Shown: one piece after another, positions 1 through 64,000 of the stretch | How the letters are laid out: each line of letters opens with the position of its first letter | Position numbering within the stretch: position 1 is the stretch's first letter | Assembly (NCBI GenBank): GCA_965249485.1 | Contig: OZ252239.1 | Span: forward strand, 3,709,598 to 3,773,597 | Source of the DNA: a bacterium | GTDB lineage: Bacteria; SM23-31 | Reading direction: 5' to 3' | Length of the DNA: 64,000 nucleotides | Notes under the pieces: generated by a model | Seen by the model: the letters and a program-made list of their open reading frames with translations, nothing else | The model's database searches: none | What the model was told of the DNA's origin: nothing | Translations under genes and position numbers: made by a program

Positions 1-4
1 GTAA

Positions 5-20
5 TGGCATAACATTTGCC
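5..20 (+). promoter_or_regulatory. sigma54 (-24/-12) promoter candidate upstream of the amidinotransferase
   Basis: TGGCAT-AACAT-TTGCC. GG (6-7) and GC (18-19) have the exact 12-nt register of TGGCAC-N5-TTGC. It lies about 230 nt upstream of the ATG at 250. Confidence 0.6.
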
Positions 21-249
21 AGGATACTGGTTACACGAAAAATATCATTGAACTTGCGAACCTCAGTTCCGCACTGCCTTTAGACTAAATTCTATCTAAA
101 AAAATTGTTGAATAAATAAGAATTTTAATAATTTTTGTTATTTACTTGTCATGAGATGTACAATTGAAGGAAGAAATCTTTTATAATGAGTAAACTTTTT
201 ACGGACACTTCCAATGATTAACTAATAAAACTAAGAGGAGGACATTGCA

Positions 250-1434
250 ATGGCAAAGATAGTGAATTGCTGGAACGAATGGGATCCGCTGAAACGCGTG
301 ATTGTCGGTAGACCCGAAGGAACAAACGTTCCCGCACCGGAACCAGCCTGGTGGTATGATCTACCTCGCGGTGGTTTTCCATTAGGTTCACATGGACCGT
401 TCCCTCAGGAAATGGTTGATGCTGCTAACGAGCAAATGAACTATTTCGTACAACAGATCGAGAAGCGCGGCGCAATTGTCGAGCGGATCGATATTCATCC
501 GTTTATGCTCAATAAACCATTTTCATCGCCAACAGGCTGGACTCAGTTGAATGCCCACGGCGTCAACAACGTTCGCGACGTCACCATGATTCATGGTAAC
601 TACATTGTCGAGGCCACAACTGTCCGTCGCTCCCGTGTGTTTGAGCGTTTTAACCTGCGCTCGATCTTTGAGCGTTATTTTAAAGAAGATCCGGAAGTCG
701 TACACTTTGCTGCTCCGCCGCCAATGTTGAATGATGATTCCTATGTCAAGAACTATTATTACGACTATGAGAATACCTGGACAGATGAAGACAAGAAAAA
801 ACGTCTTCACAACTGGGAATTCCAGTTGACAGAAAAAGAACCGCTGTGGGATGCTGCCGACGCAATGCGTTTTGGTAAAGATATCTTCCACCAGGGTTCT
901 TGCGTAACAAACAGAGGTGGTTTTGATTGGCTGAAACGTATGTTTGGGTCACTGGGTCTCCGTTATCACCATATTCTGTTCGACACTCCGGATGACAAAA
1001 ATAAGCCTGATAACTTTCATCCATGGCATATCGATGTTAACTTTGTTCCTCTCCGTCCAGGCCTGTGTATGGTCAACCCGGATTGGAAACCACGTACTCC
1101 GGAAGTATTTGAACTGTTCAAGAAAAATGATTGGGAATTAGTTGAAGCAGCCAGACCTACCCACGTACATAAGAACGATGTCTATCTGACAGGTCTGTAC
1201 GAAGGTAAATCCTGGATCTCTATGAACACCTTCTCAATCGATCCGAAGACAGTATGTGTCGAAGCACACGAAACTGCATACTGCGAGCAGCTTGATAAGC
1301 TCGGTTTTGAAGTAGTCGCGATTCCTTATGAAAAAGTGATTCCGTTTGGCGGCGCACTGCATTGTACTACGCTGGACGTCTATCGCGAAGGTGGCTGCGA
1401 AGACTACTTTCCGAATCAGGTCGATGGTTATTAA
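250..1434 (+). CDS. Amidinotransferase (glycine/inosamine-phosphate amidinotransferase family, pentein fold)
   Basis: N-terminal NCWNEWDPLKRVIVG. Catalytic-triad motifs WDAAD, WHID and GGALHCTT. RBS GAGGAGG. Confidence 0.9.
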   Translation: MAKIVNCWNEWDPLKRVIVGRPEGTNVPAPEPAWWYDLPRGGFPLGSHGPFPQEMVDAANEQMNYFVQQIEKRGAIVERIDIHPFMLNKPFSSPTGWTQLNAHGVNNVRDVTMIHGNYIVEATTVRRSRVFERFNLRSIFERYFKEDPEVVHFAAPPPMLNDDSYVKNYYYDYENTWTDEDKKKRLHNWEFQLTEKEPLWDAADAMRFGKDIFHQGSCVTNRGGFDWLKRMFGSLGLRYHHILFDTPDDKNKPDNFHPWHIDVNFVPLRPGLCMVNPDWKPRTPEVFELFKKNDWELVEAARPTHVHKNDVYLTGLYEGKSWISMNTFSIDPKTVCVEAHETAYCEQLDKLGFEVVAIPYEKVIPFGGALHCTTLDVYREGGCEDYFPNQVDGY

Positions 1435-1453
1435 TAGATTTCTATTGTAACCC

Positions 1454-1582
1454 TCCCGGTTCGATGAGGACTTAAAATCTGACCGGTTAAACGGGCCGCT
1501 CCTTTGTGAGCCGACCCGTTTGCCGGGACCAGATACAATGAATGGTATTGGATATTAGAAATGAAATTGCAATACCATTTTT
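1454..1582 (+). promoter_or_regulatory. Structured spacer/leader between the amidinotransferase and pyrR
   Basis: Helix TCCCGG(1454-59)/CCGGGA(1523-28) encloses hairpin AAACGGG(1489-95)..GCTC/GAGC..CCCGTTT(1515-21). A second stem AATGGTATTG(1541-50)/CAATACCATT(1570-79) runs into a T tract. Confidence 0.4.
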
Positions 1583-1640
1583 ACTTTGAACATCTTTGGC
1601 AACGAACTGTTGAAGTGTTTTTTTGTTATATAGGTCTATT

Positions 1641-2162
1641 ATGGAAAAACAATTATTAGATAAAAATGGCATTGCTACTGTTGTAGCACGTATATCCGAT
1701 GAAATTTTAGAAAAGAATCTCGATCCTTCTTCTCTTTGTATCGTTGGTATTAAAAAAAGAGGCGATATTTTAGCGAACAGAATCGCTGAAAGAATTGAGT
1801 CGACAAACGGTATAAAGATTCAGACCGAAGCAATTGACATCACTTTTTACCGTGATGATATTAAGCTGAAGGCGTATAAGTATGTTGTGATGGATGAAAT
1901 CCATTTCGATGTTACTGATAAGAATGTGGTACTTGTTGATGATGTTATCTATACCGGAAGATCGATTCGGGCTGCTATCGATGTACTTATCGATACCGGA
2001 AGACCAAAGTCTCTTCAACTTGCTGTGCTGGTTGACAGAGGCGGCAGAGAGCTCCCTATTCAGCCCAATTATTGCGGCGAAAAAGCTGAAGTTTCAGCAG
2101 AGGGAAAAGTAAACGTCCGTTTTAATGAACTTGACGGTGATGATAAAGTTTTAATTTCTTGA
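1641..2162 (+). CDS. pyrR: PyrR bifunctional pyrimidine regulator / uracil phosphoribosyltransferase
   Basis: Motifs DITFYRDD, PRPP-binding VVLVDDVIYTGRSIRAA, LAVLVDRGGRELPIQP. ATG 1641 chosen over the ORF-track start at 1623. Confidence 0.92.
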   Translation: MEKQLLDKNGIATVVARISDEILEKNLDPSSLCIVGIKKRGDILANRIAERIESTNGIKIQTEAIDITFYRDDIKLKAYKYVVMDEIHFDVTDKNVVLVDDVIYTGRSIRAAIDVLIDTGRPKSLQLAVLVDRGGRELPIQPNYCGEKAEVSAEGKVNVRFNELDGDDKVLIS

Positions 2163-2170
2163 GAGAAAAA

Positions 2171-3112
2171 ATGGCGAAAAAAGTTATCGTAATTGCATTA
2201 GGTGGTAACGCCATCTTGCAGGCCGGTCAACGCGGCACCTACGAAGAACAATATGGAAATGTAAAGTTAGCCGCTACTGAGATTGTGAAAATCTATAACG
2301 AGGGCTATCGTATAGCTCTGACCCATGGAAATGGTCCGCAGGTTGGTAATCTTTATATTCAAAATAGTTTAGCGGGTGAAGCTGTACCCCCTATGCCGCT
2401 TGACGTTCTGTCAGCTGAGTCGCAGGGACTGATCGGCTATTTTATGCAGCAGGCTATGCAGAACATTTTGGCCGAAAAAAATGATACTACACCGGTAATG
2501 ACGATAGTTACTCAGGTTGAAGTTGCTTCCGATGATCCTGCATTCGACAATTGGACAAAACCGGTGGGACCGTTTCATACAAAGAGAGAAGCTGAACTGC
2601 TCATGGATAAAGCTTCGATCCAGATGAAAGAAGACAGCAAGAAACGGTGGAGAAAAGTCGTTCCTTCCCCGTTTCCAATCAGCATTGTTGAGAAAGAAGC
2701 GATCAAGGCTAATATTAAAGATGAAATAATAGTCATTGTTTCGGGTGGCGGCGGTATTCCTGTAAAACGTGAAGGAAACCAACTCGTCGGTATTGAAGCA
2801 GTTATCGATAAAGATTCGTCTGCATGTCGTCTTGGTCTCGATATTAATGCCGATATTTTGATGGTTCTGACCGATGTCGAACAGGTTGCGCTGAATTTCA
2901 ATACCCCGGACGAAAAGTGGATCGACACAATGACTGTAGAAAAAGCTAAACAATATGTGACAGAAGGACATTTTAAAGAAGGCAGTATGAAACCTAAAGT
3001 CGAAGCTGCCATCAGATTTGTAGAGAATGGTGGAGAAAGAAGTATTATTAGTTCGTTGTACTCTGCACATGCCGCAGTCCAGGGCAATGCAGGAACTACA
3101 ATAACACGGTAA
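2171..3112 (+). CDS. arcC: Carbamate kinase
   Basis: IALGGNA, THGNGPQVG, GGGGIPV, EAVIDKD, GSMKPKVEAA. ATG at 2171. Confidence 0.95.
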   Translation: MAKKVIVIALGGNAILQAGQRGTYEEQYGNVKLAATEIVKIYNEGYRIALTHGNGPQVGNLYIQNSLAGEAVPPMPLDVLSAESQGLIGYFMQQAMQNILAEKNDTTPVMTIVTQVEVASDDPAFDNWTKPVGPFHTKREAELLMDKASIQMKEDSKKRWRKVVPSPFPISIVEKEAIKANIKDEIIVIVSGGGGIPVKREGNQLVGIEAVIDKDSSACRLGLDINADILMVLTDVEQVALNFNTPDEKWIDTMTVEKAKQYVTEGHFKEGSMKPKVEAAIRFVENGGERSIISSLYSAHAAVQGNAGTTITR

Positions 3113-3266
3113 CCTTCGATTACGAACGCTCTGAGTGTCTCTTCCTGATTCTCCTGTTCATCTTGAGCCATTCGCATCTAAAAAATAGAACGACTTATAA
3201 CACTAACTCTAAAGTTTAATATGAGTGATATGTATAGAGAAATTCAAAAACTGTATTTGATTAGGC

Positions 3267-3291
3267 TTCATATTCATCATGTGAATATGAA
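3267..3291. promoter_or_regulatory. Perfect inverted repeat (operator candidate) upstream of arcE
   Basis: TTCATATTCA-N5-TGAATATGAA, about 110 nt before the ATG at 3403. Confidence 0.35.
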
Positions 3292-3402
3292 AGCATGGTG
3301 TTTTTTTCGTATACTTAGAAACCCTGTGCTATAGTTGCGTCTTTTAGAAATACCTAAAATGAAGATTATAAGCACAAAAGTAAATAACAAGGAGATGTGA
3401 CC

Positions 3403-4710
3403 ATGAAGAAAGTCCTTATTATGGGCGCCGCTGGGCGTGATTTCCATAACTTCAACACGAATTTCCGCGACAACTCGGATTACAAAGTAGTTGCCTTTAC
3501 CGCAACTCAGATTCCTGACATTGACGGGAGAGTGTATCCTGCTGAATTGACTGGCAGTCTGTATCCGGACGGTATTCCAATCCATGATGAATCGGAACTC
3601 GATTCTTTGATTCGTGAGCATAATGTTGATGAAGTTGTGTTTTCATACAGCGATGTTTCATACAACTATGTCATGAACAAATCATCCATTGTCAACAATG
3701 CCGGAGCTGCTTTCAAGACAATGGGATTATCTCAGACATGGCTAGAATCTTCCAAACCGGTTGTTGCCGTATGTGCGGTCCGTACTGGTTGTGGTAAGAG
3801 CCAGACAACACGCCGTGTTGCCGATATTCTTATCGCCCGCGGTAAAAAGGTTGTGGCTGTCCGCCATCCGATGCCTTATGGCGATCTGATCAAACAGCGT
3901 GTTCAGAGATATGAAACAACTGATGATCTCATCAAACATAATTGTACCGTGGAAGAGCGCGAAGAGTACGAACCGCATCTCGCCCGTGGCATTGTTGTTT
4001 ATGCCGGTATTGATTATGAAGCAATTCTACGCGAAGCCGAAAAAGAAGCTGACGTAATTCTCTGGGACGGCGGAAACAACGATTTCGCATTTTTCAAACC
4101 GGACGTCTATATCACCATTCTTGATCCTCACAGACCGGGACACGAAACCAGCTATTATCCGGGCGAAGTTAATCTCCGTGCAGCAAATGTACTGATTGTT
4201 AACAAAATTGACTCTGCCGAGCAGAAAAACATCGATGCGGTTGTCGCAGTTGCTAAAGAAATCAATCCTGATGCAACGCTGATTCTTGCCGAATCGACGC
4301 TGACGGTTGATAATCCTGAATTGATTAAGGGTAAAGAAGTACTCGTCGTCGAAGATGGCCCGACATTGACACACGGTGAAATGAAATATGGTGCCGGTGT
4401 CGTTGCAGCACAGCGTCTTGGCGCAGCAAAGATCATTGACCCGCGTCCGTATACCGTCAGAACAATTACCGATACGTTCACGAAATATCCTAATATCGGT
4501 GAGTTGCTTCCGGCAATGGGATACAGCGCAGACCAGGTGAAAGATATGGAAGAATCGATTAATAACACACCATGCGATGCAGTTGTTATCGGTACACCAA
4601 TCGACCTGAGAAAAATCTGTAATATTAAACAACCATCCACACGGGTCAAGTATGAGCTGAAAGAAGTCGGCGATACGACTCTCGAGGATGTATTGAACAA
4701 AATATCGTAA
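3403..4710 (+). CDS. arcE: Arginine synthetase-like P-loop NTPase (ArcE; often annotated as cyclic 2,3-diphosphoglycerate synthetase-like or GTPase)
   Basis: GAAGRDFHNFN N-terminus, P-loop AVRTGCGKSQT, RHPMPYG, WDGGNND, EDGPTLTHG, PAMGY. Recalled as closely resembling Thermococcales ArcE. Carbamate kinase and OTC are neighbours. RBS AAGGAG, ATG 3403. Confidence 0.82.
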   Translation: MKKVLIMGAAGRDFHNFNTNFRDNSDYKVVAFTATQIPDIDGRVYPAELTGSLYPDGIPIHDESELDSLIREHNVDEVVFSYSDVSYNYVMNKSSIVNNAGAAFKTMGLSQTWLESSKPVVAVCAVRTGCGKSQTTRRVADILIARGKKVVAVRHPMPYGDLIKQRVQRYETTDDLIKHNCTVEEREEYEPHLARGIVVYAGIDYEAILREAEKEADVILWDGGNNDFAFFKPDVYITILDPHRPGHETSYYPGEVNLRAANVLIVNKIDSAEQKNIDAVVAVAKEINPDATLILAESTLTVDNPELIKGKEVLVVEDGPTLTHGEMKYGAGVVAAQRLGAAKIIDPRPYTVRTITDTFTKYPNIGELLPAMGYSADQVKDMEESINNTPCDAVVIGTPIDLRKICNIKQPSTRVKYELKEVGDTTLEDVLNKIS

Positions 4711-4725
4711 ATTACGAGCCCTGGT

Positions 4726-5493
4726 ATGAAGCAAGACAAGTTGGAAGGCATTATTTTCGACGTTGATGGCGTACTTGAATTTCAGGGAACTGTTTATCCC
4801 GGTGCTATTGGACTTCTCGACGCTCTTCGTAAGAAGGGAATATATATCAGGGTTGTAACGAACAGTACATTAAAGAGCAGGAAACAGTGTACTGAGAAAC
4901 TACAAAGGAGGGGGTTTGATTTTCACGAGAGTGAAGTAATAACCGCCTCCTTTGCTACTGCTCAATTTCTCAAATCTTTACATCCGCAATCATGTTGGGT
5001 GCTGCTGAAAGGTGAAGGTCTTAAAGAATTTAAGGACTTCACCCACGACTCCGACAATCCCGAATATCTTATTCTGGGTGATCTCCGCGAAGACTTCAAT
5101 TTCCACACGATTAATAAAGCTCTGCAATGTCTGTTGAACGGATCAAAATTCATCGTGATGATTTCCGATACGGTAGATAACAGTATGGGCAGTCTGGAGC
5201 TCACAGTGGGAGCATACGGAAAAATGCTGGAAGAAGCTGCACAGATACAGGCAACCTATATCGGTAAACCGAGTAGCTACATTTTTGATATGGCATTGAA
5301 TACGTTAAATATTGACCGTACAAGTGTTGTGATGGTTGGAGATAAGATCTCTACCGACATTCTCGGAGCACAGAATGCGGGAATTAAATCAGCATTGATT
5401 AAAACAGGTGAATTCAAGGACTCTGATCTGGATTGTGATATCAAGCCGGATTATATTTTCGATTCGGTAAAGGAACTCATCCAGTTATTCTAA
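4726..5493 (+). CDS. HAD subfamily IIA hydrolase (LHPP/HDHD2/NagD-like)
   Basis: Motif I FDVDGV, motif II VTN, GKP, MVGDKISTDILGA, C-terminal KTGEFK. Confidence 0.85.
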   Translation: MKQDKLEGIIFDVDGVLEFQGTVYPGAIGLLDALRKKGIYIRVVTNSTLKSRKQCTEKLQRRGFDFHESEVITASFATAQFLKSLHPQSCWVLLKGEGLKEFKDFTHDSDNPEYLILGDLREDFNFHTINKALQCLLNGSKFIVMISDTVDNSMGSLELTVGAYGKMLEEAAQIQATYIGKPSSYIFDMALNTLNIDRTSVVMVGDKISTDILGAQNAGIKSALIKTGEFKDSDLDCDIKPDYIFDSVKELIQLF

Positions 5494-5579
5494 GTACGAT
5501 ACTTTACCTTAATTTCGTTTTGCAATTATTGCTGTTATCAATACGTTATGAGTAAATCATTCATGAAAGTGAGAGAACA

Positions 5580-6581
5580 ATGGCATATAATTTAAGAAAT
5601 AGAAATTTCCTGAAGCTCTTAGATTTTACTCCAAAGGAAATTAAATTTTTGCTTGATCTTTCTTACGATTTGAAAAAAGCCAAATATGCCGGTACTGAGC
5701 AGCCGAAGTTGACTGGTAAAAATATTGGCCTGATATTCGAAAAGGCTTCGACCAGAACACGGTGCGCGTTTGAAGTGGCAGCATTCGATCAAGGTGCGCT
5801 GATAACCTATCTCGGACCATCCGGTTCGCAGATTGGCAAAAAAGAATCTATGAAGGATACTGCCAGAGTACTTGGCAGAATGTACGACGGTATTGAATAC
5901 CGTGGTTTTGGGCAGAAAATTGTCGAAGAGCTTGGTGCTTATGCCGGTGTTCCTGTCTGGAACGGCTTGACCACTGAATATCATCCGACACAGGTCCTGG
6001 CAGATTTTCTGACCATGATGGAATATTCCGACAAACCATTGCATGAAGTTAAATTTGCTTATATCGGCGATGCTCGTAATAATATGGGAAACTCTCTCCT
6101 CGTTGGTGCAGCCAAGATGGGTATGGATTTCCGTTCTGTTGCACCGAAGAGTGTTCAACCCGAAGGTAAGCTGGTCAATGAGGCACGAGCAATCGCGAAA
6201 GATACCGGCGCTCAACTGTTAGTGACTGACGATATCAAAGTAGGTCTTAAAAACTGTGACTTCCTCTATACCGATGTCTGGGTATCGATGGGTGAAGCTG
6301 AAGAAGTCTGGAAACAGAGAATCGAACTCCTCAAACCGTATCAGGTCAACAAAGCAGCAATGGAAATGACCGGTAATCCTCATGTGAAATTCATGCACTG
6401 CCTGCCTGCATTTCACAACCGTGAAACAAGCATTGGTGAAGATGTTTTCCAGAAATTCGGTATTGAGTCTATGGAAGTATCTGAAGAGGTTTTTGAATCG
6501 GAAGCATCTATCGTTTTCGATGAAGCCGAAAACAGAATCCATACAATCAAAGCAGTCATGGTTGCAACACTGGGTGACTGA
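5580..6581 (+). CDS. arcB: Ornithine carbamoyltransferase (ArcB/ArgF; N-terminus resembles catabolic ArcB)
   Basis: [26 protein letters not shown]. Confidence 0.92.
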
Positions 6582-6611
6582 TTGATTGGGCTTACCTGGA
6601 AATCGGTAATT

Positions 6612-6647
6612 AAAAAGGGCTGTCCTTAAATTCGGACAGCCCTTTTT
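6612..6647 (+). terminator. Intrinsic (bidirectional-type) terminator
   Basis: AAAAAGGGCTGTCC-N8-GGACAGCCCTTTTT, a perfect 14-bp stem 30 nt after the OTC stop. Confidence 0.9.
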
Positions 6648-6965
6648 AAATTTATTCATCATATATGTAGGCATATTTATAGTAATAATAAATAATTCAT
6701 TATTACAGTGACAAGAAAAAAACAAATCTTGCCTTTCAACCCCACATTATATATGCTCTTCGTCATGAACGATGTAATATCTTATACCGGTATATATACG
6801 TTTTGATATTTTTCTCTTGTTAAGATTTTACTAAAAATAATAACAACCTTCTTAAATATAGCACAAATTGCACAAGACCAGTTTTTTTGAAATACTTTGG
6901 AATACTGTAGTTTCTCTATGAAATTTATACATAGTGATTCATTACACGATTAAAAAACTGAACAT

Positions 6966-6981
6966 TGGCACTGTTTTTGCT
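6966..6981 (+). promoter_or_regulatory. sigma54 (-24/-12) promoter upstream of the Na+/solute symporter
   Basis: TGGCAC-TGTTT-TTGCT, an exact match to TGGCAC-N5-TTGCW, about 90 nt upstream of the ATG at 7074. Confidence 0.8.
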
Positions 6982-7073
6982 ATAATGCTCGTTAGAAAAA
7001 TCACACCATACCTTCATTCCAAATAGTTGTAGAGTAACTATCTTTTAAGCACCAAACAAAGGAGGGATGCATA

Positions 7074-8589
7074 ATGTCTGCTATGGGTATTGGTCTTATC
7101 ATTTTTATTGCATTTTTTACCATACTTGGATTAGCCACGGTATATCTGGTAAAGGGGAGTGGGAAGCGGTATGTCATAGCCGGTAAGAGTCTGCCGTTTT
7201 TTCTTATCGGTTCGATGCATACCGCACAATCTATCGATGCCAACGCAACGATCGGCAACTCATCACTCACCTATGTCGGAGGATTCTGGGCCGGATTTAT
7301 TCTACCGGGTGATTTGGCCGCCTGTCTCATCATCACCGGTCTGTTCTTCGCAAAACCACTCAACCGCATGAATATGCTGACCCTGCCTGACTTCTACTCA
7401 CGACGCTACAATGGATTTACCGAAGTCTTGGTTTCACTCATGATGGCATTTATCTTTACGATACTGGTTGCCGGAAACTTTGCCGGCGGTGCGTGGATCA
7501 TTAACATAGTTTTTGGAATCGATTACATCACTGCCCTTATTTTGGTGGCAGTCCTTAGTTTCAGCGTACACCTGTGCAGGTGGGCTCTTTGCCTGTGCGG
7601 CAATCGACATTGTGCAAATCTATCCATCCATTATCGGATTTGTGGGAGCGTTTTTGTATCTGATTTTCGCAAACGGATGGGATTTCTTTGCCAGTTCCAT
7701 TCCTGCAAATTTTATGGATTTAAGTGGTTTAACCGACCCGGCAAACGGTGCCTATATCAACTGGGCAGGTTTCTTAGCGCTTGCAATCGGTGATATTGTC
7801 GCGCTTGACTTTATGGAGAGAGTGTTTGCCACTAAAACCCCGAAAGTGGCGCAACAGGGCTGTTTTTACGGCGCAGGACTTACCATCATTACCGGTATCT
7901 GTTGTTCGTTTATAGGTCTGATGGGTCTGAAGCTCTATCCCGGTATTGAGGATGCCAGAATGGTTCTCCCAAATGTCGCTATGGAACAAGTACCCTTTAT
8001 TTTTGGACTGTTTATTATGGGCGGTATTATCGCTGCGGGCGCATCCACCGCCGACGGCGGCATCTTAGGCGTTTCAACTGTATTTGGACGGAACATTTTT
8101 CAAAAACACATTCTGAGAAGAATGGAAGCAAAGAAAATAGCAGGGATGGAAGCAGCAGGACAGACACAAGCTCGAGAAACAAAAACATCAGATAAACATC
8201 TCCTTGTCATCAGCCGGCTCATGGCAATTCCGGTTGTAGCGCTCGCAATTTACATAGCATATGTGAAACCCGAACCGGGGATTCTGCTTATTCTTGCGTT
8301 TGATGTTGTATTTGTGGGATGTATTGTTCCACTGGTTGGCGGTCTTTACTGGCCGAAATCGAACTCAGCCGGCGCGATAGCTGCGGTTATTGTCGGTTCT
8401 GTATTGAGACTCGTCCTCTTCTATACCATGCCCGAAGAATTGGCCGGTCTCGACACTATGATTCCGCCGGTTGTTTCGCTCGTAGTGTTCGTTGTAGTCT
8501 GCTTATTGACGCAGAAACAATCTGTACCAAAACACGATGCAATTACAAAAGTACCGACAGATGAAGAAGTATTGGTCGACTTGTATTAA
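7074..8589 (+). pseudogene. Sodium:solute symporter (SSS/SLC5) split by a +1 frameshift near 7553 (pseudogene or sequence error)
   Basis: ORF 7074-7793 holds the SSS N-terminus (AQSIDANATIG, TLPDFYSRRY). ORF 7513-8589 continues in the next frame (YTCAGGLFACAAIDIVQ). Removing one base in GTCCTTAGTT joins them as ...VAVLVSAYT... Confidence 0.85.
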
Positions 8590-8711
8590 ACTATGATTTT
8601 CAATTAAGTAAATTACGCAGGTGTACTTGAAGCATATCACAATTCAATTACACTTGCTTTTTGAAATCTAAAAAATGCATTGAATTCTTAATTATTACAG
8701 GAGGATTTACA

Positions 8712-9485
8712 ATGAAGAAAAATGTTAATTTTTTACTTGTTCTAATTCTGCTTCTCGGACTAAGCACACCTGTGGCGGCACAGCCAGAAGTCGGAGTTAC
8801 GTTCGATTTTCCGTTTCTAAACAGGTACATGCTGCATGGATTTGCATTGGCAGACAATTTTGCTGTGCAGCCAACTGCTATCGTAACAGTCGATAATTTT
8901 GCTCTTACGGTTTGGGGAAACTTTGATATTAAGGATAATAACTTTGCGCCAACTCCGACTGAACTCGAGTTCAGCGAAGTCGATTATTATCTCGACTATA
9001 CTTTCGTCGGCAACGGTTTAGCATTTACTACAGGATATGTGCACTACACATTCCCCAATGTATCAGCAGATGGAGCATTAGTACGCTCATATAAAGAGCT
9101 GTATTTCATCTTGGCATCTGATTACGGCCCTTCGCTCAGCGTATGGCCGGGAATCGGTGATGACTATTCAGGTCTCTACATTCAAGCCGGCTATGGTCTC
9201 AGCATTCCTGCTGGTGAAACCAGTATCGATCTCGCAGCAACCGTTGCATGGGGTGATGAAGATCATGGTAATCTGTATTATTTTGGATATAATGACAGTG
9301 GACTGGCAGATTACAGTATCAGCGCAAGTGTGCCGATTGTTGCAAGTGATTACGTAACGATAATACCGAGTTTCATGTTCACATCGTTTCTTGACGGTGA
9401 TCTAAAAGATTTCATTGATGACTCACCTGGTTTTCCTGATGCTGATAACATTACTGGCGGTGTTACTGTATCATTCTCTTATTAA
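8712..9485 (+). CDS. TorF-like putative outer-membrane porin
   Basis: Signal peptide ending VAA-Q, NRYMLHG (cf. family YxxRG), EVDYYLDY, alternating beta strands, aromatic C-terminus (VSFSY). RBS GGAGG, ATG 8712. Confidence 0.7.
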   Translation: MKKNVNFLLVLILLLGLSTPVAAQPEVGVTFDFPFLNRYMLHGFALADNFAVQPTAIVTVDNFALTVWGNFDIKDNNFAPTPTELEFSEVDYYLDYTFVGNGLAFTTGYVHYTFPNVSADGALVRSYKELYFILASDYGPSLSVWPGIGDDYSGLYIQAGYGLSIPAGETSIDLAATVAWGDEDHGNLYYFGYNDSGLADYSISASVPIVASDYVTIIPSFMFTSFLDGDLKDFIDDSPGFPDADNITGGVTVSFSY

Positions 9486-9508
9486 ATATTACTGATAAGG
9501 TTTATTAA

Positions 9509-9540
9509 TAGGGCTCAGGTATTTCCTGAGCCCTGTTTTT
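9509..9540. terminator. Terminator between the convergent porin genes
   Basis: GGGCTCAGG-TATTT-CCTGAGCCC followed by TGTTTTT. Confidence 0.8.
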
Positions 9541-9592
9541 ATGGCAGAACAATATTACAACAATACATCAATCTCCTGATATCTCTTGCATA

Positions 9593-10345
9593 TCAGAATG
9601 ACCAGCCGGCATTCAGAGAGAAGTAAATTTCATTATCCCGATTGACTGTGTCTTCAAATAAACCAACAAAGGTCACACTTGGTGAGATCTCAACTATACC
9701 TGCCGGAATACCTCCATAGAGTGATAACTCAATATGACTAAATCCACTATTCGCGCCGAATTGGCCATTATTATATCCTAAAACTGCGCTTGCACCGACC
9801 GAGCCTTCGCCTGCTTCGACGGACTGATCGATACCGAACGTTGCATACAGATCATCACCCAGATTAAAATCGTAGTACAGAGTCAGGGTTGGCGCAAGGT
9901 AGGGGACTCCCGGCGTAAATGCTGCATATACTTCCTGAGTAGTGTGGTCGTCGAATTCAAACTCATCCTGATTCGGGAACGTATAATAAATAAGACCCAG
10001 AGAAAGGCCGGCACCGTTAGCGAATGAAGCTGAATAGTCCAATGTAAAATCCAATTCGTCGGCTGCACCGCTTATATCCCGGTCATCCAGACCTGCAGAA
10101 TACCACACATTGGCCGTAAAGCCGGAATCACCGAATCCAAAATCGAGGGACGGTTGAATCGCAGGATCATCAACTAAATTATAACCCCTCCAGATATATT
10201 TCGTGACGAATGCCGCCGATCCCGAAACCGAAACCTGCGCTCTAGCCGGAATGCCGGTCAAAATGAGTATAATAATTATAAGAGCGATATTCATGAGAAC
10301 AATATGAAAAGTGCCCCTCAATTTAGAAGATATTGAACGTGACAT
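9593..10345 (-). CDS. TorF-like putative outer-membrane porin
   Basis: Signal peptide ARA-Q, KYIWRG, PAIQP, ELDFTLDY, C-terminal AGWSF. RBS AGGAGG. Confidence 0.78.
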   Translation of the reverse strand: MSRSISSKLRGTFHIVLMNIALIIIILILTGIPARAQVSVSGSAAFVTKYIWRGYNLVDDPAIQPSLDFGFGDSGFTANVWYSAGLDDRDISGAADELDFTLDYSASFANGAGLSLGLIYYTFPNQDEFEFDDHTTQEVYAAFTPGVPYLAPTLTLYYDFNLGDDLYATFGIDQSVEAGEGSVGASAVLGYNNGQFGANSGFSHIELSLYGGIPAGIVEISPSVTFVGLFEDTVNRDNEIYFSLNAGWSF

Positions 10346-10489
10346 ACTCTTCCTCCTGAGAGAAAACTAACGTAAACAGTGAACATATAACGTAATTTTT
10401 TTGTAGTATTACTTTAAATCACGTCGATTAATTATATAAATTGTTTCTTTCTTTTAACCGACCATCATAGAACCAAGCCGGGACTTTTC

Positions 10490-10803
10490 TTATTCGTATG
10501 TGATTTCACCGTGAAGCGCATAGTCAACTCCAACTCTTCTTCTCTTGTCACTTTTACCGGTGTGAATATATTGACTAATTTCAGCACCACGTGAGTGAAA
10601 GGAAAACAATAGAGAGTGACAACCAGAACTTCGCCGGTTTGTATTATGAAAAAACCCGTTTAACCGCCAGCAAAAAGTCCGTTCAAAGCTACAGCGGGAT
10701 TGACGGAATTCATCGCGAACATTCCCAGCAATATGATCTCGATAACGCCTCTGAACCCATGGACAGCCCAGACATCAAGTGCGTCATCCCACTGGAGTTT
10801 TTC
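10490..10803 (-). pseudogene. amtB: Remnant 3' end of an ammonium transporter gene
   Basis: Minus-strand translation, not in the ORF track: EKLQWDDALDVWAVHG...FAGG*TGFF...VKVTREEEL, then after a 1-nt frameshift GVDYALHGEITYE*. Internal TAA at 10660-62. The 5' three-quarters of the gene is absent. Confidence 0.85.
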
Positions 10804-11454
10804 TGAGGAATCTCTTTAGTGGTTTTTACAAGACAAACCATCACTAAGGTGTAACAGAAGTTCTTTTGAATATGCAAATTCCTGTCTTCCTCTGTAGATC
10901 CGGTCGTAAATATAGAATTGTGTAGATTAAATTGCAAGAAATTATTTTTATAATTATAATTACACATCTTCAGTAAATGTTGGGCTTTTCGGGTTTATAA
11001 CTAATAGATATATTTTATTTTACAGATGTTTCTTCTTATTATGATATAAAACTTTGACTAATCACCCGGGCAGAGCGCTCTACTAATATCATTACAGATA
11101 CTAAATTATTGAGGGGTTCAATCACCCAATTGCATATAGTGTATGAATTATATTTTCTGGTATGACTTATTGTGACGATACACAGCCGCAAGTGATTTAT
11201 ACCATGGCTTTGGTTCTTTTTCTACATAAGAAAACCATTCTTTGCTTTTGCACCAAAGGCTTACAAATGTGCTGATATTTCGCTGCGATTGACCTTCTCC
11301 TTTCAACACCAAATCTTTTGAAGCTAATTTAAGACCGGAGTTGGGAAGATGGTGAGTAATAGAAACTTACATATACTCCACAACATCAATCTCCCGAATT
11401 CTCTTGCATTTCAAAAAAATTTTTTTATCATACAGCACATTCAGGATACTCATT

Positions 11455-12420
11455 ATGACCGACCAGAACAGCACAAATCAACAGTATGATGTGAACCGTG
11501 TCCCCCGCTTTGCTAATGTTGCCACATTTATGAGATGTAAAATGGCTGAATCATCGGACAATCTCGACATTGCAATGGCCGGGATTCCTTACGATTTCGG
11601 CTCATCGTTCAGGAGCGGAGCACGGCACGGTCCGGCACAGATACGGGAAATGTCCCGCCTTATCCGCCAGGTCCACCCTGTTTCGAAAATCGAGCCTTTT
11701 GCCTTATGCAGGATTGCCGACATTGGCGACACACCTGTGAATCCGCTCGATATCGACGAGAGTCTTGCACTCATTGTCGACTTCTTCGATAGAGTTGTGG
11801 CGGCAGGAGCAAAGCCGCTTGCCGTAGGTGGTGATCACACTATTTCACTTCCGGTTCTGCGTGCGTGTGCAAAATCGGGTCCAGTCGGACTGATCCAGAT
11901 CGATGCCCATTCCGATACTCTCGATGAAATGCTCGGTAAGAAGTTTGCGAACGGAACCCCGTTTAGGCGGGCAATCGAAGAAGGCCTTGTGGACCCGAAG
12001 CGGACGATTCAAATCGGAATCCGCGGAACACTTTTTAAAGCAGATGAGCTTGACTGGGCACATGAAATGGGAATCACCATCATTACAATTGACGATTTTT
12101 ATGAACTTGGCATTCCACACATCATAAAAACTGCGAAGGATCTTGTTGGTCAGGAACCGGTGTACCTCACCTTTGATATAGATAGCATCGATCCAGCCTA
12201 TGCTCCTGGTACCGGTGGCGTTGAACCGGGCGGCATGTCTGTTCGTGAAGCACAGGTGCTTCTCCGGGGTTTGTACGGTTTAAATCTGATCGGTGCGGAT
12301 GTGAATGAGGTTTCTCCTCCGCTCGATCCTACTGGAATGACAGCACTCGTTGCCGCAAATATCATGTTCGAGGAGTTGTGTCTGCTTACCGACACAGTAA
12401 ATCGTCAGAAAAACGGATAG
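11455..12420 (+). CDS. Ureohydrolase (agmatinase family; recalled as closest to guanidinopropionase GpuA-type)
   Basis: PRFA N-terminal motif, GARHGP, GGDH, DAHSD, TFDID, APGTG, EVSPP. ATG 11455 preferred. Confidence 0.88.
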   Translation: MTDQNSTNQQYDVNRVPRFANVATFMRCKMAESSDNLDIAMAGIPYDFGSSFRSGARHGPAQIREMSRLIRQVHPVSKIEPFALCRIADIGDTPVNPLDIDESLALIVDFFDRVVAAGAKPLAVGGDHTISLPVLRACAKSGPVGLIQIDAHSDTLDEMLGKKFANGTPFRRAIEEGLVDPKRTIQIGIRGTLFKADELDWAHEMGITIITIDDFYELGIPHIIKTAKDLVGQEPVYLTFDIDSIDPAYAPGTGGVEPGGMSVREAQVLLRGLYGLNLIGADVNEVSPPLDPTGMTALVAANIMFEELCLLTDTVNRQKNG

Positions 12421-12687
12421 TATCGGATCAGTCGGAATAATATCACGGTTTTCAAGTAAATTATAGGAAAATCACTTGCTGCTATAGCATACAGCTGCTC
12501 ACTTCCTTTAAAAAACTCATATTTTTATTTTATCATTGAATTACTCAATTAATTCTTATACATTAGCGATTTATGCTTAAGATGTAATGATAAGGCTTTG
12601 CGCCTTTGCCAAATTTATTGTATAACGTTTACTGGCGCCATATCTTCCCGGACCCGGTAATATATTTCCCATATTGAGGTGAAACAA

Positions 12688-13689
12688 ATGAAATACAGGC
12701 TTATACTTTCATGTACCGTATTAGCATTTTTAATCAGTGGCTGCGGTCAGGGAAACGGATCTTCCGATTCAGGTGAAAAGATAATCCTGAAAATGTCACA
12801 TAACGGAAATGAGCGCCACCCATTCCATGATGGTTTTCTGAAATTTAAAGAAGTGCTTGAAGCCGAGACAAACAATGCAGTTGAAGTGCAGATTTTTCCG
12901 AACGCCCAAATTGCATCCGATGAAGAATTAGGTATGATGGTTAAACTTGGTACCATTGCAGGCGGTGCCGCAAGTGCAGGTGGCGGTTTAGCACCCTACG
13001 TCCCAGAAGTCGATCTGTTTAATCTTCCTTTTATCTTTCGGGATCTCGACCATTTCTACAGTGTGCTTGACGGCCCCATCGGCCAGCGGGTAACGAGAAA
13101 AATTGAAGAAAATCTCGATTGCATAGTGTTAGGCTACTGGTTTTCCGGTGTCCGGAACGCATGGAATTCTTCTAAACCGATTTTGACCCCGGACGATTTC
13201 GCCGGAATGAAGATTCGGGTTATGTCAAGTCCTGTTTATGTTGAAACCTTCGATGCACTGGGAGCACAGGCTACACCGATGTCGTACGGCGAGCTGTTTT
13301 CGGGCCTGCAGCAGGGCGTTGTAGATGGAGCAGAGACAGATCACATCGATCTTTTGATTGACGGTTTACATGAAGTTACCAAATATGTATCTTTGACGAA
13401 CCATTTTTATCTTGCAGTCGGTCTGATTTTCAGTAAACGAATCTATGACAGTCTTCCCGGCCATATTCAGGCCGCGGTCTTCAAGGCCGGAGCAGAATCT
13501 ATTAAAGCGCAACGGGTGGCTATGGAATCTCAAACCGAGGAATCGCTTGCAGAGCTGAAAAGGTTAGGAAAACTGGAATTTCATGAGGTTGACAGATCTC
13601 TTTTTCGGGAAAAGGTTCAAAGTGTGTACACAAATAATGCGCAAAAAGTCGGCGGTATGGAAATTATACAGCAGGTAATAAACAAATAA
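12688..13689 (+). CDS. dctP: TRAP transporter substrate-binding protein (DctP family, lipoprotein)
   Basis: Lipobox ISG-C, KIRV, PMSYGELFSGLQQGVVDG. Followed by small and large TRAP subunits. Confidence 0.9.
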   Translation: MKYRLILSCTVLAFLISGCGQGNGSSDSGEKIILKMSHNGNERHPFHDGFLKFKEVLEAETNNAVEVQIFPNAQIASDEELGMMVKLGTIAGGAASAGGGLAPYVPEVDLFNLPFIFRDLDHFYSVLDGPIGQRVTRKIEENLDCIVLGYWFSGVRNAWNSSKPILTPDDFAGMKIRVMSSPVYVETFDALGAQATPMSYGELFSGLQQGVVDGAETDHIDLLIDGLHEVTKYVSLTNHFYLAVGLIFSKRIYDSLPGHIQAAVFKAGAESIKAQRVAMESQTEESLAELKRLGKLEFHEVDRSLFREKVQSVYTNNAQKVGGMEIIQQVINK

Positions 13690-13776
13690 TCCGATTGCGC
13701 ATAAACTTATAGTGCAGACTGTTCATATTGAGCAGCATACAAAAGTACAACACCTAATAAAGGGGATAGTAAAATC

Positions 13777-14283
13777 GTGGAAAATGTTCCCGTACTCCGT
13801 AATGTCAAAACTATTTATAAACATCCATTCGAGTTTATTCTCTGTTTATTGATTGTGTCTCTTGTTAGCGTAACGTTTGCGCAGGTTGTATCACGCTATG
13901 TGCTCCAAACATCACTTGCCTGGTCCGAAGAGCTTGCACGGTTTCTCCTCTTGTGGCTCGGTTCGCTTACTGCAGCCTACGCGTTTAAGACAAAAGCTCA
14001 TTTTGCACTGCGGTTTGTTGTGGCTCGATTTTCAGAACGGTTACAAAAAGCAACGTATACCGCAGTAGTTGTCATTTTGACTGTTTTTTTAGGTGTTTTT
14101 ATTTATCAGGCATTTCAATACACACTCAGCGTACGGAACCAGATTGCACCCGGCACGCAAATGTCTATGTCTATACCCTATTCCTCCGCATTATTCGGTG
14201 GTATATTAATGCTCTATCATGTTATCAGAAACTGGTGGACAGAGTTATTCAGACCTTCTGCTGCAGAACCTGAACAAAAATAA
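13777..14283 (+). CDS. dctQ: TRAP transporter small permease
   Basis: Four hydrophobic segments, RYV..SLAWSEELAR motif. GTG start with RBS. Confidence 0.9.
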   Translation: MENVPVLRNVKTIYKHPFEFILCLLIVSLVSVTFAQVVSRYVLQTSLAWSEELARFLLLWLGSLTAAYAFKTKAHFALRFVVARFSERLQKATYTAVVVILTVFLGVFIYQAFQYTLSVRNQIAPGTQMSMSIPYSSALFGGILMLYHVIRNWWTELFRPSAAEPEQK

Positions 14284-14326
14284 ATTCATAATTAAACTGC
14301 GAATTGTATACGAGGTATAATCAAAT

Positions 14327-15610
14327 ATGGGTGTAATTGTTGGAATCACGTTTGTTCTGGCACTACTGATGTCTGTGCCTGTTGCAATGTCACTCGGCGT
14401 TGCGGCTTTTGTAGGCATTCTTTATATAAACCCAGACATTCTTATAATTTTACCACAAAAATTCCTCACATCGCTTGATTCATTTTCACTGCTTGCTATT
14501 CCGCTTTTTATCCTTGCGGGATCACTCATGACATATGGAGGGATAGCGCGCCGAATTATTGATTTATGTCTTGCTTTTGTCGGACGCATACCGGGGGGGC
14601 TTGGATTTGTTGTGGTTATTGCAACATTTTTCTTCGGTGCGATCTGCGGATCTTCAAGTGCGAAAACGGCCGCAATCGGATCGGTCATGCTGCCGGAAAT
14701 GGTGAGAAAAAAGTACCCGGCGGATTATGCAACCGCACTTTTTGCCGCTGCGGGCGGTGGATCAACACTTGTTCCTCCATCAATCGATTTAATTATTATC
14801 GGCGTTGTCGCAGGTGTTTCCGTTACCGGCCTCTTTGCCGCAGGAATACTGCCAACCATTGTAAATGCTATTGCATTATTGATCCTGGTCTATATTTCAG
14901 CGAAAAAGCTGGATCTTCCAGTAGCACCAAAAATTTCATGGGCAGAGAAAAAGGTTTTAATCAAAAACGGTATCCTCCCATTGATGATGATTTTTATCGT
15001 TCTCGGTGGCATATACGGTGGTATTTTTACTCCAACAGAAGCTTCCGCAGTAGCAGTTGTGTACGGTTTTCTCCTCTCGTTTTTTATTTATAAAGAACTT
15101 TCATTTAAAGACTTACAAAACTCGCTTTTGAGTACTGCGTCTTTGACAGGTGTTGTAATGGTTGTACTCGCCATGGCTGGTATGTTCTCTGCTGTTCTCA
15201 CATTCGAGAGAATACCCCATGAATTAGCAAATCTGATTTCGACTTATGCTGATAACAAAATTGTGTTTTTGATGATGGTTAATGTCGTGTTTCTCGTTAT
15301 CGGTATGGTTATGGATGCACTACCTGCAATTATCATATTAATGCCTATTATGATAAAGGTCGCCGGTCCGCTCAATATTGATCCAATTCACTTGGGCATA
15401 CTTATTGAGGCAAATGTCGGACTTGGTATGATCACTCCTCCTGTCGGAGTCTGTCTTTATGTAGCATGTGGTATCAGTAAGATACCGATTGAAAAAGTTA
15501 TTAAACCGTCAATCCCCTTCATGATATTTCTATTTATTTCATTGATGGTTATAACGTATGTCCCGGAAATCTCACTCTTTTTTCCGAGATTTCTTGGATT
15601 AATCCATTAG
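14327..15610 (+). CDS. dctM: TRAP transporter large permease
   Basis: LLAIPLFILAG, GAICGSS, LVPPS, GIFTPTEA, GMITPPVG. Confidence 0.93.
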   Translation: MGVIVGITFVLALLMSVPVAMSLGVAAFVGILYINPDILIILPQKFLTSLDSFSLLAIPLFILAGSLMTYGGIARRIIDLCLAFVGRIPGGLGFVVVIATFFFGAICGSSSAKTAAIGSVMLPEMVRKKYPADYATALFAAAGGGSTLVPPSIDLIIIGVVAGVSVTGLFAAGILPTIVNAIALLILVYISAKKLDLPVAPKISWAEKKVLIKNGILPLMMIFIVLGGIYGGIFTPTEASAVAVVYGFLLSFFIYKELSFKDLQNSLLSTASLTGVVMVVLAMAGMFSAVLTFERIPHELANLISTYADNKIVFLMMVNVVFLVIGMVMDALPAIIILMPIMIKVAGPLNIDPIHLGILIEANVGLGMITPPVGVCLYVACGISKIPIEKVIKPSIPFMIFLFISLMVITYVPEISLFFPRFLGLIH

Positions 15611-15731
15611 AGGTAAATATTCCACATACTCTATAACATAGATGAATGTATCTGAGTGTATATTTAAGATCCTTCTGCTGAGTTTACCAGTAAAATTATG
15701 GAATTATTTTTAATTCGTTATTGTATGTAAT

Positions 15732-15986
15732 ATGAGAGCGCATAGGATAAGAAAAGCAAAAAATATATACCTGAAAGATAATCCACATATATTTCTGGAA
15801 GTTGAAAAGAACCGCTGGCTGGAAATTGAATCTCTTCATAATGTTACATATGACTCGATTCAACAGTTCCTCAAATGTGAAGAAGAAACAGGTCTAAAAT
15901 TTGTTGGCTTTACTGACCAGAATTTCCAATGGGGTACAGTTAAAAACTGGGGTCATTCCGGAGTTATTTTAAAACCAAAAAAATAA
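15732..15986 (+). CDS. Small hypothetical protein (84 aa)
   Basis: Only sizeable ORF in the gap. No clear RBS and no recognised motif. Confidence 0.3.
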   Translation: MRAHRIRKAKNIYLKDNPHIFLEVEKNRWLEIESLHNVTYDSIQQFLKCEEETGLKFVGFTDQNFQWGTVKNWGHSGVILKPKK

Positions 15987-16251
15987 TCACTCCTCGTGTA
16001 TCGCACTAAAACGAACAAAATAATTGACTCATTTACTATCAAATACCAATGAGCTTAGAGATTAGCTATATAAGAATATTTTTTATACTTCTATATTTTA
16101 ACGGGTGATGTCGATCGAACATTGTATAGTATTATCTTTCTCCAAGTTGATGATTTCTACGTTAGTTCAAAACCTTAAAAAGTTCATATAAAACGAATAA
16201 ATTAAGACAATAAAATTGGTTAACCATTAACTTTCATATTGGAGGTAGGTT

Positions 16252-17289
16252 ATGGAGTATCGAGCATTAGGACGGACAGGCGCTATGGTCTCTTCACTCT
16301 GTTTGGGAACGGATTGTTTTATGGACCCAATACCTGAAGGACAGTGTTCAGACGTCCTTAATAGGGCTATTGACGCCGGAATCAATTTGATTGACACCGG
16401 CGACTCGTATGCAGATGGTGAAGGTGAAGCAGTAATCGGAAGAATCCTGAAGAAGAATGGCAAACGCCAGTCAGTTATGATTGCCACAAAGTGTGATCAC
16501 GGTCAGCGGCGTCCCGGACTGACACTTGACGAATTCGTTCCGGAACTGGGACCGAATCAGAGCGGACCGACACGTATAAACATGGTGAGAGCAGTTGAAA
16601 GATCACTCAAACGATTTCAGACCGATTATCTCGATCTGTATCAGATTCACCGGTGGGCCCAGGATGTGAACATTGATGAGACACTTAGCGCGCTGACTGA
16701 TCTGGTCCGTGCCGGTAAAATCCGTTATGTTGGCTGTTCAACCCATCCAGCGTGGGCAGTAATGGAAGCAATCATGACGAGCGAACTGAAAGGTTATGTC
16801 CGCTACGTTGTTGAACAACCGCCGTATAACCTTCTTGACCGCCGAATTGAAAACGAACTTATCCCTATGGCACAAAAAATGGGAATGGGTGTCATAACAT
16901 GGTCACCGCTGGCAATGGGTGTTCTGGTCGGTGTTTATAGTAAAGAAGACGTCTATCCGCCGGATTCACGCGCTGCATTGCGTGGTGGTTTTTATGCCGA
17001 CCGTGTTACGGCAAAGGGCATTGAAGTTGCAAACAAATTTGTTGTACTCGCAAAAGACGCAGGAATAACTCCCGCGCAGCTGGGAATTCTATGGTGTAAA
17101 GACCAGCCTGGTGTTACAGCTCCACTAATCGGACCGGAAACCGTTCAGCATCTTGAAGACCTGCTTCCTGTAATGGAAATGACACTCTCAGATGAACTCC
17201 GTGAGGCTTGTGACAATCTGGTCCCTCCGGGAAGTGCTATTGCTAATTTCCACAATACATGTGAATGGATGACAGGAACCATAGCATAG
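16252..17289 (+). CDS. Aldo/keto reductase
   Basis: GINLIDTGDSY, ATK, DLYQIH (D-Y-K-H tetrad), GKIRYVGCS, WSPLA. RBS GGAGG. Confidence 0.92.
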   Translation: MEYRALGRTGAMVSSLCLGTDCFMDPIPEGQCSDVLNRAIDAGINLIDTGDSYADGEGEAVIGRILKKNGKRQSVMIATKCDHGQRRPGLTLDEFVPELGPNQSGPTRINMVRAVERSLKRFQTDYLDLYQIHRWAQDVNIDETLSALTDLVRAGKIRYVGCSTHPAWAVMEAIMTSELKGYVRYVVEQPPYNLLDRRIENELIPMAQKMGMGVITWSPLAMGVLVGVYSKEDVYPPDSRAALRGGFYADRVTAKGIEVANKFVVLAKDAGITPAQLGILWCKDQPGVTAPLIGPETVQHLEDLLPVMEMTLSDELREACDNLVPPGSAIANFHNTCEWMTGTIA

Positions 17290-17531
17290 ACAGTTTGATA
17301 CGTCAATAGATGGAGTATTTGTATTTACCGTTGTTTTTTGCTTCACTAATTTGAACATGATGACAGTTCATGAGCAACATGATGCTGGCCTCATTTTAAT
17401 GTACCGGTATACTTGATTAGTGAAAAACAATACGCTTCAATTCTCTGTCTATTGCAATTTTCACTGGGTGAAAGTTGTATGAAAAAAAAGAGTGTTGAAT
17501 AATACTCCTTAATTATGTATATTTTTTTAAA

Positions 17532-17569
17532 GATTGCGAATCCGTCGAATCCCCGGCGGACTCGCAATC
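17532..17569. other. Long GC-rich hairpin upstream of the enolase-superfamily gene
   Basis: GATTGCGA-a-TCCGTCG-aatccc-CGGCGGA-c-TCGCAATC (15 bp including one G-U). Confidence 0.55.
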
Positions 17570-17684
17570 ACATGTTTAAGGCATGTTTTTGCGGGGAATT
17601 CCTCACTACCCCCAACCAAAAACACACCACCATCCACATTATTTATTACAAAATTGTTGATATATTTTTAGGAAGGTATATGTA

Positions 17685-18794
17685 ATGAAGATTACTGAAG
17701 TAGAAGCGATTCCTTATGGTATTCCGGTTGTGAGCTTTGCCGACTCATATACAAGAATGTTTACTTCAAATGCTGTACTGGTTAAGATTTATACGGATGA
17801 AGGTCATGTCGGTATCGGAGAAGCATGCGCATGGGAACCCGAATTTTATGGTGAATCGTTTGAATCAATTTATGTTACTTTAAAAAACTATGCTGCTCCG
17901 GCAATAATCGGCGAAAATCCGTTTGACATTGGCTACATTCTTCAGAAAATAGATCGCGCACTTGCTCGTATTACAAATGTTAAAGAGGGGATTGATCTTG
18001 CACTCTACGACCTCGTCGGCAAAATCCTGAAAGTCCCTGTTCACACCTTACTTGGTGGTGCTTACCGGAGTGAAGTCGCCGTCGGTTCCGAAATTGGTGT
18101 CGATACACCTGAAGTGATGGCAAAGGATGCGCTGGAAGTTCTGAATTATGGAATTAATGTTATTAAGATTAAAGGGTCGGACAACCAAGCACTTGATGTT
18201 GTCAGAATTCATGCAGTTAGAGAAGCAGTCGGTCCCGACGTTCAAATTCGAATCGATCCCAATGCTGCCTGGAATACAATTGGAACAATAAAAACAATGC
18301 GCGAAGTTGAAGATTGTAAGTTGCAACTTCTGGAACAGCCAATTCCTGCGTGGGACTTAAAAGGTATGGCACACATCAGAGATAATATTTCAATTCCGTT
18401 GATGGCAGATGAAAGTATCTGGACTCCGGCAGATGTTATTAAATTGCATGATTACGGTGCTGCAGATCTTGTCAATGCTAAAATTGCAAAAACATGCGGT
18501 CTCTACCTTGGAAGTAAAGTTGTTGCTGCTGCTGAAGCTGTTGGCATGCCGGTCATAGCTGGGACCGAGCTTGAGCCGGGTATATCCGCTGTTGCCAAGG
18601 TTCACTTTGCTGCATCGATGCGAGACCATCCGATTGCCAGTGAATTCACCGAGTTGACTCAGGTTGACGGTACCATAATTACACCCGCATTAAAAGTCGA
18701 AAACGGCTGCCTGAAAGTGCCGCAGGGACCGGGTTTCGGAGTCGACATCGACGAAGACAAGCTCAAAGAGTACAGGAAAGAAATTAAATTCTGA
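17685..18794 (+). CDS. Enolase-superfamily enzyme, muconate cycloisomerase/racemase (MLE) subgroup
   Basis: KIK, metal ligands RIDPN, LEQP and ADES, second Lys in NAKIAK, C-terminal VPQGPGFGV. Confidence 0.88.
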   Translation: MKITEVEAIPYGIPVVSFADSYTRMFTSNAVLVKIYTDEGHVGIGEACAWEPEFYGESFESIYVTLKNYAAPAIIGENPFDIGYILQKIDRALARITNVKEGIDLALYDLVGKILKVPVHTLLGGAYRSEVAVGSEIGVDTPEVMAKDALEVLNYGINVIKIKGSDNQALDVVRIHAVREAVGPDVQIRIDPNAAWNTIGTIKTMREVEDCKLQLLEQPIPAWDLKGMAHIRDNISIPLMADESIWTPADVIKLHDYGAADLVNAKIAKTCGLYLGSKVVAAAEAVGMPVIAGTELEPGISAVAKVHFAASMRDHPIASEFTELTQVDGTIITPALKVENGCLKVPQGPGFGVDIDEDKLKEYRKEIKF

Positions 18795-18862
18795 TACGCT
18801 CCTGTAGTTATTGCTACAGGTACTCACATATTGATACATATAACAATCACCCCCGGAGACAT

Positions 18863-20185
18863 TTGAAAAAGGTAAAAGGATTACGTTGGCGCCTTGCATC
18901 TCTTTTAATGTTTGATACGATCAATAATTATCTAGATCGTATGACTCTTGCGGTCGCCATCATAGCCATCAGTCAAAGTTTTGAAATTACCAATAGCCAG
19001 TACGCCCAGATAAGCAGTTATTTTTTATTGGCATATGCTCTTATGTATGCCGGCGGTGGCCGCTTGATAGACAAACTGGGTACGTACTGGGGTTTCCTTT
19101 CTATCAACATCTTTTGGGGGCTGGCCGTCCTTTCTCACGGATTTGCCAATAGCTTTGTCGGGCTGGCCGTTTCCCGTTTTCTCCTCGGTATCGGTGAAGG
19201 AGGCGGTTTTCCGGCTGCCTGTAAAGCCGTCTCTGAATGGTTTCCCGCGAAAGAACGATCCACTGCGTTCGGGATTTTCAATGCGGGCTCCAGCATCGGT
19301 TCCGTTATTGCCGTTCCTCTCTTTGCGAGCATCATATTCTATCTCAATTGGCGATGGGTATTCTTCGTCAGTGGTTCAATCGGATTTTTCTGGGTTGCAT
19401 TCTGGGCATATTTTTACCGGATTCCGAAAGACATACCCCGCTGGGGACACCGTCTGCCGAAAGACAATGTATATATTACAGCTGATGAACTGGAATACAT
19501 TGAGTCCGCTCATGAAGCAGAAGCCCATGAAGAGGGCGATTATGCATCGAAAAAGGTTAACTGGCTCAAACTGTTTGCCGACAAAGAGATGTGGGGCATG
19601 ATCATTGCGAAATTCCTTACCGATGCAATGTGGTATTTCTACATATTCTGGACACCAAAATATTTGGCCGATGCACGGAATTTCGACATTAAAGATGTTG
19701 GAACCTACGGATGGATACCTTTTGCCTGCGCAGCATTCGGGAGTATTTTCGGCGGGAGTCTTTCAAGCTGGCTGATCAAGAGAGGCATGACTATCAATGC
19801 ATCCAGAAAGACTGCTTTTTTTATTGCTGCTTTATTCCTTCCGACGTCTGCACTCATTACGTATGTTTCAAACTTCTGGGCGGTATTTTTTATTAGTATG
19901 GGATATCTTGGGCATCAGTTTTGGACGGTCATCCATCAAACACTGCCTGCCGACCTTTATCCGAAGCATAAAGTCGCTTCGGTTGCGGGTATTATCGGAA
20001 GTGCCGGTGCATTCGGTGGTTTTGTTATGCAGTTTGTTGCTGACTGGTTAATGACAGCGTTCGGCGGTTACAGTGCTGTTTTTATCACGTTAAGTGTTAT
20101 GCACCCTCTTTCTTTTATTGTCGTTATGACTATGATCCCGAAGATTAAACGGCTTGATTCTCAATCAGCAGCCGCTTCCGCTTAA
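18863..20185 (+). CDS. MFS transporter (ExuT/anion:cation symporter-like)
   Basis: NYLDR, RFLLGIGEGGGFP, WFPAKER, WTPKYL. TTG start after GGAGA. Confidence 0.88.
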   Translation: MKKVKGLRWRLASLLMFDTINNYLDRMTLAVAIIAISQSFEITNSQYAQISSYFLLAYALMYAGGGRLIDKLGTYWGFLSINIFWGLAVLSHGFANSFVGLAVSRFLLGIGEGGGFPAACKAVSEWFPAKERSTAFGIFNAGSSIGSVIAVPLFASIIFYLNWRWVFFVSGSIGFFWVAFWAYFYRIPKDIPRWGHRLPKDNVYITADELEYIESAHEAEAHEEGDYASKKVNWLKLFADKEMWGMIIAKFLTDAMWYFYIFWTPKYLADARNFDIKDVGTYGWIPFACAAFGSIFGGSLSSWLIKRGMTINASRKTAFFIAALFLPTSALITYVSNFWAVFFISMGYLGHQFWTVIHQTLPADLYPKHKVASVAGIIGSAGAFGGFVMQFVADWLMTAFGGYSAVFITLSVMHPLSFIVVMTMIPKIKRLDSQSAAASA

Positions 20186-20213
20186 ACTCAAAAATGTATC
20201 AGTATAGTAATAC

Positions 20214-20248
20214 AATAAGCAGAAGGCAAACTTCCCCATCTGCTTATT
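20214..20248. terminator. Inverted repeat between the convergent MFS and proline dehydrogenase genes
   Basis: AATAAGCAGA-N15-TCTGCTTATT. Confidence 0.55.
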
Positions 20249-20281
20249 AATCATATCTATTAGACATCCTTTGGAAATCTG

Positions 20282-21238
20282 TTATTTCTGCAAACCGGAT
20301 GAGAGCCACATATTTTTTAACACCCAGATTGCATTTGCGGGACGCTCAGCAAGACGGCGGGTATAATAGGGAAACCAGTCCGGACCGTATGGAATCGTTG
20401 TGCGAAGCTTATAACCTTCCTGGAGGCGCAAATCGTGAAAGTTGTGTCTGATACCATAACTTTGCTGAAACTCAAAATCTTCCTTTGATCTACCGTACCG
20501 TTCCGCCGCAGCTTTGGCCTCTTCAATCATCTGCTCATCATGGGTTGCGATCCCCGGATATGTACCCTCCTTCATGATGAGATCAAGACATTTGGCATAA
20601 TTTGCATCAACATCACTTTTCTTCTGGAACGCCACACTTTCAGATTCATAATAGGCACCTTTCACAAGACGTATCCGTCCCCCTTTTTTGCTCACATACC
20701 GGATATCTTTCTCCGTTCGGTATAAGTAAGCTTGCAGAACAACACCGATATTGTCATACCCATTTGCAAAAAATTCTTCCCAGATGTCGAGCGTAGTCTG
20801 GACAATGCCGGAAAACTCCATATCAATTCTGATGAAAATATTAAATTTTTTAGCTTTTTCCATAATTGTCGTCATCTGTTCAATACAGTGATCCCGACTG
20901 ATATCAAGGCCAAGTTGGGTAAGTTTGACCGAAACATGGGACTCCCATGGCGATGCTCCACTCTTGTGGATTTTGTCAAGAAGACCACAGTTTCTATCAC
21001 GTGCTTCTGCACACAATACCGGGTCATTGACACTTTCTCCAAGGTAGGTTGTCGTACATCCAATTCCCCGTTCATTAAAACTCTTTATCTCAGCTATCGC
21101 CTCATCGATTGTTTCACCTGCAACAAATTGCCGGGCAAACGATGTTGGAGTTTTCATCCCCTGTTTTTGAACAATGCCGGTAATCGTCTTATTCTCGGAC
21201 AAAAACAACATGAAATAGCGCCATATCTGTCGAATCAT
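20282..21238 (-). CDS. Monofunctional proline dehydrogenase family flavoprotein
   Basis: FVAGETI, SVKLTQLG, RIDME, RLVKGAY, IATHD, PYGPDWFPYYTRRLAERPAN. Confidence 0.9.
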   Translation of the reverse strand: MIRQIWRYFMLFLSENKTITGIVQKQGMKTPTSFARQFVAGETIDEAIAEIKSFNERGIGCTTTYLGESVNDPVLCAEARDRNCGLLDKIHKSGASPWESHVSVKLTQLGLDISRDHCIEQMTTIMEKAKKFNIFIRIDMEFSGIVQTTLDIWEEFFANGYDNIGVVLQAYLYRTEKDIRYVSKKGGRIRLVKGAYYESESVAFQKKSDVDANYAKCLDLIMKEGTYPGIATHDEQMIEEAKAAAERYGRSKEDFEFQQSYGIRHNFHDLRLQEGYKLRTTIPYGPDWFPYYTRRLAERPANAIWVLKNMWLSSGLQK

Positions 21239-21391
21239 ATATTACACCACACGTGGGATTTCAATTTTAAAGAATAAAGTTTCATAAGAAGATGTCCACT
21301 ATAAAAAATGTAATACTTTTTTTATACAAAATAAATCTAAATATTTCTGATTACTGCAAAAAGAGTCCTAACCGATTCCACGGTAAAGCAG

Positions 21392-21420
21392 TTGACTTTT
21401 TTCTGTTTTTCATCTATATT
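21392..21420 (+). promoter_or_regulatory. sigma70-type promoter upstream of SDR-OCD
   Basis: TTGACT-N17-TATATT, 110 nt before the ATG at 21531. Confidence 0.6.
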
Positions 21421-21530
21421 TAATACTTCAGAATATGAGCGGTTTTATACAAACTCACACCTTGTTTTTAAGCAAATAAGACACTTCCACGTACGGTTAT
21501 ACCGTACTAACGCTCCGCGAGGATAAAGTA

Positions 21531-22283
21531 ATGAATTCTAATAATGTACTTATGGTAACCGGCGGCGCACGCGGTCTCGGAGCTGCTGTTGTGAAAAAAT
21601 ATATCGGCAAAGGCTGGAAAGTCGTTGTCAATTACCTGTCAGAATCTTCTCTGGAAAAAATTCAACGTGAAATAGAGGAGATTAACGGTTCATCCCAGGT
21701 AGTATTTTTCAAAGCTGATGTAAGTAATAGGAAACAGGTTAAGTCGATGTTTGATGCCGCTGTTGAGCATTTCGGAACGGTGGATGTTCTGCTCAATTGT
21801 GCCGGAAAAAACCAGGATGCACCTTTTACCGAGCTCACTGACGAGATGTGGGATACTGTGATCAATGTTCACCTCCGCGGTACTTTTTTGTGCTGTCAGG
21901 AATATGCCCTCCACAACACCGACAAACCGGGGACCATTATCAATATTGGTGCGGTATGTGGACTGCAGGGCAGGAAAAATGGCTCCAATTTCTGCAGCGC
22001 AAAAGCGGGTGTCATTGCACTTACCAAATGTCTTGCACTTGAACTTGCTCCGCGCATTCATGTCAATTGTCTGATACCGGGATCGTTTCAGACCGAGGAG
22101 GTGGTCGAACGGTACAATCTTGAAACACAAGAAGGCCTTGAAAAAGTGTTAAAACATATTCCTCTCGGTAAGCTGGGAAACCTGGACGATTTTACCAGGA
22201 TTGTGTGCACCATGATCGAATCGGAATTCATTACCGGCCAGACTATCATTATTGACGGAGGTCAGATTCTAACACAGAATTAG
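21531..22283 (+). CDS. SDR family oxidoreductase (FabG-like) with non-canonical catalytic residues
   Basis: TGGARGLG, DVS, LLNCAG. NIGAV and NFCSAK stand where NISS and YxxxK are expected. Confidence 0.88.
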   Translation: MNSNNVLMVTGGARGLGAAVVKKYIGKGWKVVVNYLSESSLEKIQREIEEINGSSQVVFFKADVSNRKQVKSMFDAAVEHFGTVDVLLNCAGKNQDAPFTELTDEMWDTVINVHLRGTFLCCQEYALHNTDKPGTIINIGAVCGLQGRKNGSNFCSAKAGVIALTKCLALELAPRIHVNCLIPGSFQTEEVVERYNLETQEGLEKVLKHIPLGKLGNLDDFTRIVCTMIESEFITGQTIIIDGGQILTQN

Positions 22284-22350
22284 TTGATTTCTTTCCTGAC
22301 ACAATAAATGATTATCATCTATACTTAGTTTTTAGAACAAAAAGGAATGT

Positions 22351-23325
22351 ATGATTGACCGGAAACTGCTTTATTTGTCACGGCAGGATGTTGAAACAAT
22401 CAATCTGCCGATGAGTGACATCATCGACGCATTGGAAAAAATGTTTAAAGAAAAAGGTGAAGGCAAAACCGATATGCCGCCAAAAACAGCTATTCACACA
22501 CTTCCTGATACATTTATTAATCCGATGCCAGCATTTATCCCGAGCCTCCAGTCAGCAGGTATGAAATGGGTTTCAACGTACCCGCCGAACATAAAAAAAG
22601 GACTCCCGATCATTTCCGGTTTGCTGATTCTGAATGATCCTGAAACAGGTATTCCAATCTCCGTTATGGACTGTACCTGGATTACCGGAAAACGGACAGG
22701 CGCTGCCTCTTCTGTTGCTGCAAAATACCTTGCCCGCAAGGAGAGTTCAACGGTCGGCATTGTTGCGTGCGGTGTTCAGGGGCGCGGAAACCTTGAGGCC
22801 ATTTCATGCTTATTTGATATCAACAAAGTATACGCATATGATAAATTCCCTGAGGCATCTGAACGATTTGCAAAAGAGATGGGCACACAGCTTGAACTTG
22901 AGATTGAACCGGTAACAGAACTCTCAAAAGCAGTCAAGGGATTGGATATTGTCGTGACCAGCGGGCCGATTTCCAAAAAACCGCAACCGGAAGTCGACGC
23001 CGGATGGCTTGCAGAGGGTTCGTTTGCGAGTCCTGTCGATTACGATTCGTACTGGACACCGGAAGCGCTCAGAGAAATCGACAAACTTGCAACAGATGAC
23101 AAAAGACAGATGGACTATTATAGGGAAGACGGCCGTTTTAAAAACACGCCGAATCCCTATGCCGATCTTGGAGAGATTGTCACTGGCCTGAAACCCGGTA
23201 GAGAAATAGATAGCGAAAGGACCATGAGTATGAATCTTGGTATTGCCCTCGACGATATGGCAACTGCAATTCTGATTTATCAAAAAGCAATCGAGCTGGG
23301 TATCGGGACTGAACTACCCTTGTAA
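22351..23325 (+). CDS. Ornithine cyclodeaminase/mu-crystallin family protein
   Basis: MPPK, AGMKWVS, ILNDPETG, ITGKRTGAAS, GIALDDMA. Confidence 0.9.
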   Translation: MIDRKLLYLSRQDVETINLPMSDIIDALEKMFKEKGEGKTDMPPKTAIHTLPDTFINPMPAFIPSLQSAGMKWVSTYPPNIKKGLPIISGLLILNDPETGIPISVMDCTWITGKRTGAASSVAAKYLARKESSTVGIVACGVQGRGNLEAISCLFDINKVYAYDKFPEASERFAKEMGTQLELEIEPVTELSKAVKGLDIVVTSGPISKKPQPEVDAGWLAEGSFASPVDYDSYWTPEALREIDKLATDDKRQMDYYREDGRFKNTPNPYADLGEIVTGLKPGREIDSERTMSMNLGIALDDMATAILIYQKAIELGIGTELPL

Positions 23326-23585
23326 CATATACTTCTATAAATTAACTAAAAGCACTGCTTTAAACATTGAAAATCCCCTCAATGCATTTTTCTAATCACA
23401 GCAGGGAATGATATTTGTGTTTGTTGATGCATCAAATTGCAGAAACATTAAAAAATTCATTACAACTTTTATAGCACTTAATTAAACTGACTGTAGGATT
23501 ATCTGTTTGGAAAAAAGAAAAGTATCACGTAATTTATAATGTTATCCTAATAGTGTTGCGAGGATGGAAGTAACGGAGGTTAAGA

Positions 23586-24752
23586 ATGACCAAGCGCTTA
23601 AGTACACGATCTGTTCATGCCGGTGAAAATAGAGCATTTAAATCACTTACTACCCCTATTGTTCAGGCGTCAACTTATTATTTTGAAAATATTGAAGATG
23701 TCGATGCATTTATTGAAGGGAAACGGCACCATTACGAATATGGGCGGTATGACAATCCGACTCGCCGGGCAGCTGAGGAAAAACTTGCTGATCTGGAAAA
23801 TGCCGAGTCGTGCCTACTTTTTGACAGTGGAATGGCTGCAGTGACTACTGCTCTTTTGGCATTCCTCGAAAGCGGTGACAACATGGTCATGACAGACGAC
23901 GTGTACCGGCAGACAATGAATTTTGCTGAGCTGATTCTACCGCGATACGGTATTGGTGTGTCGGTTGTTCCGGTACGAAACTACGATGCTATGGAGAAAG
24001 CTATAAGTGGTGATACCCGTGTTATATTTAACGAATCTCCTACGAATCCGTATTTGAATGTTATGGACCTTGACAAAATCCGTGATCTCGGCCACAAACA
24101 CAACGTTATAACGATGATTGACAGTACTTTTGCAACGCCGTACAATCAGCAGCCGCTCACGTTTGGCATCGATCTCGCCATCCACAGTGCAACCAAATAT
24201 CTCGGTGGTCATAACGATCTGCTCATCGGAGCGGTATTGGGTAAAGAAAAACATATTGCACGGATCCGGGAATTTCAGCGGGTTCTCGGCGGGGTTCCCG
24301 ATCCATTTGCCTGTTATTTACTAATACGCGGCCTCAAGACTGGTGCTGTACGAATGAAACATTTGAATGAAAGCACAGAAAAAATCGCCGAATTTCTCGA
24401 TGGCCATCCGAAAATTAGAAAAGTGTATTACCCGGGTCTTGTGCATCATCAGGATCATGAAGTTGCAAAAGCACAAATGAAGGGATACGGGGGTATTGTT
24501 ACGATAGAACTGGATGGTGGTCTTGAGGAGACAATGCGGTTTGTAAGTTCTTTAAAAATGTGTCTTTTGGCTCCCAGTCTCGGTAGTCCTGAAACACTGG
24601 TAACACACCCGGCAAGCATGTCATTCTACACATTTACCCGCGATGAACGGATTGAGCTGGGCATTCTCGATGAACTTGTAAGAATTGCAGTTGGCTTGGA
24701 AGACACGGAAGACATCATCGAGGATCTTGAGAACGCATTAAAGAAAGTGTAA
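23586..24752 (+). CDS. PLP trans-sulfuration enzyme (cystathionine gamma-synthase/lyase, methionine gamma-lyase family)
   Basis: YGRYDNPT, SGMAA, ESPTNP, DSTFATP, HSATKYLGGHND (PLP Lys), VRIAVGLED. Confidence 0.9.
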   Translation: MTKRLSTRSVHAGENRAFKSLTTPIVQASTYYFENIEDVDAFIEGKRHHYEYGRYDNPTRRAAEEKLADLENAESCLLFDSGMAAVTTALLAFLESGDNMVMTDDVYRQTMNFAELILPRYGIGVSVVPVRNYDAMEKAISGDTRVIFNESPTNPYLNVMDLDKIRDLGHKHNVITMIDSTFATPYNQQPLTFGIDLAIHSATKYLGGHNDLLIGAVLGKEKHIARIREFQRVLGGVPDPFACYLLIRGLKTGAVRMKHLNESTEKIAEFLDGHPKIRKVYYPGLVHHQDHEVAKAQMKGYGGIVTIELDGGLEETMRFVSSLKMCLLAPSLGSPETLVTHPASMSFYTFTRDERIELGILDELVRIAVGLEDTEDIIEDLENALKKV

Positions 24753-24821
24753 CCAAAATCTGTATTCAGAATACAAAGGGGAATTTTTTTGAATCTGACT
24801 CAGGCATAAGATTTAAACTAT

Positions 24822-24855
24822 GGTGGAGTCTGTAATGTGCAGTTCCACCTTTTTT
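24822..24855 (+). terminator. Intrinsic terminator after the trans-sulfuration gene
   Basis: GGTGGA..CTG-loop-CAG..TCCACC followed by TTTTTT. Confidence 0.7.
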
Positions 24856-24886
24856 ACGTTTCTTTGTCATCAACTATGAGGCAACC

Positions 24887-26509
24887 ATGAACGTTCTTTC
24901 TTTACAAAAAACTGGATTCCTATTTTATCTCTTGATTATCACTTGTATCATGAGTTTTATATTGAGCTGTTCAGAAGGTAGCAATGATCTTCCAGTCAAT
25001 CTCTGGAAGGATTCGACTGCAGAAACAATCGGTATTACAGAATACTGGACTAATAGAATCGATATAGCTGATTTGAATGGTGACGGTCTGCCCGATATTC
25101 TCTGTGCTATTGGTGGCACAAACAATGCACCGCTGGACCCGGAGCTGAGCCGTGTGTATTTTAATTTGGGAGCTGAAAACGGATTTCAGGATGTGAGCGA
25201 ATTAGTTTTCGGCGATAGACGATGGATATCACGGGTTATTAAAGCGCGGGATATTAACAGCGACGGACATGCGGATATTGTTGTCGGAACGGCATTTTCA
25301 AATCAGAGCAGGCTTTACCTTGGGGACGGAACAGGTAATTTCAACGATGTTACCGCGACGCATCTTCCTCAGATAAATAGAAGTGTTTCCGATCTGGAAT
25401 TCGGCGACATCGATGAGGATGGAGACATCGATATAGCGTTGTCCGACTGGGGGCTGGGTGATCCTGCCCAGAATGACGGCGGCAGGCCGATGCTCTGGTT
25501 GAATGATGGAAACGGCCGATTTACAGATGTGACGGAAGTACGGATTCCCGATGTACGAGCCAAGTTTGCATGGGAATGTGAGCTGGTCGATGTCGATAAC
25601 GATTATGATCTCGATTTTCTCGTGACTGCGCGGTTTAATGAGAGCAGCTTTCTCTTTGAAAATGACGGCAAAGGAATGTTTACCGATGTATCGCAGAATC
25701 AACTTCCCCAGTATCCCGACAATTACGATTTTGAGGCGATTGACATGAATGGTGATGATTATCTCGATATGGTAACCATCAATGACGGGGAAAAAATTGA
25801 GGGGCCTAGTTCATCCAGCCGCAGGCAGCATATCTTTTTCAATGATGGAACAGGAACGTTTATTGACGTATCACCGACGCACTGGCCCGATTCGGAAAAT
25901 CCGGGGTACGATGATAACGTTGCTGCTTGCCTCGATTTCGATTCGGATGGAGATGCCGATGTGATGATTGCGTCATTGACCGGACCTGACCGGCTCCTTG
26001 TAAATGACGGTAAAGGACATTTGAGGATGGCGCCGGATGTGCTGTATGGGGGTAGGCCTACTGAGGGCACGCTCCATCTTACCGTTGCCGATATGAACAG
26101 TGATGGAAAAATCGATGTGATTCAGGCACAGGGTGAAACGGTGGATAAAATTGAGGAAGGTTCGTTCGAAGACAAAGTGTATCTCGGCACGAATATTTCG
26201 GTTGATACTGCTCCACCGGTTATATCGCTTGTAGAAGAGTTTGAAAATATAAATGCTGGTGACCAGCTAAGAATCCGTGCACGGATCCACGATAACAAAA
26301 GCCCCACTCTGCCATTTGAATGGCAATCAGTTGTGCTTCAATGGACACGTGATACTGAGACACACACTATCCCAATGGAATGGTACGGTGAATACCTCTG
26401 GCGTGCGGAAATAACCCCTGCTTCATCAGCCGGAACACTCACCTACCGTGTCTGTGCAACCGATGCCAATGGGAATGAAGCATGTTCGGATATGATAAAC
26501 GTCCAATAA
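24887..26509 (+). CDS. FG-GAP/VCBS repeat beta-propeller lipoprotein with C-terminal Ig-like domain
   Basis: Lipobox ILS-C. Seven DxxxDGxxD-type repeats (DLNGDGLPD, DINSDGHAD, DIDEDGDID, DVDNDYDLD, DMNGDDYLD, DFDSDGDAD, DMNSDGKID). Confidence 0.85.
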   Translation: MNVLSLQKTGFLFYLLIITCIMSFILSCSEGSNDLPVNLWKDSTAETIGITEYWTNRIDIADLNGDGLPDILCAIGGTNNAPLDPELSRVYFNLGAENGFQDVSELVFGDRRWISRVIKARDINSDGHADIVVGTAFSNQSRLYLGDGTGNFNDVTATHLPQINRSVSDLEFGDIDEDGDIDIALSDWGLGDPAQNDGGRPMLWLNDGNGRFTDVTEVRIPDVRAKFAWECELVDVDNDYDLDFLVTARFNESSFLFENDGKGMFTDVSQNQLPQYPDNYDFEAIDMNGDDYLDMVTINDGEKIEGPSSSSRRQHIFFNDGTGTFIDVSPTHWPDSENPGYDDNVAACLDFDSDGDADVMIASLTGPDRLLVNDGKGHLRMAPDVLYGGRPTEGTLHLTVADMNSDGKIDVIQAQGETVDKIEEGSFEDKVYLGTNISVDTAPPVISLVEEFENINAGDQLRIRARIHDNKSPTLPFEWQSVVLQWTRDTETHTIPMEWYGEYLWRAEITPASSAGTLTYRVCATDANGNEACSDMINVQ

Positions 26510-26542
26510 ACACTAATTTTTCAAATGCAAAAAGCAGTACGT

Positions 26543-27526
26543 TTACTTTATATCTTCATATTCCCATTTGAGGCGGGCAACACGATACCCTGTTAGACCG
26601 GGTTTGACTGAAGAAATGTAGTATTGCGTACCGTCCTTAATGATCCATCCTGCTTCCACATCGATCGTCGTGATAAGATAATCGTCGTTGCCTATTCCGA
26701 AGTCGAGCGGATTTGCGGAGCGGTATACCGATGTAAGGTAATCTCCTTCACCGTCCGGAGGGGAATGGGTACGGAACAGGTAATATGCACGCTCCTGCGG
26801 ATGGTAGAGAACGTACGGTACTTCCGCGTCCGACCACCCTTCTCCCTTGCTGCCGCCGAACGAGACAATTTGAGAATCGCTCCATGTTTTAAGGTCGTTT
26901 GACGTTCTGCAGTAAATTGCACTTTTCTGTCCGGGATTAGCTGTGTAATAGATATGATAGGTATTGCCAATAACCGTGATCATCGCATCCCGTGTGCTAT
27001 TTCCCAATCCTTCGTTGAACATACCCGATTTTCCATCACGGTTGAGCTGCCGTGCGAATGTTTTCCCGTCACTACTCCGGGCAAGACAGATACTCTCCCA
27101 GTCCCCATACACCATAAGATATTCGTTTCCAATTTTCGTAGCATGGGGTGTCTGAATGCCGCCGGGAGTTTCACCGAAATTGGGGTCGGCTATCATTGAA
27201 ATCCCCATTGGTTTCCAGTCCGTATCGGTTATTTTATCTCCTTGCCACTGGTAGAACAACCGGGTGTTACCGCCGACATTTGTTTTGCGGATACATCCCC
27301 AAAGCTGGAACGTCCCATCTGCTGCCTGCCAGATACCGTATGCAGTTGTTTCCTGCTCATTACTATTGTATTGACCGAGATCGGGATTATCCGCAATCGA
27401 CCACCATTCTCCATCGATTTTTGGTACTAAGATTTTTCCCATAGGTTTATCCTGTGCATATATGTGTGTGATTGTCAGCATGAAAACCATTATTATTGTG
27501 AAAAACCGAGTCTGGAAACTATTCAT
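26543..27526 (-). CDS. Secreted hypothetical protein, probable beta-propeller (GH43/32-like fold resemblance)
   Basis: Signal peptide IYA-Q, Asp-box-like RSSDGKTF and RTSNDLKTW, RDAMI. RBS GGAGGA. Confidence 0.55.
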   Translation of the reverse strand: MNSFQTRFFTIIMVFMLTITHIYAQDKPMGKILVPKIDGEWWSIADNPDLGQYNSNEQETTAYGIWQAADGTFQLWGCIRKTNVGGNTRLFYQWQGDKITDTDWKPMGISMIADPNFGETPGGIQTPHATKIGNEYLMVYGDWESICLARSSDGKTFARQLNRDGKSGMFNEGLGNSTRDAMITVIGNTYHIYYTANPGQKSAIYCRTSNDLKTWSDSQIVSFGGSKGEGWSDAEVPYVLYHPQERAYYLFRTHSPPDGEGDYLTSVYRSANPLDFGIGNDDYLITTIDVEAGWIIKDGTQYYISSVKPGLTGYRVARLKWEYEDIK

Positions 27527-27560
27527 GTCTTATTCCTCCAAGTTGTTAAGGTTATTTTCG

Positions 27561-29276
27561 TTATTCAAGCATCTCCCTGCGAGCAAGATAGGAAGGAACA
27601 CCGCCAAGCAGGAGCAGCTTGGTATGAAATTGTTTTATGTCGTATTGGTCAGCGGTCATTGCCATATAGTCATCCCTGAGCTTCATTACCTCAAGTTTGC
27701 CGATATAGTAAGCAGCATCGTGTACCGGTGATGTTGTGACCTGCCTGGTTTCCACATGTGCCTGACCGACGGTAAGTCCGATACTCATAAAAAATTTGTG
27801 CGCTTCATCGTACGACATTCCTCGTGCATGCATTTTGGGATCGATGAGAATCCGCGCAATCCGCCACATCCGGTGTCCGAGATGTGAGAGATACATCCGT
27901 TTATCACCTTGAAAATAACCGAGGTCGGACATGACTTCTTCGCCATAGACACCCCATCCTTCGGAGAAGGCCGCACGGATCGAGGTATAAGGAGCATTAC
28001 CGGCGAGGAGGCGTGCCGGCCTCATGTTTTTCTTCTGCATAAAATCTTCAAAAAAGTGACCGGGATAAACCTCATGGGGAATATGCTGTGCTGTATACCA
28101 GCTCCGGTTCCAGTCACGCATGAAGATGCTTTTTCGTTCCATCGTTTCGTAATGGTCGATATAGGGAATTGCAAAGTAGCCGATATACGTATTCCCGTGT
28201 GTGAATGTAATAGGCCCGATTCCCGACTGACCCTGTGCGATGGTGTTGTAGTGTGCCTCTTTTGCATACCTGTATTCGGGCTCAAGGCCTGGAGGAACAT
28301 CCACAAGCTGCTCAAGAACGATTTTTTTCGCCCTGTCTTTTTCATTTTTTAAATTGTCGAACAAATCCCAGGGTGCAACATGATCAAGCCAGTTCTCTCG
28401 TAAAAGCTGGTCCCACGTTTTTGTGGGATCGATCTCCCGCGCTGTTTCTTCGAGGAGTCTGATATTATTTTCAACTTCCCGCTCACCGATTGCAATCAAC
28501 TCGTCGACAGTATAGTCCATGAAATAGTTTTTAAGTAACTTGTTAAACACTTCCTCACCGACAACATAGCTTCCCCGTGAGCGCGGTCTGAGGTCTGTCG
28601 CGAGGAACTGCCGGTAATCTTCCAGTGCTTCACGGTATCGTGCAGCAGCCGCTGTCATTCTTGCTTTCTGGTCTTCATTCGGTGCCCGTTCAATTATGCC
28701 GGGAAGTGAGGTGTTGAGATAAAGCAGCACATAATCACAATCCTGTATCGAATTTTCTGTCCATATCAGCGGAGGATTATTGAGATTTTCTTTGCCTCGT
28801 TCAAACCTGTCTAAATCGTTTTCTAGACCCGCAATCATCTCTTCGAACCGCTCTTCCCAGGGTCGTTCCAGGTCAAGTGACGGCACGAAAAATGCATTAA
28901 ACGGGATATACATTGAGGGAGATTTTTCCCAACGCCGAAGGTCTTCGATCATGAGGATGCTGTTGTCAAGCTGTGCGTGAAAGTAGTCATAATCGATCTG
29001 CCCTGACACATCGAGCCCATCATAGTCGATTGCCGATTCCAGCTCCTGCAAAAACGTTCTTGACCGCTGCGCCCATGCTTGATACGATGCACGAGTCATA
29101 CCCGACAAGACTGCGCTCTCTTCATCGGATGGCTGATAATAGCTGGTGACCAGATCAGCGAGTTGTGGATCTCCTTCACTGGTAAAATCATAACCGATAT
29201 CGACAGATTGCTGAGAACAACCAATTACAACACTCACTAAAAACATCAATACCTTGATCGTTGATTTCAATCTCAT
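27561..29276 (-). CDS. DUF885 family lipoprotein (putative zinc metallopeptidase)
   Basis: Lipobox VIG-C, HEVYPGH, FSEGWGVYGE, YYIGKLE. Confidence 0.85.
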   Translation of the reverse strand: MRLKSTIKVLMFLVSVVIGCSQQSVDIGYDFTSEGDPQLADLVTSYYQPSDEESAVLSGMTRASYQAWAQRSRTFLQELESAIDYDGLDVSGQIDYDYFHAQLDNSILMIEDLRRWEKSPSMYIPFNAFFVPSLDLERPWEERFEEMIAGLENDLDRFERGKENLNNPPLIWTENSIQDCDYVLLYLNTSLPGIIERAPNEDQKARMTAAAARYREALEDYRQFLATDLRPRSRGSYVVGEEVFNKLLKNYFMDYTVDELIAIGEREVENNIRLLEETAREIDPTKTWDQLLRENWLDHVAPWDLFDNLKNEKDRAKKIVLEQLVDVPPGLEPEYRYAKEAHYNTIAQGQSGIGPITFTHGNTYIGYFAIPYIDHYETMERKSIFMRDWNRSWYTAQHIPHEVYPGHFFEDFMQKKNMRPARLLAGNAPYTSIRAAFSEGWGVYGEEVMSDLGYFQGDKRMYLSHLGHRMWRIARILIDPKMHARGMSYDEAHKFFMSIGLTVGQAHVETRQVTTSPVHDAAYYIGKLEVMKLRDDYMAMTADQYDIKQFHTKLLLLGGVPSYLARREMLE

Positions 29277-29395
29277 TATTCACCTCTCCATTACCGTAAA
29301 AAATAGTTTTTGTTGTTACTCATTCGAGTGCCGGTTGTTTTCATTGAAGTATCAAGTCAGAATATCATTAAATAATTAAAAATCTTCGTTGTTGC

Positions 29396-30527
29396 TTATT
29401 CATAAGGATGCCAGTCATCTTCATAAAAATAGCGTGTTAAAATATTATAGACAACCGGGTCATATTGTTTTAACTCTTCTCTGTTTTTTGCTTTCGAATC
29501 TCCGGTCGGCACTGTCCCATAATAAAAAGAGTTCTGCAGAAATAGCGAGATATTCTCCGTTTATTCTTCGTATGTGCTGTTCTGTCAGGTACGATTCCAA
29601 TTCTGATCGCCGTGAGGGATCGGTCAATGGGACCCGGTCGGTACCTGATATGCTCTCATCGTAGAACGCCTCTGAGTCGAACGCGCCGGTCCTCACTGCA
29701 TTGATATACGCGCTTTCAATCTCTTTTTGGATATTTGCGCCATCCTCAACAAATGGCATTCCCATTCGCTGCATCGAGTGGAGAAACTCTTCAACGATGA
29801 GATATCTACCCATGAATCTGCTGTGGTAGAACCGCGGCTGCACTTTACCATTTTCAGTTAGAAAATAGATACCTTCCTCTTCTATAAGGGTAGATGGAAA
29901 CGAAGGTCTGGAGCCGCCACCTTCTGTACCGAACCTGAATTCGGGATGGTTCCAGCTCTCTTCCAGAACCGCTCTAACCACAATTCTTTCCTTGTTGTCA
30001 ACCATGGCATCTCGCACATCGGGACGTTTACTCAACATTTTCAGAATGGTGCTTCGAATCTTGAGCATTGCCCTATCGTCCACTTTGTGAGATGCTATAA
30101 TTGGGATTCCCTTAGTATAGTCTTCATCATAGGCATTGAGATATTTCTTGTAGAACGGATGGACTCCTTCTGGTGGGGAAACAACATTCGGTCCAGAATC
30201 CAAGAGAGATACTGGCGGCATCGGATTGCGGAAAAGTTCATCGTCGAACCACCGACTCCATTCCTGCAAGTCATTAACTACCTCATCCACTTTTTCCTGT
30301 GAAATCAGTCCCGCTTCAGCCATTTCTATCGATTCATTGACAAATTCCTGAAAGGAATTGTGGCTGTAAGCTCTCCCTGAGGAAAAATTGTTGATGCTTT
30401 CCTGGGCACTTCGTGCCGCATCGAGAAGTGCCGAATAGTCGGCATCTCCACCGCATGCAACAAAGAGAAGAAACGAGCTGTATATCACGCTTCTTTTCAA
30501 GATCAAAAAGACGGTAAAATTATTCAT
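29396..30527 (-). CDS. Zincin-like lipoprotein with EExxH motif; C-terminus shifted by one extra base in A5 (29524-28)
   Basis: Lipobox FVA-C, GIPIIAS, LIVEEFLHSMQ, GEYLA. Deleting one A gives ...REELKQYDPVVYNILTRYFYEDDWHPYE*, matching the end of the 52316-53398 paralog. Confidence 0.75.
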
Positions 30528-30583
30528 ATTTTTCCCCGAAAATTGTTTTATTATACTAGTTACCCTGCTGGTATTTCAATAGC

Positions 30584-32374
30584 TTAGTCATTACCCCGTT
30601 CAATTGTAATAGTTTTTTCATCTCTGCCAGCTTTAACTCCCCACGCTTTCACAGTAACATCAACCGACCCGGAACCCTCGGCCTTTATCGTCCACTCAAC
30701 ATCCTGAAACGATTGATCATCACCTTGAACCCAGGCGCGCAGATATGAGTGTTTTCCTTTAATGTGGCCGATACCTTGAAGCGGTGAACCATCAATAACA
30801 TGGCCGCCGGCAACTTCTACAAGAGCTACAACAGGATAATCACGGCGTATTTCCAGAGCCTTTTGCGTAACATAGGTCCCAAGCCAGCCGGTGTTCCGGA
30901 TTCTGGCAGACACTTGATACTTAGAGCCGCCTTCCGGCTGCACATTGATATCTTCGACCTGAAGCAGAGGAGACTGATCGGCAATATAGAGCAGCAGATC
31001 ATATTGAATCTCTGAATGGTGCTTCAAAAGTGGTCCAATACCGTAGGGAGCACTTCTCCAACCGCCGATCGAACCACCGATTTCGACCTGACCCAGATCG
31101 GGATGGTTATACGGTTCCCACGGCAGTGTGTATTTTCCGCCAAGCTCTTCCTGATGGTACCGTTCGTGCTCATCACGACGCACCCAGCCGTCACCGTTAT
31201 AATCTGGTGCCGAACCGTTGATTTCCGGTGTCAGGCTGTGCATCCCTTGCGTCATAAAGGCCCAATCATCTGCAAATCCGTCATATGTCTCACTATACCC
31301 GAGAACTTCCGGTTCACCTTCCAATTTTGTGCTTATAATTTCACGAGTATAGGGATGCCTTGTCGGTTCTTTCGGCGGAGTATCGTCAACAATTCTGCTT
31401 GTATTAAACAGATAACTGTACATATTGTTTTCCATAATACCGCCGCCGCTCAATGACGACCAGACAGCACCGACACGGGTGTACCAGTCGTTATCCTCAG
31501 CATGCATGTATTCATACGGCTGATCCATGGGCGGTCGGACAATATAGCTGCGTGATCCTGATCCGGAATGGATTGAATAAGTGAAATAAATATTTGGTCG
31601 GTCGGTAATAAATTTCATAACTGCGTAAATTTCAGGTATTGAGCCGGGGAATAGACCTGCGCCCGGTTCTGCAGGAGACCATTCACCAGACCAATTGCGA
31701 TTGAAATCACCTTCTTCACGAAATCCGGTTATCGGATCTCGTACTCGTCCTTCAAATCTGCCTTCACCTCTCTCTTCCCCCGGTACCGTACCTTCGGTGA
31801 TTACGGTGTATTCATCACTTCCCCGTTCCTTCCACCTCATTCGCGAGATCCATCCGTCACCGTTTAAATCGGCTCCATTTTGTTCTTCAGGATCGTAACC
31901 GGGATAATTTGGGTGGCGCGACAAGCTTCTATCACCTTTGTCGGCATCAAATACCGGCATTACATAGAAGGTGTGAGTATCGAGTATCCGTGTTGTTTTA
32001 TCATCTTTTCCGTAGCTCATGAGCGCACGTTTGGCAAAATATGCCAAATATTGCCGTCCGCTAATTTCACCGGCATGGATATTCCCGTCGAACCACAATC
32101 CGGGTTTCGATTCTCCCGGACCCGTATCAAAATTGGTTATTTCAAGAACAAAAAGTACTCTGCCTTTCTGACTCTCTCCGATCACATGGAGTTTGGCAAG
32201 ATTCGGATATTTTTTAGCAAGATCGCCGAACCGCGTTCCAACTTCCTCATTTAATGGATAAGGCCATTCATCGTAATCGTAGTCAAATCCTCTGATGGGT
32301 TCCGTACGTCTCTGGCCAAATGCATTAATTGCGAACATATTGATAATGATCAGTATTGCTACTAAGAATCGCAT
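30584..32374 (-). CDS. Secreted M14 zinc carboxypeptidase
   Basis: GNIHAGE, DFNRNW, SIHSG, LTPE. Signal peptide AFG-Q. Confidence 0.85.
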   Translation of the reverse strand: MRFLVAILIIINMFAINAFGQRRTEPIRGFDYDYDEWPYPLNEEVGTRFGDLAKKYPNLAKLHVIGESQKGRVLFVLEITNFDTGPGESKPGLWFDGNIHAGEISGRQYLAYFAKRALMSYGKDDKTTRILDTHTFYVMPVFDADKGDRSLSRHPNYPGYDPEEQNGADLNGDGWISRMRWKERGSDEYTVITEGTVPGEERGEGRFEGRVRDPITGFREEGDFNRNWSGEWSPAEPGAGLFPGSIPEIYAVMKFITDRPNIYFTYSIHSGSGSRSYIVRPPMDQPYEYMHAEDNDWYTRVGAVWSSLSGGGIMENNMYSYLFNTSRIVDDTPPKEPTRHPYTREIISTKLEGEPEVLGYSETYDGFADDWAFMTQGMHSLTPEINGSAPDYNGDGWVRRDEHERYHQEELGGKYTLPWEPYNHPDLGQVEIGGSIGGWRSAPYGIGPLLKHHSEIQYDLLLYIADQSPLLQVEDINVQPEGGSKYQVSARIRNTGWLGTYVTQKALEIRRDYPVVALVEVAGGHVIDGSPLQGIGHIKGKHSYLRAWVQGDDQSFQDVEWTIKAEGSGSVDVTVKAWGVKAGRDEKTITIERGND

Positions 32375-32501
32375 AATACTTCCTCCTCTAAAATAAGGGT
32401 TCCCCCGTACACACCGATTGATGTGCAGTATGAAGAGAATTGCAGTAAGACAAAATGTGTCTCAATTAGTTCAATCATGTTAGAAATCCTGTTAAATCTT
32501 A

Positions 32502-34247
32502 TTAACGGTTAACCTGGTTTACCGTTATTGTTTTTTGATCGACTCCACCACGTGGGGCACGGACCTCAACGGTGGCTGTTAGAGGACCCGGACCAGTAGA
32601 ACGGACGATCCATTCAACAGTTTTCGGCATCTCATCTCGGCCTCTGTCAAAATCACTGATAAAATAGAATTTGCCGTAGAGATGTCCGACACGTTTGACC
32701 GGTTTTTCATCAACAAGTTCTCCGCCATCGAGCGTGATCTCCGCAACCGCAGGATAATCTCGTCTTATTTCAATCGCTTTGCGCGTGGTGTAGGTCGAAA
32801 GCCAACCGGTATTGGACATTGTCGCTGTTACCTTGTACCGATCACTCGATAACTGCTCTGTCGAAACATCTTTCACCACCACATGAGCAGCAAGATTTGC
32901 AAGATACAGGACATAATCGTACTGGTCTTCACAATCTAACCTCAGCCGCTCACCATAAGCAGGAGGGATTCTCAATCGTCCGCCAATTTCAATTTCACCG
33001 AGAACGGGATGGTCATATGCTTCCCATGGCAGATTCCATCTGCCTCCCTCTTCTTCCTGATGCCACCTCTCCTGTTCACTGCGTATCATATAGCCATCAT
33101 TGTCATAATCGAGTCCTATTCCCGAAACTTCAGGAGAAAGATGGTGGATTCCACCTTGAAGGTAGGCCCAATCGGTAGCATAACCCGTAGCTGTCTTTAC
33201 GTATCCACGGGGCTTTCCGGTTTCATCGGGGCGACTTGCGCTATACATCCAGCTATACATATTGTTTTCGGTAATATTTCCGCCGCTTAAGGTAGCATAG
33301 ACAGCGCCGATTCTGACATAAAAATCGTTATCTTCATGGTGCATATCTGTATAGGGATAATCCATAATAGGGCGGACCAAATAACTCCGGCCCTCGCTGT
33401 ACCCTCCGCCTGAATGAATACTGTACTGCATATAGATATTCCTATTATTCATTATGAAATATGCGACATTGCGTACTTCTGGCAGAGAGAACGGAAAAAG
33501 TCCTGCACCCGATTGTTCAGGTGTCCAAAGTCCTGACCAGTTTCTGTTGAAGTCTGGCTGTTCACGTTCACCGGTTATCGGATCTTTGCTTCGTCTACCT
33601 CCTTCTCTCTGACGGGCTCCGGGAATAAAATTTGGTGCCTCGAGATCTATACCTTCAGTTACAATCCGGTAATCATTATCGCCCGAATTTTCTCTCCAGC
33701 GCATTTGTGAAATCCAGCCGTCTCCATTCAGGTCTTTACCGAGATGCTCCTCTGGATTATGCCCCCGCCATTTAGGGTGTGCCGACAGCATCCGGTCACC
33801 TGCATCAGCATCAAATGCACACATGACATAGAATGTTCTGTTATCAACCTGCTCTGTAGTAAAGGAATCTTTACCGTAACTGGCAAGGATTCGCTCAATA
33901 AAATAGAGATTATACTGACGTCCCGTAATTTCAGTACCATGGATATTACCGTCCATCCAGAATCCAGGCTTCGATTCACCCGGTCCGGTTTCGAAATTGG
34001 TAATCTCCATGACCCACATATCCTTACCTTTTCGGGTTTTTCCAATGCTGTGCCGTTTTGCGAGATTAGGATAATCCCGCTCTAATTCCAGCATACGCTC
34101 ACCGAGTTCATCATTAAGCGGATACGGCCAGCGCTCAAAATCGAAACTGAAATAGGACGGTGCTTCCGTTTCCTCCCAGCCATGCTGTGCAGACGCATCC
34201 ACAAGTGTCAGTTGAAAAAATAAGGTGAAAATAAATACAAAACGCAT
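32502..34247 (-). CDS. Secreted M14 zinc carboxypeptidase (tandem paralog)
   Basis: GNIHGTE, DFNRNW, SIHSG, LSPE. ATG 34247 after GAGGAGG. Confidence 0.85.
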   Translation of the reverse strand: MRFVFIFTLFFQLTLVDASAQHGWEETEAPSYFSFDFERWPYPLNDELGERMLELERDYPNLAKRHSIGKTRKGKDMWVMEITNFETGPGESKPGFWMDGNIHGTEITGRQYNLYFIERILASYGKDSFTTEQVDNRTFYVMCAFDADAGDRMLSAHPKWRGHNPEEHLGKDLNGDGWISQMRWRENSGDNDYRIVTEGIDLEAPNFIPGARQREGGRRSKDPITGEREQPDFNRNWSGLWTPEQSGAGLFPFSLPEVRNVAYFIMNNRNIYMQYSIHSGGGYSEGRSYLVRPIMDYPYTDMHHEDNDFYVRIGAVYATLSGGNITENNMYSWMYSASRPDETGKPRGYVKTATGYATDWAYLQGGIHHLSPEVSGIGLDYDNDGYMIRSEQERWHQEEEGGRWNLPWEAYDHPVLGEIEIGGRLRIPPAYGERLRLDCEDQYDYVLYLANLAAHVVVKDVSTEQLSSDRYKVTATMSNTGWLSTYTTRKAIEIRRDYPAVAEITLDGGELVDEKPVKRVGHLYGKFYFISDFDRGRDEMPKTVEWIVRSTGPGPLTATVEVRAPRGGVDQKTITVNQVNR

Positions 34248-34333
34248 TTGAATCCTCCTCAAAAAATCACTCCGTCTTCATTTACAGATAATGTAATTTT
34301 CAGCTAATGAATACAACCATATAAATCTTACAG

Positions 34334-35329
34334 TTAGATTCGTGCAATATAATCAATTGCAATCCTGAAACCCATGTGATCGTCACTGCTGTCGGGCTCG
34401 TTCCCTGTCCGCTCTGCCGATCTGAGGTTATGGCCTCTTTCGGGTGACTCATAACCCGACCAGTTATCATAACTGCCTCCCCGGTTTACACGGTCACCGC
34501 CAGCTTTGGGTCCTAAAGGATTTTTGTCCGGAGAAACGGAGTAATAATCAGGATCGTAATAATTGTAACACCACTCCCATACATTGCCTGCCATATCCAT
34601 AATTCCAAAGGGAGATGCGCCACTCGGGAAATTGCCGACAGGTGATGTTTCGGCAAATCCGTCATTCAAGTCATAATGCACTCGCCGATCTATTCCGTAT
34701 TTTTCACCAAACATCATATCAGCAAAATTTGCATAGTCTGCAGAAACGTCGTCATTACCCCATGGGAATGTTCTTCCATCCGTACCACGAGCGCTTTTTT
34801 CCCACTGTGTCTCAGTAGGGAGCGCAAAATCGATACCTATCTTTTCCGATAGCCATTCACAGTATTTTTGTGCATCATACCAACTAACGCTAATAACAGG
34901 GTGATCGTCACCTTGTTTAAATATATTGTTATTCCAATTACCCTCAGGGTTCGGCCCGCGAACATCATCTGCTGTCAGATAAGAACCTTTCCCCTGTTCG
35001 GCATCGGTCACATATCCTGTCTCATTGATAAACCGTTTGAATTGTGCATAGGTGACCGTATATTTTCCTATCCAATAACCGTCGAGATAGACCGATCGTA
35101 CTGGCAATTCATCTCCTTCCCCATTATCCGAACCCATAATGAACTCACCTGCAGGAATATAGACCAAAATATGGCCGTCACCGAAATTTGCTTCCCAGTA
35201 TCCGCTAGTATTGACGGATAGCGCAGCCGCTTTCGATTGGATGTCATTAACATGGCTCGGCATATCTATATTCATTTGACAGCCTGAGAACCATACCATA
35301 ATACAAAGTGTGATAAGTATTCGTACCAC
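34334..35329 (-). CDS. Formylglycine-generating-enzyme-like (SUMF1/EgtB/PvdO) domain lipoprotein
   Basis: FIMGS, HPVISVSWYDA, LPTETQWEKSARG, DMAGNVWEWC, RGGS, GFR. Lipobox FSG-C. Start codon uncertain. Confidence 0.85.
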   Translation of the reverse strand: MVRILITLCIMVWFSGCQMNIDMPSHVNDIQSKAAALSVNTSGYWEANFGDGHILVYIPAGEFIMGSDNGEGDELPVRSVYLDGYWIGKYTVTYAQFKRFINETGYVTDAEQGKGSYLTADDVRGPNPEGNWNNNIFKQGDDHPVISVSWYDAQKYCEWLSEKIGIDFALPTETQWEKSARGTDGRTFPWGNDDVSADYANFADMMFGEKYGIDRRVHYDLNDGFAETSPVGNFPSGASPFGIMDMAGNVWEWCYNYYDPDYYSVSPDKNPLGPKAGGDRVNRGGSYDNWSGYESPERGHNLRSAERTGNEPDSSDDHMGFRIAIDYIARI

Positions 35330-35356
35330 TGCTATGACAAACTCACACTATAAAAA

Positions 35357-36682
35357 TTAATGAATGATAAACCATTGAGTCTGGTGACCATCGAGAAAGT
35401 AAGCACCCTTATCCTCGGTAAATGCAACCTCCTCTTCGAGAGAGATTTCAACCTCCATACCATCCCATTCCGGTATGGCGGTAACCGTTTCAAGTTCAAT
35501 CGACCAAACTGTGTTATAATGGAGTGGATAATCTGCTTTGGGCAGCGGATTATGCTGAGCATAGTCGCTGTCAGCCCCCATAATAGTACCGCCGCTGTGT
35601 TGATGATATCCGATAGGATGCGTATAGACCATCGGTTTAAGTCCTTCGCGCCGGGCACGATCTAGTGTTCTGAAGGTAATATCATTACCCGAACGGCCTT
35701 CAATAAACTCACTCATAAAGATATCTTGAAGTCGGTTTGAATTTCTGAGTGCCTGCTTGAATCCCTGCGGAACATCCGCTTCGCCTTCTCTGAGAACATA
35801 GGCGTGCTGCTGATTGTCTGTGTTGAGACCGAGATATTCGCTGCCGATATCGCTGTGGATAATATCCCCTCTCTGAATCACTACATCGCCGGACATTTTT
35901 GAGCTTGCCTCATACTCCAGCGGGACAGACGGACTTCCATACCGTTTTCTGTCTGAGGGGCTTCTCTGTACTTCAATGGAAAATCCATAGCCTTTAATAC
36001 CTATATCGTTAAACCGTTGGGCGATAAACCATCGGATATCTTCTGTCGTTGTGACGCCGGGAATGATCACTTTGTTTGAGAATGCCTCCGAAATCACATC
36101 ATGCGTAACACCGGCGACATGTCGGTACACACTCAATTCCCGATCGGTTTTCGTTTCAAGCCATTCGTTGCTGAGATTTTCGGCCGACACAATCCTGTCT
36201 GCATCATTACCGAGAGCACTGACAAGCTGATCATAGAGCGCTTTTGTCAATCCATCGCCGGTATTCCACATATCCGACGTATTGATCCCTATTGTTTTCG
36301 GATTGAGTTCATTCACAAGCTCTTTCACCTGCCCGATACCGCCGCTATATCGGCGGACACCATCACTGGTTCCGGTATTATATAAAATCATAGATCTGCC
36401 GAGAAACATTCTGTCTCCGAACGTCACAGCAACCGGGTCTTTATTATTTTCCCGGGATAGAATAAGCCACATGTCGATTCCGTGTTTGTTCATCAGCCCG
36501 GGCAGGAGATTTTCAACTCTCCATTCAATCACCTCATTCATGTACTGTTCCCGTTCACGCAGTGGGAGAATATTGCTGATATCGTCAACATCCCTAAATC
36601 CGACATCCTGTGCAGGTACACTCATTGCAGTTGTCGTAATCAACAATCCGGATATAACAAAAAATTGCATTACTCGTTTCAT
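35357..36682 (-). CDS. Secreted M24 family (pita-bread fold) aminopeptidase
   Basis: Ligand set HSDIG, TDNQQ, THPIGYH, SIE, LEEE. Signal peptide. Confidence 0.8.
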   Translation of the reverse strand: MKRVMQFFVISGLLITTTAMSVPAQDVGFRDVDDISNILPLREREQYMNEVIEWRVENLLPGLMNKHGIDMWLILSRENNKDPVAVTFGDRMFLGRSMILYNTGTSDGVRRYSGGIGQVKELVNELNPKTIGINTSDMWNTGDGLTKALYDQLVSALGNDADRIVSAENLSNEWLETKTDRELSVYRHVAGVTHDVISEAFSNKVIIPGVTTTEDIRWFIAQRFNDIGIKGYGFSIEVQRSPSDRKRYGSPSVPLEYEASSKMSGDVVIQRGDIIHSDIGSEYLGLNTDNQQHAYVLREGEADVPQGFKQALRNSNRLQDIFMSEFIEGRSGNDITFRTLDRARREGLKPMVYTHPIGYHQHSGGTIMGADSDYAQHNPLPKADYPLHYNTVWSIELETVTAIPEWDGMEVEISLEEEVAFTEDKGAYFLDGHQTQWFIIH

Positions 36683-36773
36683 GTAATTATCTCCTGTCTC
36701 ATTACTATTATGAGTAATAATTTCCCGGTACTATGCTTAGACACCAGCAGCACTATGCCGTATCAAATTCAAT

Positions 36774-38127
36774 TTATTTTATCAGATACCATTCTGTCTG
36801 GCGGCCATTGACATACTGAAAACCGTCATCAGTAAAAGCAACAACCTCACCAAGTCCAAGTTCGATTGTCTGATTTCCCCATTCGGGAATGGTCACCATC
36901 GTATAGGGTTCCATGGCATAGACAGTATTGGGATAGAGTGTATGGCGGCCATTCCAGTTTTCACCCCTGCCTCCATCCGATATTGATTGACATACCCGCT
37001 CCGGACAGTGTTCGTGCAAGAAACGGAAATCCGTGGTAGAGAGGCATGTTATAATAGAGCACCGGGTGCATGATCACACGGGTGTCAATACCTTCTTTTT
37101 CCGCATTTGACTGTGCGGCACTATACATCTCATCACCCGTTTTTCCTGTTGCAATCTCAGCAATCATAATATCGTGGACGCGGTTGCACAGTTTTATCGC
37201 CTGTTTGAGGCCTTCAGGTGCGTCTGATTCACCTTCTTTCAGAACGTAGCCTGCCTGATGCACATCGGCCCCAAACCCAAGATAGAGCGGCTCAATATCG
37301 AATCGAATTATGTCACCACGCCGTATAATTATTTCCAGGCCGTCTTCCTGCATTTCGGAACCGAAATGTTCTGCAGGATCATCATAATTTGGTATTTCAA
37401 GCTGACTTCTATAGTGGGTAATACTTGGCGGATTGTTGAGACTTATGCTGTGGTCAAGAAGCGTTTGAATGAGCCACCATTTCACATCTTCAGATGTTGT
37501 CATATCGGGAGTAATCACTCTGTTTGAAAGAGCCTGTCCAATCACATCATGTGTTACACCGACAGAATGGCGATACGCACTGAGTTGTTCATTAAGTTGT
37601 GATTCAACCCAGCGGACACCAAGGTAATAGGATGATACCAGTCTTGAACTATATTTATTGCCGAGTGCAGCTCGATATTCTTCAACATCTTCGGTAAGTA
37701 TGCCGATTTGTTTTGGATCTCGCTCGGATACTAACTCATTGAGATGTATCAAGTCCCGCACTTCACTAAATTCAACTTCTTCTGATCCACTTTTTTTGTA
37801 ATAAAGGATAATTGAGGGAACCGTTACCGGTGTTTGTTCAGTCACAGGCACACCGATGTCATTCAACGGCAAGAGAGAGTAGAACAATTGGCCCTCGGAG
37901 CGGCGGACTATCCACATTTCTATATTTTGCTCATTCATTACTGCAGGCAGGATAGTAGCAATCTTTTTCTGACGCCATTGCGACATGAGCTCAACGCGCT
38001 TACGGAGCGGCATAACAGAATCTATATCTCTGACCGATTGAATTCCGATATGTTGTGCTGTGGATTGTTGTGTGTAAAAAACAACTATACAACAAAGAAA
38101 CAGGATGATTTTTATGGCTGCCTTCAT
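36774..38127 (-). pseudogene. M24 aminopeptidase paralog split by a +1 frameshift near 36980 (pseudogene or sequence error)
   Basis: ORF to 36961 has RFD, ADV and MHP ligands. The adjacent frame supplies ...LYPNTVYAMEP...GEVVAF...GRQTEWYLIK, colinear with the 35357-36682 C-terminus. ATG 38127 after GGAG. Confidence 0.78.
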
Positions 38128-38259
38128 TCGACATCTCCAAAACAACGTTAACATCTTAGATCAGCAATTTTAATCATCGTTCAAATGAATTAATTATTAT
38201 CAATTGAAAACTAATTGTATCAAGTAAAACTCCCTTTCATACCCACTTACCATGCTTTT

Positions 38260-39894
38260 TCATAATAAATCAGAAAAACACACTACACGGATTCTTTTTG
38301 ACTTGTGCCATCTCCGGTTATTTTTCATTTGCTGCTCACTCCGCGGGATCATCTCATCACGCATTGCCGCAAAATATGCCCAACTCGCCAATATTACCGA
38401 AGCCTGCATCAGGTCTTCTTCTACCAGCCGGTCATACACATCCATGTTGGTATGCAAAAGCGTGGTAAAGAACTCAAGATCATCCTGGATGAACTGAAAT
38501 CCCGGCAGACCGGCCCGGATAAAATCGAGATGGTCGGAACCACCGGTATTGCCAGGGACCAAATAGGTCATACCGACGTCGTGGAAGGGTTTCATCCATT
38601 CTTCAAAAATCGGACGAGCAAGATCATTTCCCTGTAAGAATATGCCACGGAATCGTCCGTACCAGTCCATATTGAAATAGACCGAAAATTTATCGTGTTC
38701 AGGAAGTCGGCTTGTAATATCCGGACCGCCGAAATTCTGCTCGACGTATGCACTCGATCCGCGATGACCGACTTCTTCAGAACCTCAGAGGACCGCACGA
38801 ATGGTGCGGCGCGGCTGTGCACCGGTTTTTTTGAGAATTCGCATCGCTTCCATGACGGCTGCTGAACCTGCTGCGTTGTCTGTTGCACCGGTCCCGGCAG
38901 GTTTTGCATCGTAGTGGCCGCCGATCATGACGATTTCGTCACGGAGGTCTGTTCCCGGTATCTCTGCGATGACATTATAGTCATTAAGGTCTTCTTCCTC
39001 GTAATAATTGCTGATTTCAACTTCCATTTCGACATCGATACCTTTTTCGAGTACACGCACCACCCTGTTGTAGTGCTCAGCCGACATGATAATCTCGGAA
39101 ATGGGTCTTGGAGCATCTAACGGCAACGGACAGCCGCCGGCAACTAAAACGACACCTTTGTCGAAAGGTCCCGTACCGCTTCTACCCGGTGATACAAGAA
39201 CAGCTGCACCTTCTGATTCAAAAAATGCATTAAGATTGCCACGGGAAAGCGGTTCCTTGACATTACCCTGCTGAAGCTGATAGAATTCGTCCTGAGAGAT
39301 CGAAACAGTGTTTTCTTCCGGCACCACATGCAATTCAGCCATACCTTCAAGTTCTTCTTCTGACAAACGGACAGCAACGGGATTGAATTGCAGCTCAAGC
39401 TTCCGTTTCGGCATGGTGAAAACAATTTTATTACGGAGTTTACCGCGATATTGATTGAGGTCTGCCTCAGAATATATTTCCTGCGTATTGATGTGAACGA
39501 CATTGCTGATGATTTTGCCGTCAGTTTTACGTGTCCACGGTAGCGGGTAAGCGATAACTGGCTGATATTCCGGTTTATGCATATGGACCGAGGTGTATCT
39601 GTTTTCCCAGCCGATCCCTAACTGACCGTACGCCCGCAACTCGGCAGAAATACCGTATTCTCTGAATTTATCGGTTGCCCATCGTGCTGAACGGTTGTAG
39701 CTCGGGGAATTCGATAGGCGTGGACCATAGACATCGGTCATATAACTCGCAATGTCCATCACCTGCGATCTGTTAAAACCTTCATCTCTGAACTTGTCTG
39801 CCATCTCATAATCAATCACTTCCTGAGCACGGACCAGCGAAACGGAAACAAGCACTGTCAGTGTCAGTACCATAATCGCTTCCAATGTTTTCAT
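38260..39894 (-). pseudogene. M28 (carboxypeptidase Q-like) peptidase interrupted by an in-frame TGA at 38785-87
   Basis: Reads RAVL*GSEE where paralogs have RAALWGGEE and RFAFWGGEE. The frame stays open to HTNMD and the stop at 38260. Confidence 0.85.
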
Positions 39895-40187
39895 AGTATA
39901 ATACTCCTTACGAATGGTTAATGTGTTGAAAAATTATAATAAGATTTGAGGCAATTAATATTGAATTGTAATAGCTATAATATTGTGCGAGTAGAAACTA
40001 TAATGTGACAATAATAATTGATTTAATCAAGGAAAATCCAGCTGATTACGGACTATATAGGCATAAACCAAGTGCCGCCATAGAGACTCAATAAAATCAC
40101 AGGCAGGATTTCTATTATATTCTGTTTATAGCGCATTAAGTAATAATAAACGTTGTCATATTTCCTGCAAAAGTTTTAGCAACCATC

Positions 40188-41816
40188 TTATTCCAGCAGC
40201 TTCTCCATTTCATCTGACAGGCCGGTGAGTTCCCAGCGTGTGAGGGCTATAGGGATCATACCTGCCCCAAAAAAGCCATCCATCAGGTCTTGCAGGACAA
40301 AGTCATCTCCGAGCTGGCTGCCGCGGTCTGCAATAATTTTCAGCAATTGAATTTTGCCAAGCACCATTCCCATATGCCAACCCGGATGCCGGAGCGTTGT
40401 TTCCATTTCATACCACACTTCAAATCCATCAGGTAGCATCCAATTATATGGCGTTGATTCATAACAGTATTCGAACGACTCCTCAAGATTGAATTCGTTG
40501 CTGTGGAGTTTCAGGTCTGCAATAGCACGGACAGACCGGAAGGCCATCATGATGTAGTTAATTTCACGCCCTTGTGGATATTTGTCTAGTAGTCCGGAAT
40601 GCATGAAAATCTCTTCGAGTGCATATGAAACCCCCTCGGACCGAATCATGTCCATCGCATAGAGACGGCGGCCGCCTCTGATCGGCCGTGTATCACGTCG
40701 AGCACGAAGCCCGTCAAAATTATGACCGAGGAATTCGTGAACAAGCGGTGACGGGAGCGGATTCCTATCTTCGGCTTCCTCAAAGAAATCGCGAACCGTA
40801 CCACCCTGTCTGCCTTCGAAATTTACCCATGCTTTCGGTGGTACCGGTTTCAGATAATCGGGAATGGTAAACATCTCGTTATTTTCCAGAAAATCAAGGA
40901 GATGTCGCTGGTAGTAATAGTAACGGGCAAAATAGGCTTCCTCAGTTGGAGTCGGATCGATCTCGGGAAGACTGCGGTTTCGGAACTGCTCGAGTTTAAG
41001 TGTAGCGAGTGCGCGGTTATATTCATGTTCCATTATGGTCATAAGTTCATCCCACGTATAAGGCACAAGCTGCACATTCTTCATCCACCAGTTGTAGTTC
41101 TCCTTGCCGAGACCAGCCGGTTCGGTCATAGAACTCAGGTTTTCTTCAAGCCATGTGTCGTATTCCTCGATTGCTGCAACAGCACGTTCAGCATCGGGAA
41201 CAAACTCAGGATGGTGTTGTGTGACTCCATTGACAATATTTTTGTAGATTCCAATATCGTTTTCGAGAAAGTGGATAGCAAATGCTGCAAGATCACCCGA
41301 TGCCTCGGATAGATTCGCTTTTGCTTGTTCAAAAATCACAGGTACTGCTTTGAGTTTCATGGTAAAATCCGGCAGTTCAGCCTCACTGACCGGAAAATCA
41401 GAAGTTCGGAGTGCTCCGTACCGGGTCGGACCCGCACCGCCTTGCGACTGGAGATAAAAGGCCGGATCGCGTGACCACGGCTTCCGGACTCTGTGATCGA
41501 ATTCGAACCCGTTCATTTCTGCCCGAACAATATGGTAATCGACTTGCTGTGAAACCGGCCATGTACTGATATTGATTGCATTCAGACGCCCCCTGAATGA
41601 CATCAGTCCTGAAAATTGATCACGCATAGCTGCGGGTGTGTAATCTGGTACTCCGTTCACGACATTCGGAATCAGATATTCACGGAATTCGCGTGAAAGA
41701 GTCAGCAAATCTTCATAGTCAGAAGTCTCCTGTACTCCACCTGAATCGGAACCTGGTGCCGAACATGAATATGCAAAAAGCAAGCACAATGAAAAAACGG
41801 TAATGATTCGAATCAT
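40188..41816 (-). CDS. DUF885-like lipoprotein
   Basis: Lipobox AYS-C, RAEMNGFEF..PWSRDPAFY, HEFLGH, RSEG, GKIQL. Confidence 0.7.
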   Translation of the reverse strand: MIRIITVFSLCLLFAYSCSAPGSDSGGVQETSDYEDLLTLSREFREYLIPNVVNGVPDYTPAAMRDQFSGLMSFRGRLNAINISTWPVSQQVDYHIVRAEMNGFEFDHRVRKPWSRDPAFYLQSQGGAGPTRYGALRTSDFPVSEAELPDFTMKLKAVPVIFEQAKANLSEASGDLAAFAIHFLENDIGIYKNIVNGVTQHHPEFVPDAERAVAAIEEYDTWLEENLSSMTEPAGLGKENYNWWMKNVQLVPYTWDELMTIMEHEYNRALATLKLEQFRNRSLPEIDPTPTEEAYFARYYYYQRHLLDFLENNEMFTIPDYLKPVPPKAWVNFEGRQGGTVRDFFEEAEDRNPLPSPLVHEFLGHNFDGLRARRDTRPIRGGRRLYAMDMIRSEGVSYALEEIFMHSGLLDKYPQGREINYIMMAFRSVRAIADLKLHSNEFNLEESFEYCYESTPYNWMLPDGFEVWYEMETTLRHPGWHMGMVLGKIQLLKIIADRGSQLGDDFVLQDLMDGFFGAGMIPIALTRWELTGLSDEMEKLLE

Positions 41817-41879
41817 GGTTCTCCTCCTTAATTATCATGGAGAAACGTCGAATAAATTATACATTCTATTAATTTTGAA

Positions 41880-43346
41880 TTATTTAAAATTACCACTCTT
41901 ATCCATGACATCGAGCAGTCCATCTTCCTTCATGATCTTTTCGATATCTTCAATCGTTTTCGGAATAAAATCCGACATAATCTCGATACCCGTTTCGGTT
42001 ATAAGAATGACATCTTCTATACTCAAGTAAATCTGCTCTTCGGGAATTGTCCGATCCGGTTCGACCGTAAACATCATCCCAGGCTCCAACACCCCAACAC
42101 TGTGCCCGACGTCATGAGCTGCCATTCCAAGCCAGTGACCGAGCCGTGCATTCGGACGTTGGGCAATTTCACGATATTCGTCTATCCATCGTTCTGCGGC
42201 TTTTGCGTAGAGCGGATTGGAAAACGAAGTAGTTTCGAGCATTTTTTCCATCGATTCGACTGCTTCAAGCATAATAGTCTGTGCTGTGACACCCGGACGG
42301 ATCCGTTCAAGGACACTCGAATGGAAATCGAGATAAAACTGGTAGTATTCTCGCTGTGCCGGAGAGAATTTGCCGTTCACCGGCCACATACGGGTAACAT
42401 CACTGACGTAATAACCAATATCGGGTGCATAATCCATGAGGAGCAGTTCTCCATTCTCAAGAAGAGATTTTTTTGCGTTATAATGAGGAACATAGGCATT
42501 GATACCGGCAGAAACGAGTGAATAGTATGCGTCACCTTGTGCTCCATAGCGGTAAAACACGAGTTTAGCAAGCGCATCGAGCTCATATTCATACAAGCCG
42601 GGACGCGTCGAGCGCATCGCCTCAATCAGTGCAAGACCCGATATACGTGTGGAATTGCGAATCATCTCGATTTCACGTGGACTTTTAATAAGCCGGAGCC
42701 GGTCGGTAATTGGTGAAAAGTCTTTGAGTGTAAATTGTGGAAACCGCTCACGCATTATGTTCACAAAATGTACCTTCCTTGACGGCCTGCCATCCCAGGG
42801 ATCGCTCGCAACATCACCGGATGCGCGGATTACTATATCTCGACTGGCTGCATAATTTTCTGCAGGCGCATACTGCATGAACACTGTGATGGGATTCGAA
42901 CGACGAGCTAAATTCGTCAAATGGACCGCGAGCTGGTCAGTTCCGGCAACATTTTCAATGCCGGTCGTTTCCCGTACGAATTCGGGATTACTTGCAGACA
43001 ACATTGTCCCTTCCCACGCCATTCTGCCTTCGTCCGCATGCGCAAGATAAAGTGTCGTTCTCTTTCTTGTACCGTCAAGGAGCAGATAGGCGTGCGGACT
43101 TTCAACACAGGAGAGATAATAAAAAGTGTTGTCCTGTCGGAACGTTATATATCCAAGAGGATTTGCAGCACCCTGCAATAGCGCTATAGCATTATCTCCG
43201 ATGGCATCATACACCTTTTCACGCCGTTCTTCAAATTCTTCAGGCGGAAAATCCTGTCGAAAAACCGGATATTCTTTTTGGGCAAAAACCGATGTGCTGA
43301 TGAATAAGGTGATACTAACGGTTATAAGGATTTTCATAATCTTCAT
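41880..43346 (-). CDS. Secreted Xaa-Pro aminopeptidase (aminopeptidase P, M24B)
   Basis: RREKV N-domain, RLIKSPREI, MDYAP, SDVTRMWP, GHWLG..HDVG, TVEP, IEDVIL. ATG 43346 after AAGGGA. Confidence 0.88.
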   Translation of the reverse strand: MKIMKILITVSITLFISTSVFAQKEYPVFRQDFPPEEFEERREKVYDAIGDNAIALLQGAANPLGYITFRQDNTFYYLSCVESPHAYLLLDGTRKRTTLYLAHADEGRMAWEGTMLSASNPEFVRETTGIENVAGTDQLAVHLTNLARRSNPITVFMQYAPAENYAASRDIVIRASGDVASDPWDGRPSRKVHFVNIMRERFPQFTLKDFSPITDRLRLIKSPREIEMIRNSTRISGLALIEAMRSTRPGLYEYELDALAKLVFYRYGAQGDAYYSLVSAGINAYVPHYNAKKSLLENGELLLMDYAPDIGYYVSDVTRMWPVNGKFSPAQREYYQFYLDFHSSVLERIRPGVTAQTIMLEAVESMEKMLETTSFSNPLYAKAAERWIDEYREIAQRPNARLGHWLGMAAHDVGHSVGVLEPGMMFTVEPDRTIPEEQIYLSIEDVILITETGIEIMSDFIPKTIEDIEKIMKEDGLLDVMDKSGNFK

Positions 43347-43613
43347 ATTATACATTCCCTTCTTATTACACGTACACTGCTTTCGGAATAACCGCTCGTT
43401 TAACCGGCAAAACCGCAAATTTCAGTATCAAATGTAAGAAGAATTCTGTGTGGTTTTGTCAGTGTTGAAATGAGTGTTGGCCGTTTGTTTGTTGTACATT
43501 ACGAACGTGCTCTACTTGGATTTCATATTGCTTCATGATCAATCCTTGCTTTCTTTTGAAGAATCAAGGTTGTAATCCAAGTCAACTATAATCGTATTAT
43601 TAATGATCAACTT

Positions 43614-45299
43614 TCATCGCTCACCAATCGCCGCTTCTAACATTGACTTGTCTCCGGTGAGTTCCCAGTAAATGAGGGACACTGGAATAATCCCGGCCCG
43701 ATTGAAGTCATCCATGAACTCCTTAAGAACGAATTTGCCTTTTCGCTGGCGGGCATATTCAGCGATCAGCTTCTCAATTTCGATTTTGCCAATCACGTAG
43801 CTGGTACCGTAAGCCGGCTGTTGCAGATAGAACTGCTCTTCATGCTGAATAGTGACGCCTTTAGCAGGGAGCAGACTCCAAGGCGTCCATTTCGAGGCGA
43901 ACTGCGTTGCCTCATCGAAGGTCATCTCCAAGCCGTGTTGGTACAGACCGCCGAGACCGCGTGCGGCACGTTGGGCAAGGAGTATCCAGATAAGCTCGCG
44001 AGCCCGGGGTTTGTCGTCCAACATTCCTGCGTGCATCATCATTTCTTCCATGCCAGTGGCCATGCCCTCGGCGCGGCCGTCAAAGATATTGTAGAGCAGC
44101 GGTGTGTTGCGAATAGGGCTCTCGTTCGGCTCGTAGCGCATGCGTGCCAGGTCGAACCAGTGATAGTGATGTGTACGCATTGTGATCGGGCTGCGATAAA
44201 TGATCTCATCGAAGAAATCTCGGATTCCTTCAGACGGTGTAAAGCTTCCCATCCGGGCACGCAGTGCTGCGTCCATATAATCTTTGATGGGGACAATTTC
44301 TTCCTCTGAAATGAAATCCATATATTCCGTAACGGCTTCATTCAGAAGGCGGTTGTAATCTTCGGTATTGTCTATATTGGAAAGCCTGGGCAGATCGCGG
44401 TTGCGGTTTTCCTCCAGCCGCAGCGAGCTGTGCGAACGTGCCAACTCGCGCTGCAAGAGCAGCACTTCGTCTTCCCATGAATACGGGAGAAGATGGACGT
44501 TTCTGAGGTTCCAGGTATGATTGCTTTTGCCTACACCGGATGGTCCTGTTTTGTTGGCGGAGCGTATTTCCAGCCAATCCGCGAATTTGTTAGATGCATC
44601 ACGCACCTCGCGTGCGGCATTTGCCAGGTCTGGGTGCGAATTGGCAACCGATTCGGCGAAGGTTTCAAAGTTGTCACTCTGTTCGCGGATGCTGCGTGTA
44701 CCGGTCACCCACAAATCGCGGGCGATGCCGGTTAGATTTGTCCTCGCCTGGTTAAAGAGTTCAGGCGCCTTGCGGAGCCGGGCAGCTATTTCTGTGGCAT
44801 CTGTCTCGGAGAGCGGCCGCTTATAGTTCGGTAGTTCGATATTTCCATGAATGTTGGGCCCTTCACGTTCGGGAACATCCGTCGGGGAAGGATAAAACCA
44901 AACGTAGAAAGCCGGACTTCTCGACCACGGCTTCTTGACCCGGTGGGCAAAATCGAGCCCGTTCATTTCGGCCCAGACCAGGTACCAATCGATCTGATGT
45001 GCGATTGACCATCCGCTCTTGTCAAAGGCGGCCAGACGGCTCTGCCAATCTGCAAGTTCGCGATGCTGACGCTCCATAGCTTCCTTCGTGTAATCCGGAA
45101 CTCCATTAATCATCTTTGGTGCCTGGAATTCACGCCAGGCAAAAAAGAAGTCGACAAGCTCTTCGTGTGTCGTCAGTGAAGAAATGGGTTGGAAGACCGG
45201 ATCGGCATTTGGCGACAGTTCTAATTGCGCATGAAGACCTGTATAAAAAAACAGAATAATCCCACTTAGTAATCCCGAAACGATCACTTTTTTCAACAT
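43614..45299 (-). CDS. DUF885-like secreted protein lacking the HExxxH glutamate
   Basis: Colinear with 40188-41816 (AEMNGLDF..PWSRSPAFY). RTHHYHWFD at the metal site, RAEG, SYVIGKIE. ATG 45299 after GAGGAGG. Confidence 0.7.
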   Translation of the reverse strand: MLKKVIVSGLLSGIILFFYTGLHAQLELSPNADPVFQPISSLTTHEELVDFFFAWREFQAPKMINGVPDYTKEAMERQHRELADWQSRLAAFDKSGWSIAHQIDWYLVWAEMNGLDFAHRVKKPWSRSPAFYVWFYPSPTDVPEREGPNIHGNIELPNYKRPLSETDATEIAARLRKAPELFNQARTNLTGIARDLWVTGTRSIREQSDNFETFAESVANSHPDLANAAREVRDASNKFADWLEIRSANKTGPSGVGKSNHTWNLRNVHLLPYSWEDEVLLLQRELARSHSSLRLEENRNRDLPRLSNIDNTEDYNRLLNEAVTEYMDFISEEEIVPIKDYMDAALRARMGSFTPSEGIRDFFDEIIYRSPITMRTHHYHWFDLARMRYEPNESPIRNTPLLYNIFDGRAEGMATGMEEMMMHAGMLDDKPRARELIWILLAQRAARGLGGLYQHGLEMTFDEATQFASKWTPWSLLPAKGVTIQHEEQFYLQQPAYGTSYVIGKIEIEKLIAEYARQRKGKFVLKEFMDDFNRAGIIPVSLIYWELTGDKSMLEAAIGER

Positions 45300-45641
45300 G
45301 ATCATCCTCCTCAATTCATGCTACGAAATGACGGTTCTTTTATTGCATTGTCACTCAGATTGAACTGTATAACAATATATTATATATACATAATGTTATA
45401 CATTACAGTAAATGCAGCGTGTTCGTGAATTGGTAAAAAAAGATTTTTAATAATGGGGAAAAATGTGTATTATTGAATGATCCGGTACGAATGTTGATAA
45501 AAGATTATAGCTATAAATTCGCAAAAAATCAATAGTATTCACGAAGACATCACACCACGCACTTTCTAAGTACAAATCTATAAATCCGTTATTCAAATTA
45601 TTCAGGAAATCCAAGCAAATCTTGAAGAGGAGGGTAGTTTC

Positions 45642-47165
45642 ATGCATCGTACTATTTCATGTCTGTTTTCAGCTCTGAGTATTGCTATAGTGAGCTTTCC
45701 TGTGCAAGCACAGGAATCAATTTACTGGGATGTTGTACAAGATATCCGTGAAGAAGGAATTCAAAATTCGCAAGTGATGGATATTGCCAGTTACATGACC
45801 GATGTGTACGGTCCAAGACTCGCCAATTCGACGTCGTATAAAGAGTCAGCAGAATGGGCTAAAAAGCGTTTTGAATCAGACGGATTATCGAATGCTGTGG
45901 TCGAACCATACGGTGATTTCGGCGTAAGCTGGAATGTTAATTTTGTATCCGTTCACATGCTCAGTCCGCAGTACATGCCGGTTATTGCTTATCCGAATAC
46001 TTGGTCAAAGGGAACTAATGGCGAAATCAGAGGAAAAGCTGTCTATATTAATGCCGATAGAATTGCATCAGCTTCCGAACTATCGCAGTACCGGGGTAAA
46101 CTGCGCAATGCCATTGTATTTATTGAGCCGATTCAGGTACTGTCTCCGGCGTGGAACCCTCTTGCGGTCAGGTACAGTGATGAAGATTTAGATAATCTCT
46201 CACAGACGAACATTACTGCACTGATGCCACGTGAGTTCGAACAACGCAGAGTGTCAGAGGGATTGCCGAAGAGTGAGGTAATCGATTTTATCTTTTCCGA
46301 AGGTGCCGTAGCTGTAGCCGAACCTGATGGCCGTGAAAATTACGGTACTGTCCTCGTGAATGAAGTTCCCGGCAGAGCATGGGAAAACCTTGATGCGATT
46401 CACCCACCAAACCTCGTGATGGCCGCCGAACATTATAACAGGATTGTCCGCATTCTCGATAAAGGAATCGAGGTTGAATTACTGGTTGATGTCAGGATAT
46501 CCATCACTGATGACCGGATTGATCATAATGTTCTTGCCGAGCTTCCGGGCGGAAATCTCGCTAATGAAATCGTCATGCTGGGCGGTCATCTCGATGCAAA
46601 TTCTGCGGGACAGGGTGCCACTGACAATGCTTCCGGAGCAGCAGTTGTGATGGAGGCAATGCGTATACTCAAAACAATTGGTGTTTCCCCACGAAGAACA
46701 ATCAGAGCAGCACTCTGGGGAGGTGAAGAATATGGTCTCTTGGGTTCCAAAAAATATGTCGAAGCTTATTTTGGAGGTACCGGGAATACACCGGTTAAAC
46801 CGGATCACAAAAAATTAGCTGTATATATCAATAGAGACGGCGGGGGCGGCAGAATACGCGGAATTAATATGCAGGGTAACGATCAACTTCGTGCAATTCT
46901 TTTGGACTGGTTAAATCCGCTTCGTGATCTCGGTGCTTCCCACTTAACATCGCAGATTTCAGGGAATTCGGATCAAGCCTCGTATAACGACGCGGGACTT
47001 ATCGGGCTTTCGTTTGTACAAGACCCGATTGAACGACGTTCATACCACACAAACATGGATACCTATGACCGTTTTGTACCGGAAGACCTTGTGCAGGCGT
47101 CGGTTGTTATGGCTATTCTCGCCTATCATGCCGCAATGCGAGATGAAATGCTTCCAAGAAAGTAA
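45642..47165 (+). CDS. Secreted M28 (carboxypeptidase Q-like) peptidase
   Basis: TDVYGPRL, GGHLD, GATDNASG, WGGEE, NRD, HTNMDT. Confidence 0.88.
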   Translation: MHRTISCLFSALSIAIVSFPVQAQESIYWDVVQDIREEGIQNSQVMDIASYMTDVYGPRLANSTSYKESAEWAKKRFESDGLSNAVVEPYGDFGVSWNVNFVSVHMLSPQYMPVIAYPNTWSKGTNGEIRGKAVYINADRIASASELSQYRGKLRNAIVFIEPIQVLSPAWNPLAVRYSDEDLDNLSQTNITALMPREFEQRRVSEGLPKSEVIDFIFSEGAVAVAEPDGRENYGTVLVNEVPGRAWENLDAIHPPNLVMAAEHYNRIVRILDKGIEVELLVDVRISITDDRIDHNVLAELPGGNLANEIVMLGGHLDANSAGQGATDNASGAAVVMEAMRILKTIGVSPRRTIRAALWGGEEYGLLGSKKYVEAYFGGTGNTPVKPDHKKLAVYINRDGGGGRIRGINMQGNDQLRAILLDWLNPLRDLGASHLTSQISGNSDQASYNDAGLIGLSFVQDPIERRSYHTNMDTYDRFVPEDLVQASVVMAILAYHAAMRDEMLPRK

Positions 47166-47254
47166 AGGTAATAAAAGTCTTGTTCATTATCTCTACTGAG
47201 TGATATAACTAATCCGGACAATCAATTCATCTAATATTATTCCAGGAGAAGATC

Positions 47255-48940
47255 ATGGCTATTCAATCCGGTCAGCACAGTAATTGTTACGGACGTTTAG
47301 GCAGATTTTTATTACCCGTATTTTTGATCGTTCTGTTAAACTTTTCAGCTGTTTTAGGGCAAGATAACTCCGGTTCCGGTAGGGGGTTTTCCGTATCATT
47401 CAGCAAATCAGTGAGTGATGAACCAATTTCAGGTAGAATTATCCTGCTGTTGTCACGGACAGAGGAATTTGATACCGACGGTTATTTTAACGGTACACCG
47501 ATGTTCGGGATTAATGTCGACAATCTTGAACCGGGAACGGAAGTGATGATCGACGAATCGGCAAAGGGCGATCCGCTCAGAAGTATTCGAGATATTCCCG
47601 CTGGCGAGTATTATGCAAAAGCGTATCTGAATATTTATACGACCTTTCACAGGTCAGATGGTCATATCGTCAAACTCCACATGGACCAGGGTGAAGGTCA
47701 GCAATGGCGCATTTCACCGGGAAATCTTTTCAGCGAAACGCAAAAAATATACTTTGATCCGAACGGTTCGGGCTCAATCAATATCGTTATGGATCAGAAA
47801 ATTCCCCCGATTCCACCACCGCAGGATACCGAATGGATCAAGAACATAACGGTCAAAAGCGAACTAGTATCCGAGTTTTGGGGACGTGATATGTATATTG
47901 GTGCCCGTGTCCTGCTTCCGAAAGGATTTTATGAACATCCTGAGGCGCGATACCCCATTGTTTACTGGCACGGTCATTTTTCAACCGGGAATCCCGGTGG
48001 ATTCCAACCGCCTGAGCGTGGTAAAGAGGGTAATGGATTTTATAAAGCCTGGACATCCGATGATTTTCCACGGATGTTCCTTGTAACATTTCAGCATGCC
48101 AATCCTTATTATGACGACTCATACGCAATCAACTCCGAGAATGTCGGACCCTATGGTGATGCGTTTATTGAAGAAGTCATTCCCGAAGTTGAAAGACAGT
48201 TTCGTGCAATCGGGAAGCCCTATTCGCGAGTACTGACCGGGGGTTCGACGGGTGGTTGGGAATCCCTGGCACAAATGGTCTGGTATCCCGATTTTTATGG
48301 CGGCACCTGGACATACTATCCTGATCAGGTCGATTTTCACTACTACCAGCTGGTTGATCTGTATGAGCCGAAAAATACCTACTATATCGAACGTGAATGG
48401 TCGAAAATTCCCATACCGGGCAGCAGACGTACCGATGGTATGCCACGGCATATGATGACAGAGGAAAATTTTAAAGAAGAAGTGACAGGTGACCGGTACC
48501 GTTCAGGCGGCCAGTGGGCAATCTGGAATGCGGTGTTTGGACCGGTCGATGACGACGGTTATCCGAAACCGATTTGGGATCCGTGGACCGGTAAAGTCGA
48601 TCCCGAAACGGCACAATGGGCAATCGATAATTACAATATCACCAATTATCTGCGAAAAAACTGGGAAACTGTTGGGCCGAAGCTTGTCGGAAAGATTAAT
48701 TTATTCTGCGGCAGGATGGATAACTGGTGGATCGAGCAGGCGGTCTATTTGCTCGAGGATTTTCTCAAAACGACCGAGAATCCCCATTATACAGGTAGAT
48801 TTGAATATGGCGTCAAGGGACCGCACGGCTGGGACCCGTGGCGTGAAAAAGGTGACCACGGCGGCATGTACCGGGATATGGCTGAACATATAATGCGAAC
48901 TGCTTCACCGGGTGAAAACACCGCACAGTGGAACTACTAA
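47255..48940 (+). CDS. Secreted alpha/beta-hydrolase (putative esterase family) with N-terminal accessory domain
   Basis: GGSTGG nucleophile elbow, GRMDN, GPHGW. Confidence 0.78.
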   Translation: MAIQSGQHSNCYGRLGRFLLPVFLIVLLNFSAVLGQDNSGSGRGFSVSFSKSVSDEPISGRIILLLSRTEEFDTDGYFNGTPMFGINVDNLEPGTEVMIDESAKGDPLRSIRDIPAGEYYAKAYLNIYTTFHRSDGHIVKLHMDQGEGQQWRISPGNLFSETQKIYFDPNGSGSINIVMDQKIPPIPPPQDTEWIKNITVKSELVSEFWGRDMYIGARVLLPKGFYEHPEARYPIVYWHGHFSTGNPGGFQPPERGKEGNGFYKAWTSDDFPRMFLVTFQHANPYYDDSYAINSENVGPYGDAFIEEVIPEVERQFRAIGKPYSRVLTGGSTGGWESLAQMVWYPDFYGGTWTYYPDQVDFHYYQLVDLYEPKNTYYIEREWSKIPIPGSRRTDGMPRHMMTEENFKEEVTGDRYRSGGQWAIWNAVFGPVDDDGYPKPIWDPWTGKVDPETAQWAIDNYNITNYLRKNWETVGPKLVGKINLFCGRMDNWWIEQAVYLLEDFLKTTENPHYTGRFEYGVKGPHGWDPWREKGDHGGMYRDMAEHIMRTASPGENTAQWNY

Positions 48941-48958
48941 AAGCAGAGAGGAAATTGC

Positions 48959-64000: not shown

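Follow-up and report, generated by a model that had tools for sequence, protein, structure and literature searches.

What does a bacterium gain by keeping an amidinotransferase (AT) gene together with genes for an ArcE-family protein, ornithine carbamoyltransferase (OTC) and carbamate kinase (CK)? The question is raised by the beginning of a 64-kb stretch of bacterial DNA (the window), where the four genes lie in one cluster. Their combination suggests an undescribed route by which anaerobes could convert guanidino (creatine-like) compounds to ATP and ammonia. A preliminary description had proposed such an amidino shuttle, and gene calls together with profile and phmmer matches place all four genes where it had put them. 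On the plus strand, the order between positions 250 and 6581 is AT, PyrR, CK, ArcE-family P-loop protein, HAD-IIA phosphatase and OTC. The AT gene is located upstream of arcC as described, but not directly, since the PyrR gene (1623–2162) intervenes; the ArcE and OTC genes are both present, with a HAD-IIA phosphatase gene (4726–5493) between them that had gone unmentioned. These two additional genes and a frameshift in the importer gene downstream had been overlooked.

The proposed entry enzyme is an AGAT-family AT of 394 amino acids (250–1434, plus strand). A phmmer search of the PDB matched it end to end to SxtG (7e-50), HsvA (4e-47) and human AGAT (1e-42), and also to StrB1 (9e-29). Alignment to AGAT confirmed the intact D/H/C motifs reported earlier: D110, D201, H260, D262 and C372 correspond to AGAT D170, D254, H303, D305 and C407 and are invariant in 101 homologues. 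Homologues from different phyla share 70–93% identity, and a 9-amino-acid insert ahead of HPWHID, at the site of the AGAT "300-flap", is specific to this AT clade. In Pfam the protein stays under threshold (ADI, 12.3 bits vs 22.8). AGAT-type transamidination is reversible and proceeds by a ping-pong mechanism, with ornithine as the natural co-product or acceptor. The equivalent of AGAT Arg322 is not kept across the AT family, and the AT sequence therefore gives no reading of ornithine or arginine binding.

The P-loop protein (3397–4710, plus strand; Walker A motif RTGCGKS) is a member of the ArcE (arginine synthetase) family, as had been supposed. Over its full length it shares 46% identity with homologues from Hyperthermus butylicus and Pyrodictium occultum, and both genera are listed as carrying arcE (PMC11032458). 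Its match to cDPG synthetase 9sxb is weak (1e-5). The AlphaFold model (pLDDT 85.6) has cDPGS 8ORU and LpxK 4EHY as top folds, and cDPG synthetase and LpxK 4EHY are also the structural relatives reported for TK2200 (PMC11032458). In addition, ArcE family members frequently adjoin arcC and arcB.

The remaining cluster genes are likewise on the plus strand. CK (ArcC, 2159–3112) scores 408.5 bits with TIGR00746 (cut-off 358). The OTC (5580–6581, 333 amino acids) reaches 576.6 bits with NF003286 (vs 515) and 418 bits with TIGR00658 (cut-off 281); its top PDB match is 3UPD (4e-168), and E. coli ArgI and the P. aeruginosa catabolic OTC were also matched. This ArgI/ArcB type includes anabolic enzymes, which counts against a catabolic reading. 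PyrR, a pyr-operon regulator/uracil phosphoribosyltransferase (NF003549, 201 bits vs cut-off 138), is lineage-specific as a cluster member, being found only in the window and in loci L001, L002 and L006. The HAD-IIA phosphatase, for which the nearest model is TIGR01458 with a score under cut-off, accompanies AT-ArcE clusters in L001, L004/5, L010/11, L019, L170, L254 and L335 and is missing from 79 of 80 ArcE loci without AT.

The transcription unit from AT to OTC is closed by a strong intrinsic terminator (6610–6649, plus strand) with a 16-bp stem, 7 GC pairs and a subsequent T-run. Approximately 230 nt 5′ of the AT start, a near-consensus sigma54-like −24/−12 element, TGGCATaacatTTGCC (5–20, plus strand), was read directly from the sequence. 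It is kept at the orthologous position in L001, and L004, L005 and L067 have equivalent elements ahead of the first cluster gene, beside a sigma54 activator gene; taken alone, the element is a weak candidate for a sigma54 promoter. The sigma54 promoter consensus TGGCACtgtttTTGCT (6966–6981, plus strand) is located about 93 nt 5′ of the importer start and is the sole exact match in the 64 kb (chance expectation 0.14).

This importer is a Na+/solute symporter (SSF; 7074–8589, plus strand), presumed to take up the guanidino donor. Its gene is broken by a 1-nt frameshift near 7562–7566. The two halves, both recognized by Pfam SSF, are in different frames and align with residues 1–163 and 165–500 of the intact 504-amino-acid orthologue of L004. 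In the closest genome the importer is more broken than in the window. This damage counts against the catabolic pathway proposed below and might be due to decay of the pathway in this lineage or to long-read errors. Downstream follows a small outer-membrane beta-barrel protein with a signal peptide and a C-terminal aromatic residue (8661–9485, plus strand). It is a TorF-family porin paralogue, 28% identical (E 1e-12) to the neighboring TorF-family putative porin (9593–10345, minus strand; TIGR02001, E 4.7e-10, under its cut-off). The beta-barrel gene is not conserved in L001; the TorF-family porin adjoins the cluster also in L001 and L010/L011. An agmatinase-family ureohydrolase (11404–12420, plus strand; TIGR01230, 198.6 bits vs 174) is loosely associated with the cluster, which its homologues adjoin in L003, L005, L008 and L010. 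It is possibly a guanidino-acid hydrolase, an activity known for members of this family (PMC9772407). The association of the TRAP transporter DctP-DctQ-DctM 3′ of it (12679–15610, plus strand; Pfam DctP, DctQ and DctM) is uncertain. Arginine deiminase (ADI), ArcD and NRPS/PKS had been described as absent, and a check of the window's 33 non-nested ORFs that lie outside the cluster and reach at least 150 amino acids revealed none of them.

Comparative genomics makes it probable, in our view, that the cluster encodes a catabolic "amidino harvest" cycle with ornithine as catalytic carrier. The donor, most likely a guanidino acid in zwitterionic form, would cross the outer membrane via TorF-like porins and then be taken up by the Na+/solute symporter. 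Through a thio-amidine intermediate at Cys372, AT would transfer the amidino group to ornithine, yielding arginine and the free amine. ArcE would convert arginine, ADP and Pi to citrulline, NH3 and ATP, and phosphorolysis of citrulline by OTC would give ornithine and carbamoyl phosphate. From the latter, CK would produce a second ATP, with NH3 and CO2 set free, while ornithine returns to AT. The net reaction would be R-guanidine to R-NH2, 2 NH3 and CO2 with up to 2 ATP, and some carbamoyl phosphate may feed pyrimidine synthesis. We infer the enzyme activities, ornithine as acceptor and the direction of flux.

The gene combination is not confined to this genome, a point on which the proposal depended. 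The main AT clade comprises 26 distinct ATs with at least 69% identity; 16 close orthologues are well flanked, with at least 4 kb on each side. ArcE is located within 10 kb in 12 of these 16, which exceeds chance, and an arc gene is near in 14. For all main-clade loci the numbers are 17/26 with ArcE, 20/26 with an arc gene, 15/26 with CK and 13/26 with an adjoining SSF. The AT-ArcE linkage occurs in no fewer than five bacterial phyla, among them Desulfobacterota, Chloroflexota, Actinomycetota, Bacillota and Aminicenantes, with shuffled gene orders: OTC-CK-ArcE-AT-SSF in Desulfobacterales, ArcE-AT-SSF-GNAT-CK-OTC in Desulfotomaculales and OTC(−)/ArcE-AT-SSF-CK in Dehalococcoidia. Clusters are also present in Acidimicrobiia, Gaiellales and Aminicenantes. 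Four further AT clades are ArcE-linked as well, which gives five in total. The 53% clade has an ABC importer between AT and OTC-ArcE (L044), the 49% clade the order sigma54 activator-AT-OTC-CK-ArcE (L067), the 46% clade AT-creatininase-OTC-ArcE (L064 and L066; creatininase TIGR04448, 301 bits vs 235) and the 42–43% clade (L252, L254) AT-CK-ArcE-OTC-HAD in L254. Co-occurrence in the same genome persists when the genes are no longer together; L160 and L335, for example, are separate parts of a split cluster on a single 3.62-Mb contig. Conversely, only 3 of 80 ArcE-baited loci contain an AT, whereas most main-clade AT loci contain ArcE; AT thus depends on the ArcE pathway and not vice versa, and looks like an add-on feeder of it.

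These data bear on the idea that the adjacency reflects merely a shared arginine regulon without metabolic cycling, in which AT would have an unrelated role such as arginine:glycine amidinotransfer or hydrolysis of its amidino-enzyme intermediate to urea. The sub-threshold Pfam score fits this idea, as do several main-clade ATs and the majority of the distant ATs, which have no arc gene nearby. We nevertheless consider it highly improbable: five AT clades and many phyla have acquired or retained the linkage despite the shuffled order, the dependence of AT on ArcE is one-sided, a dedicated importer is co-located and the catalytic residues of AT are of the transferase type.

The cycle could also run in the biosynthetic direction. 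CK would then make carbamoyl phosphate, OTC citrulline and ArcE arginine at the expense of 2 ATP, and AT would place the amidino group on an acceptor that the cell imports, giving recycled ornithine and a guanidino product, for instance an osmolyte, nitrogen store or toxin precursor. Reversibility has been reported for ArcE (PMC11032458) and is established for AGAT, and the characterized bacterial ATs (SxtG, HsvA, StrB1) are all biosynthetic. Several loci have arginine-biosynthesis-like genes (NAGS-like, argB, argD-like) and PyrR/pyrBI nearby, so an anabolic or regulatory grouping fits too; with pyrR next to CK, the arrangement is reminiscent of a pyr operon, and CK could there replace a carbamoyl-phosphate synthetase. 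Synthesis of carbamoyl phosphate by CK is, however, generally held to be unusual among bacteria. A biosynthetic acceptor pathway upstream had been named beforehand as evidence against the shuttle; close relatives have SDR and aldehyde dehydrogenase genes 5′ of AT and no NRPS/PKS or other acceptor pathway there, and none of about 30 clusters contains a methyltransferase, NRPS/PKS or other tailoring gene. The SSF and ABC systems adjoining AT are importers, and it is AT paralogues that pair with exporters, as in the importer-AT-EamA or -MFS exporter units of Desulfovibrionaceae. One clade has the degradative creatininase in its cluster, and sigma54 or two-component regulators are present.

A variant in Actinobaculum massiliense also bears on direction. 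There arcA, arcB, arcC and an amidinotransferase gene have consecutive locus tags, and each of the four increases by a factor of over 8 in urine biofilm; the proteomics study interprets them as polyketide-related (PMC6314084). They seem to be an unrecognized ADI-plus-amidinotransferase cluster, which, since ADI is irreversible, can only be catabolic. Altogether, gene context favors the catabolic over the reverse direction, as the preliminary description had leaned, and the biosynthetic alternative appears improbable.

A further explanation keeps chemistry and direction and makes nutrient scavenging the purpose. Environmental guanidino compounds would turn ornithine into arginine, ArcE and OTC would supply NH3 and carbamoyl phosphate for nitrogen, pyrimidine or arginine, and ATP would be incidental. 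Sigma54-type promoters and activators frequently mark nitrogen-regulated operons, PyrR is located within the operon, a sister genome has pyrB-pyrI adjoining ArcE-HAD-OTC, and the ArcE pathway is the carbamoyl-phosphate source in Thermococcus kodakarensis (PMC13260591). We regard scavenging as the main purpose as rather unlikely, because most clusters contain CK, which in bacteria usually makes ATP from carbamoyl phosphate, and the hosts are energy-limited anaerobes. Scavenging overlaps with the energy-yielding cycle and does not exclude it.

Among known systems, the ArcE-ArcB-ArcC pathway of T. kodakarensis (Michimori et al., 2024, PMC11032458; 2026, PMC13260591) has the same three enzyme families in one transcription unit, and the chemistry is expected to be alike: arginine to citrulline and ATP, citrulline to ornithine and carbamoyl phosphate, carbamoyl phosphate to ATP. 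The physiological direction of ArcE is from arginine to citrulline and ATP (ΔG0′ −6.8 kJ/mol; PMC11032458), and carbamoyl-phosphate supply is a possible common side role. That pathway runs from arginine to ornithine, whereas the window cluster adds AT and an importer, so that ornithine would become a recycled carrier and the pathway would be open to non-arginine guanidino compounds; it further differs by the presence of a HAD-IIA phosphatase, PyrR and porins. Among the papers searched, none joins "arginine synthetase"/ArcE with an amidinotransferase, in line with the earlier statement that no description of the combination was known.

The ADI (arcABC) pathway is similar in its clustered genes, its anaerobic lifestyle and the use of OTC and CK to draw ATP from the ureido group. 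It differs in that the window has no ArcA and no ArcD antiporter, and ArcE would take over the hydrolytic step with the gain of a second ATP. The agmatine deiminase pathway (AguA, putrescine carbamoyltransferase, CK) also obtains ATP from a non-arginine guanidino group via a carbamoyl intermediate, but it deiminates the substrate itself and needs its own transcarbamoylase, whereas the window cluster would use a single transfer into the arginine/citrulline enzymes. AGAT/GATM, StrB1, CyrA, SxtG, HsvA and AmtA are full-length homologues of the window AT (28–41% identity) and share the Cys-His-Asp set and two guanidino-binding Asp residues. These known enzymes go from arginine to a product (creatine, streptomycin, toxins); the present clade, which is set apart by its conservation across phyla, its insert and the catabolic arc genes and importers alongside, is proposed to work toward arginine. 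Creatinase and the guanidinobutyrase/guanidino-acid hydrolases of the agmatinase family act on the same substrate class, and a creatininase or agmatinase-family gene adjoins some AT clusters. These hydrolytic routes end in urea, with no energy conserved (PMC12623156, PMC9772407); by the proposed route, each guanidino group would yield up to 2 ATP.

The gene cluster opens with an amidinotransferase of the AGAT family (AT, 394 aa, 250-1434), which was assigned by homology to PDB entries. Downstream on the same (+) strand are the genes for PyrR (1623-2162; NF003549, 201 bits), carbamate kinase (CK, ArcC; 2159-3112; 408.5 bits with the equivalog model TIGR00746, cut-off 358.25), an ArcE-like P-loop protein of 437 aa (3397-4710), a HAD-IIA phosphatase (4726-5493; above the cut-off of TIGR01460, with TIGR01458 as the nearest model) and ornithine carbamoyltransferase (OTC, ArcB; 5580-6581; 576.6 bits with NF003286, cut-off 515, and 418.2 bits with TIGR00658, cut-off 280.85). 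Both OTC domains are present (Pfam OTCace_N and OTCace), and a strong terminator follows at 6610-6649 (+). The ArcE, ArcB and ArcC genes are located together within 2159-6581, as in the arginine synthetase pathway. This confirms the cluster of AT, arcC, ArcE and OTC genes reported in the preliminary description, which had also stated that the window contains no arginine deiminase (ADI), ArcD, NRPS or PKS; none was found among the 33 non-nested ORFs of at least 150 aa outside the cluster. The ADI pathway, defined by ArcA and usually ArcD, is absent from the window, which holds neither gene.

Further downstream, a sigma54 promoter (TGGCAC-N5-TTGCT, 6966-6981, +), the only exact match in 64 kb where 0.14 would be expected, precedes a frameshifted gene for a Na+/solute symporter (SSF, 7074-8589, +). 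Two convergent genes for TorF-like small beta-barrel porins follow (8661-9485, +, and 9593-10345, -). The 274-aa ORF at 8661-9485 was considered as an enzyme and ruled out, since it is a TorF-like porin paralogue. Downstream of the cluster the window also encodes an agmatinase-family ureohydrolase (score above the TIGR01230 cut-off) and a TRAP transporter. A proline dehydrogenase gene (-) and an ornithine cyclodeaminase-family gene (+) are located at 20282-23325, 10-13 kb past the cluster; through them ornithine could be channelled to proline and onwards. From 24887 to 63938, genes for predicted secreted peptidases and hydrolases are densely packed, including M14 (two), M24 (three), M28 (four), DUF885 (three), FG-GAP, FGE-sulfatase-like, PD40-amidohydrolase and two Sortilin/BNR proteins, which indicates a proteolytic, amino-acid-degrading organism.

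The AT is homologous over its full length (residues 5-387) to amidinotransferases of known structure, with E values of 7e-50 for SxtG, 4e-47 for HsvA, 1e-42 for human AGAT and 9e-29 for StrB1. The AGAT residues D170, D254, H303, D305 and C407 correspond to D110, D201, H260, D262 and C372, and all five, comprising the Cys-His-Asp triad and two guanidino-binding Asp, are invariant across 101 collected homologues. Curated models miss the protein (PF02274 gives 12.3 bits with a cut-off of 22.8, and there is no NCBIfam match), which weighs little against the PDB homology because these models were built mainly on deiminases. A 9-residue insert with the consensus PxDxxKPDN[FY] precedes HPWHID where AGAT has its '300-flap' and marks the clade of the window AT. 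Members of this clade are 70-93% identical across Desulfobacterales, Dehalococcoidia, Desulfotomaculales, Peptococcaceae and others, an unusually strong conservation. JGI labels ATs of the main clade (at least 69% identical to the window AT) glycine amidinotransferase; the NCBI label for database homologues such as P0011, P0024 and P0051, 'serine/threonine protein kinase', appears to be wrong or outdated. A reading of ornithine binding from the equivalents of AGAT R322 and S355 was dropped, because these positions vary across the AT family.

The ArcE-like protein carries the Walker A motif RTGCGKS and the family motifs RHPMPYG, WDGGNND and EDGPTLTHG. By sequence, its only match among solved structures is cyclic 2,3-diphosphoglycerate synthetase (cDPGS) 9sxb, which is weak (1e-5 over 110 aa). 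Its AlphaFold model (pLDDT 85.6) is closest to cDPGS 8ORU/8ORK (1e-17 for 8ORU), followed by LpxK 4LKV/4EHX/4EHY at approximately 1e-8. The characterised ArcE of Thermococcus kodakarensis, TK2200, has been reported as a P-loop NTPase of approximately 440 aa that is distantly similar to cDPGS in sequence and matches LpxK 4EHY in structure (PMC11032458); the window protein resembles it in size and P-loop and, as modelled, in its cDPGS and LpxK relatives. It is 46% identical, end to end with one gap, to homologues from Hyperthermus butylicus (4e-149) and Pyrodictium occultum (8e-139), two genera that carry arcE (PMC11032458); both homologues came from a search that started with a Thermoproteota family member. 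The family is large (3588 representatives at E<1e-3), and in the 80 closest homologue loci, CK lies within 8 kb of the gene in 16 and OTC in 11. A haloarchaeal megaplasmid homologue is divergent from arcC, and adjacency to arcC, arcB or both is frequent in the family, window included. The names 'GTPase' and 'cyclic 2,3-diphosphoglycerate synthase' given to homologues in databases (P0172, P0230, H26) appear to be wrong or outdated. We accept the window protein as a member of the ArcE family, with a presumed arginine/citrulline activity.

To determine how often AT and ArcE are linked, a genome scan with the window AT was performed, which gave 79 loci, and look-ups of close homologues added annotated contigs. 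Among 26 distinct ATs with at least 69% identity, the locus contains ArcE in 17, OTC in 15, CK in 15 and an SSF importer in 13 cases. The synteny, which might have been a peculiarity of one genome, recurs across lineages: of the 16 close ATs whose flanks each extend for 4 kb or more, 12 have ArcE and 14 some arc gene. Gene order differs between lineages: sigma54 activator, OTC, CK, ArcE, AT, SSF in Desulfobacterales; ArcE, AT, SSF, GNAT, CK, OTC in Desulfotomaculales; and GNAT, HAD, OTC (on the - strand), ArcE, AT, SSF, CK in Dehalococcoidia. Acidimicrobiia, Gaiellales, Chloroflexia, a Bacteroidota MAG and Aminicenantes each have an order of their own. A sister genome has the cluster in two parts, AT-PyrR-CK and SSF/ArcE-HAD-OTC, which are separated by 1.8 Mb of the same contig, and therefore co-occurrence is kept at the genome level. 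Genomes that carry the cluster include OZ244870.1, CP070652.1 and the 3.62-Mb contig of ERZ25074053, and AT orthologues are also present in Desulfotomaculales and Desulfitobacterium relatives. Conversely, only three of 80 loci found with ArcE as bait contain an AT, whereas most main-clade ATs have ArcE. The relationship is asymmetric: the ArcE pathway occurs in the absence of AT, whereas the main AT clade is seldom found without that pathway. A motif scan of the fetched loci found no ADI adjoining AT. In a plasmid collection, the AT relatives were biosynthetic Streptomyces and Pantoea types with at most 41% identity, and a Photobacterium homologue had no arc neighbours.

Four more distant AT clades, named here by their identity to the window AT, are also linked to ArcE. 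In the 53% clade (locus L044) an amino-acid-type ABC importer is located between AT and OTC-ArcE, and in the 49% clade (L067) the order is sigma54 activator, AT, OTC, CK, ArcE and ArgD-like aminotransferase. The 46% clade of Anaerolineae MAGs (L064, 573-8122; L066, 3172-9540) has AT, creatininase, OTC and ArcE; the creatininase is bona fide (TIGR04448, 301 bits, cut-off 235). Both clusters continue with a D-aminoacylase-like amidohydrolase and a EutB-like dehydratase, and their content suggests a version of the pathway specific for creatinine or creatine. The 42-43% clade adjoins ArcE in a Thermoleophilia MAG, and in a Desulfobacterales MAG the AT is followed by CK-ArcE-OTC-HAD (L252, L254); this clade is otherwise of the SAR11 type. 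Immediately upstream of a PAS-LuxR regulator and AT-CK-ArcE-OTC-HAD, L254 encodes an FAD-dependent oxidoreductase (sarcosine-oxidase-like, DAO) and EtfB/EtfA (1402-4584), which may oxidise the amine product.

ATs were also found apart from arc genes. An AT without arc genes, from a separate clade with 42-45% identity to the window AT, occurs in approximately 78 SAR11 genomes (L256-L331). In Pelagibacter ubique HTCC8051 (L325, 4853-9155) it lies with an EamA-type transporter, an M24 hydrolase resembling creatinase and ectoine hydrolase, and a threonine-aldolase-like PLP enzyme; in this lineage, which is auxotrophic for glycine, the unit may serve to obtain glycine from guanidino compounds. Single gut- or animal-associated Desulfovibrionaceae MAGs (e.g., E02__bin133, SRR7614695_binner12, RGIG1962; loci L017-L061, L068, L074) have approximately 6-12 AT paralogues, some in tandem, with 45-77% identity to the window AT. 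These paralogues have no arc neighbours and form units such as SSF importer-AT-EamA exporter, AT-MFS and SSF-AT-AT-HAD.

The preliminary description had proposed an amidino shuttle in which AT is coupled to ArcE, OTC and CK and ornithine is recycled catalytically. An imported guanidino compound would give its amidino group to ornithine, yielding arginine; arginine would pass through ArcE, OTC and CK, regenerating ornithine, with up to 2 ATP, 2 NH3 and CO2 gained per amidino group. We regard such a catabolic cycle as a plausible mechanism that is somewhat likelier to be right than wrong. The catabolic interpretation draws support from the comparative genomics and remains the simplest reading. 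Its direction is favoured by the importers beside AT, by the exporters beside AT paralogues, where removing the amine would drive a transfer that is close to equilibrium, and by the creatininase within the cluster of one AT clade. Inducible-type regulation points the same way: sigma54 elements are found ahead of the first cluster gene in three lineages, with activators or PAS-LuxR regulators adjacent. Also in favour is that approximately 30 clusters contain no tailoring or biosynthetic partner. Genes for a biosynthetic acceptor might have been located upstream of AT, beyond the window; close relatives have only an SDR and an aldehyde dehydrogenase there. The physiological direction of ArcE, from arginine to citrulline with gain of ATP (PMC11032458), agrees with the catabolic reading.

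In Actinobaculum massiliense, arcA, arcB, arcC and 'L-arginine:glycine amidinotransferase' have consecutive locus tags (HMPREF9233_01647-01650, table in PMC6314084), and all four proteins were more than 8-fold more abundant in a urinary catheter biofilm; the authors placed them in a polyketide pathway (PMC6314084). This arrangement appears to be the same scheme built on ADI. Because the arginine deiminase reaction is irreversible, such a variant can only be catabolic. Creatinine-type compounds are abundant in urine.

The placement of pyrimidine genes bears on the direction as well. PyrR lies between AT and CK in the window lineage only, and in the sister genome pyrB-pyrI are located beside ArcE-HAD-OTC (L335, 11285-12657), which suggests that carbamoyl phosphate is shared with pyrimidine synthesis; feeding of pyrimidine synthesis with carbamoyl phosphate from the ArcE pathway has a precedent in T. 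kodakarensis (PMC13260591). The same placement is the main support for an anabolic alternative, in which CK may act as a carbamoyl phosphate synthetase in this lineage. The type of OTC is not diagnostic here, since the closest solved structures do not separate catabolic from anabolic enzymes.

If the cluster is catabolic, the only hints at the donor are the creatininase of the 46% clade, the DAO/ETF pair upstream in L254 and the agmatinase-family/TRAP pair of the window; the substrates hydrolysed by agmatinase-family enzymes include guanidino acids (PMC9772407). Rfam models found no riboswitch and no PyrR-binding RNA, and the guanidine riboswitch is specifically absent. Free guanidine was considered as donor and is unlikely, since this riboswitch is missing and SSF, ABC and TRAP importers suggest zwitterionic or acidic substrates. 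Aligned with an intact orthologue of 504 aa, the two halves of the window symporter fall in different frames, which places a 1-nt frameshift near 7562-7566; the break is a 1-nt insertion outside a homopolymer. The genome closest to the window is a 3.78-Mb MAG (OZ244870.1). At the locus of this closest relative (L001, 16755-18242) the same importer gene is spread over at least three frames and the enzyme genes are intact. The break may reflect decay in the lineage or a long-read assembly error.

Two partners have less obvious roles. The HAD-IIA phosphatase accompanies AT-ArcE clusters in two or more AT clades, but not ArcE alone (homologues in L004, L010, L019, L170, L254 and L335), and the scheme contains no step for it. 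Our guess is repair of N-phospho side products, because the closest model is TIGR01458, a family which we take to include the P-N phosphatase LHPP. A short NAGS-like GNAT, found inside several clusters, might serve to prime the pool of ornithine or to acetylate the amine.

We know of amidinotransferases only as biosynthetic enzymes. A 2025 review describes guanidino metabolites as usually degraded via urea and likewise treats amidinotransferases as biosynthetic (PMC12623156). A full-text literature search found no paper combining 'arginine synthetase' with 'amidinotransferase', and searches that paired amidinotransferase with arc enzymes, with guanidino compounds and with anaerobes turned up no account of such a route. 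In its widest form, the proposal is a widespread, undescribed substrate-level phosphorylation: anaerobes of sediments, bioreactors and guts would strip amidino groups, pass them to catalytic ornithine, gain up to 2 ATP and 2 NH3 per group via ArcE (or ADI), OTC and CK, and export the amine, with AT paralogues, up to approximately a dozen per Desulfovibrionaceae genome, setting the substrate range. We consider this form evenly poised between true and false. Its donors would be guanidinoacetate, creatine/creatinine, guanidino acids and invertebrate phosphagen precursors of environmental or host origin. If true, the amidinotransferase family would gain a catabolic, energy-conserving role, and the ArcE pathway, two years old, would be extended from one amino acid to a nitrogen-rich class of compounds. 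The route would account for the conserved, mis-annotated AT of Desulfobacterota, Chloroflexota, Actinomycetota, Bacillota and other anaerobes, and would provide, in anoxic sediments and guts, a sink for creatine-type compounds and for the guanidino compounds of invertebrates. Such compounds are relevant as uraemic solutes and to the turnover of creatinine. Being both specific and widespread, the idea is of high interest. The enzyme families are all known; new are their combination and the proposed catabolic role of the transferase, in a route akin to the carbamoyl-phosphate-based ADI, ArcE and agmatine deiminase pathways.
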